Below, in pieces: positions 1 to 64,000 of a stretch of 64,000 nt of DNA (its first letter is position 1; the number at the start of each line of letters is the position of its first letter). Origin of the DNA: Deltaproteobacteria bacterium. Lineage in GTDB: Bacteria; Myxococcota_A; Polyangia; Fen-1088. The notes beneath the pieces were generated by a model. That model was not told the DNA's origin. It worked only from the letters and a program-made list of their open reading frames with translations, and searched no databases. A program made the position numbers and the translations under genes. The DNA lies in assembly GCA_033763315.1 (NCBI GenBank), contig JANRKS010000011.1:64001-128000 (forward strand). Direction: 5' to 3'.

Positions 1-1
1 G

Positions 2-793
2 CTTACATGGATTGACGAATGGCAAACGATCCTTGTGCGCCCGGATTCGGGCATTCGGTCACCCGCAGAGCTTGAGGGCAAACGTTTGGCGCTGCCCGCT
101 TATAAGCGGGCCGACTTGATCGAAAACAAGCGCGGCCGTAGCATCGCCCGCGGCATGAGCTTGGCCGGTTACAAGGGCGCACTCGCGTCAGTGGGCTTGA
201 GCCTCGATGCCGTCAAGCTCGTGGAGGTTCCGAACGATGAGGGTGCAAGGGCCGAAGATGTTGGCCGGCTGTGGCAAGGCATCGAATGGCTGGCCGCTGG
301 GAAGCTCGACGCGGTGTACGTGAAGGGCGCCGCGGCCGTCGACGCCGCACGCCGCTTTGGCGTGGTCCCCGGCATCGAACTCGACAAGCTCCCAGAGAAG
401 CGCTTCCGCATCAACAACGGCACGCCGCGGCCCATCACGGTTCACGACAATCTCATCAACAACCACTTCGACTTGTTGGTGCGCTTCTTGGCGCAAACCC
501 TCCGCGCCGCCGACTGGGCGAAAAGCAACTTGCAAGGCGTCCACAACATCTTGAAGTCTGAAACGCGTGCGGGCAGCGAAGGGGTTGAAGAAGCCTACAA
601 AGATGGCTTCCATTTGCATTTGGCGCCCGATCTTTCCGACGAGCGCGTAGAGCTTTTCCGTCAACAGAAAGACTTCCAGTTGACGTACGGATTCCTCGAC
701 CAGGACTTCGATTACGACGCCTGGATCGATCGTCGTCCCTTGGAAGAGGCGCGCAAGCGGCTCGATGCCGCCAGTGCCAAAGCCGCCGCGTGA
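2..793 (+). CDS. DszB-like / SsuA-fold protein, 5'-partial
   Basis: Frame open from the window edge (LTWIDEWQTILVRPDSGI...). Shares LTWxDE, RxNNGxPR and W(I/V)D motifs with the paralog at 4933. Confidence 0.8.
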   Translation, partial: LTWIDEWQTILVRPDSGIRSPAELEGKRLALPAYKRADLIENKRGRSIARGMSLAGYKGALASVGLSLDAVKLVEVPNDEGARAEDVGRLWQGIEWLAAGKLDAVYVKGAAAVDAARRFGVVPGIELDKLPEKRFRINNGTPRPITVHDNLINNHFDLLVRFLAQTLRAADWAKSNLQGVHNILKSETRAGSEGVEEAYKDGFHLHLAPDLSDERVELFRQQKDFQLTYGFLDQDFDYDAWIDRRPLEEARKRLDAASAKAAA

Positions 794-901
794 GCCAGTG
801 CAGCGTGGGCACCACGCTCAAAGCACCTGTGCTCCGGTTTTCAGCAAAGGGCCGCGCGACGATCATCTACGGCAAACCGGTTGCTAGACTCGGCGCCCTT
901 C

Positions 902-2149
902 ATGTCGCCCTCGTCACTCATTGCGCGCTTTGCCGTCGGTCGGTTGTTCTCTGTTGTGGGCATGCAGATGGCCTTCATCACGGTGAGCTGGGACGTTTAC
1001 GATCGAACCAGGGATCCGTTTGTGCTGGGCCTCGTGGGCCTGGTGCAGTTGGTCCCGGTTCTCCTCTTCACTTTGCCCGCGGGCAACATCGCCGATCGGT
1101 ATCCGCGTCGCTATGTCGGGATCGCGGCACACACCTTGATGGCGTTGGCGCTTGTGGGGCTGGCCGTTGCCTCGCGGGCATCGGCGCCCATGTATGTGGT
1201 TTACACGCTGTTGTTTGCGGTCGGGCTTGCGCGGGCGTTTGCGTCTCCGTCGACGAACACGATTTTGCCGCAACTCATCCCCGCGGCCACGCTGAGCGGC
1301 GCGAACGCCTGGCTGTCTTCGTCATTCGAGCTTGGCGTCATCACCGGTCCCGCGTTGGGCGGCGCCTTGCTCGCGGCCACGCACCAACCCTTGGTTCCTT
1401 TCGCGTGCGGCGCGGTTGGTCAACTTGTGTTCATCGGTGTGTTGGCATCGATGCCGCCGCCACCGTCGGGCGTCCACGCGACGCAGGGGAAAAACGCCCG
1501 CGACGTGCTTGCAGGCCTGCGGTTCATTCGCAACACGCCCGTGTTCTTGGGCGCCATCACGCTTGATTTGTTCGCCGTTCTGTTCGGTGGCGCCGTGGCC
1601 CTTCTGCCCGTCTTCGCCCGCGACGTTCTGCACGTGGGCCCGTCAGCGTTAGGGTGGATGCGTGCCGCGCCCTCGGTGGGTGCGATGCTGATGTCGTTGC
1701 TTGCCACGCAGCTGTCACCGTGGCGTCGCCCGGGCCTCGTTCTTCTGCTTGTGGTGGCGGGCTTTGGCCTGGCGTCACTGGGTTTTGGTCTGTCGCGAAG
1801 CCTCGCACCCGCGCTGTTCTTCTTGTTCCTCACCGGGGTGTGCGATTCGATCAGCGTCGTGATCCGGCAAACGTTGGAGCAGGTGATGACGCCCGATGTT
1901 TTGCGCGGCCGTGTATCCGCCGTGCGTTTTGTGTTTATCGGTTTCTCCAACGAGCTCGGGGCCTTTGAAAGTGGCGTGACCGCCGCCGCCTTTGGCCCCG
2001 TGGGATCAGTGGTGTTCGGTGGCGTCGGCGCCCTGCTGGTGGTGTTCAGCGTCGCGAAGCTGTGGCCGCAACTTTTGGCTCTGGGGCCGCTGACGCACGC
2101 CGCGCCCCCACCCCAAGCTCCCCCAGAAGCTGCCCGCGGTATTCGCTGA
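902..2149 (+). CDS. MFS transporter (EntS/MFS_3-like)
   Basis: About 12 hydrophobic segments; GxIADRYPRR motif A; TPDVLRGRV C-half motif. ATG 902 preferred over TTG 881. Confidence 0.9.
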   Translation: MSPSSLIARFAVGRLFSVVGMQMAFITVSWDVYDRTRDPFVLGLVGLVQLVPVLLFTLPAGNIADRYPRRYVGIAAHTLMALALVGLAVASRASAPMYVVYTLLFAVGLARAFASPSTNTILPQLIPAATLSGANAWLSSSFELGVITGPALGGALLAATHQPLVPFACGAVGQLVFIGVLASMPPPPSGVHATQGKNARDVLAGLRFIRNTPVFLGAITLDLFAVLFGGAVALLPVFARDVLHVGPSALGWMRAAPSVGAMLMSLLATQLSPWRRPGLVLLLVVAGFGLASLGFGLSRSLAPALFFLFLTGVCDSISVVIRQTLEQVMTPDVLRGRVSAVRFVFIGFSNELGAFESGVTAAAFGPVGSVVFGGVGALLVVFSVAKLWPQLLALGPLTHAAPPPQAPPEAARGIR

Positions 2150-2873
2150 ACTTGGGGTCATTCCGATCGCGTCCCGCCGACGCGCCGATGTCGTCGATGT
2201 TCAAATCCAAAGCGAAGCGGCCTTGCCGCAGCAGCAAGATCCGATCCGCCAAGCGAATGGCTTCATCCACGTCGTGGGTTACCAGAAAAACGGCGGGGCG
2301 ATGCAAGCGCCGCAGATCTTCCACCATGTCCTGCATCTGCAAGCGTGTCAGAGCGTCGAGCGCCGCGAAGGGCTCGTCGAGCAGCAGCAGCTCCGGCTCA
2401 CGCACCAAGGCGCGCGCGAGGGCCACCCGTTGCGCCTCGCCTCCGGAGAGGGTCGCGGGCCACGCGCGCTCATGGGAGGCCAAGCCCACCTCAGCCAGAG
2501 CTTTTCGGGCCGCGGCCACATTCGCGGCGCTGCTCGCTTGCCCGATCATCACGTTTGCGAGCACACGCAGCGAGGGCACGAGGCGCGGCTCCTGGTAGAC
2601 AATCGTCCGGCGCTTTGGCACCAGCGCTTCGCCTGCGTTTTTGCGCTCAAGCCCACCCAGGATGCGCAGAAGCGTTGTTTTGCCGGTGCCGCTGGCACCC
2701 AGCAACGCCACGAAACTGCCCTGAGCGATCGTGAGATCAACGCCGTCGAGAACCACCTTGCTTCCGAACGCTTTGCGCAGGTTCCGTATGTGAACGGCGG
2801 CGGGTGGCGCTGGCAAGGACGCGGGCGTGACGTGAGGATCGAGAATCTGCGAACGGGCTGCGTTTTGAGTCAT
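2046..2873 (-). CDS. ssuB: ABC transporter ATP-binding subunit, SsuB/TauB-like
   Basis: Walker A GASGTGKT, LSGGE signature, LLLLDEPF, VTHD; ATGA overlap with the permease stop. Confidence 0.88.
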   Translation of the reverse strand: MTQNAARSQILDPHVTPASLPAPPAAVHIRNLRKAFGSKVVLDGVDLTIAQGSFVALLGASGTGKTTLLRILGGLERKNAGEALVPKRRTIVYQEPRLVPSLRVLANVMIGQASSAANVAAARKALAEVGLASHERAWPATLSGGEAQRVALARALVREPELLLLDEPFAALDALTRLQMQDMVEDLRRLHRPAVFLVTHDVDEAIRLADRILLLRQGRFALDLNIDDIGASAGRDRNDPKFSEYRGQLLGELGVGARRASAAPEPKVAATASRR

Positions 2874-3715
2874 CGGATGGTTATGTGGCGACGCCATGGC
2901 ATCGTTGTGCGTTCAAGGACACGAATGAAGGCATCGAAGGCCAAGCCCACGACGGCGTAAAGCACCACACACAGCAGCATGTAGTCCTGTCGATAATACT
3001 GTTTGGCAAGCAACACCAAGTAGCCAATGCCTTTCGTTGTGCCCACCTGCTCCGCAGCGATGAGGCCCACCACGCTGATGGCCAGGCAAATGCGCAGGGC
3101 CATCAGCAAGCTTGGCAGCGCGCCCGGCAGAATCACCTTCCACAAAAGGCCGGGGCCACGCAGTCCGAACCCGCGGGCGGCTTCTACCACTTTGCGGTCC
3201 ACGTTTCGCACGCCCAGATAGGAGTAGGCGTACATGGGAAAGGCGGATGCGGCAGCGATCAGAAAAATCTTGAACTGCTCATCAATGCCGAACCACGAGA
3301 TGAAAAGAGGAATCAAAGCCAAGAACGGCACCGCGCGCAGCATCTGCATCGTTGGGTCGATCAGCTCTTCACCCAGCGCTGTGAGGCCTGCGCTCACACC
3401 CAAGGTCAAGCCCAACGAAACGCCAATGGCCACCCCCGCACCGGCGCGCAGCAACGACGCGCTGATAAACTGGCGCAACTCACCCGTGCCGTAAAGCTCA
3501 ACAAGTGCGCGCCACACATCCGCGGGTGAAGCGAGCACCTCTGGCGAAATCACTTTCGTGGCCGTGCCTGCCCACCAAGCCACAAGCAGCAGCGAAGGGA
3601 CCAAAGCGCGAACCGCGATCGAAAGCGTGCGTTTGCGCGTGGTGATGCCCAAGAACTGCGGCGTTTCAAGGCCCACCGGCGCATCGTCCGGCGCTGTCGC
3701 AATCGCTATCGTCAT
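2870..3715 (-). CDS. ssuC: ABC transporter permease, SsuC/TauC-like
   Basis: EAARGFG (EAA) loop, LRAVPFLALIPLFISWFG, AAEQ...GIGY. Confidence 0.88.
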   Translation of the reverse strand: MTIAIATAPDDAPVGLETPQFLGITTRKRTLSIAVRALVPSLLLVAWWAGTATKVISPEVLASPADVWRALVELYGTGELRQFISASLLRAGAGVAIGVSLGLTLGVSAGLTALGEELIDPTMQMLRAVPFLALIPLFISWFGIDEQFKIFLIAAASAFPMYAYSYLGVRNVDRKVVEAARGFGLRGPGLLWKVILPGALPSLLMALRICLAISVVGLIAAEQVGTTKGIGYLVLLAKQYYRQDYMLLCVVLYAVVGLAFDAFIRVLERTTMPWRRHITIR

Positions 3716-4752
3716 AGCGAGGCCCTCGCGCCGCCCGCAGGCGCGTTCAGATCAAAAACAATGTCGTCCACCGTAATGTTGCGGTCGATTGACTTGTTCT
3801 CGAAGAACAGCTTCGCCACGTTTGCCACGCGCTGTTTGTCAGCTTCCGTGGGGATCCGTGGAGGCGTCAGCGCACGCGTGTCTTCGATGGCCAGACGTAG
3901 ATTGTCACCGGAGACGGCTGTGGGTCCCGTGTCGGTGAACACGTTCTGAAATTTTTCTGGCTCGCGCCGGGCAAGCTCTGTGAGGTCCTGCAATACCGAT
4001 AAGAAAACTTTCCAGGCGGCGGGGTTTTGAGCCAAACTTTCAGCGTTCGCGCTGTTCACACCGATGTCGTCTGATCCAATGTCTGCTTCAGCGGCTAACA
4101 CGTGGGCGCCATTCTTAACGGCGGTGTTGTAGAAAACACCAAACGTTGACCACGCGTCGATCTTGCCGGTCGCAAAAGCCGCGGCGGCCTCCGGAGGTTG
4201 AATCGGAACGCGGATCACTTGCTCGGCAGGAACGCCCGCATCTGCCAACGCTTTGAGCAGCATGTAATCACCGTGTGCCGCCAAGTTCACCGCCACGCGC
4301 TTTCCCACCAAGTCTTTGATTGTGCGTATATCGCTGCCGGCCGGGGCCAGAATGCCTGCTTGCCGCCCGAGGCCCGATCGGTCTGACACCGCGAAGATTC
4401 TGAACTTCAAGTTGTGCGCAAGCGCTCCGATAATCGGGCTGATGGCGGCAGAAGAGGCATTGATGGCCCCCGCATTCATGGCTTCAAAGTTCGCGCTGAA
4501 CGCCCCCGCCGCGGGCACCCATTCGATCTTGGCGTTCACTTTCGCTAAGGGCGCGTCCAACAATCCGTATCGTTTTGCATACGCCAGCGGGCCCGCGTTA
4601 CCGGGATCGGAGAAACGGATTACCAAGGGTGGTTGAGCGCCGTTTGTCACGGGGGCTGTCTTGCGCGTTCCCTTGCACGACGCCAGGCAGACGAGGAAGG
4701 AGAGGGCGGCAAACGAAGTGATGGTGAGAGTCTTGGGGCGATTGAAAGACAT
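3712..4752 (-). CDS. ssuA: Sulfonate-type ABC substrate-binding lipoprotein, SsuA-like
   Basis: Lipobox LASC; IRTIKDLVGKRVAV; AFATGKIDAW; first gene of the ABC operon. Confidence 0.8.
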   Translation of the reverse strand: MSFNRPKTLTITSFAALSFLVCLASCKGTRKTAPVTNGAQPPLVIRFSDPGNAGPLAYAKRYGLLDAPLAKVNAKIEWVPAAGAFSANFEAMNAGAINASSAAISPIIGALAHNLKFRIFAVSDRSGLGRQAGILAPAGSDIRTIKDLVGKRVAVNLAAHGDYMLLKALADAGVPAEQVIRVPIQPPEAAAAFATGKIDAWSTFGVFYNTAVKNGAHVLAAEADIGSDDIGVNSANAESLAQNPAAWKVFLSVLQDLTELARREPEKFQNVFTDTGPTAVSGDNLRLAIEDTRALTPPRIPTEADKQRVANVAKLFFENKSIDRNITVDDIVFDLNAPAGGARASL

Positions 4753-4768
4753 TTGGTTCCGCCCCTAA

Positions 4769-4785
4769 AGCAACTTCCGTGCACA
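4769..4785 (-). promoter_or_regulatory. Near-consensus sigma54 promoter for the ssuA-like operon
   Basis: Minus strand TGTGCACGGAAGTTGCT: TG instead of GG at -24, otherwise matching GCACG-N4-TTGCT. Confidence 0.45.
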
Positions 4786-4824
4786 CCCGTTCCGCCATCG
4801 TGGCCGCCACTGCTGGCTGGCAAG

Positions 4825-4872
4825 TGTTGAAGCCGCAGCAGTGCGACAGCAACTTGTGCTGGTCAAGCAGCA
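4825..4872. promoter_or_regulatory. Pair of TG(C/T)TGN-N4-GCAGCA boxes, putative bEBP enhancer
   Basis: TGTTGA-AGCC-GCAGCA (4825-4840) and TGCTGG-TCAA-GCAGCA (4857-4872), 32 bp apart, between divergent promoters. Confidence 0.6.
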
Positions 4873-4902
4873 GCGGCCTCCGCAAAGCCTTGCCGTTGTG
4901 CG

Positions 4903-4918
4903 TGGCACGGCCGATGCA
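4903..4918 (+). promoter_or_regulatory. Sigma54 -24/-12 promoter
   Basis: TGGCACGGCCGATGCA, GG-N10-GC, just upstream of ATG 4933. Confidence 0.8.
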
Positions 4919-4932
4919 CAAGGCGCCGGGCC

Positions 4933-6018
4933 ATGAGTCAAATCGACACCCTCTGGTATACCCGTTGCCCCGTTCCCACGCCGCTTGGCATTGCTGCCCA
5001 GCTCGGTTGGATCGAGGCGGAATTCGCTGCCGATGGCATCACTGTTCGCACCCTTCAAGACGAAGTGGATCCAAAGCTGCGCGAATCGCACTTTGATCAC
5101 AAGCTCGACAATTCCTTTCGTCAGGGTGGGAACATCCCGGCGATCTGGGCCCGCTCGCAAGGCAGGCAAACACGCGTCGTCGGCCTGACGTGGACCGATG
5201 AAGCGCAAGTCATCCTGGTGCTACCAGGGTCCAACATCAAGTCGGTTAAAGATCTCAAGGGCCGCCGCTTGGGCGTCGCCACGCGCCCGGCAGACATCAT
5301 CGATTTTTGGAAGGCCACCACCATCCGCGCTTATGTGGCGGCGTTGAAGCTCGAGGGCTTAAGCGAAGCGGACGTTGAGTTTGTGGAATTGCCCCGTGCT
5401 GAAGTCAGTTCCATTGCGGGCCCACGGCAAGCCGAGCCGGCCGGCACGTTCATAGAACAAAGCCTCGAAGCACAAGCGCTCTTGCGCGGTGAAGTCGACG
5501 CGATCTTCCACAAAGGCTCACGCGGCTTGGAGCTGGCTGACGCCTTAGGCGCGCGCATCGTGTACGACGTGGGCAAGCATCCCGATCCAAGTGTGCGCGT
5601 GAACAACGGCTCGCCCCGCACCCTCACCGTCGATGCGGGCCTCTTGCGAACGAACTTGCCGCTGGTGGTGCGGCTTGTAAAGCAGGTGCTGCTGGCGGGC
5701 CAGTGGGCGGAACAGCACCCGAAGGAGGCCGTGGCCTACGTGGCGCAAGAGACACGTTCTTCGCAAGACGCCGTGCTGCGCGCCTATGGCAAAGACGTGA
5801 ACCATCACTTGAAAACGGACGTACGTGAATCGTCCATCTCCGCGCTCTCGGACTTCAAAGACTTCCTGTTGAAGTGGAAGTTCATTCCCCATGATTTCGA
5901 CGTGGCGAGCTGGGTCGATCCCACGCCGTTCCGTTTGGCCCAACAGGAGCTCTTAGATGCTCGCGGCCGCACCCATCGTACGGCGCTCGAACCGCAGTGG
6001 TCGCCCTGGGTTGGGTAA
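4933..6018 (+). CDS. DszB-like (desulfinase-fold) cytoplasmic protein
   Basis: N-terminal YTRCPVPT, HFDH and FRQGGNIP motifs as in the DszB family; no signal peptide. Confidence 0.8.
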   Translation: MSQIDTLWYTRCPVPTPLGIAAQLGWIEAEFAADGITVRTLQDEVDPKLRESHFDHKLDNSFRQGGNIPAIWARSQGRQTRVVGLTWTDEAQVILVLPGSNIKSVKDLKGRRLGVATRPADIIDFWKATTIRAYVAALKLEGLSEADVEFVELPRAEVSSIAGPRQAEPAGTFIEQSLEAQALLRGEVDAIFHKGSRGLELADALGARIVYDVGKHPDPSVRVNNGSPRTLTVDAGLLRTNLPLVVRLVKQVLLAGQWAEQHPKEAVAYVAQETRSSQDAVLRAYGKDVNHHLKTDVRESSISALSDFKDFLLKWKFIPHDFDVASWVDPTPFRLAQQELLDARGRTHRTALEPQWSPWVG

Positions 6019-6067
6019 CCAGCGGGGACCGCTTCATAACAGCCACTCAATCGAAAAGGACAATCGC

Positions 6068-6799
6068 ATGTCATCAAACAACGGTGAAACCAAGAATCCA
6101 AGCCAAGCGCTGCTGCGCTTCGTTGAACAAGTGAAGAAGGACGTGGCCAAGGCCACCAAAATCCTGTGGGAAACGCGCACGCTCTCTGCGAGCCAAACGT
6201 TTCAAGCCTACCAGCGCGTGCCCGGTGAAGACATCTACGTCGCCGTCGGGTTTCCGAACGTGTGGGAGGACGGCGAAATCAAGGCGTCGGTGGCGGGGTT
6301 CGATGGCAGCACCTACTTGGGCAAGCCCCAGGGTGGGGCGGGGCGCTACACGAAGATCTTTGCAGCGTTTCCCCACGTCACCACCGTGATCCACGCGCAC
6401 ACGCCCGCGCTTGGCGCGTTTGCCAGTTCGCACACGCCGCTCACGATCAGGTACGTGCCGGTCACGCGCGAAACGGTGGCCAAGGAATTTCCGGTTTACG
6501 TCGATCGCCGCCAACCTGAGCAAGACTTCATCGTCGAACGTCTTCACGAAAATCCGCATCTTGAAGCTGTGGTGGAGGCGAACGGTGGCAGCACGTTCTG
6601 GGGCGACGGCGTTTTGCACGTGTCGCGCCGAATTGTGCTCATTGAAGAAGGCGCTCAATTTCAACTGCAAGCGCAGGCTTTCGGGGGCTCAAAGCCCTAC
6701 GGTGCGGGTGTGCTTGAGCAGCAGTGGAAGATGGGCCTTGTGCCGCGCGAATTGGCTGAGGCCGCGTTGGCCGCTGCCCGTTCATCGAACCCCTCGTGA
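6068..6799 (+). CDS. Class II aldolase/adducin-fold protein, atypical
   Basis: VIHAHTP motif; EANGG where the family usually has NHG; AAAGGA RBS. Confidence 0.75.
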   Translation: MSSNNGETKNPSQALLRFVEQVKKDVAKATKILWETRTLSASQTFQAYQRVPGEDIYVAVGFPNVWEDGEIKASVAGFDGSTYLGKPQGGAGRYTKIFAAFPHVTTVIHAHTPALGAFASSHTPLTIRYVPVTRETVAKEFPVYVDRRQPEQDFIVERLHENPHLEAVVEANGGSTFWGDGVLHVSRRIVLIEEGAQFQLQAQAFGGSKPYGAGVLEQQWKMGLVPRELAEAALAAARSSNPS

Positions 6800-6816
6800 C
6801 GGATCCAGGACGAATC

Positions 6817-7902
6817 ATGCCACTTCAATTTCATTGGCAGATCCCCACGCGGGGCGACGGACGGTACGGCAACGCTCAACCGGTTCGTCGCGGCGAGCGT
6901 ACGCCGGGGCAGGGCTCTCCCTATTCCCCCGGCGTCACAGATCCACGCGGTGACCGCTTTAACTTCTTCGATCACGTCCACCAAGTGGCGCGTGCCACGG
7001 AGCTTTCGGGTTTCGATGCCGCGGTGGTAAGGCACGATGTGGCCGGCGACGAATCGTGGATTGTGGCCGGTTACGTGGCGCGGGGCACGCGGCGGTTAAA
7101 GCTCATCACCGAGTTCGAGGCTTCCTGGGGATCCTCGGTGTATGCCGCGAAAAACGCGGTCAGTTTCTCGCGCTTTACCGGTGGGCGCTTCGGCTGGCAG
7201 CTTGTGCCGGGAGCGGGTGCGGCCACGCGTTTGTTGTGGGGTGATCCGCTGGAGGAGGGCGACGTGCTGCCACGCATTGCCGAGTTTTTAACTGTCTCGC
7301 GTGGCGTGATTGCGGGTTCGCCGTTCTCTTTCAAGGGCCGCTTTTTCGAGGTCAAAGATGGTGGCTTCACCGGGAGCTTGGGCGACCATGCAGCGCCCAC
7401 AGTCTTTTTAGTGGGCGAGTCGGAAGCCGCTCTTTCTCTTTCGGCTGAGCACGCGGATGTGCACGTATTCGAGGCGTCTTCGTTGTCTGCACTTCGCGGA
7501 CATATTCATAGCTTGCGCGTATTGGCAAAGCGGCATGGTCGTGAAGTGAAAGCGGCGGTGCGCGTAGACGTGCTCGGTCGAGAGACCGAGAGCGAGGCTT
7601 TGTTCGACGCCAACCGCTACGCCGCCCAAAGCGGCAACCAAAATGCTCCCCGGACGACCGCGGGTTTGTGGACGGGGCTGGGCACCGACGTCACGGGCGC
7701 GGCGGCCACGCTGGTGGGCAGCTACACCCAAGTGGCGCAGCGGCTCAGTGAATACGTTGAGGCCGGTGTGGAGGTGTTTCAACTGGCCGGCGTGCCGCAC
7801 TTGGAAGAAGCGTTTCGCGTCGGCGCACACATACTGCCGCTTGTCCGCGAGCGCGCAAAATCATCCGTTTCACAACCCGCAAGCCCAAGGACGTTGTCAT
7901 GA
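6817..7902 (+). CDS. LLM-class flavin-dependent oxidoreductase (divergent SsuD-like)
   Basis: FHWQIPTRGDG, ELSGFD, LVGSYxQVA, PHLEEAFRVG. Confidence 0.85.
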   Translation: MPLQFHWQIPTRGDGRYGNAQPVRRGERTPGQGSPYSPGVTDPRGDRFNFFDHVHQVARATELSGFDAAVVRHDVAGDESWIVAGYVARGTRRLKLITEFEASWGSSVYAAKNAVSFSRFTGGRFGWQLVPGAGAATRLLWGDPLEEGDVLPRIAEFLTVSRGVIAGSPFSFKGRFFEVKDGGFTGSLGDHAAPTVFLVGESEAALSLSAEHADVHVFEASSLSALRGHIHSLRVLAKRHGREVKAAVRVDVLGRETESEALFDANRYAAQSGNQNAPRTTAGLWTGLGTDVTGAAATLVGSYTQVAQRLSEYVEAGVEVFQLAGVPHLEEAFRVGAHILPLVRERAKSSVSQPASPRTLS

Positions 7903-9026
7903 GCATTGATGTATTCTGGCGCTTGCCCACGCACGGCGAACCCGCCGAAGTGCGCAGCGCGGTTCCTTATCGCGGCGATGAATTTCCCGGCCTAGAGGCC
8001 CACTGGTATAGCTATATCGATTACCTGGCTGAGATCGCTCACGCGGCTGAAATCTCGGGCTTTCAAGGCGGTTTGATTCCGTCGTTTCCGATGACCGACG
8101 AGCCGTGGGTGATCTCATCCGTCTTGGCACGCGAAACAAAAACCTTTCGCTTCATGATTCCGTTTCAACCTGGGTTCTTGAACCCCGTGACGGCAGCGCG
8201 CATGACGGCAAGCTTGCAGCGGGCCACACGAGGCCGCGCGCTTTACAACGTCATCACCGGCGGCGGCGGGCCTTCGCAGCTGTGGTGGGGCGATGCTACG
8301 GGCCACGACGACCGCTACGGACGCACCACTGAATTTTTGGATGTGGTGCGCGGCGTATGGAAGGGGGGACCTTTCACATACGAGGGCAAGTTCTACAAAA
8401 CCAAGGACGCAGGGTTGCCTCACCCGCTATCTGAAGAAGAGTTTCCCGAGATCTACTTCTCTGGCTCCTCCGATGCCGCGCTGACTTCAGCGTCAAAGCA
8501 CGCTGATTTTTACCTTACATGGCTTGAGCCCTTCGCGGCCCTACTCGAAAAATTTGGCCGCGTACGCGAGAAAACCGCCGCTGCGGGCCGTCAGATTCGC
8601 TGCGCCGTTCGCGTCGACATCATCGCGCGCCCCACAGAAGAAGAAGCGTGGCGCGAGATCGAACGGGGCTTCAACGGCGTTGAGAAAAGCGCCCTTGAAC
8701 GTTTCCTAAAAGCGCCGCAACCGGGGGATAGCGTGGGGGCCAACCGCCAGCGTGCGGGGCGTCCGCAAGTTGTGAACGGCTACAAGGATCTCATCATCGA
8801 ACCCAACGTGTGGTCAGGTTTCAACCTGCTGCGGGGCGGGCAAACGCAAGGGATCGTGGGCAGCTACGAAAACGTCGCCGAGCGCTTGGACGATTTGGTG
8901 AAGCTCGGTGCAGACGCATTCATCCTCGCAAGCACGCCTCATCTTGAAGAGGCCTACCGGGTCGGCGAGGAAGTGTTGCCGCTTGTGCGCGGGCACGAGG
9001 CATCCACGCTCAAGGCCGTGGGCTGA
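7899..9026 (+). CDS. LLM-class flavin-dependent monooxygenase, SsuD/MsuD-like
   Basis: VFWRLPTHG, YFSGSS, IVGSYENVA, PHLEEAYRVGEEVLP; ATGA coupling to the upstream gene. Confidence 0.9.
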   Translation: MSIDVFWRLPTHGEPAEVRSAVPYRGDEFPGLEAHWYSYIDYLAEIAHAAEISGFQGGLIPSFPMTDEPWVISSVLARETKTFRFMIPFQPGFLNPVTAARMTASLQRATRGRALYNVITGGGGPSQLWWGDATGHDDRYGRTTEFLDVVRGVWKGGPFTYEGKFYKTKDAGLPHPLSEEEFPEIYFSGSSDAALTSASKHADFYLTWLEPFAALLEKFGRVREKTAAAGRQIRCAVRVDIIARPTEEEAWREIERGFNGVEKSALERFLKAPQPGDSVGANRQRAGRPQVVNGYKDLIIEPNVWSGFNLLRGGQTQGIVGSYENVAERLDDLVKLGADAFILASTPHLEEAYRVGEEVLPLVRGHEASTLKAVG

Positions 9027-9044
9027 CCAACAAATCCACTGTGA

Positions 9045-9076
9045 GAAAGGCGGCGCCACCACCAGCGTCGCCTTTC
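9045..9076. terminator. Hairpin between convergent genes, probable bidirectional terminator
   Basis: GAAAGGCGGCGC-loop-GCGTCGCCTTTC, 12-bp stem with one G:T pair. Confidence 0.6.
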
Positions 9077-9097
9077 GTCGTTCGGCCTGACGCCAGG

Positions 9098-9418
9098 TCA
9101 GGCGGCCGCCAGGGCTGTCTTGGATTCAAGACGACGACTGAGAAGATCCTTTAATTTGGAGACCCCCAGCTTCCGCAGCAGCACCACAGGCCTGCCGGCT
9201 TCCTTGGCCAGCTTCCGTGTCTGAATCACGGCGAAATGGCTGTTGACGTCGGTGACGATGACCAGCACATCGGACCGTTCAACCAGGTTTTTCAGCCGGT
9301 GGTACGCGGGCCCGCTGGCCACGCCTGCATGTACTTCCAGCTCGTGCCCAGCATCATGCGCCACGTGGCGCAGCCGCTCCTCTAATCGATCCAATCCTCC
9401 AACGATACCGATATGCAT
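9098..9418 (-). CDS. DUF2325-like small protein (106 aa)
   Basis: MHIGIVGG...SDVLVIVTDVNSH...AKEAGRPVV; the ORF-track extension to 10021 is an antisense shadow. Confidence 0.8.
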   Translation of the reverse strand: MHIGIVGGLDRLEERLRHVAHDAGHELEVHAGVASGPAYHRLKNLVERSDVLVIVTDVNSHFAVIQTRKLAKEAGRPVVLLRKLGVSKLKDLLSRRLESKTALAAA

Positions 9419-9452
9419 TGTCTCTTCTGCCTTTCCGTCCAAACTTTCCGTC

Positions 9453-9468
9453 AGCAAGTGCAATGCCA
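9453..9468 (-). promoter_or_regulatory. Sigma54 -24/-12 promoter for the DUF2325 gene
   Basis: Minus strand TGGCATTGCACTTGCT, GG-N10-GC. Confidence 0.75.
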
Positions 9469-9491
9469 ATTGCGTCGCGGCGGAAATTGCG

Positions 9492-9519
9492 CTAGACACA
9501 ATGTCTAGTTTAGCAGACA
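9492..9519. promoter_or_regulatory. Overlapping inverted repeats upstream of the sfnR-like gene, putative operator
   Basis: CTAGACA-CAA-TGTCTAG (9492-9508) and TGTCTAGTTTAGCAGACA (9502-9519). Confidence 0.55.
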
Positions 9520-9530
9520 AGTGCAGCGCC

Positions 9531-10610
9531 ATGACAATTTTAACTCTCCCCAACGCCGAAGGCCGCTCGCTGACGGTACGCGCCAAGGCGCTGGTATTCG
9601 AAGACGAGCGCTCCCGCGCTTTGTTGCGCCGCCTTGAGCAGGTGGCGCCGAGCCACGCCACTGTCCTCGTGATCGGCGAGACCGGCACGGGTAAAGAAAT
9701 TGTGGCTCGCCACATCCACGAGTTGTCACCACGCGCCAGGGGGCCGTTTGTTGCCGTCAATTGCGGCGCTTTCAGCGAAACGCTGGTCGAAAGCGAGTTG
9801 TTCGGCCATGAAAAAGGCTCCTTCACGGGCGCCGTCAACACCAAGCAGGGCTGGTTTGAGGCCGCGGATGGGGGCACGCTGTTCCTCGATGAGATCGGCG
9901 ATCTTCCCGCCGCCGTGCAAGTGAAGCTGCTGCGCGTGTTGCAAGAGCGGGAGGTGGTGCGCGTGGGATCGCGCCAACCCATTCCGATCAACGTGCGTCT
10001 CGTTGCGGCCACCAACGTCAAGCTTGAACAGGCCGTCGCCGAGGGGCGTTTCCGCGAAGACTTGTATTACCGCTTGCGCGTTGCTGTCCTCGAGTTGCCC
10101 TCCCTGCGGGAACGGCCTGGCGACATCTTGCCGCTCGCTCGTTTTTTTCTAGAGCAGTACCGTCACCGTTTGGGCATCGCCGAGGTGAAAGTAACGCGCG
10201 AGGGTGAACGTCGGCTGTTGGCGCATAGCTGGCCTGGCAACATTCGCGAACTTGAAAACGTGATCCATTCCGCGCTTCTCGTGTGCCACGAAGGCTTGCT
10301 CGACGCGAAGGATCTGAACATCGGCACGGCCATCAGCCGTGAGGTCCCTACCGTTGGCAAAGAAACCAACCCCATCGAAAAGTTGGAAGCGGCGCTCTTG
10401 GCTTTGTTTGATGAAAACCCGCCCGAGCTGCACGCGAAGATTGAAGAGACGGTGATGCGCGTCGCGTTCGATTACTGCCACCGCAACCAACTGCAGACGG
10501 CACGGCTGCTTGGCATAAGCCGCAACATCGTGCGCGCGCGCTTGATCCAAATCGGCGAGCTGGCCGGCGTGTTGCGAGGCAGTGGTTCTGTGGAAGTGGC
10601 GGAGGACTGA
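9531..10610 (+). CDS. sfnR: Sigma54-dependent activator without sensor domain, SfnR-like
   Basis: GETGTGKE, ELFGHEKGSFTGA, FLDEIG, WPGNIREL, C-terminal HTH; the short LTLP...VFED N-terminus recalls Pseudomonas SfnR. Confidence 0.85.
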   Translation: MTILTLPNAEGRSLTVRAKALVFEDERSRALLRRLEQVAPSHATVLVIGETGTGKEIVARHIHELSPRARGPFVAVNCGAFSETLVESELFGHEKGSFTGAVNTKQGWFEAADGGTLFLDEIGDLPAAVQVKLLRVLQEREVVRVGSRQPIPINVRLVAATNVKLEQAVAEGRFREDLYYRLRVAVLELPSLRERPGDILPLARFFLEQYRHRLGIAEVKVTREGERRLLAHSWPGNIRELENVIHSALLVCHEGLLDAKDLNIGTAISREVPTVGKETNPIEKLEAALLALFDENPPELHAKIEETVMRVAFDYCHRNQLQTARLLGISRNIVRARLIQIGELAGVLRGSGSVEVAED

Positions 10611-10647
10611 AGCGCAAAGGGAGGGGCTTCGTCCAAAGACGGTAAGG

Positions 10648-11352
10648 TTAGCCTGCGTCTTCGTTGTATGAGATCACGAGGTAGACGAGTGCCGGAAGCA
10701 AGCCCGGATTGCGGAATCGATGTGTCTCGTCTGAGTGAAACAAAAGCGCGTCCCCTTCGCCCAGCGTGAATGTTGCGGCACCAACATCAACATCAAGCGT
10801 GCCACGCACCACGATCAAGTTGTTGGTGGTTCCGAGCGGATGCGACAGCGGTTGGTCCTGGGCCTTGGGCGCCAGTTCCATCTCGTGAAACTCAACTTTG
10901 CGTGGCTCATCCGTCGGAAAGAGGGGGCGGGACACGAAGCTGCCATCCGCGTTTGTAAGGCGTTTGGCTTGCGAGGCGCGCAACACCACGGGGCCCGTAC
11001 GCTCCTGCGTGCTGACGAGCGTGGAGAAACTGATGTCGAGCGCGCGCGCCACTTTCCACAGCAGTGAGATCGTGGGCGTGCTTTGGCCGAGCTCAATCTG
11101 CGAAAGCATCGCGCGGCTCACGCCAGAGCGTTGCGCCAGGCGCTCAAGCGAAAGCCCCCGTCGCAGGCGCAGGCGGCGCAGGTTCACGCCAACAGCGATC
11201 GTGAGTTCTCGCCCCTCTTCGGCCAGCGCGACCCTGGCGTCGGGGCGCTGGCGGCCTCTGGGAGACGATCCGCTGCGGGCGCGTGGGTCCGAAGACAGTG
11301 CATCGCGGTTCACAGACGGGTCATCGCTGGCTTGGGATTTGGAAGAAATCAC
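10648..11352 (-). CDS. XRE-family HTH + cupin regulator (SutR/PuuR-like)
   Basis: LSLERLAQRSGVSRAMLSQIELGQSTPTI HTH followed by a cupin domain; start uncertain. Confidence 0.9.
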   Translation of the reverse strand: MISSKSQASDDPSVNRDALSSDPRARSGSSPRGRQRPDARVALAEEGRELTIAVGVNLRRLRLRRGLSLERLAQRSGVSRAMLSQIELGQSTPTISLLWKVARALDISFSTLVSTQERTGPVVLRASQAKRLTNADGSFVSRPLFPTDEPRKVEFHEMELAPKAQDQPLSHPLGTTNNLIVVRGTLDVDVGAATFTLGEGDALLFHSDETHRFRNPGLLPALVYLVISYNEDAG

Positions 11353-11474
11353 TGCGTACGTCTCTTCTCTCTAATAACAGAAGTTTGTCTTTTTTAAATC
11401 AAAAGCGCCAGGGCGCCGCGGCTCGGGTCGTCGCGAAAACACGGCTTGGCGTTACGGTACGCCTGAAAGCCAAT

Positions 11475-11521
11475 TGCTGCTCCAGCAGCAGCCGAGAAGC
11501 AATGGTGCTGCCTTGGCAGCA
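11475..11521. promoter_or_regulatory. Pair of perfect TGCTGC-N4-GCAGCA palindromes, putative bEBP enhancer
   Basis: 11475-11490 and 11506-11521, 31 bp apart, about 65-110 bp upstream of a sigma54 promoter. Confidence 0.7.
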
Positions 11522-11586
11522 GCGTACGCCGGCGCTAGCACCAGCAACCACGGCACTCATTAGATGTATGGCGAATATCGTGCCGA

Positions 11587-11602
11587 TGGCGTGCTTCCTG
11601 CA
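11587..11602 (+). promoter_or_regulatory. Sigma54 -24/-12 promoter of the uptake operon
   Basis: TGGCGTGCTTCCTGCA, GG-N10-GC. Confidence 0.72.
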
Positions 11603-11703
11603 TTCGGCTGGTCGTGGGCGCATGTATGTCAACGTCTGCCCCTTGGGTGCGCACCCTGGAAAAATGTTTCAGCGACAACGATTCGGTCTTGAAAGAAGGA
11701 ATA

Positions 11704-12900
11704 ATGTCTACTATAACGAACAATATGAAAGGTCGCCACAGCGCGCGGGGCCCAAGCCTCCGGAATCGAATGATGGCCAAGTTAGGCGCCGTTGGTGCCG
11801 CGTCGGTTCTTTCGTTGGGTATCTCGGCTCAAGCAGGAGCCGTTGAGTGCAACGCCGTTGAGCCGGCTTTGGTGAACCCGATCTACGGCTTGGGTGGCAG
11901 CGCCACGCGGCCCTACATCAAAGAGCTGGCCACAGTGCTGGCGAACCAAACGCCTGCCGTCACCGTGCTCTACAACGACTCGGGTGGCGCTTGCACAGGG
12001 CCTTACGCTCTGATTCAAGGCGACAAAGCCTCGGGCTCTTTCCGCTACTGGGACAAGACGGGCAAAGAGTCCACGTGCACCTGGACCGCTGGCAGCGCCT
12101 CAGCGCCACCCGTTGCGTTCGCCAACATGGGTAACTCGATCGGTTTGTGCAAGACCAACGGGCAGGCCACTGTGCTCCCCCAGACGATTGCCGACGTGGA
12201 AGGTCCTGTGGTGGGCGTGAGCGTGATCGTGCCCAAAGCGAGCTCGGAGAACAGCATCAGCACCGAGGCTGCTTACTTTGTCTTTGGGTTTGGCAAAGCG
12301 GGGCAGGTCTCTCCGTGGCTCGATGACAATCTTATCATCCGCCGGAATGAGAATTCATTCGTGCAACTGTTCTTGGCCAAGGCAACAGGCGTTCCAGAGA
12401 CGAAGTTTAAAGGCATCGACGCGAAGACAAACCAGGCGTCGATTCAGTTGGTCAAGGACGCCGCCACCCCCAACGCAGCGATTGGCTTTGCCAGCTCCGA
12501 TGTTGCCGACGACAACCGCGCCTCCGTTAAGACGCTGGCCTACCAACACATAGGTCAAAGCTGCGGTTATCTGCCGGATTCGTCTAACACAGCGTTTGAT
12601 CGCAAGAACATCCGCGATGGCCACTACTACTTGTGGACCGCCCAACACTACTTCGCTTTCAAAGGCGCCACCGCGGGCACCTACGCTGATCCCAACGTTG
12701 AGAAGTTTTTGGGCCTGGCCACCGGCAAGGCCGTTCCACAGGGGGTTGATTGGATCAACCTCGTAAAGAAGTCGGGCGAAGTTCCTCGGTGCGCGATGAA
12801 AGTGTGGCGCGATGGCGACTTGGGCGAGCTTTACTCGTACCAAGATCCAAGCCCCTGCAGCGCTGCCTATGACGCGGCCCCAGGCAAAGTGGTGCAGTAA
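11704..12900 (+). CDS. Secreted PstS/PBP2-like solute-binding protein, Cys-containing
   Basis: Signal peptide ending AQAGA; IYGLGGSATRP anion-binding-like N-terminal motif; NAAIGF; NIRDGHYYLW. Start could be 11704, 11725 or 11770. Confidence 0.65.
   Translation: MSTITNNMKGRHSARGPSLRNRMMAKLGAVGAASVLSLGISAQAGAVECNAVEPALVNPIYGLGGSATRPYIKELATVLANQTPAVTVLYNDSGGACTGPYALIQGDKASGSFRYWDKTGKESTCTWTAGSASAPPVAFANMGNSIGLCKTNGQATVLPQTIADVEGPVVGVSVIVPKASSENSISTEAAYFVFGFGKAGQVSPWLDDNLIIRRNENSFVQLFLAKATGVPETKFKGIDAKTNQASIQLVKDAATPNAAIGFASSDVADDNRASVKTLAYQHIGQSCGYLPDSSNTAFDRKNIRDGHYYLWTAQHYFAFKGATAGTYADPNVEKFLGLATGKAVPQGVDWINLVKKSGEVPRCAMKVWRDGDLGELYSYQDPSPCSAAYDAAPGKVVQ
11705..11722. promoter_or_regulatory. 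18-bp TGT-N12-ACA box, putative XRE-cupin operator
   Basis: TGTCTACTATAACGAACA; 13/18 identical to 9502-9519; AT-rich in a GC-rich context. Confidence 0.45.
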
Positions 12901-12930
12901 GCGCCGTTCATCAACTGGAAGAACACGACG

Positions 12931-13308
12931 ATGAAAACGAATCTTTCTGCATTAAAAATTGTTGGCTTTTTGGCCGTGACATCTGCTCTTGGGGGCCTGG
13001 CCCTGGTGGCCTGCTCCGATAGCGACAACCCCACACCAACGGATGGCGGCACGATAGACGGTGGCATCATTGTCATCGACACGGGCACGCCGAAAGACGC
13101 GCCTCCCGCCGCTGACACCTTGGTGCCAGACGCCTCGGGGGACACAAGCGGCGACACCAGTGGCGGTTTCGTGAATGGCTGCTGGGTAGGTCCGGCAACG
13201 AATAGCAACCAAGCCTTAAACGCTTGCACCGACGGCACCTGCACACCCTTCAACAACGTGCAGCGCTTGCCGCTTTACAACAACGGAAACCTCCCCGCCG
13301 TGCCCTAA
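12931..13308 (+). CDS. Small lipoprotein, unknown function
   Basis: Lipobox LVAC, D/G/T-rich linker, C-terminal 3-Cys module (LNACT..CTPFNN). Confidence 0.8.
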   Translation: MKTNLSALKIVGFLAVTSALGGLALVACSDSDNPTPTDGGTIDGGIIVIDTGTPKDAPPAADTLVPDASGDTSGDTSGGFVNGCWVGPATNSNQALNACTDGTCTPFNNVQRLPLYNNGNLPAVP

Positions 13309-13329
13309 CAAAAAACGCTAGCCAAGTGC

Positions 13330-13370
13330 AAAGCCCTTGGCGACATACGCCAAGGGCTTTTTGTTTTCTT
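13330..13370 (+). terminator. Intrinsic terminator / intra-operon attenuating hairpin
   Basis: AAAGCCCTTGGCG-ACATA-CGCCAAGGGCTTT followed by a T-rich tract. Confidence 0.85.
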
Positions 13371-13389
13371 ATTTTTCTCACCCCGCTCA

Positions 13390-14997
13390 TTGAGGCATCG
13401 CTTGTTCAAGGTAAATAAATTTGCCGCCACCGCATTGTTGGCGATCTTGCCCCACAGTGTGGCGTTGGCCCAAGCCAAAGGCGCGCGTCCGGCGGCGCCC
13501 GCGAAAGCGGCCAAGGCCGACGCGGCCAGCGACGAACTCGAGGTGCCGGCGGGCGCGGCGCCCTCGTTGGACGCGCAACTCGCGGAGGAGAAGCGCAGCC
13601 GCGAAGCCGCGGTGGCGGATGTGGCCGCGCAGCTCGCCGCGCAGAAGCAGGCGCTTGAAAGCCGCTTGGCCGAAGCGCAAGCCAAAGCGGCGGCGAATGA
13701 GGCAAAGCTGCAAGCCTTATCGGATGCGATGCAAGCTGAACGCGCGCAGCGCGCGGCCACACCCGCCCCACCGCCCCCCGTATGGCAAGGCGGACCCATC
13801 AGCGATGTCGAGGGCTACTTGCCCCTGCCCCAAGCGGAGGGCTTGGTTGTGCGCGGCTTTTTGCAGGCGCAGTACGAACACTTCGCGGGGTCTGAAGATC
13901 AATTGCAGCAAGGCGGGCGTTATCTAAACGAAGATCGTTTCACCGTTCGCCGGGCCCGCGTGCGCTTGGATCGCCGCTGGCAGTATTCGGCCATCAGCGT
14001 TGAGTTGGATGGCAACACCACGCGACGTTTGTCGTTCGGTTTGCGGCGCGCCGAAGGCAGTTTGTTTTGGGAAGGGAAGGGCGCCTCAAGGCCGCTGCTG
14101 GCGCTCAGCGCCGGTTTGATCGATGTGCCGTTCGGGTTTGAATTGCCGCAATCCGCGCGGCAACGTTTGTTCGCTGAACGGTCGGTGGTTTCGGAGGCGT
14201 TCTTTCCTGGACAGCCCGACCTCGGCGCACGCCTGACAGGCCGCTGGCGCGTGTTCAACCTTGCGGTTGCTGTCGTCAACGGCGAGCCTGTGGACGAACG
14301 CGAAAGCGCGCCCTTCCGCGGCGATCCCAACCAGGCCAAAGACGTCGTAGGCCGCGTGTCGGTGGATGCGCCTGTGTCGCCCGCCTTCACGATTGCCGGT
14401 GGCGCTTCGTTCCTCAGTGGCAAGGGCTTTCACCCGGGCACCGACGCGACGAAGTCCGGGACGCAATGGAACGACGTCAATCAAAATAGCTTGATCGATC
14501 TCGGCGAAATCACACCCGTGGCCGGCACCTCGGCTGTGCCCTCCGAAAACTTCAAACGTTGGGCGTTGGGGGCCGATCTGCACAGCTCGCTGCGCACAGG
14601 ATACGGTTACACGCGCCTGTTTGCCGAAGCCGTGGTGGGCAGCAACATGGATCGCGGCTTGTTTGTGGCGGATCCCATCGCCAACAGCTTCGATGTGCGT
14701 GAGTTCGGCTACGCGGTGTCGCTTACGCAGGATTTGAAGAACCTCGGCATCTTGGGTGTGCGGCTGGACAGCTACAACCCCAACGCTGATTTCTTTGACA
14801 GCCGCAGTGGCAAATTGGTGCCCACGAGGCAAACCATCACAACGGTGTCGCCGGTGGTGGGCGTCAATGTTGGCGCGCACGCTCGGTTGAGTGCGCAATA
14901 CGATTTCATTCGTGACAAGTACGCGCGCGACGATCGCGGTGTGCCCACGGATTTCTCAAACAACCGCTTCACGCTTCGTTTGCAGGTGGATCTATGA
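13390..14997 (+). CDS. OprO/OprP-like anion porin with N-terminal coiled coil
   Basis: Signal peptide, Ala/Glu-rich coil, FTVRRARVRL, DVPFGFE...AERS, C-terminal strand FTLRLQVDL. Confidence 0.75.
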   Translation: MRHRLFKVNKFAATALLAILPHSVALAQAKGARPAAPAKAAKADAASDELEVPAGAAPSLDAQLAEEKRSREAAVADVAAQLAAQKQALESRLAEAQAKAAANEAKLQALSDAMQAERAQRAATPAPPPPVWQGGPISDVEGYLPLPQAEGLVVRGFLQAQYEHFAGSEDQLQQGGRYLNEDRFTVRRARVRLDRRWQYSAISVELDGNTTRRLSFGLRRAEGSLFWEGKGASRPLLALSAGLIDVPFGFELPQSARQRLFAERSVVSEAFFPGQPDLGARLTGRWRVFNLAVAVVNGEPVDERESAPFRGDPNQAKDVVGRVSVDAPVSPAFTIAGGASFLSGKGFHPGTDATKSGTQWNDVNQNSLIDLGEITPVAGTSAVPSENFKRWALGADLHSSLRTGYGYTRLFAEAVVGSNMDRGLFVADPIANSFDVREFGYAVSLTQDLKNLGILGVRLDSYNPNADFFDSRSGKLVPTRQTITTVSPVVGVNVGAHARLSAQYDFIRDKYARDDRGVPTDFSNNRFTLRLQVDL

Positions 14998-15968
14998 AAC
15001 GGTCACTCTTCGTTGTGACGGTGCTCGGCTTTGCCGCGTGCGGTGGCGTGGAATCGGGCTCAGGCCTCGATCAGCCGCTCGTATTGCACCCGGCAAGTCC
15101 CAAGTTGCCAGTGCCTGTCTTCAAAGAAGGCCCGCTGCCAGGCACACCGCCGAAGGCGGTGGTCAGCGACGCTGAACCGCTGCGCATCACCGGGTTCGAA
15201 GATACGTCGGGCCTGGGCTTCGTCGGCGAATCGGGCCGCTCGCTCGCAGGGCGGGCCAGCCCCGATGCGGTCGCGGTGGCGTTGACGCTGGCCAATCAAG
15301 GCACGGGGTATTGGTTGTTGCCCGTCGCCGGTCCCGATCCCACCAGCAACAATGAACTGACGTGGAAGGTGTTGTTGGATGTCACCGATGTGGCCATCGC
15401 TGGTCCCGGTAAGATTCGCGTCGTCGCGATCGGTGCCGATGGCAGCGCCGGCACGCAGACGGATGCGTCGTTCTGCGTAGGCAGTGCCGTGCCCGACAAC
15501 TTGAACTCGTGCAACCCAAGCGTGGCGCCGCCCGCCGCGGTTATCTCTTTGAATTGGGACACGGCTGCCGACTTGGATCTGGTGGTGATCACGCCCACGG
15601 GCCAAGTGGTGAGCCCCAAATCGCCCAACACAGCCGGCAAAGGTGCCAGCGCCGAACAGATCGCCGCGGGAGGCGTGTTGGATTTGGACGCGCAAGCCGG
15701 GTGCCGCTTCTTCGGTCGCCGCCGCGAGAACCTCGTGTTTCAAAAGCCACCGCAACCAGGCCTTTACAACTTCTACGTCAATGTCTTTGACGGCTGCCGG
15801 GCCAGCCAAGCGCACTACGGCTTGGGTGTGTACACCCCGCAAGCCACAGGCCCGGGCACAAGCCGCGTGGTGGAACAGCAAATCATCCGCGGCCAAGTGC
15901 TTACGGCCACGGCCAATGGCGGCGCAGGCAAAGCGCCCGGACTCTTTGTCGGCTCGTTCGTTTTCTAG
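14994..15968 (+). CDS. Lipoprotein with YfaP/DUF2135-like domain
   Basis: Lipobox FAAC; ISLNWDTAADLDLVVITPTG...LDLD...EN motif. Confidence 0.7.
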   Translation: MKRSLFVVTVLGFAACGGVESGSGLDQPLVLHPASPKLPVPVFKEGPLPGTPPKAVVSDAEPLRITGFEDTSGLGFVGESGRSLAGRASPDAVAVALTLANQGTGYWLLPVAGPDPTSNNELTWKVLLDVTDVAIAGPGKIRVVAIGADGSAGTQTDASFCVGSAVPDNLNSCNPSVAPPAAVISLNWDTAADLDLVVITPTGQVVSPKSPNTAGKGASAEQIAAGGVLDLDAQAGCRFFGRRRENLVFQKPPQPGLYNFYVNVFDGCRASQAHYGLGVYTPQATGPGTSRVVEQQIIRGQVLTATANGGAGKAPGLFVGSFVF

Positions 15969-15986
15969 GTTGGAAGGAACATCGTC

Positions 15987-16718
15987 ATGATCGATAAACT
16001 CTTACAAATTGCACTGCTCGGCAGCACGTGGGTGCTGTACCTCCTCTTGTTCTTGTCGGTGGTTTCGATCGCCGCGATGGTCGAGCGCTGGTGGTTCTTC
16101 CGCGTTCACAGCGACGACGGCGAAGCGTTGCGTGGACGCATTTCCAAAGCGCTTCTGGCAGGCAAGTGGAGCGAAGCCGAAGCCGCTTTTGCCGCCAGTC
16201 GTGGTTTGCCTGCGAAGATCATCTCGCCCGCGCTCGCCTGGCGCGACGGCGGCGCGGAAGCCGTCACCGACGCCGTCGACAGCGAGCTGGGGCGCGTGCG
16301 CAAGCAGCTTGAGCGCGGCGCCTCGCTGTTAGGCACGCTCGGCAACAACGCGCCGTTTATCGGTCTCTTCGGAACCGTCTTAGGTGTTATCGAAGCGTTC
16401 CATCATCTTGGCGAAGGCGCTTCTAAATCAGCGATGAGCAACGTCATGAGCGGCATCGCTGAAGCGTTGGTGGCCACGGGCGTGGGCATCTTCGTGGCTT
16501 TGCCCGCCGTTGTGGCGTTCAACTTGATTCAAAAGCGCATCGGCGAGGTGGAAGCCGAGACAACGTCGCTGTCGAAGTTGGTGACCGCCTACCTCAAGAA
16601 GGCGCAGCGTGAAGGCGTGGTGATCCCCGCGTCGCACGCGGTCGCCGTTGAGCCGAACGCGCAGGCCGCGGCTGAAACCAACAACCCCGGCAACGCGCGC
16701 GTTGCTTTGGCTGATTAG
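15987..16718 (+). CDS. exbB: MotA/TolQ/ExbB proton channel
   Basis: APFIGLFGTVLG and GIAEALVATGVG motifs. Confidence 0.9.
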   Translation: MIDKLLQIALLGSTWVLYLLLFLSVVSIAAMVERWWFFRVHSDDGEALRGRISKALLAGKWSEAEAAFAASRGLPAKIISPALAWRDGGAEAVTDAVDSELGRVRKQLERGASLLGTLGNNAPFIGLFGTVLGVIEAFHHLGEGASKSAMSNVMSGIAEALVATGVGIFVALPAVVAFNLIQKRIGEVEAETTSLSKLVTAYLKKAQREGVVIPASHAVAVEPNAQAAAETNNPGNARVALAD

Positions 16719-16726
16719 GACGTCAC

Positions 16727-17128
16727 ATGGCTGGTACAAACGCAGGCCGCGGCCCGATCGTTGGCATCAACGTCACCCCTATGGTTGACGTCGTGTTGGT
16801 GTTGTTGGTCATCATGATGGTGTCGGCCACATACATTGTGGCGCAGAGCCTCAAGGTGGAATTGCCGAAGTCGTCCACGTCGGACGAATCCACGCCCACG
16901 CTGGCGGTTGTGACCATCACCAAAGAGAAGACGCTGCTGTTCAACGAGCAGCCTGTCACCGAGAACGATCTCAAACAAAAGCTGGAAGGCGTATACGCCA
17001 AAGACAACGATGTGAGTTTGGTGGTCAGCGCCGATCAAGAGGCGTATCACGGCAACGTCGTGCACGTGATCGATTTGGCCAAGCTGATTGGCATCACCAA
17101 GTTCGCGATCAACGTGGAACGCAACTAG
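16727..17128 (+). CDS. exbD: ExbD/TolR
   Basis: INVTPMVDVVLVLLVIMMV; VSAD..AYHG.V..VID. Confidence 0.92.
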   Translation: MAGTNAGRGPIVGINVTPMVDVVLVLLVIMMVSATYIVAQSLKVELPKSSTSDESTPTLAVVTITKEKTLLFNEQPVTENDLKQKLEGVYAKDNDVSLVVSADQEAYHGNVVHVIDLAKLIGITKFAINVERN

Positions 17129-17142
17129 CGGCCGGTTCATTC

Positions 17143-17826
17143 GTGCGTATCTCGATCATCATCTACGGCGTGAGCCTGGGGCTGCACGCGGCGCTCGCGG
17201 CCTCGGTCGTGTCGCTCAAGCCTGCGGTCAAAAAGCGGCCGCCCACGGCGATCGCGATACGCGAGGTCAAGCGCAAGCCCGCCACGCCGCCGCCCGAGCC
17301 ACCGCCGCCTGAGGCACCCAAAGCCGAGCCACCGCCGCGCAAGGCGCCTCCTGTGGCCCGCGCCGCGACGCCCCCCCCGGCCGCCGCGCCCGCCGCTGCG
17401 CCTGTGGCGGCCGTTCCTGATTTTGGTTTGGCGCTGGGCGGAGGCGTGGGCGCGGGCCTCGCGGTGCCACCCCCACGCGAGGGGACAACTCACGAGCCCA
17501 CACAAGCCAAGCCCAAAGTGCTGGAAGCCGCGCCGGCACAAGGCGGGTGCAACGAAGATCCTGTGAAACCCAAGCCCGTGAACATCGTTCAACCTTCGTA
17601 TGCCAGCGAAGAAGCGCGCGCCGCGGGTATCGAAGGCAAAGTTCGCATTGAAATCACCGTGGGCGTGGACGGCACGGTCAAGAACGCCAAGTTGATCTCG
17701 GGCCTCGGGTACGGCCTGGACGAAGCCGCGCTTGAAGCCGCACGCGCTTCCACGTTCGAGCCGGGCACGCGGTGCGGGCAGCCGTCTGAGACCACGTTCA
17801 CCATGGGCATCCGCTTTTCGCTTTAA
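17143..17826 (+). CDS. tonB: TonB energy transducer
   Basis: N-terminal TM with SxxLH, Pro-rich linker, TonB_C domain (ARAAGIEGKV...LDEAALEA). Confidence 0.88.
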   Translation: MRISIIIYGVSLGLHAALAASVVSLKPAVKKRPPTAIAIREVKRKPATPPPEPPPPEAPKAEPPPRKAPPVARAATPPPAAAPAAAPVAAVPDFGLALGGGVGAGLAVPPPREGTTHEPTQAKPKVLEAAPAQGGCNEDPVKPKPVNIVQPSYASEEARAAGIEGKVRIEITVGVDGTVKNAKLISGLGYGLDEAALEAARASTFEPGTRCGQPSETTFTMGIRFSL

Positions 17827-17833
17827 CCAGTCA

Positions 17834-20572
17834 ATGAAATTTTCCCACCGCCTACAGTCACTTGTGTGGCTGCTGATCTTCTCTTCGGGTGCGTCTGTTG
17901 TGGCGCCACAACGCGCGCGCGCCGCCGATGAGGCACCAGCCCCGCCGGCGCCGAAGCTGACCAAGCCTCCGGCTTTGCTCACGTTTGTTGAAGCCGTTTA
18001 TCCCGAGGAAGAAAAAGCCGCGAACCGCAGCGCTTCGGTTGTGTTGCAAGTGGTGATCGGCGCCGATGGCAAAGTCACGGAAGCCACAGTCTCGCAATCG
18101 GCTGGGGCGGCCTTTGACGCTGCGGCGCTGGCTGCCGTGAAAGCGTTCGTGTTCAGTCCGGCGGAGATCGATGGCGTGCCGTCGCCCATCCGCATTCTTT
18201 ATAAGTACGACTTCGTGCTCAAGGCCGCCGTCAAAACCACGGCTGATCTTTCGGGCATCGTTCGCAACCGCAAAACCAAGAAGCCCTTGCCCAATGTGGC
18301 TGTCACGGTGGGACAGGCCAAGACCACCACAGGGCCCGATGGGCGTTTCGAGGTGTTGGATGTGCCGCCCGGAAAAGTGGCGGTCGCGTTTGCGGGGCCC
18401 GGAATCACGGCGTCACGGACGGAAGAAACGCTTGAAGCCGGTAAGAAGACGGACGTCATCTATGACGTGTCACCAGAAGAGGTGGTGGATCCCGCCGACA
18501 AAGACGATCTGGAAATCGTCGTCATCGCGCCGCCCTTGCAAAAGGCCGTGGCGTCGATCCAAATCGCGGCCGATCAAGGGCGCAAACTTCCGGGCACACA
18601 AGGCGACGTGTTGAAGGTCGTTGAAAGTTTGCCGGGCGTGGCGCGCTCGTCGGCGGGCTCGGGCCAACTGGTGGTGTGGGGTGCCTCGCCGCAAGACACG
18701 CGCGTTTACATCGATGGCGTCCGCATCCCCGCCCTTTACCACACAAGCGGTTTGCGTTCGGTGGTGGCCGGCGAATTGGTGAAGAACATCGAACTTGTGC
18801 CGGGCGGCTATGGCGCTTCCTATGGCCGCGGCTTGGGTGGCATCGTGCTTGTGGAAAGCGCTGCTCTAGAGGGCAATGGAACACACGGCGCGGCCACCGT
18901 TGATTTGCTGGACGCCGCGGCCACCGTGCGCACGCCCTTGTCTTCAAAGTGGCGCCTCGCGCTTTCGGGCCGCTGGAGCTACCTCGACCGCGTGCTTGAA
19001 ACCGTCAGCGATGAAGACGTGGGTGCGTTTTATCCGATCCCGCGTTACCGCGATGGGCAAGTGCGTTTGGCGTATGTGCCGTCAAAGCGCGAGCAGATTG
19101 AATTTGTGAGCTTGGGCTCCAGTGACAAAGTCACGCGCACCGTGCAAAGCCCTGACCCGGCACTCACCAAGCGCGATGATCGCGACACGAACTTTTACCG
19201 TTTCTACATGCGGTATAGCCGCGATCTCGACGATGGCGCCCGCGTCTCGGTTGTGCCGTTCTTTGGCCAAGATCGCACGCGTCTGCAAAACCAGTACGGC
19301 GGACCCGTGGCGACACTGGACACCACGTCCACCATCTATGGCTTTCGCGGCAATTGGCGCGCACGTGTGGCGCAACTGCTAACCGTTACGTTGGGCTTGG
19401 ACGCCGAAGTTGTGCAGGCGGCGGTGTCACGTACGGGATCACCCACCTTGCCGCCGCGCGAAGGTGATTTGCGCGTGTTCGGCCAATTGGCTCCAAACGA
19501 GCTCAATTCCGATACGTGGAACGCTTTTGTGGCCAGCGCCGCGCCTTACGCCGAGCTTGACATCACGCCGCTTGGCGACCGTCTGCATATTATCCCCGGC
19601 ATTCGTGTGGAACCTTATGTGGTCGGCGCCAGCCGGCAAACCCCGCGCGTGGGCGATACACCATCGATTGGTTTGCTCACGCAAGACACCACGGTGCAAC
19701 CGCGTCTGACCGCGCGTTTCGATGCGACGAAGTGGATTACCTTTTCAGCCTCTTACGGCCAGTATCGACAGGCTCCCCAGGCCGAAGATCTTTCGGCCGT
19801 GTTTGGCAACCCACGCCTTACCCTTTCGGAAGCCCGCCACCTGGTGTTTGGCGCAAACATCCGCTTGGGCGAAAAGCTTTCCGCAGAACTGACAGCGTTT
19901 CGCTCCGACAGCCACAACCTAGCCGTGCGCAGCCCGCGCGAACAGCCCTTCTCAGGTGAGGCGTTGTTGCCGCTTGGCAAAGGCAAGACGGTTGGTGGCC
20001 AAGTGCTGCTCAAACAAACGTTCTCCAAAAGCTTGTTTGGCTGGGTCAGTTACAGCCTGTTGCGTTCACAGCGCATCGATCCGGTGGCCAGCGATCAGTG
20101 CAGCGATCCCGCACTGCCCTTGGCCGACTGCCGCTTTCCCAACAGCACGGTGTTCAGCTATACGGTCAACCGCACCCGCTTGTTTGACTACGATCAAACG
20201 CATCTGCTTACCGCCTTGGCGTCATGGGACATCGGCCGCGGTTTCAACTTGGGCGCGCGCTTTCGCTATGCCACGGGGTACCCACGAACGCCGGTTGTCG
20301 GATCGTTTTATGACGCGCGCCGCGACGCTGTGCAGCCGCTGTTTGGCGCACAAAACAGCATTCGCATCCCGGCCTTCTTGCAGGCCGACGTGCGGCTCGC
20401 GAAAACGCTGACGCTTGCGAAGGGCAGTGATTTGGAGCTGTACCTCGATGTGCAAAACATCACGAACCGGCAGAACGCCGAGGAAATTGCATACAGCCCT
20501 GATTACGCGCGCAAAGCTCGCATCACAGGGTTACCCCTTTTGCCCGTGGTTGGCGCGAGGCTCACATGGTGA
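17834..20572 (+). CDS. TonB-dependent receptor with N-terminal TonB_C and carboxypeptidase-regulatory-like domains
   Basis: YPEEE...FDAAALAAV TonB_C; plug motifs LPGV and GGYGASYGRGLGG; LYLDVQNITN; C-terminal W. Confidence 0.88.
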   Translation: MKFSHRLQSLVWLLIFSSGASVVAPQRARAADEAPAPPAPKLTKPPALLTFVEAVYPEEEKAANRSASVVLQVVIGADGKVTEATVSQSAGAAFDAAALAAVKAFVFSPAEIDGVPSPIRILYKYDFVLKAAVKTTADLSGIVRNRKTKKPLPNVAVTVGQAKTTTGPDGRFEVLDVPPGKVAVAFAGPGITASRTEETLEAGKKTDVIYDVSPEEVVDPADKDDLEIVVIAPPLQKAVASIQIAADQGRKLPGTQGDVLKVVESLPGVARSSAGSGQLVVWGASPQDTRVYIDGVRIPALYHTSGLRSVVAGELVKNIELVPGGYGASYGRGLGGIVLVESAALEGNGTHGAATVDLLDAAATVRTPLSSKWRLALSGRWSYLDRVLETVSDEDVGAFYPIPRYRDGQVRLAYVPSKREQIEFVSLGSSDKVTRTVQSPDPALTKRDDRDTNFYRFYMRYSRDLDDGARVSVVPFFGQDRTRLQNQYGGPVATLDTTSTIYGFRGNWRARVAQLLTVTLGLDAEVVQAAVSRTGSPTLPPREGDLRVFGQLAPNELNSDTWNAFVASAAPYAELDITPLGDRLHIIPGIRVEPYVVGASRQTPRVGDTPSIGLLTQDTTVQPRLTARFDATKWITFSASYGQYRQAPQAEDLSAVFGNPRLTLSEARHLVFGANIRLGEKLSAELTAFRSDSHNLAVRSPREQPFSGEALLPLGKGKTVGGQVLLKQTFSKSLFGWVSYSLLRSQRIDPVASDQCSDPALPLADCRFPNSTVFSYTVNRTRLFDYDQTHLLTALASWDIGRGFNLGARFRYATGYPRTPVVGSFYDARRDAVQPLFGAQNSIRIPAFLQADVRLAKTLTLAKGSDLELYLDVQNITNRQNAEEIAYSPDYARKARITGLPLLPVVGARLTW

Positions 20573-21615
20573 AACGTATCGGCTTGGCTTTGCTTTTGGT
20601 GTCCGCGTGCGTGCCTGATCTCGAGGATACGTCGGCGTTGGTGTCGGGCCCGCGCTTGTTGGCCGTGGCGATGGATCCACCGGAGGCACCCGCGGGGGCG
20701 CAGGTCACGTGGCGTGCGCTTGACGTTACCCCCGAAGGCCCGGCGGCGCGACCGATTGATTGGGCGCTTTGCCAGGTGCGCAAGCCCGTCAGTGAAGCGG
20801 GCCCCATCAACCCCACGTGCTTGGTCGCCCTCGGGTCCGCGACGTTGTCTCCTCTGGGCACGGGGCCTGTGGTTACAGGCCGCTTGCCCAGCAACGCGTG
20901 CCAAGTGTTTGGTCCCGAAACGCCGTCGCCAAAGCCCGGCGAGCCACAAGCGCGTGAAGTGGATCCCGATAGCACGGGGGGCTTTTATCAGCCGTTGCGC
21001 CTTCGCTTGGGTGACACCGAAAGCTACGGTACGTACGACGCGCGTGTGCGTTGCGCCTTGAACAATGTGAACCCGCAACAAGCCAACGAGCTGCAATCGC
21101 GCAGCCATCCCAACACCAATCCCATTCTCACCAACTTCGCCGTTGTGAACGAAGATGGTTCGGCGATCACGCTCGTGCCCACCGAAGTGGCTGACGAGGC
21201 GAGGGCATTGATCCCCGCAGGCCAGCCGCTTCGCTTTCGCGCCACCTGGGGCGCGTGCCCGGCCGTGGACGCGTGCGGTGATGGCTTTTGCGGCATCAGC
21301 GAAACGGTTGGTAAGTGCGCTGCTGATTGCCAGAACCCCAAGCCGTGCGGCGGTGCCGAGCCTTACCTGTGGTTCAACCCAGCCACGCGCGAACTTGTGC
21401 AACGCAAAGAGGTGATGCGCGCTTCGTGGTTCGCGAACGCCGGCACATTCGCAACGGGACGCACAGGTCGTAGCGAGGATGAGGCCGCCCTCACGAACAC
21501 GGAAAACACATGGACCCCACCTGCGGCACCCGGCACGGTGGCGCGGTTGTGGATCGTCTTGCGTGACGACCGCGGTGGGGCCACATGGCAGTCTTTCGTG
21601 TTCGAGTTACGTTAA
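20566..21615 (+). CDS. Cys-rich lipoprotein downstream of the TBDT
   Basis: Lipobox VSAC; PRLLAV..DPPEA; CGDGFC module; WIVLRDDRGG. Confidence 0.8.
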   Translation: MVKRIGLALLLVSACVPDLEDTSALVSGPRLLAVAMDPPEAPAGAQVTWRALDVTPEGPAARPIDWALCQVRKPVSEAGPINPTCLVALGSATLSPLGTGPVVTGRLPSNACQVFGPETPSPKPGEPQAREVDPDSTGGFYQPLRLRLGDTESYGTYDARVRCALNNVNPQQANELQSRSHPNTNPILTNFAVVNEDGSAITLVPTEVADEARALIPAGQPLRFRATWGACPAVDACGDGFCGISETVGKCAADCQNPKPCGGAEPYLWFNPATRELVQRKEVMRASWFANAGTFATGRTGRSEDEAALTNTENTWTPPAAPGTVARLWIVLRDDRGGATWQSFVFELR

Positions 21616-21624
21616 CCGCACAAA

Positions 21625-22038
21625 TTAGGATGCGGCGGTCCACTCACCCTTCAGGGCCGTACACTGCTTTTGCGCGGTTGTGGCCGTGGCCGTGGCGTCT
21701 TTGCCGTAATACAGGTTGTTGACTTCCTTGTCGGTGCCTTTGCCGATCACGCACGTGCCAACCCAATCCGCCTTTGGACACGCATTGGCGCTGAATGTGG
21801 TTTCGCCCAGCGTCTTGCACATCGGTTCCACTGTGGCGGCAGTGAAACTTGCACCTATGAACTCCTTGCAGAAGCCGCCCTTTGAATTGTCGCAGCTGCC
21901 TATGACCTTGGCCGCGCCACTGGCGCCACCGCCGCCGGTGCCCCCGGTGCCATCGCTGTTGCTGTCGCTGCCACCGCAAGCTGCCGCCGCGCCCACGGCC
22001 AAAGTGATACAAAATACTAAGCCAATACGTTCAAACAT
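21625..22038 (-). CDS. Small Cys-rich lipoprotein
   Basis: AAAC lipobox, Gly linker, six further Cys; GGAGG RBS. Confidence 0.8.
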   Translation of the reverse strand: MFERIGLVFCITLAVGAAAACGGSDSNSDGTGGTGGGGASGAAKVIGSCDNSKGGFCKEFIGASFTAATVEPMCKTLGETTFSANACPKADWVGTCVIGKGTDKEVNNLYYGKDATATATTAQKQCTALKGEWTAAS

Positions 22039-22201
22039 CACTGCCTCCTGGCGAAGAGTAAAACGCCACCTTAGCACTAACCTTGGCGGGTTCTGTCAAA
22101 AACAACACACTCAACGTGACTGGTTTTACGCCAACCCGTTGATCTTCGTCGGCCGCTCGTCTAGGAGTAGGGCAGTCAATCTTCAGTGAGGAGCGGGGTA
22201 T

Positions 22202-23125
22202 ATGCGCATCGTACGTTTTCGCAAGCAATCTGGTGACACCACAAGCCGCATGGGCGTGCTGTCGGTGCAAGGTGATCAAATTCTCGACGTGAGTGCGATC
22301 GCAGCCGCACAAGGCAAGCATGTAACCGCTGAAGATCTGGCATGGTGGGATGTGGCCTCGCCCTTGGGCCGCCTCATGGATGCCGCGATCGAAGAGTGGC
22401 GCCGTGACGAGCGGGGCAAGGCAGCCTTGGCACAACATGGGGATCTGTTGCCGGCGTCGGCTGTGAAATTTTTGGCGCCGATCGCTCGCCCAGGCAAGGT
22501 GCTTTGCATTGGTCTCAACTACCGCGATCACGCCGCTGAATCGGGCATGGATGTGCCCACAAGCCCCATTTTGTTCTCAAAGTTCGGCACGTCGATTGTG
22601 GGACCTGACGACGCGGTTTTGATTCCCAAGGGATGCACGCAACCTGACTACGAGGCCGAAATGGCGGTGGTGATTGGTCGGCACGCCAAGCATGTGAGCA
22701 AAGAAGACGCCTATCAGTACGTGGCCGGCTACTGCTGCTTGAACGACGTCAGCGCACGGGATTTTCAGTTCGCCGATAAGCAGTGGGTGCGTGGCAAAGC
22801 GGCCGATACGTTTGCGCCCATCGGGCCGTTTGTGGCCACGAAGGATCTGATTCCCAACCCACACAAGCTGCAGATTCAGTTCCGCCTCAATGGCGAAACG
22901 TTGCAAAACTCAAACACCGAGCAATTGGTGTTTGGCGTTCCTGAACTCGTATCGTTCCTTTCGCAAAGCATGACGCTTGAGCCGGGCGACATCATCGCCA
23001 CGGGAACGCCGCCAGGTGTAGGTTTTGCGCGCAAGCCGCCCGTCTACATCAAGCCAGGCGATCGCATGGAAGTGGAAGTTGAAGGCCTGGGTGTGTTGGT
23101 GAACCCCGTGGCGGCAGCGCAATAA
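22202..23125 (+). CDS. Fumarylacetoacetate hydrolase family protein
   Basis: CIGLNYRDH, DYEAE, NDVSARD, GK..DTF, TGTPPGVG. Confidence 0.95.
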   Translation: MRIVRFRKQSGDTTSRMGVLSVQGDQILDVSAIAAAQGKHVTAEDLAWWDVASPLGRLMDAAIEEWRRDERGKAALAQHGDLLPASAVKFLAPIARPGKVLCIGLNYRDHAAESGMDVPTSPILFSKFGTSIVGPDDAVLIPKGCTQPDYEAEMAVVIGRHAKHVSKEDAYQYVAGYCCLNDVSARDFQFADKQWVRGKAADTFAPIGPFVATKDLIPNPHKLQIQFRLNGETLQNSNTEQLVFGVPELVSFLSQSMTLEPGDIIATGTPPGVGFARKPPVYIKPGDRMEVEVEGLGVLVNPVAAAQ

Positions 23126-23215
23126 CATCGAGCGCGTCGAACCTCTCCCGCGGCAAAGCCAGCTTCATCTCAGGCAGGGCAGTCTAACTCTCGAACTGCG
23201 AGTGGATGTGCAGGA

Positions 23216-23647
23216 TCAACGAGCGCCGGGTCCATCGACGACACCCGCGAGCTTAAACACCGAATGCGCCAGCACACGAACAAAGACTTGCTCTGCATCC
23301 ACATACTCTAAAAGCAGCGCCGCATGCACCAGCTCGAAAGGCGCTCCGGGAAGCTCGACGGTAAGGACGTCGCCACACACCCAGTGAACTGCATTCGCGA
23401 TATGGGTCGACCTCTGCCGGGCCGCCTCGATGTATGCCGGGTTCAGGTCGACGCCGACTGCCAGTTCAGTGACGTCGGGTTGAATCACGGCGAAATCACC
23501 GCCGGCTGTGCATCCTAGGATAGCCACCCGTCGGGGCTTCACACGAGCGTATGTGCTCACGAAGCTCTCGCGTAGGGCCGCGGCTTGGCCCACGGCCTTC
23601 ATATGGCCCTCGTAGTCTTCGAGCGGAATACTCAGCCAAGGATTCAT
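23216..23647 (-). pseudogene. Class I SAM methyltransferase, apparently C-terminally truncated
   Basis: PWLSIPLEDYEGHM, ILGCTAG, VGVDLN, AALLLEYVD; frame ends about 25 aa later at 143 aa, before the fold is complete. Confidence 0.55.
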
Positions 23648-23665
23648 GGCGGCGGGCCCAACAAC

Positions 23666-24139
23666 TTAGGACTCCATGGCTGTGGTTGGCAACAGCCACC
23701 TGAAGGTAGGGATCTTTCTTCCCGGGATGCTCGAGTCGATCTCTCCTGTGAACTCGCCTCCCAAAGCACGATAGAAGCCCGCCGCGTGAGGATCACTCCG
23801 CACGATCAAGACGAGCGCGCCACATCCTGCAGCCGCCGAACACGCGTGGCGAAATAGGGCGCGGCCAATGCCTTCCCCAAGAAACGCTGGCTCCACAAAG
23901 ATGTGCTCGAGTTCGGTGCACCGGTCATCAACCTGGGAAAGGGTGTAGAAGCCCAGCAGGCGGCCGGCTTCCTCAATGACGTGGGCGTTGCTTCGCATCA
24001 AGTGCTCGGGAGAAAGCACGAGCTCAAGGCGAAACACAGCCATTTGCTCATCCGAGTACGGCCAGTGCGCTTTCGACCTCAATGCCAGCGCCGATATCGC
24101 TTCGGCATCCTCCGGTCGCGCTGGGCGAAGTGTTCTCAT
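23666..24139 (-). CDS. GNAT acetyltransferase
   Basis: RSKAHWPY, LEHIFVEP..GEGIGRAL, SDPHAAGFY. Confidence 0.9.
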   Translation of the reverse strand: MRTLRPARPEDAEAISALALRSKAHWPYSDEQMAVFRLELVLSPEHLMRSNAHVIEEAGRLLGFYTLSQVDDRCTELEHIFVEPAFLGEGIGRALFRHACSAAAGCGALVLIVRSDPHAAGFYRALGGEFTGEIDSSIPGRKIPTFRWLLPTTAMES

Positions 24140-24281
24140 CGTCTCGTCCACGTCATCGCGACGTTCAGAGTCTGCGGCGCTGTTCGCCTTGAAGTCCGGG
24201 TAGCAGCTTTCATGACTCGATCACGGCGTGTTCTCGCAGGAAATCCGCAAGCGCATCGGCCTCAGCCCGAACAGACGACGC

Positions 24282-26009
24282 CTACCGCAACGACATCGAC
24301 CAACTAGCCACCGTTTTGCTGCCGTCGAACTTGGGGAAGCCGAAGCTTTTCATGCGGCTTAACACGCAGCTTGGCAAGGCCCCGTTGCGCTCGCCGTTGA
24401 CCTTCACGGCCGAGACTTCACCTGAGCCGCGGATCACGAATTCAAGATCGATCGCGGACACGCCCTTGGCGCTCATGATGCACGGAACCAGCTTGCGGTA
24501 GTTGCCCATCATCACGCGTTGGATGACGTCGTCGTTCAACACGGCGTCGCCACCGCCTTTGCTGACGTCGCCGATGACCATATCGGTGTTGAATTCATCG
24601 CCGCCTTTGGCGCTGCCGCCGCCGCCACCACGCCGCGCCGCGCGCGGTTTCTTGTTCTGGTTAAATTCGATCTTTACGTTCTTCAAGAACGCGTCGATGT
24701 CGGCTTCTTCAGCGCGGCTTGCCAGCGCGCCTTGTTGCTGGTTCTGCCTGTTGATGAAATAGAACACAGCGCCCGCCACCACCACGGCGCCCGCAGCCCC
24801 GATGATCAAAGCCGTGAAGCGCGATTTCTTGCGCTCCGTGCTCTCCATCGATTGGTTGGCTTGCGCCCGTCGCGCTTGTTCCAACGAACGCGCCGCTTGC
24901 TTCGAAAAATCCGCCAACTGCGGGTGCTCTTTGATCGGCACCTGCTCACCGTTTTCAGTGTCAGTCAGCAAATCGTTGGGCCCAAACGTGCCTTTCGCGA
25001 TCTCCGCCTTCAGCTGGTTCATCGTGAAAGGGCCGAAATCAAGCCGGCCCTTTTGCACAAGCCAACGTTCACTGTCCACATCCATGCCCGCGGCCTCGGC
25101 CACGTTGAACGTGCGGCCCGTAACCCGCGGCACGCTTAACCCACCCGTTGAACGCGCAGCGCCCATCGCTCCCGACGCGGCAGCATCCGAGAAACCCATC
25201 GCCGCACCGAATTCGTTCACCAGCATTTGTGGCGAACCTTGCCTGCCAAGCGGCGACGCGGCCAACGCCTTCATCACAACAGCGTCAACCATTGATGAAA
25301 GGCCAGGCACCGTTTGCGAAGGCGGCTTCCATTGCCCCGCGGGTGGTGCGCCCGTGAGCATCTCGTAAAGCATCGCGCCCATCGAATACACGTCCGCCGC
25401 CGCCGTGGGCAGCCCGCCGCGAGCCAACTCAGGAGCAACGTAGGGGCTCGTCGCTTCGGCGGAAAGCCCGCGCCAGGCGATTTCGGCCAACGCGTGAAAC
25501 AATCCCAAGTGTTCGATCACCACGCGGCCATCGCGCCCCACCACGATGTTTTCAGGCGAGAGCGCCCCATGCGCCATCGCTGCGTATGCTGCCGACAAGC
25601 CCTGCGCCACATGCCCGAGCAGTGTGAATGCGGTTTGTGCACCCACTGTTTGCCCCTGTTGCAAGCGAGCGGCGATCGCGCGGCGAAGAGTGTGGCCATC
25701 CGCGTGTTCGCTGACGGTGTAAAGGAAGCCGCTTTCTTCGCCCACGGCAAACAAACGCGCGAGGTTCTTGTGTTGAACGCGCGCCACGCGACCCAAATCG
25801 CTTTGCAGCGTGGTTTTGTGCGCGCCCAAGCGTTGCAGCGGTGCCAGCAGCACCGTGCATGGAGCATTGCTTTGCGTGTCGCGGGCGAGGTAAACGCTCA
25901 CGCTGGCGGCGCCAGGCAATGGTTCCTCCAAAGCAAACCGCCCTGCCACCAGGGTTCCTTGAGGTAGGGGCGCTTGCGAGCCCGATCCAGCGTCGGCCAT
26001 CGAGGTCAT
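24282..26009 (-). CDS. Pseudokinase + GYF-like + TM + AgmX/TonB-C-like protein
   Basis: Kinase-fold motifs YVAPE and DVYSMG, but HGALSPEN and EHLG in place of catalytic motifs; W....DFGPF; one TM; C-terminal C...F.I...G.V...C...FP domain. Confidence 0.7.
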   Translation of the reverse strand: MTSMADAGSGSQAPLPQGTLVAGRFALEEPLPGAASVSVYLARDTQSNAPCTVLLAPLQRLGAHKTTLQSDLGRVARVQHKNLARLFAVGEESGFLYTVSEHADGHTLRRAIAARLQQGQTVGAQTAFTLLGHVAQGLSAAYAAMAHGALSPENIVVGRDGRVVIEHLGLFHALAEIAWRGLSAEATSPYVAPELARGGLPTAAADVYSMGAMLYEMLTGAPPAGQWKPPSQTVPGLSSMVDAVVMKALAASPLGRQGSPQMLVNEFGAAMGFSDAAASGAMGAARSTGGLSVPRVTGRTFNVAEAAGMDVDSERWLVQKGRLDFGPFTMNQLKAEIAKGTFGPNDLLTDTENGEQVPIKEHPQLADFSKQAARSLEQARRAQANQSMESTERKKSRFTALIIGAAGAVVVAGAVFYFINRQNQQQGALASRAEEADIDAFLKNVKIEFNQNKKPRAARRGGGGGSAKGGDEFNTDMVIGDVSKGGGDAVLNDDVIQRVMMGNYRKLVPCIMSAKGVSAIDLEFVIRGSGEVSAVKVNGERNGALPSCVLSRMKSFGFPKFDGSKTVASWSMSLR

Positions 26010-26164
26010 TTCGGCTGCATATTATCGGATCTCTTGGCGATCTCTTGCGTTCGTTCGCACCTTCTGGGGGCATAATGTGCTTTTTTCACCCACATGCTGC
26101 CCGTGCGGGCCGCCCAAAGCTGGGCCCCGGCGCGAGAAAACCCGTCAGCTGATAGACTGAGGCC

Positions 26165-27655
26165 ATGGTTGTGCGTGTGGCTCCGGGGCAGGTGCGGTTC
26201 GTGCTGCCCGCCCTCAGCGTTGACGCCCGTGGTGTGGCGCAGGGCCGCGACCTGGCGTTGCGCTTTTCCACGATGGAGCGGCTGGTGACGTTCCTGCGCT
26301 TCGTGAGTGCAGACGTGGGGCTGGACGAGCTGGGTGCGAGCCTCCGACTCCGCTTTGCGCGCGCGGCACATGGCACCCGCGAGTTGTTGCTGTTGATCGA
26401 ACAAGTGTCGCCGCACGTGGTGGATGTTGTGGTCCAATCGGCACGCGCGGCACAGGGCCAGGGTTATACGGGTACGGGACGCCACTTCGTGTCGATGCGG
26501 GACGCACAATCCCCTTTGGGTTACGACGTGGAAACCGTATCAAGCCAGCCCGGCGATCTTGTGCTTTACGGTGGCGATCAACCCACGGCTTATACCTTCG
26601 ATGGCGAGCTCACGTTGCAGCAGCTTTTGCTGCGGCTTGAACTGCAGCGTTTGCAGGCCGGACCCGAGAGTTTGAGCCCGCGCAAAATGCCGCCGCTCTT
26701 GTACGTCACCGTCCGGCAAGGGTTGGGGCCTGCGCTGGTGCAAGCGCTTGCCCACGCTGGCGTGCGCGCATGGGCCGCATTGATCGAGCCTCCGGCTTCC
26801 ACCAGTGGGGCCCTGACCGAGCCGCGTTTATGGTTGCTTCGCATCGAACAAGCCCCGGCGCGGTTGTGGGGCTTGTTCGCCCATACGCCTGGTGTCACCA
26901 CCTTCGTGCCCGTGAGTGACAACGTGCTCGTGGCCACGGGCTTTCGTCATCCGGTGCACCTTGATTCATGTCGAGGCGTCTTCGCCGATGATCGTTTGGT
27001 GTTGTTTGCGCCGCCGCCCCAAGCCCCGCGTGTGATCATGCCCGCGCCCAAGTTGCTGCCGATCGACGATCTGGTGCGTCTGCCGATGGCGCTGACGCAG
27101 GCGACGCGCCCTTTACCCACGCCAGCGTCTTCAACGCATATCGAATTGCATACAGAACTGCGCTTGGTGCGCGTGCCCCCTCGCGCCGAAGGCCCGGCCG
27201 CGAGCCTCGTGCCATGGTCGCAAACCGCGTGGATCAAACGCATCGCCGCCGGGCTGCCGCAGCCAGCGTTGGCGAATTATCGCATCGCCGCTTTGCCACA
27301 AGGTTTGCTGGTCGTGGGCAGCTTGCAATGGTTTCCCTTCGGCACGCTGCTCACAGCGGCAGCGCGTGGCGTGTTGGTGCCCGTGGGCTTCGCGTTGCGA
27401 CCGGCCGTTTCGCAAAGCTTGCTCGAAGAGCGCCTTGGCACGTCCGACGGCAGCCTGGTGGTTTTTCGATCGCCTGATGAAGCACCGTTTCGTGTGGCCG
27501 GTGGCGATCTGGTGCCGCTTCAATCACATGTGCTCGGCGTGACAACGGTGGTGCGCCAAGAGCCGCTGCTTGATCTGCAAGCTGACGATGAACGAGCGGC
27601 GCCGGAGATCCGTTATGAAAATTCGTTCGCGATGCCTTTGTGGGGGCGGCGGTAA
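26165..27655 (+). CDS. Uncharacterised protein, possible MoxR ternary-system component
   Basis: 496-aa ORF with RBS, first gene of the MoxR operon; family only recalled (fvmX7-like), unverified. Confidence 0.6.
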   Translation: MVVRVAPGQVRFVLPALSVDARGVAQGRDLALRFSTMERLVTFLRFVSADVGLDELGASLRLRFARAAHGTRELLLLIEQVSPHVVDVVVQSARAAQGQGYTGTGRHFVSMRDAQSPLGYDVETVSSQPGDLVLYGGDQPTAYTFDGELTLQQLLLRLELQRLQAGPESLSPRKMPPLLYVTVRQGLGPALVQALAHAGVRAWAALIEPPASTSGALTEPRLWLLRIEQAPARLWGLFAHTPGVTTFVPVSDNVLVATGFRHPVHLDSCRGVFADDRLVLFAPPPQAPRVIMPAPKLLPIDDLVRLPMALTQATRPLPTPASSTHIELHTELRLVRVPPRAEGPAASLVPWSQTAWIKRIAAGLPQPALANYRIAALPQGLLVVGSLQWFPFGTLLTAAARGVLVPVGFALRPAVSQSLLEERLGTSDGSLVVFRSPDEAPFRVAGGDLVPLQSHVLGVTTVVRQEPLLDLQADDERAAPEIRYENSFAMPLWGRR

Positions 27656-28836
27656 GCGTGCGGCCCTTCCTGGGTCATTTTGTGCTTCCCTTGGTGGCAG
27701 GCGGCCCGATGGATGTGGCGCGACCCGTGTGGCCCAAAGCGTTCAGCGCATTGGCGTTGGATTTGCCGAATGCGGCGCCTGGCTTGGTGCTGCGTGGGCA
27801 AGGCAACCCTCGGCTTGAGGCACAGGCGCAGGCGGCGGCCACCTTGCAGACCCACCGTTGGCAAATCGGGCGGCGGGTCTGGCCGGCCTTCTCGCCACCA
27901 CCTTTTGATGAAGCTTCCTTGCGGCTTGTTGTGGCTGTACACAATCTGTTCGCGCTTGGCCACCCTTCGATGCTGAACGCCTCGGCGCGCACGCGCGATG
28001 TGGTGATCGGGTTCGCCGTGGATCTCGCGCGCTTGGGCCCACCCCCCGCGGTTGCGGCTGCGGTTGAGCGCTACACCTTGTTCAGCCGCTTTGGCGACAT
28101 TGAACGCAACGAATACCAAGTGCGAAATTGGCTGGGGGTCCGGCATTTCGTCGGGCGCGCGCCGCCGCCGCGGCTTTCACAGTGGGCAAAGTTGCGCAAG
28201 GTGCAGGTGTCGCACCAGAAGCGCAATTGGTTGCGTGACGTGGGCGTGCCCAACGACGCCCGCCGCTTGTGGGAAACGTTGGCAGAAGCCAACCCGTTGA
28301 TGGAAGCCATGTCGCCCGCGCGCTTAGATCCTCCGGTTTCATGGGATCATTTGTTCGGCGTGTTGCGCTTCACGCCCCTGGCGCGCGCGGTGGCGGCGCA
28401 GCTGGTGGGGCAGGGGCTTGCGATGGCTGTTGAACCTCTGGCCACGGCTTTGTTTCTTCACTGCACGGCCAAAGAGGGCACCAAACCCGCGGCGACGCCT
28501 GAGGCGGCCGTCTTTGGTGTGACGTTCTTGGCGCATGTCTATTGGTTGCATCTGCTCACGCGTGCGGCGGGCGATGCGGGACCGGCGTTAACGGCCTTGC
28601 TCGCGGCTGCGGCGGAAGAGCCACGTTTGGTTGTGCCGTCGGATGTGGCCGCGACGGCGCATGCACAGCCCTTGGTCGACTTGTTTCAAGTCCGCTTGGG
28701 CGCGCTTCGGCAGCGGGCGCGCGGGTCAGCGGCGTTTGCGCAAGAAGCGCAGGCCACGGTGGCCATGGCGAAACGAGGCTTGCCGGCGGAACCGCGGCCG
28801 CAGGGATCGATGTCAATCCAAGCAACTGCTGTATAG
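27640..28836 (+). CDS. Uncharacterised helical protein, possible MoxR ternary-system component
   Basis: Overlaps the upstream stop; W.G...F.G..PP.RL..W..LR.V motif (fvmX6-like by recollection). Confidence 0.6.
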   Translation: MGAAVSVRPFLGHFVLPLVAGGPMDVARPVWPKAFSALALDLPNAAPGLVLRGQGNPRLEAQAQAAATLQTHRWQIGRRVWPAFSPPPFDEASLRLVVAVHNLFALGHPSMLNASARTRDVVIGFAVDLARLGPPPAVAAAVERYTLFSRFGDIERNEYQVRNWLGVRHFVGRAPPPRLSQWAKLRKVQVSHQKRNWLRDVGVPNDARRLWETLAEANPLMEAMSPARLDPPVSWDHLFGVLRFTPLARAVAAQLVGQGLAMAVEPLATALFLHCTAKEGTKPAATPEAAVFGVTFLAHVYWLHLLTRAAGDAGPALTALLAAAAEEPRLVVPSDVAATAHAQPLVDLFQVRLGALRQRARGSAAFAQEAQATVAMAKRGLPAEPRPQGSMSIQATAV

Positions 28837-28849
28837 TCTGAATTCACTG

Positions 28850-30061
28850 ATGAGCGCTTCTGCCTTGCCTCCTGATCCCGCGTCCCCCACCGGCGAAGGC
28901 GTTCGCTTGGGTGGCAAGCTGCGCGAAGTGGCGCGGGCGTTGGACGATCGCTTTTTGGGCCGCGGTGAGGTGGTGCGGCTGCTGTTGGTGTGTTTGGTGG
29001 CCGGCGAACATATGCTGATCGTGGGCCCGCCGGGCACAGCGAAATCCGCACTGCTTCGGCATCTGTCACGCTTGGTGGACGCGCGCTTCTTTGAGTATTT
29101 GCTCACACGCTTTTCGGAGCCCAGCGAGATCTTCGGCCCGGTGGACATCAAGGCCTTTCGCGATGGCACATACGTGCGCCGGACGGAATCGATGCTGCCT
29201 GAAGCCGAGATCGTGTTTCTCGACGAGATCTTCAAAGCCAACTCGGCCATCCTGAACTCACTGTTATCGATCCTGAACGAGCGGCGCTTCTTCGTGGGCA
29301 GCGAACGTCGCAAGGTGCCGCTGTGTTCATTGTTTGGCGCCACCAACGAAGTGCCCAACGACGACGCGTTGGGAGCCCTCTTTGATCGCTTCTTGATCCG
29401 AGCGGTGGCCGACAACCTCGACAGTTATCACTTCGCCGGTCTCATCGAACGCGGCATTCGCAACGAGATCGCGGAAACCTCGGGCAGCGACGCGCGGCTT
29501 GTGCCGTTGCTGCGCCTGCAAGACATTCGCACCGTGCAGTCGCACCTTGAGCAGATGCTGCGCTTTCCCGATGATTTTCTTGTACGCTACAAGGCTCTGG
29601 TTTCGCAGATCCGCGCCGAGGGCGTCACGCTTTCCGATCGCCGCGTGGTCAAGCTTCTGAAGCTGTTCGTCGCCAACGCTTTGATGGATGGGCGGACGCA
29701 GGTGGATGAAAGTGATTTCTTCATTCTGAAGCACGTGTGGAACAGCGTGGATCAGGTGCCGCTGCTAGGTGAAATCGTTGATCCGGTCTTGGAGCGCCAC
29801 TACCGCGAACATCCGGAGGCGCGGCGCCTGGACGTTGGCGTGGCCGATCTCGACACGCTGCTCTCAGAGCTGTCGGCGATTCGGGGGCTCTTGTTGGGCG
29901 GAGATCAGCTTTCAGACGTCATGCTGTTTTCGCAGCTGCGCAACCTTCAGGACATCAGGGCCGCCTTGCAGGCCATTGACACAGACCCCGCCCGCCGTAT
30001 GGTCAGCGAAGTGGATAACTTGCTTGAAGGCGTATTCGAGTCCTCACGATGGAACGGATAA
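28850..30061 (+). CDS. MoxR/RavA-family AAA+ ATPase
   Basis: GPPGTAKS, YLLTRFSEPSEIFGP, FLDEIFKANSAILNSLL, ALFDRF, SDRR. Confidence 0.92.
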   Translation: MSASALPPDPASPTGEGVRLGGKLREVARALDDRFLGRGEVVRLLLVCLVAGEHMLIVGPPGTAKSALLRHLSRLVDARFFEYLLTRFSEPSEIFGPVDIKAFRDGTYVRRTESMLPEAEIVFLDEIFKANSAILNSLLSILNERRFFVGSERRKVPLCSLFGATNEVPNDDALGALFDRFLIRAVADNLDSYHFAGLIERGIRNEIAETSGSDARLVPLLRLQDIRTVQSHLEQMLRFPDDFLVRYKALVSQIRAEGVTLSDRRVVKLLKLFVANALMDGRTQVDESDFFILKHVWNSVDQVPLLGEIVDPVLERHYREHPEARRLDVGVADLDTLLSELSAIRGLLLGGDQLSDVMLFSQLRNLQDIRAALQAIDTDPARRMVSEVDNLLEGVFESSRWNG

Positions 30062-30075
30062 CGTCCCGCCCGCCC
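29954..30075 (+). repeat. Direct repeat, copy 1 (3' end of MoxR gene plus junction)
   Basis: Aligns with 30801-30924; the core 29972-30075 differs by 3 substitutions and a 2-bp indel. Confidence 0.95.
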
Positions 30076-30084
30076 GCGCTTGCC

Positions 30085-30462
30085 TCAGGGACGAAACGGC
30101 CGCAGGTCCAGTTCCTTGATAACTTTGAAATGCTTGACGTTTGAGGTCGACAGGGGCTTGCCAAATTCCACGGCGGTGGCTGCGATGATGGCATCACCAG
30201 CGCGCATGGACGCTGCTAAACCATATTCCTCCACGTACACAAGGGCTCGGTGGCCGATGTCTTCCGATAGCGGCAGCACGGTGAATTCGAGCTCGAACAA
30301 GAACTTTCGGATCACGCGCAATTCAGTCTTGTCTTTCGCCCCCTGCATTAGCTCCATGAGGGACTGGACTGAAATAAATCGCTCTTTGGCGTCGTCGATG
30401 GTTCGCGCGGCCTTGACCGATCCTCGTTGGGCGAAGATCAAAACATCGGTATCAAAGATCAC
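30085..30462 (-). CDS. vapC: PIN-domain toxin (VapC family)
   Basis: IFDTDVLI, S..EL..G, DAIIAATA, T.N.KHF. Confidence 0.92.
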   Translation of the reverse strand: MIFDTDVLIFAQRGSVKAARTIDDAKERFISVQSLMELMQGAKDKTELRVIRKFLFELEFTVLPLSEDIGHRALVYVEEYGLAASMRAGDAIIAATAVEFGKPLSTSNVKHFKVIKELDLRPFRP

Positions 30463-30691
30463 GGTGTCGTCCGCCGCGCAGGTCGTTCATGATGGCTTCA
30501 ACGCTTGCCTTTGCCTTGGCGTGCATCCCGAAAAATTCTGTGTCCTTGACCTTGCTGGTCGCCAAAGGGGCTGCAGGCACGATGCGCCCTTTAATCTTGC
30601 CGCGATGATGAACCGCAACCGTCTCACGTCTTTCAAGGGCCTCGAGAACCTTTTTCGTTTTGTAGCGAAGGTCTAGAATCGTTGCGTTCAT
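30452..30691 (-). CDS. Type II antitoxin (Phd/YefM-like)
   Basis: 79 aa, overlaps the toxin start; DLR....VL.ALE..E.V.V..RGK pattern. Confidence 0.8.
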   Translation of the reverse strand: MNATILDLRYKTKKVLEALERRETVAVHHRGKIKGRIVPAAPLATSKVKDTEFFGMHAKAKASVEAIMNDLRGGRHRDL

Positions 30692-30705
30692 TGTGCACCC
30701 CTAAA

Positions 30706-30724
30706 TGTCTACTTACTATAGACA
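30706..30724. promoter_or_regulatory. Inverted repeat upstream of the antitoxin, probable TA operator
   Basis: TGTCTA-CTTACTA-TAGACA, 14 nt before the antitoxin ATG. Confidence 0.6.
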
Positions 30725-30800
30725 CTACCGCAGGGTCCAACAACCCACACCTTGGCTCGCTGCCGGAGCCGCAAATGACGCGCATCGCAACCCGCTGGTG

Positions 30801-30924
30801 ATCCGGACCGCTTCACAAGCCATTGACACAGACCCGGCCCGCCGTATGGTCAGCGAAGTGGATCACTTGCTTGAAGGCGTATTCGAGTCCTCACGATGGA
30901 ACGGATAAAACGTCCTGCCCGCCC
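30801..30924 (+). repeat. Direct repeat, copy 2 (MoxR 3' remnant plus methyltransferase start)
   Basis: Encodes IRTASQAIDTDPARRMVSEVDHLLEGVFESSRWNG*, against IRAALQAIDTDPARRMVSEVDNLLEGVFESSRWNG* in copy 1. Confidence 0.95.
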
Positions 30925-32731
30925 ACCAAGGGCACGAACCGACGATAAAGGTCCACCTCAAGCAGCTCAAGGTCGACCGCCCTCGCGTGGCCGTGACGAC
31001 AATGGTCCGCTTGGCCGCCCCGATCGGCCCGCTTACAGCGGCCGCGATGATCGCGGTGGACCGCCTCGTGGGCGTCCGGATCGCCCGGCGTTTGTGGGCC
31101 GAGATGATCGAGGCCCTCCCCGTGATCGGCCTGCCTATGGTGGTCGCGATGACCGTGCTGGGCGCCCGGATCGCCCGGCTTTTGCTGGACGTGACGAGCG
31201 TGGACCTCGGTCTGGGTATGGTGGCCGCGATGACCGTGGCGGGCCTCCACGTGGGCGCCCGGATCGACCCTCGTACGGTGGCCGTGATGATCGTGGCGCT
31301 CCCCGAGATCGGGCCGACCGCCAAGTGGTGCATGGTCCGGCGCCTTTTCGCGGCCGTGACGAGATGCCGCAGGGCAGCCGTGGCCCCGCTTCACGTTTTC
31401 CCGCTGATATGCCCCGCCGGGGCTTCGTGCAAGGGCCTCGCGGGCCCCGTCACCGCAGCTTCGATTCTAATCCTGATCTGGTGATGCAGGATGAGGACTC
31501 TTATGACGACGCGCCCTCAGCGCCTGAACGACGTGCGTTTTCCACCTGGGAAGGCCCCGTCACCACGGGCGGTGATCGCGCGCTGGCCGCGCCCTTGCGT
31601 TCGTTGTTCGCGCTTGATCCCGAGCAAAACCGATCGCTGACGCACGGGTTTCATCCCTACGCGGCGCGCATGCCGCCCTCGTTGGCCAACCAAGCGATTG
31701 CACTTTGGTCGAAGCCTGGCGAGACGGTCGTGGACCCATTCATGGGCAGCGGCACGGTGTTGGTCGAAGCGTTTGCTCAAGGCCGCAAAGCGGTGGGCAA
31801 CGACGCAAGCCCGCTGGCGGTGATGATCGCCACCACGCGCACAACACTGCTTTCACGTGAAGAGGCCGCAGCCTTGGTGATCGCTGGGCAGGCCATCGCC
31901 ACTGAAGCCGAGGATCGCGCGCGCCGCCGGCAAAAGTTGCCAAGCATTGCGCCGTGGGCGCGTTTGCAACACGCGAACTTTCATCCACACGTTTTCCTGG
32001 AACTTTACGGCTTGCGTGGCCTGGTGTTCGATTGGAAGGGCCCTGAGAATCTGTCGCGCGCCCTGCGCCTGTGTTTCTCGTCGATTTTGGGCAAGTTCAT
32101 GGCCCAAGGCGATGCAGCGCCTCGCGATGGGCACAAAAAGCGCATCGGTCGTGGCGTGCCCTCAAACTTCTTTGGCCGCCGCGTGAACGAGTTGGTGTCG
32201 CAACTTGAGTCGTTGCGAGCCGACGTGCCCGAGGGCACCCCCGCGCCGCGCATTCACCAAGGCGACGCACGCGAACTTAAGCCCATCAAATCAGCTTCGG
32301 CAAACTTGGTGCTCACGTCGCCGCCTTATGCCGGCGTTTATGACTACGGCGCGATCCACGCCAGCCGCTTCGCGTGGTTGGGCCTCGATCCACGCCCGCT
32401 GTATGCCAAGCAAGTGGGCGTGCGCGCCCGGGGCCTCGGCGCTGAACCGGGCGCGTGGGAGCAAGCCCGCAAGGCTTGGTTGTCGCAAATCGCCCGCGTG
32501 TTGGTGCCCGGCGGCCATGCGATCGTCGTCGTGGGTGATGGTGTTGTGGGCGAGAACGCCGAAAACGTACAATCGGCCATCTGGGCTGTGGCGCCCGAGG
32601 TGGGCCTCACGCCCCTGGCCTTCGCTAGCCAACCACGCCCCAGCCACGACAAACGCATCCGCGACATCTTCGGCGACGTCCCAAGGCGCGAACACGTGCT
32701 TGTGCTCCGCAAAGACGAGCCAAAGGTGTAG
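30896..32731 (+). CDS. Orphan amino-methyltransferase (N4-C/N6-type) with Arg/Gly/Asp repeat N-terminus
   Basis: HGFHPYAARM, VDPFMGSGT (motif I), LVLTSPPY (motif IV). Confidence 0.8.
   Translation: MERIKRPARPPRARTDDKGPPQAAQGRPPSRGRDDNGPLGRPDRPAYSGRDDRGGPPRGRPDRPAFVGRDDRGPPRDRPAYGGRDDRAGRPDRPAFAGRDERGPRSGYGGRDDRGGPPRGRPDRPSYGGRDDRGAPRDRADRQVVHGPAPFRGRDEMPQGSRGPASRFPADMPRRGFVQGPRGPRHRSFDSNPDLVMQDEDSYDDAPSAPERRAFSTWEGPVTTGGDRALAAPLRSLFALDPEQNRSLTHGFHPYAARMPPSLANQAIALWSKPGETVVDPFMGSGTVLVEAFAQGRKAVGNDASPLAVMIATTRTTLLSREEAAALVIAGQAIATEAEDRARRRQKLPSIAPWARLQHANFHPHVFLELYGLRGLVFDWKGPENLSRALRLCFSSILGKFMAQGDAAPRDGHKKRIGRGVPSNFFGRRVNELVSQLESLRADVPEGTPAPRIHQGDARELKPIKSASANLVLTSPPYAGVYDYGAIHASRFAWLGLDPRPLYAKQVGVRARGLGAEPGAWEQARKAWLSQIARVLVPGGHAIVVVGDGVVGENAENVQSAIWAVAPEVGLTPLAFASQPRPSHDKRIRDIFGDVPRREHVLVLRKDEPKV
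30989..31365 (+). repeat. Coding tandem peptide repeats GRD(D/E)(R)G
   Basis: Eight GRD(D/E) units with RPDRP(A/S)(Y/F) spacers and synonymous variation. Confidence 0.85.
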
Positions 32732-32880
32732 GGGGCGGCGCCGGTCCACCCGCTGAGATGGCCGCAGGTCATCGGCACTCGCTCGTGATACTCTGGGAAC
32801 GTGTCTGGAGCCTTTGGCACCGCGGCCAACCTGTCCGTGTTTCAGCGGGAACAATCATCGATGATGGTCCAGGTGAACAC

Positions 32881-33138
32881 ATGAGATACATGTTGCTTTG
32901 TGCCTTGAGCCTGATCCTGCTCAACGGCTGCCAAAGGCACCCGCCGGTTAAGGCTGCAGATCTCCAGGACGAGGATGCGATGTGGCGTGAACTCTTGGCC
33001 TCGATCGACGGGGAGCACGCTGTCATCTCCATCACGACGATTTGCGGTCCCCACTGTGAGGAATCCTCGATGGCGCTCTTCGACAGCTCGAAGGGCAAAT
33101 GGCGCCTCGTGAGCCGAAAAGTTGTCTCAGTGACTTAA
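32881..33138 (+). CDS. Short lipoprotein, possibly an internally deleted remnant
   Basis: Lipobox LNGC, CGPHC motif, only 85 aa. Confidence 0.45.
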   Translation: MRYMLLCALSLILLNGCQRHPPVKAADLQDEDAMWRELLASIDGEHAVISITTICGPHCEESSMALFDSSKGKWRLVSRKVVSVT

Positions 33139-33161
33139 CCCACGCTATCCGACGATTGATG

Positions 33162-33551
33162 TCATGCCCACTGCACGCGGACATCTGGGTAGCGAGTAAA
33201 GATCCTGTCCCGAGAAATCAGCTCGGCACTGTGTTCGATCGCAGTGGCGATGATGATACGGTCGATCGGGTCGCGGTGGATCTCGGGCAGAGCCGCCGAT
33301 CTTGCGGCGATGGTCGGAGTCAACGGCAGCAAACCAATGCGCGACCCTTCCAATGCAAGTTTCAGAAAATCAGTTATCGGCAAGGGAAGGGCAATACGCC
33401 TTTTCTTCTCAAGCCAAGCGACTTCAAGGCATGAAACCGCCGACACAGACACAGTGTCACTGGCATCGATTCTTTGCTTTACCGCATCGGGGAGGTCAAC
33501 GGTGTTGCCTTGTATCCACCAAAGCCAGGCATGAGTGTCGAGGACTATCAC
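33162..33551 (-). CDS. vapC: PIN-domain toxin (VapC family)
   Basis: VLDTHAWLWW, S..EV, HRDPIDRIIIATA, SRD. Confidence 0.92.
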   Translation of the reverse strand: MIVLDTHAWLWWIQGNTVDLPDAVKQRIDASDTVSVSAVSCLEVAWLEKKRRIALPLPITDFLKLALEGSRIGLLPLTPTIAARSAALPEIHRDPIDRIIIATAIEHSAELISRDRIFTRYPDVRVQWA

Positions 33552-33575
33552 GATGCACAAACGTACGCGGGTTTA

Positions 33576-33800
33576 TTAGGATCCGATCGTCCAATCGTCT
33601 TCATCGATCGCTGGCCCCATCACGTCCCCGAGGATCTGAAGATTGGCAACACCGGCTGCAGGCTTTCGCTTCGCAGTGGCCGGCGGAAGATTCTCCAACA
33701 CCAGGAAGATGGCCTCAACGCGGGCCAGTGGCGGCAGTGCGGGGGTGCCTGTTAGTCGCCCTTGATCGTCGGTTTCCAAAAGGACGCGATGAGCTTCCAT
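33576..33800 (-). CDS. Putative antitoxin
   Basis: 74 aa directly upstream of the PIN gene; RKP...GD..P..EDDW C-terminus typical of VapC partners. Confidence 0.7.
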   Translation of the reverse strand: MEAHRVLLETDDQGRLTGTPALPPLARVEAIFLVLENLPPATAKRKPAAGVANLQILGDVMGPAIDEDDWTIGS

Positions 33801-33806
33801 GATGAT

Positions 33807-33816
33807 GTAACGTTAC
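33807..33816. promoter_or_regulatory. Perfect palindrome upstream of the antitoxin, probable operator
   Basis: GTAACGTTAC, 6 nt before the ATG. Confidence 0.45.
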
Positions 33817-34039
33817 CATGTTCTGGTCGAGGAATGAGTGACGCCGGCACTCGATAGCGGACCGGCGGCGTTTGACCCGATGCGTGAGCTGCGCAGCTCA
33901 TGGGTCCCATCAAGCTACCTTTGTGCGCGATGATTGGACGGCCCAATGTTCTCAAGACCACCGGGCCACGGAGTGGACGCTCACGCGCGGCGGCGGGGTG
34001 CCCGTCAATAGAGCCGTCGTGCTACGAGGGGCCTTGAGC

Positions 34040-36967
34040 CTACTTCTGCGCCGTCTTGTCCACGGCCCGCGTGCCGCCTTCCGGCAGCAGCACGCCCTTG
34101 ATGAAGTGCTTCGTATCGAACACTTTGCGAGCGGTGTCACGGAGGCGCGTGGTGCTGATTGTATCGATGAGGGCAGGGAACTCGATGATGTGTTGCGGGT
34201 CGTCGCCATACCTCATCGCATCGGCAATCTCTTTGATCCAAAAGCCGTTGCTCTTCAGGTTCACCTCGTGTTGGCGCTGTTCTGCCATTTTGATCTTTGT
34301 GGTGTAGTCGTCGCCCAGTCCCTCGGCCTTGATCTTTTCGAGCTCAGCCAACACCGCCGCCGTCAACGCTTCCGTGCGCTCCGGTGCGCAGCCAAACCAA
34401 ATCGCCACCTCAAACTCAGATGTGGGCCGCCGGGTCAGCTCGCCCCGGACGTTGACGCTGTAACTGCCTGAGAGATCCTCGCGTACCACTTCGCGCAACC
34501 GAATCTCCACCGCGTCGGCCAAACTGCTCACGTCGAATTCAGCTTGTCGCGACCACGGCATCGAGCCAGTGAATGTCAATTGCACATCGGCACGTGGCTC
34601 AACGCCTTGGCGCACCTCCAGCTTGTGTGATCCGCGTGCCAAACGAGCTTTGATGTCTTTCCACGTCTCTTTGCGAACCTTTTTCGCCTGTGTGCCGGGC
34701 AGGGCGGCCAGATACGTTTGCACCAAGGGACGCAACGTTTCTGGATCCACATTGCCCACGATCACGAACGTCATGTCGTGAACGTCGGCGAAACGATCTT
34801 TATAGATGGCCAATGCCTTATTCATGTCCACCGCTTCGACGTCGGCCACCGTTGGCGGCAGCCTTCGCCGGTGGCGGTTGTAAAGCACGGTGCTAAGGGC
34901 GTCTCGAAACGCGGTTCGAGGATCGGAAGCTCGGTTTTGCAGCATGTTCACTTGCCGGGCTTTCCAGGCGGCGAACGCCTCAGCGTCCACGCGTGGTTCC
35001 GTGACGGTGAGATAGATAAGTTCAAACAGGGTGCTCAGATCCTTGACGGCACTTGAACCCCACAATCCCTCTTCCAGCTCATCAAGAACGGCTGACACTG
35101 AAACCAACTTGCCTGCCAAGGCCTTGCTTAGTTGCACAGGGCTGAAATCGGCAAGGCCACCTTCGTCGACCACGCTGTTCGCGTAGCGGGCGTTCACGTA
35201 ATCGGCATCTTTGACCAACGAAGTGCCGCCAGGGCTGAAGGCTTGCACCAACACGCGATCGTTTTGAAAGTCGGTGGGCTTGAAAGCCACGCGCACGCCA
35301 TTTGATAACGTCCACACCGTGACGCCTATGGCGGGCAGTTGCTTTTCACCGGTGATCCGTCCGGCTTGCGGCGGTTGCCGCACCAGGGGCCCCGTTGCCA
35401 CTTTATCCACGTACGCCGTGGTGGGTTCGGCGCTCGCCTTTTGCACCGTCGCAAGCAATTCCTTGTCGCTGGGCAGCGTTGCGGTTGCCGGCGCGGAAAC
35501 CATCAACGCGCGGTTGGCGGGGCTATTCCATGCGGCCGCCAATTGATTTAATTCGCCGAGCTGCATGCTGCCCAAGAACCGCTCATGCATCGCCAATTCG
35601 GCTTCGATGCCCGGCATTGCTTCACCGTTTAGGAAGTGGCGCACGATCTCGTCAGCGAAGACGCGCGAAGGCGTTTTGAGCCGCTCTTCCACGTGGCTCT
35701 GCATGGACCGCAGCGTGCTGATGCGCGCGCGATCAAATTCTGTTTGCGTGAACCCGTGCGTTGCCACGCGCGTGAGCTCTCGCGTGAGGGCCGCCAAAGC
35801 CGTTTGCACGCCGTCAGGCTTCACCGAGGCCGCTTGCAAAATGAGATCGGCCGCGTGGCCAAACGGAAACGATACCGACGATGCACCCAGAAACGGCGCG
35901 TTCGCCGCTTGTGACAGCTCCGCCAAACGCGCGTTGAGCATCTCGTGAAACACGTTCTCCACCACCATGCGGCGGTAGTCGCGCGCGCTGCCTTGCGGGC
36001 GTGGCGGCAGCGTCAGCACCATCGTCAATGAGGTGTCGGTCAGCTCCTTGTCGGTCACAAGGCTCACCTTCGTGTCTGTGTGCCCGGGCGTTGCAAAAAC
36101 GGGTTTGGGTCGTGCGTTCGCTGGGTTTGTCAGCGGCCCAAACTGTGTCTCGATTTGCTGCTTGATCGCCTGCGGATCAAAGTCGCCCACGGCCACCACG
36201 GCCATCAGGTTGGGCCGGTACCAGTCTTTGTAGAATCGCTTGATCGTCCCGAGATCCGCTGATTCCAGCGTTTTCTTGTCGCCAATGGGCGCCCGTTCCG
36301 CATAGCGGCTGCCGAAAAACAACACCGGCAATTGTTTGTCTTGCACGCGTGTCTCCGCGTCGCGCCCGCTGCGCCACTCTTCGATCACCACGCCACGCTC
36401 TTTGTTCGTCTCTTCAGGATCAAAGGCGATGTCACTGGCGAACTGCTGCAAGATCTGAATGCCTTGCGCGACCAGCTCGGGTTTGTCTGTGGGCACCGAA
36501 AGCGTGTAAACAGTTTCATCGAAGCTTGTATATGCGTTGGTGTGCATGCCAAACCGCATGCCCATTTTCTCAAGCACATTCACGATCTCCTGCTTCGCAA
36601 ACTTCTTCGTGCCGTTGAAGGCCATGTGTTCGATGAGGTGGGCCAAACCACGCTGGTCGTCATCTTCCAGAACCGAGCCCGCGGCCACCGCTAAGTACAG
36701 CGACGCGCGCTTTTCGGGTTTCGCATTTTTGCGAATGAAGTATGTGAGGCCATTGGCCAACTGGCCTTTCTCCACAGCTTTATCAAGCGGAAGGAGGGCC
36801 GCCTCGGGGTCAGGAGCGGCTGTTCTTGTGGCCGCTGGGGAGCCGGCGCTTGCGGCGGGCGGCGCCTGCGGCGGTGACGTTGCACATCCGGCGCATGCGA
36901 GGAAAATGGCCGAAATTGCGGCAAACACGGACAGGAAAGGGCGAGGCCGAACGTAGTCTTTGGTCAT
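34040..36967 (-). CDS. M16 family zinc peptidase (PqqL-like) lipoprotein
   Basis: GLAHLIEH (HXXEH), NAYTSFDETVY, FYKDWYRP, second lobe LSNGVRV; lipobox CAGC. Confidence 0.93.
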   Translation of the reverse strand: MTKDYVRPRPFLSVFAAISAIFLACAGCATSPPQAPPAASAGSPAATRTAAPDPEAALLPLDKAVEKGQLANGLTYFIRKNAKPEKRASLYLAVAAGSVLEDDDQRGLAHLIEHMAFNGTKKFAKQEIVNVLEKMGMRFGMHTNAYTSFDETVYTLSVPTDKPELVAQGIQILQQFASDIAFDPEETNKERGVVIEEWRSGRDAETRVQDKQLPVLFFGSRYAERAPIGDKKTLESADLGTIKRFYKDWYRPNLMAVVAVGDFDPQAIKQQIETQFGPLTNPANARPKPVFATPGHTDTKVSLVTDKELTDTSLTMVLTLPPRPQGSARDYRRMVVENVFHEMLNARLAELSQAANAPFLGASSVSFPFGHAADLILQAASVKPDGVQTALAALTRELTRVATHGFTQTEFDRARISTLRSMQSHVEERLKTPSRVFADEIVRHFLNGEAMPGIEAELAMHERFLGSMQLGELNQLAAAWNSPANRALMVSAPATATLPSDKELLATVQKASAEPTTAYVDKVATGPLVRQPPQAGRITGEKQLPAIGVTVWTLSNGVRVAFKPTDFQNDRVLVQAFSPGGTSLVKDADYVNARYANSVVDEGGLADFSPVQLSKALAGKLVSVSAVLDELEEGLWGSSAVKDLSTLFELIYLTVTEPRVDAEAFAAWKARQVNMLQNRASDPRTAFRDALSTVLYNRHRRRLPPTVADVEAVDMNKALAIYKDRFADVHDMTFVIVGNVDPETLRPLVQTYLAALPGTQAKKVRKETWKDIKARLARGSHKLEVRQGVEPRADVQLTFTGSMPWSRQAEFDVSSLADAVEIRLREVVREDLSGSYSVNVRGELTRRPTSEFEVAIWFGCAPERTEALTAAVLAELEKIKAEGLGDDYTTKIKMAEQRQHEVNLKSNGFWIKEIADAMRYGDDPQHIIEFPALIDTISTTRLRDTARKVFDTKHFIKGVLLPEGGTRAVDKTAQK

Positions 36968-37161
36968 GTCGTGGAGCGCCAGGTTGCGGTTTAGGCGCGC
37001 TTGCGCGCCCGCGGTTTTGATTTTGGTCCTACATGTCGTTGAGACGACCGCTACTTTGTCACACGATCAACCCGTTCTTCGACTAAACTATTTCGTTCAT
37101 GGCGGTGTGGCAGCCGCCCTCCTCGAGTTTTTTCGAGCGTTTTCAAGGAAGGAAGTTCTCC

Positions 37162-38025
37162 ATGAGAAGCCCCATTCAACGCGCCAGCGTTTGTTTCTTT
37201 TCGATGGCAGCCGCGGCGCTTGTGGTCGCTTGCGGCGCAGACACCACCGGTGGCGGCGATGGCGCTGGCTCGACCTCCGGCAGCGGGTCCACGTCTGGGG
37301 GAGGCTCGGCCTCCGGCAAGGGCGGCTTTAACATCCAATTCCCTGACGACCGGGGCGGGGGCGGCAACCAGGGAGGGGGCGGCTCCGGAACGAATTCGGA
37401 AGGCTGCGGCGTGATCGTCGCCACCGTGCGCGACCTCAAGGATTCGCATGCTGACTTCGAGAAGGATGAGTACAACAAAGGCCTCACGAAGGGCCTGGTC
37501 AAAGCCCAACTTGACGGCCAAAGGCTGCCCGAATACGCCCACGACAAGGCCACCGTGATCACGAGCCAGGCCACGTTCTCACAGTGGTACCGTGACACCA
37601 ACGACGTGAACATGAAGTTCTCCGTGCCACTGCCGCTAAAACAAGAGGCGCCGGGGCTGTTCGTGTTCGACAACGACGCATTTTTTCCCTTGGACAATAA
37701 AGGTTTTGGCAACCAGGGCCGCGTGCACAACTTCCACTTCACCACCGAGATCCGCGGCGGCTTCATCTATAAAGGTGGCGAGAAGTTTACCTTCAAGGGT
37801 GACGATGACGTGTGGGTGTTTGTGAACGGAAAACTTGCCTTGGATCTCGGCGGCGTACACGGTGTGAACACCGAAACCATCGACTTCGACGCGATGGCGG
37901 GCACATTGGGGATCAAAAAGGGCAACACCTACAGCTTCGATGTGTTTCACGCCGAACGCCACACGAGCGCGTCGCACTTTCGCATGGAAACGACCGTGGA
38001 GTGTCTAACAGTCACCGTGCTTTAG
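37162..38025 (+). CDS. Fibro-slime domain (PA14-like) lipoprotein
   Basis: VVAC lipobox; FSQWY.D, FFPLD, HNFHFTTE, GDDDVWVFVNG..LDLGGVH, FHAER. Confidence 0.92.
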   Translation: MRSPIQRASVCFFSMAAAALVVACGADTTGGGDGAGSTSGSGSTSGGGSASGKGGFNIQFPDDRGGGGNQGGGGSGTNSEGCGVIVATVRDLKDSHADFEKDEYNKGLTKGLVKAQLDGQRLPEYAHDKATVITSQATFSQWYRDTNDVNMKFSVPLPLKQEAPGLFVFDNDAFFPLDNKGFGNQGRVHNFHFTTEIRGGFIYKGGEKFTFKGDDDVWVFVNGKLALDLGGVHGVNTETIDFDAMAGTLGIKKGNTYSFDVFHAERHTSASHFRMETTVECLTVTVL

Positions 38026-38142
38026 CGCAACTGTTGTTGCGTCACTCGGCGTGCAGTGACGGCGCTGCGCTGCCCGAAGTTATCTCCTATGACTAAAGAT
38101 GCTTAAAATACGCGACTTGCCTATATAATTGGTCAGTCGTGA

Positions 38143-38158
38143 TGGCTCGCACCTTGCA
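38143..38158 (+). promoter_or_regulatory. Sigma54 -24/-12 promoter
   Basis: TGGCTCGCACCTTGCA, GG-N10-GC, upstream of ATG 38198. Confidence 0.7.
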
Positions 38159-38197
38159 AAGCCATGAGCGTATCCCTTCAGTCCGGGAGCCTTCAAG

Positions 38198-39919
38198 ATG
38201 AGGAACGACATGAAGTTGAGTCGATCTCGCGCCCGTACCGTTGGCGGCGCTTCAAGGCAACCGGTTGCCTTTATGTTGGTGGGGTTTTGTCTTGCGGCTT
38301 GCACGGGCAGTGTCGGCTCTGACATCGACGGCGCGGAGCCCAGCGGCCAAGGCGGAAGTGGAAAGGGCGGCAGCGCCGGCAGCCAAGGCGGCGCTGAAGG
38401 TCCGGTGTCGCAATCGCCATCAGACTACAACAAAAGCTCCGAATTGCGGCGTCTGACGCGCGCCGAATACACCAACACCATTTTTGATTTGTTGGGCGTT
38501 GATGTGAGCAAGGATGATCGTCCGAAAGAACTCATCATCCAGGGCTACAGCGAAATCGCCGGCGCCCAAAAGCTGGGCTACGAGGACAGCAACGCGTTTT
38601 TGAACCTGGGCGATAAGGTGGCTGCGGCCACCGCCACCAAGTTGGACGCCGACATGAAATGCGCTGATAAGGCGTGCCTGCGCACCTGGGCGTCAGGCTT
38701 CTTGCTGCGCGCCTTCCGTGAACCGCCCAGCGACGCCTTGGTGGATCGTTATGCGGCCATTCTGAGCGCCGCCGATGCGGGCGGCACACAAGTGGAACGG
38801 GTCACCGCGTTCGTCTCGGCGGTGCTGAGTTCGCCGCATTTTCTTTATCGCAAAGAATTGGGTGCCACCGCCGTTTCAGGCGATGCCAGCGTGCGCGCCA
38901 TGAACCCCTATCACGTGGCTTCCCGGCTTTCGTATATGGTGTGGCAGTCGATGCCCGACGCGCAGTTGTTCGCGGCGGCCGATAAGAAAACGCTGCTTGA
39001 TCCCGCCGCGCGCAAAAGCGAATTGACGCGCATGTTGATGGATCCGCGCGCGCGCAAGGGGCTGCGTGCCTTCGTTGCCGATTGGATGGGTGTGTTCGAG
39101 AACAATCTGGGCAAGAAGGCCCCAGCCGTGTTGATGGGCACCAGTGCCGACTTGCCCACGGTCGCCGCAAAAGCGTTCGACATGCTGGTGGATGAGGTGC
39201 TCACCACCGCCAGCAGTCCGAAATTTTCTGATTTGCTCAAGACGGACCAAGCCTTCGCCAACGAGAACTTGGGCGCGGTGCTTGGCGTGACTGTCACGGG
39301 AACGGATTTGAAAAAGGTCACGGTCCCCGCCAAAGATCGATTGGGCGTTTTGACCAACCCGATGGTCATAGGTGCACACAGCAAGGAAAGCGGCGCTTCG
39401 CCGTTTCCGATCGGAAAGTTCGTTTACGAGAACGTTTTGTGTGAATCGATCCCACCGCCGCCCGCCAGTTTCCCACCTGTGGAGGACAACGCCACCGGGC
39501 AAACCTTGCGGCAAAAGCTGGAGTCCATGACGGCGAACGAACCGTGCCTTTCGTGTCACAAGCGCATCGGACCCCCAGGCTTTTCGTTCTTGCCCTTCGA
39601 TCCTGTGGGGCGTTTCAAGAACACTGACGCCAAGGGGCAGCCTTTCGATACGACGGGAACACTGCTGTTCGAGGATGACGCGAAGATGCCGTTCACCAGC
39701 GCCGCCGACCTTGGCAGCAAATTGGCCTCGCGGCCCGAGGCCCAAAAGTGCATCGCGCGCCGTTTGTTCCGCTGGACGTTTGGGCGTTTCGAGGCTGATG
39801 GCGACGCGGGTGCTGTTTCAAGCTTCGAGAAGGCTGCCGTGGATAGCTCGTCAGGCGTTGCAGAAACCCTGCAGCAAATCGTTGCGGCACCCAGTTTCAC
39901 CCAAGTGCGGGTTCGCTAA
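38198..39919 (+). CDS. DUF1587/1595/1592/1588/1585 lipoprotein with CxxCH
   Basis: LRRLTRAEY.NT..DL, SPHFLYR, ASRLSY..W.S.PD, LC...PPPP, CLSCH. Confidence 0.9.
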   Translation: MRNDMKLSRSRARTVGGASRQPVAFMLVGFCLAACTGSVGSDIDGAEPSGQGGSGKGGSAGSQGGAEGPVSQSPSDYNKSSELRRLTRAEYTNTIFDLLGVDVSKDDRPKELIIQGYSEIAGAQKLGYEDSNAFLNLGDKVAAATATKLDADMKCADKACLRTWASGFLLRAFREPPSDALVDRYAAILSAADAGGTQVERVTAFVSAVLSSPHFLYRKELGATAVSGDASVRAMNPYHVASRLSYMVWQSMPDAQLFAAADKKTLLDPAARKSELTRMLMDPRARKGLRAFVADWMGVFENNLGKKAPAVLMGTSADLPTVAAKAFDMLVDEVLTTASSPKFSDLLKTDQAFANENLGAVLGVTVTGTDLKKVTVPAKDRLGVLTNPMVIGAHSKESGASPFPIGKFVYENVLCESIPPPPASFPPVEDNATGQTLRQKLESMTANEPCLSCHKRIGPPGFSFLPFDPVGRFKNTDAKGQPFDTTGTLLFEDDAKMPFTSAADLGSKLASRPEAQKCIARRLFRWTFGRFEADGDAGAVSSFEKAAVDSSSGVAETLQQIVAAPSFTQVRVR

Positions 39920-39933
39920 CGCGAGGTGAATTC

Positions 39934-41346
39934 ATGATCAATCAATCTCGACGTAAACTCATTGCACAAGCGGGTGCCTGGCCTTTGCTTTGGCCATTGG
40001 TGCAACACGGGATGGCGCGCGCCGCTGGTGACGTGGTGCCCAAGCGTGTGGTGGTGATCTTCAGTCCCAATGGTCCTATCACCCGCGGCGGCATTGCGAG
40101 CGGCACGGAAACAAATTTCACCATCAACGACTATTGGGCCCCGCTGCAGCGCCACAAGGCGGACGGTTGCTTCTTCGTCGGGTGTCATCAAGCCGGCGTG
40201 CCTTTTGGCAAACACAACGAGTACGGCCATCAGTCTGGTGGAACGGGCGCGCTCACCGCGCGAACCACGGAAGGCACCAACAACTCCACCGGCCCATCGT
40301 TGGATCAGTTCATCGGGCAAGAGCTGCAGAAGGCAGGCATCGTCACACCGAAGCGTTCGATCTTGATGGGCTTGCATAAGAACGTGGGCAACTGGGGCCC
40401 TTGGTATGAAGCGGCGGGCAAGCCTGCGCTGCCGATGGTCGATCCTTACAAGATCTTGGCTGACATCATGCCTTCGGTGACGGCGGCCTCGGGCGGAACA
40501 AGCACACCAGCGGTTGATAAGGTTCTGCTGCGCAAGAACTTCGTCTTGGACGCCATCTACAAAGACTGCAAGGAGCTGGCGGGCAGTCTTGGCAGCGACG
40601 CCAAGGCGTTGCTCGACTTTCATTGCGGCAACATCGAGTCGCTGCAAAAGAGCGTGGCAAAGTCGATATCAGCCGCGCCCATGAGCGGCCCGGCGTGTGT
40701 GGCGCCCACGAAGCCTAACACAACGTTGGCGTCCACCGCCAATTTCGAGCAAGCCGACAACCGCGATGAAATCATGAAAGCGTTCACCGATCTGGTGGCG
40801 TTGTCGTTCAGCTGCGACGTCACGCGCGTGGTGGGCATATCGTTTGGTGAAACCGCTTCGCGCTTTGCGATCCCTGCCAAATATGGCGTTGGCAGCGCGG
40901 CGCAGGTGGATTCCGGCGACTCGGGCCCCCAGCACCACGCGTGGACGCACACCTACAACAACGGCCCCGAAAAGCAGATGGCTTTGAAGCTGTTCTATAA
41001 CTGGTACGCCGAAAAGGTGGCTCTGCTGATCGATAAGCTTAAAACGACGATGGATGCCAACGGCAAACCGTTGATGGATACCACGCTTGTGATCTGGACG
41101 TCCGAACTGGGGGGCAAGGACAATGACCTTGAGCCTCATCCAAACCACAACATCCCTGTATCAATGTTTGGCAACAGCCAAGGCGCGTTCAAAACCGGCC
41201 GTCTCTACAGCACCAAGGATCCGCAAGACAAGTCGGCCTTGGTGCTGCACTCTCTGTTCGTTTCGGCGATTCAACACGCTGGCCTCACGAACATCAACAC
41301 GTTTGGTAACCAAGGCACGGGCGGCCTCGCTTGGCTTAAGGGTTAG
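39934..41346 (+). CDS. DUF1552 family Tat-exported protein
   Basis: SRRKLI Tat motif, PNG, SLDQ, CDVTRV, HHAWTH; usual partner of DUF1592 proteins. Confidence 0.88.
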   Translation: MINQSRRKLIAQAGAWPLLWPLVQHGMARAAGDVVPKRVVVIFSPNGPITRGGIASGTETNFTINDYWAPLQRHKADGCFFVGCHQAGVPFGKHNEYGHQSGGTGALTARTTEGTNNSTGPSLDQFIGQELQKAGIVTPKRSILMGLHKNVGNWGPWYEAAGKPALPMVDPYKILADIMPSVTAASGGTSTPAVDKVLLRKNFVLDAIYKDCKELAGSLGSDAKALLDFHCGNIESLQKSVAKSISAAPMSGPACVAPTKPNTTLASTANFEQADNRDEIMKAFTDLVALSFSCDVTRVVGISFGETASRFAIPAKYGVGSAAQVDSGDSGPQHHAWTHTYNNGPEKQMALKLFYNWYAEKVALLIDKLKTTMDANGKPLMDTTLVIWTSELGGKDNDLEPHPNHNIPVSMFGNSQGAFKTGRLYSTKDPQDKSALVLHSLFVSAIQHAGLTNINTFGNQGTGGLAWLKG

Positions 41347-43561
41347 GCAGCAAGCTGTCGCCTGATTCCGCGTCGAAAAGAGACGTTGACCGCGGCGGCA
41401 GCGTCACAGATAGCGTGCGTTGATTTCGCAGCGTTAGCGTGCGTTTACCGCCCGTGGCCGAGTGTACCATCAGCAGGTTCATGCCTGCCAATACGCTATC
41501 GTTCGCATCGTTGTAGATATGCGCGCCCGCTTGCCTGAAGATGAACCGCAGCAACGCCGGATCGTGCAGCGAAAGTGTGCCAACCCAAGCGGTGCTTTGG
41601 GCCAACGACTTTTTCGCGACCACGACGCGGGTGGTTCCCTGCAAGTGAGCCACCGCTTGGGCTTGGGCATCCACCACCTCCATCATTGGATCGACGGCGT
41701 CTGAGAGCGCAAAGCTCGTGCGTGGCGCGCCCGGTCCATCAACGACGATCGTTGGATCGTCTTTGGGTTCCCCGGCGAACCGGAAGCGCTGCATGGAAAT
41801 TCCGGTGACCTCATTGCTGAAGGCTTCGTTGAGCGTTTCGCCGTCAAAGTAGCCTGGCATGTATGTCCACAACAGGTGCCTGCCTGCGGTGGCGACCTGT
41901 TCGCGAATGAACGCGCGTTCGGCGGGCAGGATGCGGGTTGTGTGGGCAAACAGCACGGCCTTGTAACGATCGAGCTGCATGCGGGGAAGATCGTCAAGCC
42001 GCACGAAGTCCGCCATGGCGCCCGAGCGATACACCGCGGCTGACAATCGATCAATGAGCACATCATTCACCGTGTTCCAGCGGCTTTTGATCGCGAAGAC
42101 GCTGCTCGGATCGTACACCACCAACACGTCGGCCGCCGGCTCGTAAGGTTTGGCCCAAGCCTTCTGCAAGAGGACGCGAAGGCGCTTGAGCTCGTCGTGG
42201 AACAGGGGATTGTCCCAGCTTCCAGAGCCGAACACAGCGCCAAAGTCGTAGTACCAAAGGCCGTGGCCCCGCAGCAAGGGGTGCAAGGTGTTGCGACGAA
42301 GCAATGCCACGTCATCACGCATGCGCGGCGCGAGCTTGGCGTCGTTGGGGTCGTATTGATCTTCGGGCTGCTTGAGGCTGGTGCCCGTATCCATCTCATC
42401 CAGAAACAGCTTGCCCGCCAGCCGCCCCGATTCAACGAGGCCCCGTGATTGGCCGGCGCCGCCCATTTCGTGCGAATCGGCAAAATACGATTGCGGGGCA
42501 CTCACGTAATCGATCCATTTCGAGTCGAAGATTCGGTTCATCCGCAGGTGCGCGCCCGCGGCCTGGCGGCCAAACGTCGAGAAGTAATAACCATAGAACG
42601 CGCCTGTAATGATGGGGCGGGGCCAAGACGTTTTGACCACCTCGCAAAAGTGCAAGATGTCGTCGGCGATGTTGTCTTGCTGGGCCTCGTAATAATCCAT
42701 CGTTTGACGTTCCCGATTCACGTCGCGAAACAGGCCGGCCAGCGTCCGATCGCGCGCGGCCAGATCGGGAACCGTTGCGCGCGATAAGGTCACAGCCGGG
42801 GTGTTCCAAGCTTTCTGTAAGGCCGCGTCGGTTTTGTATTTGGCCTGCAACCAACGGCGAAAGTACGCTTGCATCGGCGCGCTCACATCAGGATCTTGCG
42901 AGGGAAAACCCCACGGGTGCCATTCGCCATACACGCCGCCAGCCACTTGCAGCCCCACCACGCTGCGACCTTCCGCTGACTTCGCGAGGGACGACAACAT
43001 CTCTTTGAGCTTCGCCGTGGCCTCTTGTTGCCACAGTTGCGACGCGAGGCTGTGGCGCACGTGCCGTTCGGTGTCGCCGTAATGAATCTGCCACGGTGGA
43101 CCGTAATCTTTGCCATCCGCGGGCCCGTTGGCGTATTGCACGCACTCGGTGGGGTGAAGCCGGTTCCACCAAAACGGTGCGTTGACGTGAAAGCGAATGA
43201 ACACCGCCGCTTGAGGGTTCACGTCCACCACGCCCTTTATCTGCCTCCGGACCAGGTCCATGTTGAGTTTGCCATCTGGCGTCCAGATGTCTTGGAACCA
43301 CACGTCCACCTGAAACAACTTGAAGCCCAGCTGGGTGAACACCTCCAAGTTACGCTTCGGGATCTCCTCCCAAGTGAAGCGCCCCCCTCGAAAATCGGTG
43401 AGCGCGTAGATCTGCGGCATCTCCGCTTGGCCGTTCACGAAGATTGTGGGGCGGCCATTCCATATTTTCACGGCGCCCTCCATCCCTTTGGGCCCGGCCA
43501 CGACGGTGGCGGCGGGGGCAAGCGTGAGTAAGGCGAGCAGAACGATCAAGCGGCGTTTCAT
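41336..43561 (-). CDS. Secreted glycoside hydrolase, GH42/beta-galactosidase-like
   Basis: Signal peptide; G.YGEWH, F..WL..KY.T..AL..AW, LFLDEMD; trimerisation-like C-terminal domain. Confidence 0.65.
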   Translation of the reverse strand: MKRRLIVLLALLTLAPAATVVAGPKGMEGAVKIWNGRPTIFVNGQAEMPQIYALTDFRGGRFTWEEIPKRNLEVFTQLGFKLFQVDVWFQDIWTPDGKLNMDLVRRQIKGVVDVNPQAAVFIRFHVNAPFWWNRLHPTECVQYANGPADGKDYGPPWQIHYGDTERHVRHSLASQLWQQEATAKLKEMLSSLAKSAEGRSVVGLQVAGGVYGEWHPWGFPSQDPDVSAPMQAYFRRWLQAKYKTDAALQKAWNTPAVTLSRATVPDLAARDRTLAGLFRDVNRERQTMDYYEAQQDNIADDILHFCEVVKTSWPRPIITGAFYGYYFSTFGRQAAGAHLRMNRIFDSKWIDYVSAPQSYFADSHEMGGAGQSRGLVESGRLAGKLFLDEMDTGTSLKQPEDQYDPNDAKLAPRMRDDVALLRRNTLHPLLRGHGLWYYDFGAVFGSGSWDNPLFHDELKRLRVLLQKAWAKPYEPAADVLVVYDPSSVFAIKSRWNTVNDVLIDRLSAAVYRSGAMADFVRLDDLPRMQLDRYKAVLFAHTTRILPAERAFIREQVATAGRHLLWTYMPGYFDGETLNEAFSNEVTGISMQRFRFAGEPKDDPTIVVDGPGAPRTSFALSDAVDPMMEVVDAQAQAVAHLQGTTRVVVAKKSLAQSTAWVGTLSLHDPALLRFIFRQAGAHIYNDANDSVLAGMNLLMVHSATGGKRTLTLRNQRTLSVTLPPRSTSLFDAESGDSLLPNP

Positions 43562-43664
43562 GGCCATTCAGCGTGCGGAACCGGATGGCCTCCAACCATA
43601 GGTATTTATGCTGTGGCGACGGTGAAAGGGCCTTCGCGCGTGGGCCAAGCCACTGGGGCTCGCA

Positions 43665-44621
43665 TCAAAGGGCTTCGTCTAAAAGTTGCGCCAGCGCTTT
43701 GGTTTCAGCGGGCCCCATATCTGACGTAAACAAGCGCGGCAGCGACACCAGCGGCAATTGTGTGCTTGCCGCCAGGCGCTTCAAAATGGGCTCAGCCTCA
43801 AGGCGCCGCGACGACAAAGCGCGCACGCCATCGAGGGTGCTTTGCAGCTGCGGGTTGTTGCTGTGCTTGCCGGCGGCCGACAAAGCCAGACGAATGGGCT
43901 CCGCCGCCCAGGAAGGATCGGGTACCGCATTTACGATTAGCGGGCCAAGCGGTGCGTTCAACTTGTGGCGTGTGGTGTTCACCAATTCCACGGTTTCGCG
44001 CGCGGGCAATTCTTCGGGCAAGGTGACGATCACGAACGCGCTTTCGGTGGGGCTTGTGAGCATGTTGTAGATGCTCTGCGCGTCTCGAGTCAGCGGTCCT
44101 TTGGGCATCGCCGTCACCAACGCCCGCGGGATCTTCATCATGGCCACGGCGTGGCCCGAAGCGGGCGCATCCAAGATCACCAGATCGTATTTCGGCCGGC
44201 CATTGACTTGTTCGGTGGTGTGCCACCACGCTTTGCCTAACATCGAGTAGGCGTAAAGTCCCGGCACCGCAGCCAAGAACGCGCGCACGGGGCGGTTCTC
44301 AAAAACCACCTTGTAAAGCGCCTCAATCCGCAACGTCATCAAGCCATATTCGCGCAGCGCCGCGACGGGCGTCATGTTGACGGCGTCGATGCGATCGGTG
44401 ACCCGCGTGACGTCGGTGCCGAGCGGCGCCGCCGCGCCCAAGAGACGCCCCAAACGGCCTTGGCCCTGCGTCTCGGCCACCAACACACGTTTGCCACGCG
44501 CCGCCGCCGCATAAGCCATCGCGGCGGCCACCGTGGTGCGCCCCACGCCGCCCTTGCCGGATAATACGATCAGCTTTCGATCAAGAACAGCGCTGCGGTG
44601 GGACGGTTGCGGCATCATCAC
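43665..44621 (-). CDS. ArsA/Get3-like ATPase (single domain)
   Basis: SGKGGVGRTT, DAPASGH, VTLPEELPARET. Confidence 0.85.
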   Translation of the reverse strand: MMMPQPSHRSAVLDRKLIVLSGKGGVGRTTVAAAMAYAAAARGKRVLVAETQGQGRLGRLLGAAAPLGTDVTRVTDRIDAVNMTPVAALREYGLMTLRIEALYKVVFENRPVRAFLAAVPGLYAYSMLGKAWWHTTEQVNGRPKYDLVILDAPASGHAVAMMKIPRALVTAMPKGPLTRDAQSIYNMLTSPTESAFVIVTLPEELPARETVELVNTTRHKLNAPLGPLIVNAVPDPSWAAEPIRLALSAAGKHSNNPQLQSTLDGVRALSSRRLEAEPILKRLAASTQLPLVSLPRLFTSDMGPAETKALAQLLDEAL

Positions 44622-45352
44622 AAGCGGCTTCCGTACGCCACGCCAAACACGAACACATCACCAAACACCGAAGTTGCCACACCATCTTTGCCCGCGAAGC
44701 GGGGGTTGCTGGTCATGGCGAAGTAATTGACGTGCAGATCGAGATAGCTTTGCCCTGCGATTGGCACCGCCAAACCACCGGCGACCTGCGCGTACGGACG
44801 GTAGGTGTGCGTGCCGTCGCCATCGAAACCGCGCTCATCGGAGCTGAAGTACCCGATGGCCACGCCGCCGCCCACGCCCACCCAGGGTTGAACGTATGGC
44901 ACGGCAAGCTTGGCGATTTGCAAGGCACCGAAGGTGTTCTCTGAGCCCAAACGCTGGCCGCCAAATTTTTCCTCCACGCCCCGCTCGTTGATGCGGTACC
45001 CGGCCACGTTTTTGCGGTGGTGGGCGTAGCCGAAATCCAAGGCGGTGGCCAGCTCCACTTGGTGCCACAGCATGGCCCAACGCACCCCCAGGGTGAAGCC
45101 CACGCCAAACCCCACCGTGGGGCCCAGATCCACAGAAGGGCGTGTGGTCAAACGCAAGGCCGCTTCGGCAAACACGCGCGGCGGCAAAGGGCGAAGATCA
45201 AGCTGCGTGTTCTCACCGCCCGGGGCCGCCTCCCATGGGGGGGCCGCAGGTCCAGGATCACCTGGGCCGGCTGCGGGCGCGGGTTCGGCTTGGGCAAACA
45301 GCGCCGATGGAGGGAGCAATACGGCCAGGGCCGATACACACAGAAAAGCCAC
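44618..45352 (-). CDS. Outer-membrane beta-barrel protein
   Basis: Signal peptide, Pro linker, about 8 amphipathic strands (QPWVGVGGG). Confidence 0.6.
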   Translation of the reverse strand: MAFLCVSALAVLLPPSALFAQAEPAPAAGPGDPGPAAPPWEAAPGGENTQLDLRPLPPRVFAEAALRLTTRPSVDLGPTVGFGVGFTLGVRWAMLWHQVELATALDFGYAHHRKNVAGYRINERGVEEKFGGQRLGSENTFGALQIAKLAVPYVQPWVGVGGGVAIGYFSSDERGFDGDGTHTYRPYAQVAGGLAVPIAGQSYLDLHVNYFAMTSNPRFAGKDGVATSVFGDVFVFGVAYGSRL

Positions 45353-45443
45353 GTGCCTTCACCCTAATGAGCGCCGCGCGGTGTGTCCATAGCGGGCCGG
45401 CGGTTTGCGTTTGGCCCCCGCATCGGGTAAGCGGGCAGTGCTG

Positions 45444-46667
45444 ATGTCAACCACTTCACCTGCCGCTGCTTCCTCTGTTGCTCCCAATTCCACGCCCACA
45501 GCCCAGGTGACTTTGCGCAAAGGCAAGGCACGCCCGTTGTGGTTCGGGCACCCTTGGGTCTACGCCAATGCGGTGGAAAAGGTGGCGGGAACCCCTGAGC
45601 CGGGCGACGTCATTTCATTGCTGGATACCGACGGGCGCTTCATTGGGCAGGGCTTGTGGAACGTGCGCTCGCAAATCCCGGTGCGTTTGCTCTCGCGCGA
45701 AGATGAACCCATCAATGACGCGTTTTTTCTGCGGCGCATTCGCGAGGCGCAAGCGCGCCGCACCGCCTTGGGCCTGCCCAACGCCAACACAAACGTCTAT
45801 CGCTTGGTCAACAGCGAGGGCGATCATCTTCCGGGCTTAGTGGTGGACGTGTATGGCGACGCGGTGTCGGTGCAGATCACCACGTTGGGTTTGTTCATGC
45901 GACGGGCTGCCATCTACGACGCTTTACAAACCGTCCTTGCGCCCAAAACAATCTTTCAGGTCAACGCAGGCTCTTACGCCGATCTGGAAGGGTTCGCCTG
46001 CAACGCCGAGATCGCGCGCGGGCAGTCGCGCATCAGCGTGCCGTGCGTTGAAGATGGTATTCGTTTGGAAGTGGAGCCGCTGGCCGGCCAGAAGACAGGC
46101 ATGTTCATCGACCAGCGTGTTGCCCGCCAGCGCGTGGGCCAATGGTCCAAGGGCCGTCGCGTTTTAGATTGCTACGCCTACGCGGGCGGCTTCTCTTTGC
46201 AAGCGGCACGAGGTGGCGCCACTGACATCACGGCGGTGGATTCATCCCCCCGCGCCGTGGCCCGCATTGAAGCCCATGCGGCCGCCAACAACGCCACGGT
46301 ACGCGCGGTCGAAGCCGACGTCTTCCGCTTCTTACAAACGGCCACCGCGGGCGCCTATGACTTGGTAATCATCGATCCACCGAAATTTGCCAAGGCTCGC
46401 AAAGATCTGGAAGCCGCGCGCAAAGGCTATGAACGGCTCAACACCCTGGCCTTACGCACGTGTGCGCCGGGGGCGATCTTCGTTTCATGCTCGTGCTCGC
46501 AGAACATCTCAGCCGACGATCTCGAGCGCGTTGTGGCCGCCGCCGCCAAAGCAGCCGGCCGCAATCTCAGCGTGCTGGATCGCCTCGGCCCCGGCCCCGA
46601 TCACTTGCTGCCGCTGTCTTTCACCGAAGGCCAATACCTCAAAGTTTTGTTCTCCTACGTGGACTGA
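45444..46667 (+). CDS. rlmI: 23S rRNA m5C methyltransferase, RlmI-like
   Basis: GHPWVY, SEGD.LPGL.VD.Y, GQKTG.F.DQR, DPPKF, SCS. Confidence 0.85.
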   Translation: MSTTSPAAASSVAPNSTPTAQVTLRKGKARPLWFGHPWVYANAVEKVAGTPEPGDVISLLDTDGRFIGQGLWNVRSQIPVRLLSREDEPINDAFFLRRIREAQARRTALGLPNANTNVYRLVNSEGDHLPGLVVDVYGDAVSVQITTLGLFMRRAAIYDALQTVLAPKTIFQVNAGSYADLEGFACNAEIARGQSRISVPCVEDGIRLEVEPLAGQKTGMFIDQRVARQRVGQWSKGRRVLDCYAYAGGFSLQAARGGATDITAVDSSPRAVARIEAHAAANNATVRAVEADVFRFLQTATAGAYDLVIIDPPKFAKARKDLEAARKGYERLNTLALRTCAPGAIFVSCSCSQNISADDLERVVAAAAKAAGRNLSVLDRLGPGPDHLLPLSFTEGQYLKVLFSYVD

Positions 46668-46755
46668 ACGCATACGCAGTTCCTTGCCGTTGCGGGCTGA
46701 TCACGCATGCGTCGCTCTGTCGAGAAATTTCTTTTTGCCTTTATTTGAGGGTCTA

Positions 46756-47058
46756 ATGCAGGCTTCTCAACAAACAGGCGAAGTCATGACTCAATCGATC
46801 AAGCTACGTGCAGTGCTCGAAGGCGACGATATGATGGTTGCGGTGGAAGGCGGATACATCCGTCGCGCCGCCCCTGAAGATGGCTTGGTGGTGGCCACCG
46901 GTGCGGACGAGATGTTCCTTCCCGAAGGCAAGATCGTGGAAGCCTTGCGGGCGTTGCAAACCGCGCGCGACGGCGACAAAGCGGCCAAGCCCGCCAAACG
47001 TGCGTCGCAGATGGAATTGACCGCGGCGCCCGTCAAGAAAATCAGCGGTGGCTCGTAA
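46756..47058 (+). CDS. Small hypothetical protein
   Basis: GAGG RBS, 100 aa, fills the gap between rlmI and the GH20 gene. Confidence 0.65.
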   Translation: MQASQQTGEVMTQSIKLRAVLEGDDMMVAVEGGYIRRAAPEDGLVVATGADEMFLPEGKIVEALRALQTARDGDKAAKPAKRASQMELTAAPVKKISGGS

Positions 47059-47061
47059 GCG

Positions 47062-49344
47062 ATGCGTCTTGCCGGCAGCGTGCTTGTGGCCGCGCTGCTG
47101 CTGCCGTGTGCGCGCGTAGCCTTCGCGGAACCGGCGCTGTTCCCTTGGCCGCAGCGCTACGAAGTGAAGGCGGGTGTTGCGCTGTTGTCGCCTCAAAGCG
47201 CTGTACAAAGCGATGACGATGCCCTCTTGCCGTTGGCAAAACGATTGGCAGAAGAGCTTCAGTCGCTGGCTGGTTCCAGCTCTGCTGCCGCAGGCGTCCC
47301 GATCCAGCTGGCGTTGACGAAGGCGAATGCCAATCCCGAAGGCTACGCGCTTTTCATCACGCCTCGTCGTGTGCGGATCGAGGCAGCGAGTGCCGCGGGC
47401 GTGTTTTACGGCACACGCACGCTTTTGCAGTTGCTGCTCCCTCACAAGGCACCTTGGCGGGTGCCAGCCGCACACATCCAAGACGCGCCTCGCTTTGCGC
47501 ATCGGGGCATGCTGTTCGACGTCGCTCGTCACTTTTATACAGTGAGCGAGCTTGAACGCTTCTTGGACCTGCTGGCGGCTTACAAGCTTAACGTTTTTCA
47601 CTGGCACCTCAGCGATGATCAGGGGTGGCGCTTGCAGATCTCGTCGCGGCCCAAGCTTGGGCAGATAGCCGCGTTTCGCGAGGATCGCCGGCAGGAGCGC
47701 TTTGCTTTGCCCGCGGAATTGCGTGCACCGCTGCCTGCCACCGTTCCGCTTTATGGCGGATTCTATACAGAAGCCGACGTGCGTCGGGTTGTGGCCTACG
47801 CCGCTGCCCGGCATATCACAGTGATTCCGGAGCTGGATTGGCCGGGCCACTCGCAAGCGGCGTTGGCCGCCTATCCAGACCTTTCATGCGCCGAGGGAAA
47901 AACATACAAAGTGGCGCCTGGGGCGGTGTACCCGTTTTCCGATCCCCTGTGCCCCTGCAAGCCGGGCACGATGAAGTTCGTCGACGAAGTGCTGGCGGTT
48001 GTGGTGGCCTTGTTCCCCGGTCCATTCATTCACATCGGCGGCGACGAAGTGAACACGCAGTCATGGAACACGCCTGTGTGCGAACGTTTTCGTCAAGCGC
48101 ATGGACTTACCGACAACAAGGCACTGCAAACTTACTTTGTGTCTCAGGTAGCCGCGGCCGTGGTGGCGCATGGGCGCCAGCCCATTGTGTGGCAAGAGGC
48201 CGCGGAGCACGGCGTTCCACCGCGCACAACCACCATGGCCTGGCTAAGCGCGGCTCCGGTGGGAACGCTGGCGAATGCAGGTCACGATGTGATCAACGTT
48301 GATTCATCGGTGTTCTACTTTGATAAGGGCAATGCCGACGAGGGCCCAGGCTACGCCGGGTGGCGAAAGGTTTACCGCTACAACCCGCTGCCTCGCACGT
48401 TGCTGCCGGGGGCGTACGCACATGTTCTAGGCGTGCAAGGCGCCTTGTGGACTGAGATGGTGCAAACGTTCGCCAAGGTGCAGACGTCCGTTCTACCCCG
48501 CGTGGCCGCGCTGGCGGAGGTTGCCTGGTCACAGCCACCCCTGCGCACCACCACGGCGCCCGCACGTTTGCGCGCGCATCTGGCGTGGCTGGCGGGGCAG
48601 GGCTTCGCGGCGTTTGTGCCTCTGCCGCTGGGCGTGCCCGCGCGAAAAGTGTTTTTGCGAAACACGCGCGTGCAACTCAAAGCACCCGAACCGGGATTCG
48701 ACGTGCACTACACAACCGATGGCGCCGACCCCACGGCGGCTTCGCCGCTTGCGGCGCGCGCGTTGCTCATCAATGCAAGCACCACACTCAAAGCCCGCAC
48801 GATTTTGCGCGGTCATGGCACGGCTATGAGCGATGTGCTCACCGCGAACCTTGTGCGTGCTGTGCCGGCGGCTGCCAAGGCGGTGGATGCCTCGGCGCCC
48901 GGTTTGCTGTGGTCATACCACCCGGGTCGCACAGCGGATGCTCGTCACGCCACGATGAACCCGCCCACGAAAACAGGCGTCATCGAAGCCGCCGGGTTGC
49001 CGGCAGAGCTGCGTGGCCTCAACACCTTTGGTTTGATCGAGTCGGGCCTTGTAACCGTTGCCCAAACCGGCGTTCACACGTTCTGCACCACCTCGAACGA
49101 TGGCAGCGTGCTGTTCATCAACGATGAGGCCATCGTCGAGAACGATTTCATCCATGGCGAACGCACCCGCTGTGGCGAGGTGGCTTTGGCCGCGGGGGCG
49201 CATGCGTTCAAGCTGCTTTATTTCGAGGATTTTGACCGTGAAGCGCTCAGCGTCAGCCACGCCTTCGGCGACGCGCCACCACAGCCGCTGCCCTCGGCGG
49301 CTTATAGCCACACCCCGGACGCGAAGGCCGGTCTGCTACCTTAA
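47062..49344 (+). CDS. GH20 beta-N-acetylhexosaminidase with Fn3-associated and PA14 domains
   Basis: D.PRF.HRG...DVARHF, HWHLSDDQGW, HIGGDE, YTTDG.DP, SNDGS.L.I. Confidence 0.93.
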   Translation: MRLAGSVLVAALLLPCARVAFAEPALFPWPQRYEVKAGVALLSPQSAVQSDDDALLPLAKRLAEELQSLAGSSSAAAGVPIQLALTKANANPEGYALFITPRRVRIEAASAAGVFYGTRTLLQLLLPHKAPWRVPAAHIQDAPRFAHRGMLFDVARHFYTVSELERFLDLLAAYKLNVFHWHLSDDQGWRLQISSRPKLGQIAAFREDRRQERFALPAELRAPLPATVPLYGGFYTEADVRRVVAYAAARHITVIPELDWPGHSQAALAAYPDLSCAEGKTYKVAPGAVYPFSDPLCPCKPGTMKFVDEVLAVVVALFPGPFIHIGGDEVNTQSWNTPVCERFRQAHGLTDNKALQTYFVSQVAAAVVAHGRQPIVWQEAAEHGVPPRTTTMAWLSAAPVGTLANAGHDVINVDSSVFYFDKGNADEGPGYAGWRKVYRYNPLPRTLLPGAYAHVLGVQGALWTEMVQTFAKVQTSVLPRVAALAEVAWSQPPLRTTTAPARLRAHLAWLAGQGFAAFVPLPLGVPARKVFLRNTRVQLKAPEPGFDVHYTTDGADPTAASPLAARALLINASTTLKARTILRGHGTAMSDVLTANLVRAVPAAAKAVDASAPGLLWSYHPGRTADARHATMNPPTKTGVIEAAGLPAELRGLNTFGLIESGLVTVAQTGVHTFCTTSNDGSVLFINDEAIVENDFIHGERTRCGEVALAAGAHAFKLLYFEDFDREALSVSHAFGDAPPQPLPSAAYSHTPDAKAGLLP

Positions 49345-49351
49345 GGCGCTG

Positions 49352-50800
49352 ATGATCGAATCAGAGACACACAAAGCATCGTTCGGAGAGATCGCGCGTA
49401 AAGTGGCCGAGGACGAGGGTTTCGTCCTGCAGTTCCCCGCCAGCGAGCCGGCTTTGCCCTACGGAACGAATGACGAAGACGCCCGCGATGAACGCCACTT
49501 GTTGTGGTCGTCGATCGACAACATCGAGTCCACAGATCTGGATCAAGTGGAGGTGGGCGAGCGTCTGGCGAACGACGTCATCCGCATGCGCATCGCCATC
49601 GCCGACGTCGATGAGATGGTGCCCGCAGGCACAGCGCTGGATCACCACGCGGCCCGCAACACGTGCTCGCTTTATGCTGGCCCCGTGACGTTTCCCATGT
49701 TGCCTGACGAGCTTTCAAGCGGCGCCACGTCGTTGCTGCCAGGCGTGGATCGGCTGGCCATTGTCACGCAGATCGATGTGGCGCCTGATGGCAGCTTGCA
49801 AGGCATCGACGTTTACCGCGCGTGGGTGCGCAACGCCGCAAAGCTGGTTTATGGCGAGGTCGGCGCGTGGCTTGAAGGGCAAGGTCCCGCCCCCGCCGCA
49901 CTGGCCAACAGCGCCGCCTTGCAAGAGCAAGTGCACATGCACGATGAAGCGGCTCAGCGTTTGCGACGGCGTCGCATCGAGCACGGCGCGCTTGAGCTTG
50001 AAACCCCCGAAGCCCGCCCCGTGACCAAAGACGGGCAAATTGTGGCGTTAAAAGTGATGGAACGCGATCGCGCGCGCACCACGATTGAAGATTTGATGAT
50101 CGCCGCCAACGGCGCCACAGCGCGGTTTCTGGAGGATCGCCGTGTGGCTTCAATCCGTCGCGTGGTGCGCGCCCCCAAGCGTTGGGATCGCATCGTGCAG
50201 CTGGCAGCCACGCGCGGCACCGTCTTGCCGGAGACGCCGCACCCTGTGGCGCTGTCGGAGTTCTTGCAGCAACAACGGGCCGCCAGCCCACAGACGTACT
50301 CGGAACTTTCACTCAGCGTTGTGAAGCTGTTGGGACCCGGTGAATACGCTGTGGCCGATCCAGATAGCCCCGACGGGCACTTTGGCTTGGCGGTTGAAGA
50401 TTACGCGCACTCGACCGCCCCCAACCGCCGGTATGGCGATTTGGTCACGCAGCGAATCTTAAAAGCCACCGCGGCACAGGCGGCGCAGCCTTATGATGTG
50501 GCCACACTGTGGCGCATCGCTGATCGTTGCACTGAAGCGGAGAACCACGCCCGCGCGTTTGAACGCACGATGCGCAAGGTGGCGGCGGCCTTGTTCCTAT
50601 CCACGCGCATCGGCGAAACGTTTGAGGCGGTGGTCACGGGGCGCGGGCCCAAGGGCGTGTTCGTGCGCTTGTTGGATCCGCCCGCCGAAGGGCGCGTGGT
50701 CAAGGGTGAAGCCGATCTCGACGTGGGTGATCACACGCGCGTGCGCTTGGTTGCAACAGAGCCGAGCCGCGGCTTTATCGATTTCGTTGCCGCACCTTAA
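49352..50800 (+). CDS. RNB-domain exoribonuclease (short RNase II/R family)
   Basis: SIDNIESTDLDQ, IADV, IEDLMIAAN, HSTAPNRRYGDL, C-terminal S1 domain. Confidence 0.92.
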   Translation: MIESETHKASFGEIARKVAEDEGFVLQFPASEPALPYGTNDEDARDERHLLWSSIDNIESTDLDQVEVGERLANDVIRMRIAIADVDEMVPAGTALDHHAARNTCSLYAGPVTFPMLPDELSSGATSLLPGVDRLAIVTQIDVAPDGSLQGIDVYRAWVRNAAKLVYGEVGAWLEGQGPAPAALANSAALQEQVHMHDEAAQRLRRRRIEHGALELETPEARPVTKDGQIVALKVMERDRARTTIEDLMIAANGATARFLEDRRVASIRRVVRAPKRWDRIVQLAATRGTVLPETPHPVALSEFLQQQRAASPQTYSELSLSVVKLLGPGEYAVADPDSPDGHFGLAVEDYAHSTAPNRRYGDLVTQRILKATAAQAAQPYDVATLWRIADRCTEAENHARAFERTMRKVAAALFLSTRIGETFEAVVTGRGPKGVFVRLLDPPAEGRVVKGEADLDVGDHTRVRLVATEPSRGFIDFVAAP

Positions 50801-51846
50801 GGCTCACCCAGTCCCCGCGACACACCGAACCACAATTCGGAATGTGTGATCACGTCGATCACCAGCAAGGCTTCCGCCGTGGCGCGTGTGCGATCCACGC
50901 CTGCGGCCACCAGGGCCTTCTGCACCTGGCACGCGATCGCCAAGCGCGTGGCCAAATCAGTGCGGTGCTGCGCAAAGCTGCCGTCTTGCACCCACCGCAG
51001 CGACCACACTTCATCGGCCAGCCAATCCGCCAGCATCACGTCGCTCGATTGCGGCGCTGCTTGCACGCGGCGTTCGCCGGCATCGAAAAAACGCGCCCAC
51101 GGTCGCTCTAAGCGCGGAATGGCGGCGCCATCCAACGCCGCGCCGATGGCGTGGCCCACACAGCTTTTCGCCGTCTCGAAGCTGGAGCCGTCTTTGGCGA
51201 CTTTCAGTTTCGCGGCCAGCTTGTTCCAAGCGAAGCCGGGTGCGAACGCGGGTGCCGCCAAAGCCGCCGCAAGATCATGCGTGGTTTGCAACTTATGCAG
51301 CCATTGCGCCTCGATGGTGCACCATTCGCTAAAGCGCACACGTTGTTTGCCAGCCACCCGAAGCAGGCCGGCCACCGCGTAATCGGGCGCCAGTGGTGCT
51401 TCCGGAATCACGATCTCCTGCGTGACCGCTTCCACAGTAAGCGGAGGGCGTGGGCCTAAGGTGCGGCACGGGCACCGGTGCGGCGTGACCACGCGCAGCC
51501 CGGCAGGCGTTTGCACCAAATTGAATGGAAACCGGCGGCACGTGGCCGGCTTGGCCGTCACCCCCAGTTCGGCGTGCACCCGGCACAAATGATCGTCACG
51601 CAAAAACACGCAACCGCCACTTTGCGTGCGAAAGGCCAATCCTTTCACCGAGGCGTCCGGCGCTGCGGGCTGCGCATGCAAGGCGCGCAACGGCACAAGT
51701 TCCGCCGGTGTTATGGGGCCCAAAACGTGCACGTCCGAACAGCACACACCATCGGCCTGGCACACAAACCGCGCGCCCGGTCGCACCAACAGTGGTTGGC
51801 GCCGTGTGGGCTGCAGGAGGGCAGCGGGGCGTGGGGCGGACGGCAC
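50797..51846 (-). CDS. YkgJ/FliB-like cysteine-cluster protein
   Basis: C..DG.CC, C.FL....C.VH...G...KP.TC..FP; start uncertain. Confidence 0.8.
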   Translation of the reverse strand: MPSAPRPAALLQPTRRQPLLVRPGARFVCQADGVCCSDVHVLGPITPAELVPLRALHAQPAAPDASVKGLAFRTQSGGCVFLRDDHLCRVHAELGVTAKPATCRRFPFNLVQTPAGLRVVTPHRCPCRTLGPRPPLTVEAVTQEIVIPEAPLAPDYAVAGLLRVAGKQRVRFSEWCTIEAQWLHKLQTTHDLAAALAAPAFAPGFAWNKLAAKLKVAKDGSSFETAKSCVGHAIGAALDGAAIPRLERPWARFFDAGERRVQAAPQSSDVMLADWLADEVWSLRWVQDGSFAQHRTDLATRLAIACQVQKALVAAGVDRTRATAEALLVIDVITHSELWFGVSRGLGEP

Positions 51847-51953
51847 GTTTGGGTTCTTATCGGATTCGCCCGGCCTGTAAACACCCGCCAAACCGGCGGC
51901 TTGGGGGAACGATGGTTGCCGAAGTTGGGCCGTTGGAGTAAACGAACCCTTCC

Positions 51954-53156
51954 ATGTCGCAAGAAGAGTCCCCGGAAGACTTCGCCAGCCTGTTTGCGGA
52001 GTACGAGAAGAACCAACAAAAGCCCAAACGCCGCGAGCCTCGCGTGGGCGACTCAGTCTCGGGGAAAGTGCTTTCCGTGGGCCGCGACGGCGCCTTTGTG
52101 GATCTGGGCTTGGGGAACGTGGAAGCGCTGCTGGCATTGGACGACATCCGCGATGCCAAAGGCAACGTGAACGTCAAAGTGGGCGACGAGATCAAAGCCC
52201 GCGTGGTGGAAACCGCCGGAAAAACGGGTTGCATCGTGCTTCGTCGATCGATGGCCAAAGGTGCGGCTGGTTCGGCCGAACTGGCGCAAGCGGCGCAGCT
52301 GGGTTTGGCCGTGGAGGGCACCGTGACCGCCGTGAACAAAGGCGGCGTGGATGTGCTCGTGGCCGGTACGCGGGGCTTTTGCCCGATCTCGCAGCTTGAT
52401 TTGCGCCACGTCGAAGACGCCACGCCTTACGTTGGCCAAAAGTATCAGTTCAAGATCACGAAGTACGAAGGCGACAGCCGCGGCGTCAACATCGTTCTGT
52501 CTCGTCGTGCGCTGCAGGAAGAAAGCCGCCGCTCACAGGCCGAAGGCACACGCGCCAAGTTGGCCGTGGGCAACGTCATGCCCGGCGTGGTTTCGTCGCT
52601 GCGCGACTTTGGCGCCTTCATCGACATTGGCGGCATCGACGGTCTGCTGCCGGCTTCTGAGATCAGCCACCAGCGCGGCACAAAGCCCAGCGACGTGCTG
52701 GCCGTGGGGCAGGAGCTTGAGGTGCAGGTGCTCCGCATCGAGAAGACCGACGATCCGAAGCGCCCCGAAAAGATCTCGTTGTCGCTCAAATCGCTGGCCC
52801 GCGATCCTTGGCAGGATGTGGCCGATCGCTTGGCCCCGGGCTCCAAAGTGCAGGCCAAGGTGGCTCGCGTAGAATCGTTTGGCGCCTTCGTCGAGTTGGC
52901 GCCCGGCATCGAAGGCCTCGCTCACATCAGTGAGCTCTCGGGCGGCCGCCAAGCCAAGCACGCACGCGAGGTGGTCAAGCCTGGCGACGTGATCGAGGTA
53001 ACGGTGCTCTCGGTGGATCGGGAGAAACGCCGCATTGCCTTGGGCACGGGCGAACGCGAAGACGTGGTGGATGCCGAAGACATTGCGGCCGCCAAACGTG
53101 CTGCACCCGATCGTTTGGGCACCTTGGGCGATCTGTTCAAGAACCTTAAGCGCTAA
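51954..53156 (+). CDS. Ribosomal protein S1-like, four S1 domains (probable rpsA paralog)
   Basis: Repeated FGAFVD/E...GL..ISE motifs; C-terminal GTLGDL. Confidence 0.88.
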   Translation: MSQEESPEDFASLFAEYEKNQQKPKRREPRVGDSVSGKVLSVGRDGAFVDLGLGNVEALLALDDIRDAKGNVNVKVGDEIKARVVETAGKTGCIVLRRSMAKGAAGSAELAQAAQLGLAVEGTVTAVNKGGVDVLVAGTRGFCPISQLDLRHVEDATPYVGQKYQFKITKYEGDSRGVNIVLSRRALQEESRRSQAEGTRAKLAVGNVMPGVVSSLRDFGAFIDIGGIDGLLPASEISHQRGTKPSDVLAVGQELEVQVLRIEKTDDPKRPEKISLSLKSLARDPWQDVADRLAPGSKVQAKVARVESFGAFVELAPGIEGLAHISELSGGRQAKHAREVVKPGDVIEVTVLSVDREKRRIALGTGEREDVVDAEDIAAAKRAAPDRLGTLGDLFKNLKR

Positions 53157-53524
53157 GGCAGCGGCGTCACTTCGGTGGGGCTGCTTTGCATCGTGACGAT
53201 GTAATAAGCCAACATCGCCAGGATCATCACCAGCGACACCCATTCGAATGGGATGCGCCCGAACAACAAAAACCGCTTGCCGAAAAAGCGACCGCGCGAA
53301 CGCTGGCGAATTTGCTGCTGGACGTCTTGCAAGAACGTGGGCGGCGCGGCGTGCTTGAGTTGGCTGAGGCTCGCCACGGCCGCGCGCAGCTCGTCTAAGG
53401 CGGCGGCACAGGCGGCGCACGCTTTCACCTCCGCCATCACGGCCCGGCGTTGTTCGTCGCTTAACTCGTTGTCAAGCAGAGCCGAAAACTCAGCTTGGGT
53501 GCTTTCGCAATTGTGATCACTCAT
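53153..53524 (-). CDS. Anti-sigma factor (zf-HC2-like) with TM segment
   Basis: C....SA.LD.EL...CxxC (expected His absent); ATGA coupling to the sigma gene. Confidence 0.8.
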   Translation of the reverse strand: MSDHNCESTQAEFSALLDNELSDEQRRAVMAEVKACAACAAALDELRAAVASLSQLKHAAPPTFLQDVQQQIRQRSRGRFFGKRFLLFGRIPFEWVSLVMILAMLAYYIVTMQSSPTEVTPLP

Positions 53525-54096
53525 CGCGTGTGTGCTTCTAACAAGGCCTTCAAAGTGATGCGCGCGCGGTGCAGCCGCGATTTCACGGTGCCCTCCGGCA
53601 AGCCCGTGATCTCACAAATTTCATCGTAGGCCAGCTCTTCCACGTCGCGCAGCAAGATCAGCAAACGCTGATCTTCGTCCAATTTGGCGATGGCCTTTTC
53701 CAGCAACGAGCCCAGCTCGGCGGCCTCCATCATCACGTCGGGAGCCACCATGTGGCCTGGCACCGAACGTTGCTGGCTGAGCGCCACCTCCTCGTCGTCG
53801 GCTTCCTCGGCGCCCACGCCCGGTCGTCGTGATAAGTACTTGATGCGGTTCTTGGCGTGATTCGCGGCGATGCGAAGCAGCCATGTGGAGAACTTGGATT
53901 CGGCGCGAAACGTCTCGATGCTCTTGAACACCGTGACGAACACCTCCTGCGCGATGTCCTCAGCCTCGCTGCGGTTGCCCACAAAGCGAAACACAAGGTT
54001 GAACACGCGATCACCGTAAAGCTTTACGATGTGGGAGAAAGCTTCTTCGTCTCGCTCACGCAGCCGCGCCAGCAGCAGGCGATCCGAAAGGCTCAT
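53521..54096 (-). CDS. ECF sigma-70 factor
   Basis: AEDIAQEVF, FSTWL.RIA.N, GTVKSRLHRAR. Confidence 0.93.
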   Translation of the reverse strand: MSLSDRLLLARLRERDEEAFSHIVKLYGDRVFNLVFRFVGNRSEAEDIAQEVFVTVFKSIETFRAESKFSTWLLRIAANHAKNRIKYLSRRPGVGAEEADDEEVALSQQRSVPGHMVAPDVMMEAAELGSLLEKAIAKLDEDQRLLILLRDVEELAYDEICEITGLPEGTVKSRLHRARITLKALLEAHTR

Positions 54097-54218
54097 TTCG
54101 GGTGCCACCCGTTGCCGGGACCGTACGCGACGAAAAACCGCCTCCACAGAACAACAGACACCCTTGGGCACCCCAGGTTCCCAGACAATGTGCTTTTCCG
54201 TAAGGCGGCGCGCATGGC

Positions 54219-55184
54219 CTAGCCGGGATCGATCGGCGTGGCCGCAAACAGCCGCAAACTAATTGCAAACACCGTGAATTTCGAACCGCCAGAGATGTCG
54301 CGCGAAAAGCCAATGTCGAGCGCACCCAGTTCCGAAACGGCCGAGGCCCCAGCCGAAAGGTAACCCGCGTCGCGCACACCATTCTTGCCGCCGCCCACGC
54401 GCACGGCCACGCCATTGGGGGTCATGTATTCGGCGCCGCCCATGAGGCTGGTCTTGTTGCCCGCTTTGTCGTCGTACGTGGTGAAATCCACAACGGTGTC
54501 GAATGTCACCGTCACCACAGGCAAAGGCATGAACGTAACCCCGCCACCGGCGCTGAACGGCGTAAGCGGCGTCTTCTGATCGTTGAGGTTATAAACGACC
54601 CCCCCGATCGACAATTGATCCACGGGCCGCACCGTGGCACCAAGGTCAAAGTTGAAGCCTGACAGCTTGTCTTTCTCGCCCGTGACGGTTGGCGCCACCG
54701 CTGGCGATTCCGTCGTGAGCCGCAGGTATTTGATTTGCCCACCCACGAACACGCGTTCGCCAAAGGGCACGGCCAGTGCCACGCCGCCTTCATGCCCCGA
54801 AAGCTTCGAGATCCCCGGCTTGGCGTTTAAATACGTGTAGTACGCGCCGCCCGCGATGCGAAAGGCGGAAGTGGAATCCACGATGGAAAGGTGAGGGCGG
54901 TGCGAAGTTTCGTTCTGTGTGAGCTGGTAGCGTGCCTCCACCGCGTAAGCCCGCGCCAGTCCCATGCCCGATGGATTTAGCATGGGCCCCGCATCGCCCG
55001 TGGCGGCCCCACGCAAGGCGCCCCCCATCCCCAACGCCCGCGTGCTCACGTCCTCGGGCCAAGCCGCCATCGCGTGGCCGCCCAGCGCGGCCAAAAGGCC
55101 CAACGCCAGCAGACCGCTTTGTAAGCTTCGTTTGCTCATGGGAGGCGATTCTAGCTGCACGCGCGCCATCTCGAAGAAATCCAT
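54219..55184 (-). CDS. Outer-membrane beta-barrel (PorV/FadL-like)
   Basis: Signal peptide, RALGMGGA...NPSG motif, amphipathic strands. Confidence 0.7.
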   Translation of the reverse strand: MDFFEMARVQLESPPMSKRSLQSGLLALGLLAALGGHAMAAWPEDVSTRALGMGGALRGAATGDAGPMLNPSGMGLARAYAVEARYQLTQNETSHRPHLSIVDSTSAFRIAGGAYYTYLNAKPGISKLSGHEGGVALAVPFGERVFVGGQIKYLRLTTESPAVAPTVTGEKDKLSGFNFDLGATVRPVDQLSIGGVVYNLNDQKTPLTPFSAGGGVTFMPLPVVTVTFDTVVDFTTYDDKAGNKTSLMGGAEYMTPNGVAVRVGGGKNGVRDAGYLSAGASAVSELGALDIGFSRDISGGSKFTVFAISLRLFAATPIDPG

Positions 55185-55185
55185 C

Positions 55186-55878
55186 TTATTTCCATCCCCG
55201 TTCGGCCAAACTAACGAAGCCCTCGGCGCCCACGATCACGTGATCCAACACCCCGATGCCGCACAAGGTGCCAACTTGGCGCAGCCGTTCGGTCAAATCG
55301 TGATCTTGTGGCGAAGGCGAGGGATCGCCCGAGGGGTGGTTGTGGCAGAAGATGACGCTGGCCGCGGCTGCACGAATCAGCGGCCGAAACACGTCGCGCG
55401 GGTGCACATCCACGCCGGTTAGGCAGCCGCGCGCGAGGCACATCTCAAGCTGCACCCGGTTGCGCACATCCAGCCCCAAAACCCAGAACTCCTCCACCAA
55501 GCTGTGCGCCAAACGGGCGCGCAAATGTGTCCAGACATCGGACGCCTTGCCCAAAGGTTGGCCCCGCCGTGGCCGGGATCCGGACACCCGCCGCCCCAGC
55601 TCGAAAGCCGCTTGCAGGGTGCAAGCCCGCGCGGTGCCGATGCCTGGCGCCTCCTGCAATTCGATCGGCAGCGCATCGGCCAGGCCGCGCAAGTCGCCGA
55701 AGGTGGCCAACAAGCGGGACGCCACACTGGCCGCGCTGGCGTTTGCCGTGCCTGGACCAACCAGAAGGGTCAGCAATTCAGTGTCAGAGAGGGCCCCCGG
55801 CCCCAGTGAGACGAGGCGTTCGCGCGGGCGATCGTCGGGCGGCAAAGTGGCAGGGGAGGGAGCAAATTGTGGAATCAT
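55186..55878 (-). CDS. radC: RadC/JAB-domain protein
   Basis: RPRERL...G..ALSD.EL, HPRDVF, HNHPSGDPSPS..D, DHVI. Confidence 0.93.
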   Translation of the reverse strand: MIPQFAPSPATLPPDDRPRERLVSLGPGALSDTELLTLLVGPGTANASAASVASRLLATFGDLRGLADALPIELQEAPGIGTARACTLQAAFELGRRVSGSRPRRGQPLGKASDVWTHLRARLAHSLVEEFWVLGLDVRNRVQLEMCLARGCLTGVDVHPRDVFRPLIRAAAASVIFCHNHPSGDPSPSPQDHDLTERLRQVGTLCGIGVLDHVIVGAEGFVSLAERGWK

Positions 55879-55890
55879 TCCCGGCGTCTG

Positions 55891-55906
55891 TGCAGGGGCC
55901 ATGCCA
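55891..55906 (-). promoter_or_regulatory. Sigma54 -24/-12 promoter upstream of radC
   Basis: Minus strand TGGCATGGCCCCTGCA, GG-N10-GC. Confidence 0.65.
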
Positions 55907-56141
55907 CGCCCGATGCAAAGGCCGGTTGCTAAGGAAAGCAACAAAGCCAAACAAAGTTGTTGTGCTGCCTTCCGGCAGGTGTGCTACGTTTGGCTTCGCA
56001 AACCCGCACAGCGGTACCGGTTCTGCCCCATGCAGCCGGACCGGCGGTTCAGCACGGCTCGCGGCACTTGTTTGCCAGAGCGGTTGGTTGCGGAAGAGGC
56101 TAGGGGCGGAGCCGCTAATGATGTTTTCATAGGAGTTTGTC

Positions 56142-58844
56142 CTGAGTACCGACTCACGTTGGGAGGCCTCGGATGACGAAGCTGCCCCCTCTGCCACTTT
56201 AACAACCCAGCCCGCCGACGACACCAACAACGAAGACGCGTTTGAAGACGATGCCAAATCTGGCTCCGCCTCCGCCGCTTTCGATGGTGACGACGACGAA
56301 TCGGATGATGACGCTTCGGACGACGACGAGTCCGACGACGACGATGAAGGCGACGACGACGACGATGATTCGGATGACGATGATTCGGACGACGACGATG
56401 ACGAAGATGACGACGACGAATCGGATGACGATTCGCAAGACGATGACGACGACGATGACGACGACGAAGATGACGACGACGAGCCAACCGTTGTCATTCG
56501 CCTAAGCGACGACGAAGACGAGCCCGAATCGGCCGAACCGCCCGCGATGGTGGTTCACCCTGGTTTGTTGGTTTCAGCCGCGCCGGAGGAGGAGCACATC
56601 CCCTCGCCGATGCTGCAAAAGGCGTTGGTCAAGCTCAAGGAGGTCTTCAAGATCCCCTCGCTGCGTCCGGGGCAAGCCAAGATCATCGAATCCGTATTGG
56701 CGGGCCGCGACACTTTGGCCGTTATGCCCACGGGCAGCGGGAAGTCGCTCACCTACCAGCTGCCGTCGCTCATTCTCGACGGCCCCACGTTGGTGGTGTC
56801 GCCGTTGTTGGCGCTCATCGAAGATCAGTACAGCAAGCTGGTCAAGCAAGGTGTGCCGGTGGCGCGCATCGATTCGAGCCGCACGGCCAAAGAGCGTGCC
56901 GCCGATCTCGAAGCCGTCCGCCAAGGCAAGATCAAGCTCATTCTGATCACACCGGAATCCGTGGGCTCACCTGCGATTCAAGAGCAACTGGCGGGCGTGA
57001 AGTTCAGCCTGTTCGCCGTCGATGAAGCCCACTGCGTCTCGCAATGGGGTCACGATTTCCGGCCGGCCTACCTAGGCCTCCGTCGCGCCGCCCAGGTGCT
57101 GGGCCGCCCGCCGATCCTCGCGCTTACGGCCACCGCCACCCCGGCAATCGCCGACGACGTTCTGGTTCAGCTGGGCATGAAGGACTCGGAAGTGTTCCGC
57201 GTGTCCTTCCACCGCCCGAACCTCGCGTTCGACGTTCGTAAGGTGGGCGGCGAGGCCGATAAGCTGCGCTTGCTGGGCAAGATGATCCAGCGGCTGCGGC
57301 GCCCCGGCATCATCTACTGCGCCACCACGCGTGCCGTGGATGATCTTTTCATCGCGCTCAAAGCCGGCAAAATCCCCGTCGAGCGGTACCACGGCAAGAT
57401 GACGGCGGGTGAACGCGAAAGTTCACAAGCCTCGTTCATGCAGCACGGGCGCAAGGTGGTGATGATTGCCACCAACGCTTTTGGTTTGGGCATCGATAAG
57501 CCCGACATCCGGTACATCATTCACTATCAGATGCCCGGCTCGCCCGAGGCTTATGTTCAGGAAGCCGGACGTGCGGGCCGGGATGGCAAACTCGCCCGCT
57601 GCATCTTGCTGTTCCAACCTGAAGACATCGACATTCAGGAGTTCTTCCTCAAAGAAGCGCACCCCACCAAGAGCCAGGCGCAAAAGGTGGCCTACGGCCT
57701 TTACGCGTGGACCGATGAGGGCAAAGAAGTGTCGACGCGCGATCTGGCGATGTCGTTGGCTTTGCCCGAACGCCGCGTGCGCGTGGTTCTGTCGGTCCTT
57801 GAAGCCATGGGCGTGGCTGAAGAAGTCAAAGCGTCCAAGTGGCAGGGCGTGAACCCGCGGCCATCCAAAGAAGACATTGATAAGGCCGCCTCCGTGTTCG
57901 AGGCCCGCCGCATTTCGGATCGGCGCCGCTTGGCCGACACCTTGGCGTATATGAACGCCAACGCGTGCCGCGTTCAACTCTTGCGCGAATACTTCGGCGA
58001 GCCGGCCGGCGCACGCTGCGGCTTTTGCGATTCGTGCGCTGGCCTCGACAGCGAGTTGTTCGATCCCGGCGATGCCGACGGTCGCACAAGCTTGCATGAC
58101 GCCACCGACTTCAAAGGCAAAAAGCGCAAGCGCAAGAAGAAGCGCAGCGAAATGCCCACAAGCCAAACGCCACGTGCGCCGACCGGGCCCGTGGTCGTCG
58201 AACGGGTGTTTGCCAGCGCCATTCCCGAGGTGCTTCCACCTTTGGCGGCGCTGCCCTTACCCGAGGAGCCCGAGAGCGAAGCGCAGATCGACGAATCATT
58301 GTGGGCCGCTGTGGATGCCCCAGCGTCTGCTCTGGCGGGCGAAGCCGTGATCGACGAATGGCCGGTGTTCGAGGACGTGGAGCAACCGGCGTTTGTCGAA
58401 CTGCAACCGGGCCTGGACGACGCAACAAGTGCCGTGGCGGGCTTGGCGGCGGACGACTTCGACGGGCTGTGGAATGCTGTGCGCGACGCGAACCTGCGCC
58501 CGTACACCGAATGGCAAGATTCGCCGAAGGTGGCGCTGCCGGTGTTATCAGCCAAGCCGCTGCACAACAGTGGCCATGCCCCGAGTGGTCCCCATGGCCC
58601 GCGTCCGGGTGGCGGCGGTGGCAATAACTTTGCCGCCTCGGCGGATGGACGTGGTCGCCGACGCAACAAGAAGAAAAACCGCGGAAAACAGCGCGGCGGG
58701 CCCGACCGTGAGCGCGACCGCGGCCGCGACAAAGGTCGTCCTGGCCGTCCCCGCGACGAGGGCCGCAACCGCAACCGCGACCGCGACAGAGATCGGGATC
58801 GGGGCCCCCGGCTGCCCGGCTTCTATAATCCCGGCGGCGACTAA
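56142..58844 (+). CDS. recQ: RecQ-family helicase with poly-Asp N-terminus and Arg-rich C-terminus (CTG start proposed; first ATG 56547)
   Basis: PTGSGKS, DEAHCVSQWGHDFRP, QEAGRAGRDG, Zn-binding CR...CG.CD.C; frame open from 56133. Confidence 0.88.
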   Translation: MSTDSRWEASDDEAAPSATLTTQPADDTNNEDAFEDDAKSGSASAAFDGDDDESDDDASDDDESDDDDEGDDDDDDSDDDDSDDDDDEDDDDESDDDSQDDDDDDDDDEDDDDEPTVVIRLSDDEDEPESAEPPAMVVHPGLLVSAAPEEEHIPSPMLQKALVKLKEVFKIPSLRPGQAKIIESVLAGRDTLAVMPTGSGKSLTYQLPSLILDGPTLVVSPLLALIEDQYSKLVKQGVPVARIDSSRTAKERAADLEAVRQGKIKLILITPESVGSPAIQEQLAGVKFSLFAVDEAHCVSQWGHDFRPAYLGLRRAAQVLGRPPILALTATATPAIADDVLVQLGMKDSEVFRVSFHRPNLAFDVRKVGGEADKLRLLGKMIQRLRRPGIIYCATTRAVDDLFIALKAGKIPVERYHGKMTAGERESSQASFMQHGRKVVMIATNAFGLGIDKPDIRYIIHYQMPGSPEAYVQEAGRAGRDGKLARCILLFQPEDIDIQEFFLKEAHPTKSQAQKVAYGLYAWTDEGKEVSTRDLAMSLALPERRVRVVLSVLEAMGVAEEVKASKWQGVNPRPSKEDIDKAASVFEARRISDRRRLADTLAYMNANACRVQLLREYFGEPAGARCGFCDSCAGLDSELFDPGDADGRTSLHDATDFKGKKRKRKKKRSEMPTSQTPRAPTGPVVVERVFASAIPEVLPPLAALPLPEEPESEAQIDESLWAAVDAPASALAGEAVIDEWPVFEDVEQPAFVELQPGLDDATSAVAGLAADDFDGLWNAVRDANLRPYTEWQDSPKVALPVLSAKPLHNSGHAPSGPHGPRPGGGGGNNFAASADGRGRRRNKKKNRGKQRGGPDRERDRGRDKGRPGRPRDEGRNRNRDRDRDRDRGPRLPGFYNPGGD
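56283..56483 (+). repeat. GAC/GAT-rich low-complexity tract encoding poly-Asp
   Basis: About 67 codons almost only Asp/Glu/Ser, in frame with recQ. Confidence 0.9.
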
Positions 58845-58863
58845 CCGGCCCTTAGGTCATTCG

Positions 58864-58907
58864 CAAATCCCCACGAAGGCACACCTTGTGGGGATTTTGG
58901 CGTTTTT
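58864..58907 (+). terminator. Terminator-like hairpin after recQ
   Basis: AAATCCCCAC(G)AAGG-CACA-CCTTGTGGGGATTT followed by T runs. Confidence 0.7.
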
Positions 58908-59029
58908 ACGCACTTTGATTGCCTGATTTCCCCTCGCCGGCGTCACAAACAAATTATTGAGGAAGTGCGGTCGTGACGGCCGCGTTCAAAGGTTGGTGGT
59001 CCTGGCCACCGCATGCAAGGGAGTTCAGC

Positions 59030-59848
59030 ATGTTGCGTAGTTGCGTCATCGATCGCCTCCGGGTGTTGTCTTTCATCGGCATTTTGGTTGCAGCCGGATG
59101 CGGCGGTGCTTCGGGTACAGGCGACGACGGCGCGGGCGGCGAGGCTGGTGAGGGAGGCGGCGCAGGCGAAGCCGGGGGTGAAGGCGGTGGGCAGCAAGAG
59201 GGCGGCGCGGGCGGCAACAGCGTGCAAGGCGGCGCAGGGGGCAAGGGTGGCGCTTCGGCCGCGGGCGGCAAAGGCGGTTCCAACCAAGGCGGCAGCGGCG
59301 GCTCCGGTGGCACGACAAGCGGCGGTGGCAGTGGGGGCACAAACAGCGGAGGGCAAGGTGGTGCCGTGGCGGCGTCCCCGCTCGAGTTCTTTAAGAACGA
59401 GTGCGCCTCTTGCCACGGGGAAAAGGGCGAAGGCACCAAAGACGGCCCTGAAATCCAACACCCCGTACGCGCTTTCGCAAAGGAAGTGATCCGCAAGGGC
59501 CGCACGGGCCATCCGGACTATGACGACGACATGGCGGCGTTCTCGAGCACCGTGCTTCCGGACGCCAGCTTGAACGCCATCTTTGATTATCTGGATTCGC
59601 CGCCCAAACCCACGACGGGCAAGGCCCTTTACGTTGATTTCTGCCAAAACTGCCACGGCACCAAGGGCAACAACGGCCTGGCGGCGCATTCGGTGACCAC
59701 ACACATCGCCGACATCCCGCGCCTCGTGCGATCGGGCCATGGTGGAACATCGTATCTGTCACGCACGAGCTACATGCCCGCTTGGACCGCGCAACAGCTT
59801 TCGGACGCTGAGCTCAAACTCATCGCCGACGCCGTGCCTAACTTGTGA
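59030..59848 (+). CDS. Di-heme c-type cytochrome lipoprotein
   Basis: AAGC lipobox, long Gly-rich linker, CASCH and CQNCH, each with a distal Met (MAAF, MPAW). Confidence 0.88.
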   Translation: MLRSCVIDRLRVLSFIGILVAAGCGGASGTGDDGAGGEAGEGGGAGEAGGEGGGQQEGGAGGNSVQGGAGGKGGASAAGGKGGSNQGGSGGSGGTTSGGGSGGTNSGGQGGAVAASPLEFFKNECASCHGEKGEGTKDGPEIQHPVRAFAKEVIRKGRTGHPDYDDDMAAFSSTVLPDASLNAIFDYLDSPPKPTTGKALYVDFCQNCHGTKGNNGLAAHSVTTHIADIPRLVRSGHGGTSYLSRTSYMPAWTAQQLSDAELKLIADAVPNL

Positions 59849-59905
59849 GCGTTGTCTAGCGTGACGTGAAGACGCGCCGCGGATCTGCCGAAAGATCCGC
59901 TGGCC

Positions 59906-62900
59906 TTGTCTGAGCACCACATACACACAGACGTCGACCCAGCCCTGGTAGGGGCGCCGTTCGAGGTCATCGAAGCCAACCGCAACGTGGTTCATCGCTT
60001 CGGCGATTACGTGCTGGTGCAGCAAGTGGGGTGGGGTGGTCACGGCGTGGTCTACCGTGCCTGGCAAAAATCGGTGCGGCGTTGGGTGGCGCTGAAATTC
60101 CTGCACGTCGGCGACGCGGTGGCCATGCAGCGCTTCGAACGCGAAGCGCGCGTGGTTGCCAAGCTTGATCACCCCAACATCGTTCCGCTTTACGACGTTG
60201 GCAGTTTCGAGGGGCGTGCGTTCATCACGATGAAGCTGATCGAGGGGCACACGCTTGAAAACGCGCGCCTCGAAACCACGCGGGCCCTCAAGCTCATCGC
60301 CGCGGCGGCTGACGCCGTTCAACACGCACACGAACAGGGCATCGTTCACCGCGACCTCAAACCGTCGAACATGATGGTGTCGGCGGAGGGCCATTGTTAT
60401 GTGATGGACTTCGGCTTGGCTCAGGGGCTGGCGGGAGAATCGAAACTAACCAAGACGGGCGTTGTGAACGGCACGCCCTCTTATATGTCGCCTGAACACG
60501 CGCGTGGCCTCACGTGCGACGCGCGCAGCGACGTGTATTCGCTGGGCGCTTCGCTTTACGAATTGCTGGGGCGTCGCGCTCCCTTTGAGGGGGCCACGCC
60601 CGTGTTGGTCCTGGCAAGCGTCATCTCCAACGAGCCGTTGTCGGTGCGTCACTTGAATCCCAACGTCACGATGGAGATGGATTCCGTGGTGGCCAAAGCG
60701 ATGGATAAGGCGCCCTCGCGTCGCTACCAAACGGCAGGTGCTTTTGCCGCAGATGTGCGGCGCATTCTAGCGGGGCAACCAGTGCAGGCGCGGCCCTTGT
60801 CGACCTTGCCGCGGGCGTGGCGTTGGGTGGGGCGGCATCGCCTTGTCGCGGCCTTCTTCTCGTTGCTGGTCATCGGCGCCACCGCGGCGGTGGCCGCGTC
60901 GCTGTTTCATGCGGCCACGATGTCACGAGCTCAAGCACAGGCCGAGCGCGAACGCCGTTTGGCTGAGGAGAAGCTGGCTCAAAGCCTAATCTCTCAAGGT
61001 GATATGTTTGCCAGCAGCGGACGTTTGGCTGATGCCACCGCAAATTTCACAGAGGCCGAAGGCGTGCTGTTGCGATTGGGGCAATCGCCTTTGTCGGCAC
61101 GCTTGGGCTTGATGGTGGCGCGCCAGTCCGGATCGGTGCCATTGATTTCAATTGCAGCTCATACGGCAGCCACCACGGCCGTGCGTTTCTTCCCAGACGG
61201 TGAACGTGTGGCGTCCGCAAGCGAAGACGGAACGGTCCGCATCTGGGAAGCGTCGACAGGTCGCAACCTGCTTACATTCAAAGGGCATTTGGATCAAGTG
61301 TGGTCGTTGGCCATCGCGCCTGACGGAAGGAGCGTTGCCAGCGGAAGCAGCGACGGCAGCGTCAAGGTGTGGGATGCCCAAACCGGCGCCGTGATGAACA
61401 CATTCTTGGATCACAAGTCACGCGTGGGCGCATTGGTGTTCTCTCCAGATGGCGCTCGTCTATATAGCGGTGGCGAAGACAACATGATCCGCGCCTGGGA
61501 TCTGAAGGAGGCAAAGGCAGCCTTCGTGTTGGCTGGCCACAAGGGACGGGTGCGCGGCCTTTCAATCAGTCGAAACGGAAAACGGCTGGCTTCTGGGGGC
61601 GGTGACAATTCCGTTCGTCTGTGGGATCTGAACGCCCGCAAGGAGCTCCGATCCATGAAGGATTTGGCTTCGCTGTTCGTCGTGCGTTTCATCAACGCTG
61701 ACACCGCCGTGGTTGCGGCGGGGCAAGAGGGCGATTTAACAACGTGGTCGCTTGATGGCCAATTGCTGGATTGGGTGGACGCCAACCGCAGCGTGATCTC
61801 GGATTTGGCGCTGGAGGGTGAACTGCTTGTGTCGGCGGGTTGGGACGCGCGGACGCGCATCTTTGGCTTGCCAAAACAGGAGCCGCTGGGGGACATCGAG
61901 ACCGATGGAGCACGGGTTCTGTGCGTTGACATTTCGCCCCAAGGTCGCTTTCTGGTCAATGGCGATAGCAATGGCGCCCTGCGGGTGTTTGATTTGGCGA
62001 CCGCGGCGCGCCGACCGATTCGACGGCGTACGTTCGCTCCGGTCACGGTTGAATTCACGCGCGATGGTCGTTTGGCGGCAACGTGGCACAGCGACCCGTG
62101 GCAGCTTGTGTTGTGGGATGTGCAAACACGCATGGCTTTGCGTCGTTTGCTTTTGCCGGCGATCGTGCAACGCGCGGCTTTTGCGCCGCAGTCGTATCGC
62201 GTGGCCGCAGCGCTGGGAAACCGGGAGGCGTTGCTGTGGAACTTCGCAACGGGAGACCTTCGACGTTGGCAAACCGACGCTGTGGCTCATTCAGTGCGTT
62301 TCGCGGAAGACGAAAACCGCATTTGGATGGGCACCAATGGTGGCGTGGTGGTTCTGGATTCTCCGGCACTGCAGCCGCAACTGTTGCTGGGCAATTACGT
62401 GGCTCTACGGCTCGCCACCACGCGGGATGGCCGCTATTTTGCCACCGCAGGCCGCGGCGGCGATCTGGGATTGTGGGACGCGCATACCAACAAGCTTCTG
62501 CGTTGGTTCAAGCTCGGCGGCACGCTCACAAGCGTGGCGTTCTCACCAGATGGATCGCGCTTGGCCGCGGGCAGCGCGATCCACGGAGCCAAGCTGATCG
62601 ACACGTCCAATGGTCGAACCATCTCGCTGATGAAAGGTTTGGCGTCGCAGGTCTTTGGCATTGATGTGTCGCCCGATGGGGGCGTCATGGTGTCGGGCGG
62701 AAGCGATCGCATCGTGCGTTTGTGGGACGCCCACAGTGGTGCGGAGCTGCGTACGTTGCCTGAGAGTTCCTATGCGATCTCGAATGCGGCATTCGCCGAT
62801 GATGGCCGCGTGTTCGTGGGCACCGAGGATGGCACCTTCGATGTGTGGGATCCAAAGATTGGCCCGACGTTTGAAGTTTTGCGCGATCGGGTGGACGAAG

Positions 62901-63241
62901 CACGGGCGCACATCCAAAAGGGCGACGGCGGGCCCAAAGACTGGCTCGCGTTGGGCGATTGGTTTTCATCCCGCCACGTCTGCGCCACGGCTGTGCCCGC
63001 CTACGATAAGGCGCGCCTCGCGGGTTGGACGGCGGCCTCAGAAACGTACGCGCGCTGCTTGTGGAGCGTCGGCCGCCAAACGGATGCCCAACGAGAACTC
63101 CAAGCCGCCGTGCAAGCCGGGCTGTTGCCTGCGGCGTACGCAGAACTGCTGGCGAACGGCCCCCCGCTCTCGGATGCCCCATGGGCTGTGCCTAAAGAAC
63201 GTCATCTAGACGCTCCTACAGTCCAAAAATCCGCTGAATGA
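59906..63241 (+). CDS. Ser/Thr protein kinase with TM, WD40 repeats and TPR-like tail
   Basis: G.GG.G.VY, VALK, HRDLKPSN, DFG, SPE intact; many GH...WD repeats. Confidence 0.92.
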   Translation: MSEHHIHTDVDPALVGAPFEVIEANRNVVHRFGDYVLVQQVGWGGHGVVYRAWQKSVRRWVALKFLHVGDAVAMQRFEREARVVAKLDHPNIVPLYDVGSFEGRAFITMKLIEGHTLENARLETTRALKLIAAAADAVQHAHEQGIVHRDLKPSNMMVSAEGHCYVMDFGLAQGLAGESKLTKTGVVNGTPSYMSPEHARGLTCDARSDVYSLGASLYELLGRRAPFEGATPVLVLASVISNEPLSVRHLNPNVTMEMDSVVAKAMDKAPSRRYQTAGAFAADVRRILAGQPVQARPLSTLPRAWRWVGRHRLVAAFFSLLVIGATAAVAASLFHAATMSRAQAQAERERRLAEEKLAQSLISQGDMFASSGRLADATANFTEAEGVLLRLGQSPLSARLGLMVARQSGSVPLISIAAHTAATTAVRFFPDGERVASASEDGTVRIWEASTGRNLLTFKGHLDQVWSLAIAPDGRSVASGSSDGSVKVWDAQTGAVMNTFLDHKSRVGALVFSPDGARLYSGGEDNMIRAWDLKEAKAAFVLAGHKGRVRGLSISRNGKRLASGGGDNSVRLWDLNARKELRSMKDLASLFVVRFINADTAVVAAGQEGDLTTWSLDGQLLDWVDANRSVISDLALEGELLVSAGWDARTRIFGLPKQEPLGDIETDGARVLCVDISPQGRFLVNGDSNGALRVFDLATAARRPIRRRTFAPVTVEFTRDGRLAATWHSDPWQLVLWDVQTRMALRRLLLPAIVQRAAFAPQSYRVAAALGNREALLWNFATGDLRRWQTDAVAHSVRFAEDENRIWMGTNGGVVVLDSPALQPQLLLGNYVALRLATTRDGRYFATAGRGGDLGLWDAHTNKLLRWFKLGGTLTSVAFSPDGSRLAAGSAIHGAKLIDTSNGRTISLMKGLASQVFGIDVSPDGGVMVSGGSDRIVRLWDAHSGAELRTLPESSYAISNAAFADDGRVFVGTEDGTFDVWDPKIGPTFEVLRDRVDEARAHIQKGDGGPKDWLALGDWFSSRHVCATAVPAYDKARLAGWTAASETYARCLWSVGRQTDAQRELQAAVQAGLLPAAYAELLANGPPLSDAPWAVPKERHLDAPTVQKSAE

Positions 63242-64000
63242 AGTTCTTCTTGGTTTTGGTGGTCTGACGACGGAGCGTCACTGTCAATGACTGGTTCTTC
63301 TTGGCGCTCACGCTCAGCTTCTTCTTCACTGGCACATAGCCGGCTTTGACGAACGTGAGTTCATAACTCATGCCTGCCTTAAAACGCAGGCTTAACGGCG
63401 CGCGTCCGAACACGCGCTTTTTCAGCTTTACCACGGCGCCCGCGGGCCGCGACGCGATCTTCACTGACACCACAGGAGGTGGCGCCGGTGGTTTTGCTGG
63501 AGCCTTCGGCGGTGTGGCAGGGGGCTTGCGTTTGCTTAGAGGGGCGGGTGCTTCGTCGTCCGGATCTTCGCCGATCACCTTCTGATCGAGATCGGGTTCC
63601 GCCTGTGCCAAGAGGGCTTCTTCGTTGTCGTCGTCATCGCCTTCGGCTTCCGCTGCCGCGTCAGGCGCCGCATCAGAAACGGCTGCGAGCGGTGCCGCGT
63701 CGACACTCTCACTGGGCGCAGGCTTGGCCTCGGCCACAGGGGCAGGCGGAGGCGCCGGTGCGGGTGCCGGGGCGGTTGCCTTCGGACTGCGCCCATACTT
63801 CCACCAGCCCACCACAGCTAAGGCCAGCACGCCCAACGCAAGGTAAGCGCGCCGGCTGCCTGGCGGGGTGACCGTGGCCGTTGTAGAGGCGGCGTCAGGT
63901 GGCGGCGGCGGTGGGGTGGGCCGTTCGGGTTTGGTTTGGCCACTCGTAGCCGCAAATGCCACTTCGTCTTGCACCACGCCGTCATTCGAAATCGGCTTTG
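63216..64000 (-). CDS. Membrane protein with C-terminal PEGA-like domain, 5'-partial
   Basis: TM, Pro/acidic linker, I.SRPAGA.V......G.APL...KAGY; frame runs off the window end. Confidence 0.75.
   Translation of the reverse strand, partial: KPISNDGVVQDEVAFAATSGQTKPERPTPPPPPPDAASTTATVTPPGSRRAYLALGVLALAVVGWWKYGRSPKATAPAPAPAPPPAPVAEAKPAPSESVDAAPLAAVSDAAPDAAAEAEGDDDDNEEALLAQAEPDLDQKVIGEDPDDEAPAPLSKRKPPATPPKAPAKPPAPPPVVSVKIASRPAGAVVKLKKRVFGRAPLSLRFKAGMSYELTFVKAGYVPVKKKLSVSAKKNQSLTVTLRRQTTKTKKNFIQRIFGL

Follow-up and report, generated by a model that had tools for sequence, protein, structure and literature searches.

A conserved nine-gene outer-membrane operon of polyangial myxobacteria with a divergent PstS-like protein and an indirect link to sulfur scavenging

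Results

Gene content and conservation

The window, the whole 64,000-nucleotide stretch of DNA analysed here, contains nine co-oriented genes, g1 to g9, which span positions 11704–21615 and are separated by intergenic gaps of at most 81 bases.

11704–12900, + strand, g1: secreted binding protein of the PstS superfamily, very divergent; conserved cysteines and a signal peptide of the Sec type
12931–13308, + strand, g2: small lipoprotein, low-complexity linker and conserved Cys-rich C-terminal module
13390–14997, + strand, g3: porin of the outer membrane, distantly related to Porin_O_P and bearing a coiled-coil stalk at its N terminus
14994–15968, + strand, g4: lipoprotein, translationally coupled to the porin (4-base overlap with g3)
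15987–16718, + strand, g5: ExbB (Pfam)
16727–17128, + strand, g6: ExbD (Pfam)
17143–17826, + strand, g7: TonB (Pfam TonB_C)
17834–20572, + strand, g8: TBDT with a TonB_C-like N-terminal domain and CarboxypepD_reg, then Plug and barrel (Pfam)
20566–21615, + strand, g9: lipoprotein, translationally coupled to g8 (7-base overlap)

A first, sequence-only reading of this DNA had described nine mostly tightly coupled genes with three lipoproteins and a dedicated ExbB/ExbD/TonB/TBDT set, lacking an inner-membrane ABC permease. Gene order and spacing agree with this description, as do the Pfam matches in g5–g8 and the lipoboxes that can be read in g2 (LALVAC), g4 (GFAAC) and g9 (LLVSAC); the nine-gene operon encodes neither an ABC permease nor an ATPase. 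Pfam gave no above-threshold match for g1, g2, g3, g4 or g9. The nine-gene cluster is a conserved unit across polyangial myxobacteria: among the 56 related loci whose downstream sequence is long enough, 39 keep the order binder, porin, lipoprotein, TBDT, lipoprotein, and the C-terminal part of g2 is kept in 13 of these 39 core loci. We found no published description of the arrangement in the literature.

Binding protein and porin

Since g1 has no above-threshold Pfam match, its PstS fold is not a database hit. The secreted PstS-fold binder proposed earlier was borne out by prediction and profile comparison: the AlphaFold2 model of g1 (pLDDT 89.5, pTM 0.84), Foldseek searches with this model, in which the top matches are all PstS (E-values down to 5e-13), and profile–profile alignment with the host genome's own PstS (hhalign, probability 89.5%, E 2e-6) confirm the predicted fold. 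Alignment indicates that g1 is homologous to PstS, with a changed binding site. The lobe-2 Arg and Ser are retained, Ala stands in place of the 'GSG' loop Ser and directly precedes an invariant Cys, and the Ser-Arg of the host-genome PstS aligns with Tyr-Trp of g1.

For g3, the label of an OprP/O-like porin had to be softened: g3 itself does not match Porin_O_P, whereas among 34 aligned homologues 15 do so (PF07396, E ≤ 0.1, best 1.1e-5). The coupled lipoprotein g4 is all-beta and weakly resembles DUF2135/YfaP.

Since PstS and Porin_O_P are the nearest named families of g1 and g3, the operon could serve Pho-type phosphorus scavenging, with g1 binding phosphate or a phosphorus compound, the porin admitting it and the TBDT importing a larger phosphorus source. 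The JGI name 'ABC-type phosphate transport system substrate-binding protein', carried by 6 among the 120 g1 homologues listed, fits such a role, and in the Pho regulon of Pseudomonas aeruginosa a PstS-superfamily periplasmic type II binder is likewise encoded together with an anion-selective channel of the Porin_O_P type (OprP/OprO). We nevertheless regard a phosphorus function as unlikely. The PstS phosphate-binding residues are altered in g1, which also fails the PBP_like_2 model, and three canonical PstS genes are located elsewhere in the host genome. Unlike the Pho system, g1–g9 lacks pstCAB and phoU, includes three lipoproteins, its own Ton motor and a TBDT with a putative lid, and has a context and control sites that are related to sulfur and not to Pho.

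TBDT and its putative lid

A complex between the TBDT and its lipoprotein, the prediction of which had been proposed with the initial reading, was obtained for g8 and g9 with ipSAE scores of 0.86, 0.86 and 0.85, compared with 0.00 for the best control; the partner pLDDT is at least 82 and the runs share at least 80% of contacts. When the tool was benchmarked, 116 of 157 solved complexes attained this score mark, as did 2 of 215 mismatched pairs. Where the first reading had considered a possibly surface-exposed binding protein, the model instead suggests a lid formed by g9, which would cover the barrel loops on the outside of g8. Surface-lipoprotein lids on TBDTs are known from the SusC-SusD, RagAB and BtuB-BtuG systems of Bacteroidota, in which the lipoprotein gene is likewise translationally coupled to the TBDT gene and with which g9 shares a predicted position over the extracellular loops. 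In contrast to these systems, which belong to another phylum, g9 consists of three beta-sandwich domains, and on comparison it matched neither the SusD-type helical protein nor a propeller.

Control sites and the sulfur island

The region upstream of g1 contains a second operon, regulatory genes and presumed control sites.

4825–4840 (2 mismatches) and 4857–4872 (1 mismatch), + strand: imperfect TGCTGC-N4-GCAGCA pair, 32 bases apart
4903–4918, + strand: sigma-54-type −24/−12 element TGGCACGGCCGATGCA; the ATG at 4933 begins 15 bases on
4933–9026, + strand: sulfonate-type operon encoding an SsuA-family binding protein, a class II aldolase-like protein and two luciferase-like monooxygenases
9098–9418, − strand: protein of the DUF2325 family (65.7 bits, cut-off 33.6) with 106 aa, encoded divergently from the activator
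9501–10610, + strand: short sigma-54 activator, AAA+ core and C-terminal HTH without a sensor domain
10648–11352, − strand: XRE-type HTH and cupin regulator, divergent from the nine-gene operon
11475–11490 and 11506–11521, + strand: perfect TGCTGC-N4-GCAGCA palindromes, 31 bases apart, presumed activator binding sites
11587–11602, + strand: sigma-54-type −24/−12 element TGGCGTGCTTCCTGCA, ahead of g1

The two perfect palindromes ahead of g1 are thus where they had been reported. The claim that the same pair precedes the organosulfur genes stands with regard to position, but that pair is imperfect and differs by one base in spacing. Likewise, the sigma-54 box of g1 is present, although the motif alone is no rarer than chance, with 11 found and 8.8 expected in the window. 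The 7.63 Mb genome has no more than 8 perfect boxes and four distinct close pairs, and box and sigma-54-type motif coincide at only three sites genome-wide (7.6 Mb), all in a single island of 17 kb that contains sulfonate and Cys/Met genes; the third site has a perfect box 5 kb upstream of the window. At all three, a TGGC-N8-TGC element lies 31–84 bases downstream of the box or boxes and points into an operon: the ssu-like one, a TonB-ExbB-ExbD-ABC-ABC-Cys/Met PLP enzyme operon just upstream of the window, and g1–g9.

The open frame of the activator begins at 9243, and its first 86 codons, which overlap the DUF2325 gene, appear non-coding; the DUF2325 family is found immediately upstream of the homologous cluster in six relatives. 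At nine further loci, too, g1 has a sigma-54-type promoter ahead of it, and short activators adjoin the cluster in L032 and L037. Two observations count against a sulfur function. The ssu-like genes score under curated equivalog cut-offs, including both monooxygenases, for which alkanesulfonate monooxygenase is the best match. In addition, the boxes are lineage-specific: within 450 bases upstream of g1 and with at most one mismatch, they were found in 0 of 80 related loci.

Sulfur content of the operon proteins

A low content of Met and Cys is an established sign of sulfur saving and does not indicate metal limitation. The porin g3 contains 2 Met and 0 Cys in 535 residues and g8 contains 1 Met and 2 Cys in 911 residues, so that Met+Cys is below 0.4% in both, compared with a genome median of 2.87% and a 10th percentile of 1.52% (2292 long ORFs). 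When the count begins with the Plug match and runs to the stop codon, g8 has the second lowest Met+Cys content among the 13 TBDTs of the genome; the same sulfur island encodes the one with the lowest content (0 of 700 residues). The median for 27 g8 orthologues is 0.47%. Met and Cys are rather scarce in a paralogous TBDT encoded on contig 2 as well (0.65%), and low sulfur may therefore partly be a family trait. Against a sulfur function, g1, g2 and g9 are not sulfur-poor, with 2.7–3.7% Met+Cys and conserved cysteines.

Neighbours in related genomes

Sulfur-metabolism genes lie within about 5.5 kb of the cluster in 14 of 40 annotated related loci.

L037: cysP-T-W-A (above NCBIfam cut-offs), short activator, sigma-54 motif and cluster, in that order
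L081, L100: sulfate-binding protein gene immediately downstream
L032: cystathionine gamma-synthase and a short activator
L033, L068: SrpI-type encapsulin with cysteine desulfurase or CysK-like protein
L034, L035, L071, L087, L088: cysteine-dioxygenase-like fusions and YeeE/DUF6691
L088, L090: HTS-like
L047, L050: D-cysteine-desulfhydrase/CuyA-family PLP enzymes and MetK

The SrpI encapsulin is induced by sulfur starvation (PMC8049743). No such genes were found at the nine stand-alone g1 paralogue loci that served as control (53 proteins). A clear sulfur neighbour is lacking at 26 of the 40 loci, 4 of them ambiguous, which weighs against a sulfur function. At L071 and L072, the neighbours labelled 'TauD' bear a greater resemblance to butyrobetaine/TmpA-type dioxygenases and were left out of the count.

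Adjacency to cys/ssu/sfnR as opposed to pst/pho genes, a comparison suggested by the sequence-only reading, thus favours sulfur at 14 of 40 against 0 of 40 for pst or phoU, although the boxes are not shared. Neither pstCAB nor phoU nor any clear pho gene was found in the 40 loci. Signs of phosphorus control are confined to a sister clade that includes a second copy in the host genome: PhoB/PhoR-like regulators, below cut-off, adjoin the clusters of L040 and L045, and L040 has a purple acid phosphatase at a distance of 4.4 kb. The deepest division of the g1 tree separates both PhoB-like cases from the window copy; the control sites common to g1–g9 and the sulfonate genes, and the sulfur-poor main operon proteins, also speak against phosphorus.

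The sulfur genes might instead be bystanders of a system for another oxyanion or a metal complex, such as molybdate, tungstate, selenate or iron for Fe-S supply. Metal chelates are classical TBDT cargo, ModA structures appear in the Foldseek list of g1 from rank 40 onward, and a molybdopterin oxidoreductase lies near L035. In L088, L090 and L100 the cluster is followed by Rrf2-family regulators (best match IscR, below cut-off), and the cysteine desulfurase/encapsulin neighbours could serve Fe-S assembly. We judge this improbable, as cysPTWA, cystathionine synthase, cysteine-dioxygenase-like, YeeE-like and MetK neighbours are sulfur-specific, no Fur, siderophore or modBC genes were seen, and the Met/Cys depletion points to sulfur.

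It is very unlikely that the cluster is not a nutrient importer at all, with g1 reporting a ligand to signalling proteins or an Oar-like TBDT exporting protein. Stand-alone g1 paralogues do occur at 15 of 56 loci, with an adjoining Ser/Thr kinase in 7 of 9 annotated cases, and the CarboxypepD_reg, Plug and barrel layout of g8 recalls Myxococcus Oar, which reportedly has a role in protein secretion. However, every stand-alone paralogue lies across the g1 tree from the window copy, no signalling gene is conserved within the cluster, and a porin, Ton motor and lidded TBDT in fixed order at 39 of 56 loci constitute uptake anatomy.

A proposed role in sulfur acquisition

Control sites, neighbours and sulfur-poor proteins suggest that the operon scavenges sulfur and not phosphate; these three independent lines of evidence are indirect. 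We estimate a probability of roughly 58% that g1–g9 is an outer-membrane acquisition system within the cell's response to sulfur limitation. The sulfur capture system proposed from sequence is thereby partly supported by the island's control sites, the neighbours and the composition of g3 and g8, but not by conservation of the boxes.

From gene content, folds, cluster conservation, control motifs, sulfur neighbourhoods and composition, we infer the following scheme for regulation, substrate and every transport step. The sensor-less activator would bind the paired boxes and turn on the sulfonate-monooxygenase, TonB-ExbBD/ABC/Cys-Met-enzyme and nine-gene operons from the nearby sigma-54-type promoters. 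The porin g3 with g4 would allow passive entry of small anions, and g8, capped by g9 and powered by its own ExbB-ExbD-TonB, would import a scarcer or bulkier sulfur compound. In the periplasm, g1, perhaps held by g2, would bind the anionic substrate and hand it over to transporters of the inner membrane whose genes lie elsewhere. The substrate is likely to be either a sulfur oxyanion (sulfate or thiosulfate) or an anionic organosulfur compound (a sulfonate or sulfate ester); that small sulfur oxyanions should need a TBDT is not expected, which counts against the scheme.

In FhuA-FhuD-FhuBC, a classical operon of TBDT, periplasmic binding protein and ABC importer, energised passage through the outer membrane likewise leads to a soluble binding protein. 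In contrast, g1–g9 has no importer of its own, and the inner-membrane step must be encoded outside the operon and differs between genomes; candidate partners are SsuABC-like in the host and CysPTWA or YeeE-like in relatives.

We know of no report of a PstS-like protein, porin or partner lipoproteins in the ats-sft cluster of Pseudomonas putida S-313. Likened by description, it resembles g1–g9 in that sftP, encoding a TonB-dependent receptor dedicated to sulfur scavenging, lies in this sulfate-ester cluster (PMC7711191). The sfn/msu genes of Pseudomonas offer a parallel for the control region, as SfnR is reported to be a sigma-54 activator encoded beside the FMNH2-dependent sulfonate/sulfone monooxygenase genes that it controls (PMC8234197); this likeness, too, is one of description, and the window activator gives generic NCBIfam activator matches only.

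Operon layout and conservation

The nine co-oriented, tightly coupled genes recognised earlier lie on the plus strand at 11704–21615, with gaps of at most 81 bases and overlaps at g3/g4 and g8/g9, in a genome of 7.63 Mb with a G+C content of about 61%, of which the window covers contig 11, 64001–128000. Their order, strand and spacing all proved correct.

11704–12900, +, g1, PstS-like binding protein
12931–13308, +, g2, small lipoprotein
13390–14997, +, g3, porin
14994–15968, +, g4, lipoprotein
between g4 and g8, +, g5 (ExbB), g6 (ExbD) and g7 (TonB)
17834–20572, +, g8, TonB-dependent transporter (TBDT)
20566–21615, +, g9, lipoprotein

Pfam recognises four of the nine products (g5, g6, g7 and g8). 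Since g1, g2, g3, g4 and g9 have no Pfam or NCBIfam match, the labels that the sequence-only reading had given them needed testing.

In a protein search of 301 genomes of the phylum, 30 proved to have a g1 relative, the window's own genome among them. A pattern scan using one genome per species yielded 80 named loci, which include Chondromyces apiculatus, Minicystis rosea (two copies), Sorangium and Polyangium as well as bins of Sandaracinaceae, Nannocystaceae, Kofleriaceae and Labilithrix. After removal of duplicates (L074 = L039, L076 = L038), 98 loci holding g1 remained, and the 56 of these with at least 9 kb of downstream DNA served for counts of conservation. The cluster is well conserved: in the synteny search across relatives, g3, g4, g8 and g9 follow g1 in the same order and orientation in 39 of the 56 loci, while a stand-alone g1 paralogue is found in 15 and a partial arrangement in 2. 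ExbB, ExbD and TonB are present together in 32 of the 39 core loci and all three absent in 6; g2 is detectable in 13.

A divergent PstS-like binding protein

The product of g1 has a Sec-type signal peptide and no lipobox. A search of 5.8 billion proteins gave 127 relatives, none with a Pfam domain on record; where a relative bears an organism name, this nearly always points to Polyangiaceae, Labilithrix, Kofleriaceae or a 'Myxococcales' bin, and 6 among the 120 relatives listed bear the JGI label 'ABC-type phosphate transport system substrate-binding protein'. The AlphaFold2 model (alignment of 35 members; pLDDT 89.5, pTM 0.84) predicts a two-lobed type II periplasmic binding-protein fold like that of PstS. 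Every one of its best Foldseek matches is a PstS protein (E from 5e-13 to 1e-8, TM by target 0.59–0.81), with ModA appearing from rank 40, and hhalign pairs g1 with the three canonical PstS proteins of the same genome at a probability of 89.5% (E 2e-6, 242 columns). No match to PF12849 (PBP_like_2) exceeds the curated cut-off, a profile of 35 g1 homologues reaches an E-value of only about 1 against solved PstS chains, and plain sequence searches with g1 and g3 found nothing of use among solved structures; by these comparisons, the homology to PstS is visible only at the profile–profile level.

In PstS, phosphate is liganded by a lobe 1 Ser/Thr, the Ser of the GSG loop, an acidic or Ser-Arg position, and an Arg plus a Ser-Gly-Thr in lobe 2. 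In both the hhalign and the HMMER alignments, g1 retains the lobe 2 Arg (R214) and Ser (S218) and a lobe 1 Ser, and it has Ala in place of the GSG-loop Ser, with the invariant Cys97 right after it; where this genome's PstS has Ser-Arg, g1 shows a conserved Tyr-Trp. Taken together, the fold model, the profile–profile match and the alignments argue that g1 truly belongs to the PstS superfamily, as a very divergent member whose site is putatively remodelled. The PstS fold proposed from the sequence is thus borne out.

Most g1 homologues carry a Cys-rich C-terminal tail of about 40 residues. The window's g1 has no such tail, but its operon has a separate small Cys-rich lipoprotein, g2.

Outer-membrane components

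The dedicated ExbB/ExbD/TonB/TBDT set of the sequence-only reading is confirmed by Pfam for all four members. The energiser consists of g5 (ExbB, 3.5e-30), g6 (ExbD, 4e-28) and g7 (TonB_C, 7e-17), and g8 begins with a TonB_C-like domain (1.7e-15), followed by CarboxypepD_reg, Plug (6.5e-9) and the transporter barrel (TonB_dep_Rec_b-barrel, 5.2e-19), with both Plug and barrel above their cut-offs, as expected of a TBDT, in which the plug precedes a 22-strand barrel. Lipoboxes are present in g2, g4 and g9, in agreement with the three lipoproteins first described.

The g9 model (pLDDT 88.6, pTM 0.87) is all-beta, with three beta-sandwich domains. Foldseek and VIA-align returned only generic beta-sandwich or Ig-like matches for it, with Z up to 7.7, which is within the tool's background, and the protein atlas only unnamed myxobacterial clusters. 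A likeness to SoxYZ (Z 6.7) was no better than unrelated rows, and nothing was drawn from it.

Because their genes overlap and always travel together, g8 and g9 were chosen for complex modelling, using the plug and barrel of g8 (residues 246–912) and g9 residues 22–349 in three runs with three controls. The ipSAE values were 0.86, 0.86 and 0.85, against 0.00 for the best control; partner pLDDT was at least 82, and at least 80% of the contacts were common to the runs. In the tool's benchmark, 116 of 157 solved complexes attain this mark, as do 2 of 215 mismatched pairs; the calibration is only rough here, as our own alignments were supplied. The predicted transporter–lipoprotein complex, for which modelling had been proposed, is thus supported. 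The contact segments of g8 are about 50 residues apart (439–445, 532–561, 604–608, 699–710, 825–837 and 889–890); none is in the plug, and the last lies about 22 residues before the C-terminus. Since the C-terminus of a TBDT barrel is periplasmic, this spacing fits extracellular loops, over which g9 would bind, the binding being supported by the model and the placement deduced from topology. SusCD-like pairs have a lipoprotein over the extracellular face of the barrel, the placement predicted here for g9; the SusD partner is helical (TPR-like), whereas the g9 model is all-beta and does not have the SusD fold.

The g3 product has a signal peptide, a coiled-coil stretch rich in Ala, Gln and Glu, and a barrel part at its C-terminus. 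Its description as an OprP/O-like porin draws tentative support from its relatives: 15 of 34 aligned homologues match PF07396 (Porin_O_P) at E ≤ 0.1 (best 1.1e-5), but the window's own g3 does not. In anion-selective Porin_O_P porins a ladder of Arg and Lys lines the channel; the g3 alignment contains many invariant Arg residues. The atlas model of g4 shows a weak likeness to DUF2135/YfaP (TM 0.4–0.5), and profiles of g3, g4 and g9 gave chance-level matches only.

Control region

The putative control elements centre on a box, the palindrome TGCTGC-N4-GCAGCA, presumed to be an activator site.

5 kb before the window, third perfect box, 84 bases from TGGCACGGTCCCTGC (−)
4825 and 4857, second box pair, with 2 and 1 mismatches and a spacing of 32, preceding TGGCACGGCCGATGCA at 4903
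4933–9026, +, ssu-like operon
9098–9418, −, DUF2325 protein (65.7 bits, cut-off 33.6), overlapped by the activator frame
9501–10610, short sigma-54 activator
10648–11352, −, XRE-cupin regulator
11475 and 11506, perfect boxes
11587, +, TGGCGTGCTTCCTGCA, with sigma-54 GG/GC spacing, 102 bases before the g1 ATG

The whole genome holds 8 perfect boxes and four distinct close pairs (at most 3 mismatches in all), two of the pairs in the window. The operon behind the second pair codes for two luciferase-like monooxygenases in addition to an SsuA-family and an aldolase-like protein; for both monooxygenases the best match is alkanesulfonate monooxygenase, below curated cut-offs. The earlier statement that the same pair marks the organosulfur promoter therefore holds for its position upstream of this operon, although the copy is imperfect. 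TGGCACGGTCCCTGC stands before an operon whose products are TonB, ExbB, ExbD, two fused ABC proteins and a PLP enzyme of Cys/Met metabolism. The loose sigma-54 motif is not significant alone (11 observed in the window against 8.8 expected). A −24 GG/−12 GC motif combined with upstream sites and a nearby activator is found at 11587, at 4903 and at contig 11 58878, the layout of an SfnR-type sulfate-starvation regulon, and the boxes lie 31–84 bases upstream of these three sigma-54-type motifs.

The activator gene, between the ssu-like operon and g1, can be annotated from 9243, but the first 86 codons of that frame appear to be non-coding and run across a minus-strand gene. Read from the ATG at 9501, it encodes 369 residues with an AAA+ core and a C-terminal HTH and without a sensor domain. 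NCBIfam gives this activator generic matches only, below cut-off, and it would be at most a candidate counterpart of SfnR. The boxes could instead be bound by the XRE-cupin regulator, but only one of the three sites is near its gene; because all three are at enhancer distance from sigma-54-type motifs, we consider this less likely and favour the activator as the box-binding protein.

The window's box was found upstream of g1 in none of the 80 related loci scanned. The sigma-54 consensus TGGCAC-N5-xTGCx precedes g1 in 9 of 11 closely examined regions (L032, L037, L042, L056, L067, L071, L075, L080 and L085), all 11 having been selected on the strength of a motif or activator gene noticed beforehand. 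In some of these loci the motif is joined by other palindromes. Those of the CCGTG...CACGG type, upstream of sigma-54-type cluster promoters in L032 (7713–7728), L037 (7689–7706), L079 (6604–6638) and L085 (9921–9951), are probably the sites of those lineages' activators. With sigma-54 motifs in other loci and the window's box absent from them, sigma-54 control appears to recur, and the activator site to differ between lineages.

The DUF2325 gene of the window is divergent from the sensor-less activator gene. DUF2325 genes also lie directly upstream of g1 in L039 (7430–7810), L081 (9583–9906), L088 (9414–9806), L090 (8866–9195), L100 (9463–9789) and L111 (9533–9856). We know of no role for DUF2325; the protein might be a regulatory partner.

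Sulfur genes in the window and beside related clusters

SsuABC-like genes occupy 2046–4752, and another TBDT gene lies just upstream of the window. With the operons and control sites described above, they make up a sulfur island of 35 kb.

We annotated the flanks of 40 related cluster loci (20 + 20; about 5.5 kb on each side, 235 proteins) and checked key proteins with NCBIfam. Sulfur genes lie beside the cluster in 14 of the 40, where a rough estimate from an assumed gene frequency would put chance at about 1; four more loci (L072, L039, L041 and L049) are ambiguous.

Sulfur-related neighbours of the cluster in other genomes
L037: cysP, cysT, cysW and cysA (each above its cut-off), followed by a short activator, a sigma-54 motif and g1–g9
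L081, L100: sulfate-binding protein gene directly 3' of the cluster
L032: cystathionine gamma-synthase (535 bits, above the cut-off of 513), with a short activator
L033: SrpI-type encapsulin with cysteine desulfurase cargo (863 bits, above the cut-off of 800)
L068: SrpI-type encapsulin and a CysK-like gene
L034, L035, L071, L087: cysteine-dioxygenase-like proteins, in some cases accompanied by YeeE/DUF6691-like membrane proteins
L088, L090: YeeE-like (L088), HTS-like, Rrf2 regulator
L047, L050: D-cysteine-desulfhydrase/CuyA-family PLP enzymes, below cut-off; MetK in L050

The SrpI encapsulin is described as induced under sulfur starvation in Synechococcus (PMC8049743). TauD-family neighbours in L071, L072 and L033 had been considered as taurine dioxygenases; this was dropped, as NCBIfam puts two of them nearer to butyrobetaine/TmpA dioxygenases. 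Scoring the neighbours as cys/ssu versus pst/pho gives 14 of 40 for sulfur and 0 of 40 for pst or phoU, and the window operon itself has no linked pstCAB or phoU either. In a small control of 9 stand-alone paralogue loci (53 proteins), no sulfur gene was found. The sequence-only reading had named homologous operons without boxes and unlinked to sulfur genes as evidence against itself: the boxes are indeed missing from all 80 loci, but the link to sulfur genes is seen in the 14.

Methionine and cysteine content

Sulfur-poor proteins are a mark of sulfur-starvation regulons, and several products of the window are very low in Met and Cys.

Met and Cys in selected proteins
g8: Met 1, Cys 2, 911 residues
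g3: Met 2, Cys 0, 535 residues
First monooxygenase: Met 1, Cys 0, 368 residues
SsuA-like protein at 4933: initiator Met only, Cys 1, 361 residues

Among 2292 long ORFs of the genome, the median Met+Cys content is 2.87% and the 10th percentile 1.52%; g3 and g8 are below 0.4%, values that, like that of the monooxygenase, are slightly low because one Met per protein was subtracted. When the 13 TBDTs of the genome are compared from the first residue of the Plug match to the C-terminus, g8 is second lowest (0.45%); the value is 0.65% for the contig-2 paralogue and between 0.95% and 2.58% for nine of the others. Lowest of all is the TBDT encoded immediately before the window, with 0 in 700 residues (contig 11 60858–63395, −, equivalent to L132 16858–19395); its gene adjoins the sigma-54-type TonB-ExbBD-ABC-ABC-Cys/Met-enzyme operon that has a perfect box. 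Medians are 0.47% for 27 g8 orthologues and 0.98% for 38 g3 orthologues. At 2.7–3.7%, g1, g2 and g9 are undepleted because of their conserved cysteines. The mark is thus clear for the two barrels, g3 and g8, and absent for the soluble parts.

The sister clade and the phosphate question

A quick maximum-likelihood tree of 98 g1 proteins (SH-aLRT; midpoint root for drawing only) has its deepest split supported at 100. On the window's side (54 rows) are 13 of the 15 sulfur-linked rows, and neither PhoB-like cases nor stand-alone paralogues occur there; the other side (44 rows) includes every one of the 15 stand-alone paralogues, as well as both PhoB-like cases and the genome's second copy. The two weakest sulfur cases, L047 and L050, fall on the other side. 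Counted by annotated cluster loci, the sulfur-linked share is 12 of 31 for the window's side and 2 of 9 for the opposite one, a difference too small to lean on.

The PhoB-like cases are regulators, together with a kinase, beside sister-clade clusters (L040 12397–13143; L045 3745–7841). Their best NCBIfam matches are of the PhoB/PhoR type, all below cut-off: 264.6 bits against 296.2 in L040, and 188 and 168 bits in L045. A purple acid phosphatase gene lies 4.4 kb from L040. The second full cluster of the same genome, an old paralogous copy on contig 2 at about 186500–195500 (L046), has a g1 that is 28–30% identical, and neither boxes nor sulfur neighbours were found there; a canonical PstS gene lies 17 kb upstream of it. 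On balance we read the window's clade as sulfur-linked, while its sister clade may be concerned with another anion or with sensing.

Stand-alone paralogues, such as that of Sorangium cellulosum So0157-2, have a Ser/Thr kinase gene next to them in 7 of 9 annotated loci (L107, L101, L105, L095, L112, L128 and L127, around position 10000 of each), which suggests a sensing role for this branch.

Proposed function

The best-supported account of g1–g9 is an outer-membrane acquisition system belonging to the sulfur-limitation response. The g3 porin and its lipoprotein would provide passive entry for anions, and the lipoprotein-lidded g8 energised import; g1 would act as a periplasmic PstS-fold carrier, with the inner-membrane step left to transporters encoded elsewhere. 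As to substrate, the neighbouring CysPTWA and YeeE-like genes point to sulfate or thiosulfate, and the sulfonate genes of the window, with the TBDT, to organosulfur anions. A TonB-dependent receptor described for sulfate esters offers a precedent (PMC7711191). Our literature search, mostly of journals outside subscription, found no description of the present arrangement, and among public sequencing runs no RNA data set containing this DNA was listed.

In its full form, to which we give a probability of roughly one in five, the proposal is a new modular 'oxyanion scavenging machine' of polyangial myxobacteria, in which a re-tooled PstS-fold carrier is supplied by a lipoprotein-lidded TBDT with a Ton motor of its own and by an anion porin coupled to a lipoprotein. 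This would be the first TonB-energised route for sulfate/thiosulfate or small sulfonates, with an old split into a sulfur-linked clade and a sister clade of other, perhaps phosphate, specificity, both kept in one genome.

Textbook sulfur uptake starts at periplasmic Sbp/CysP or SsuA, and to our knowledge the passage of scarce sulfur across the Gram-negative outer membrane is poorly known. If the cluster does serve sulfur limitation, soil myxobacteria devote an anion porin, a lidded transporter and a Ton motor of its own to this step, and g8–g9 would be a new type of TBDT–lipoprotein lid outside Bacteroidota. The PstS and OprP folds, routinely annotated 'phosphate', would have been re-used for another element, so that such labels on PstS-like and OprP-like genes in Myxococcota should not be trusted. 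The sulfur claim is directly testable, because clusters of this clade also occur in cultured strains, Chondromyces apiculatus DSM 436 and Minicystis rosea DSM 24000.

Genes downstream of the cluster

Directly 3' of the operon, a convergent gene (21625–22077, −) encodes a Gly-rich, Cys-containing lipoprotein of 150 residues with no family match. Further downstream, genes at 26156–30061 (+) carry the bpX2 and bpMoxR domains of the MoxR-vWA-beta-propeller ternary system, adjoined by a Ser/Thr kinase gene (24282–26021, −).
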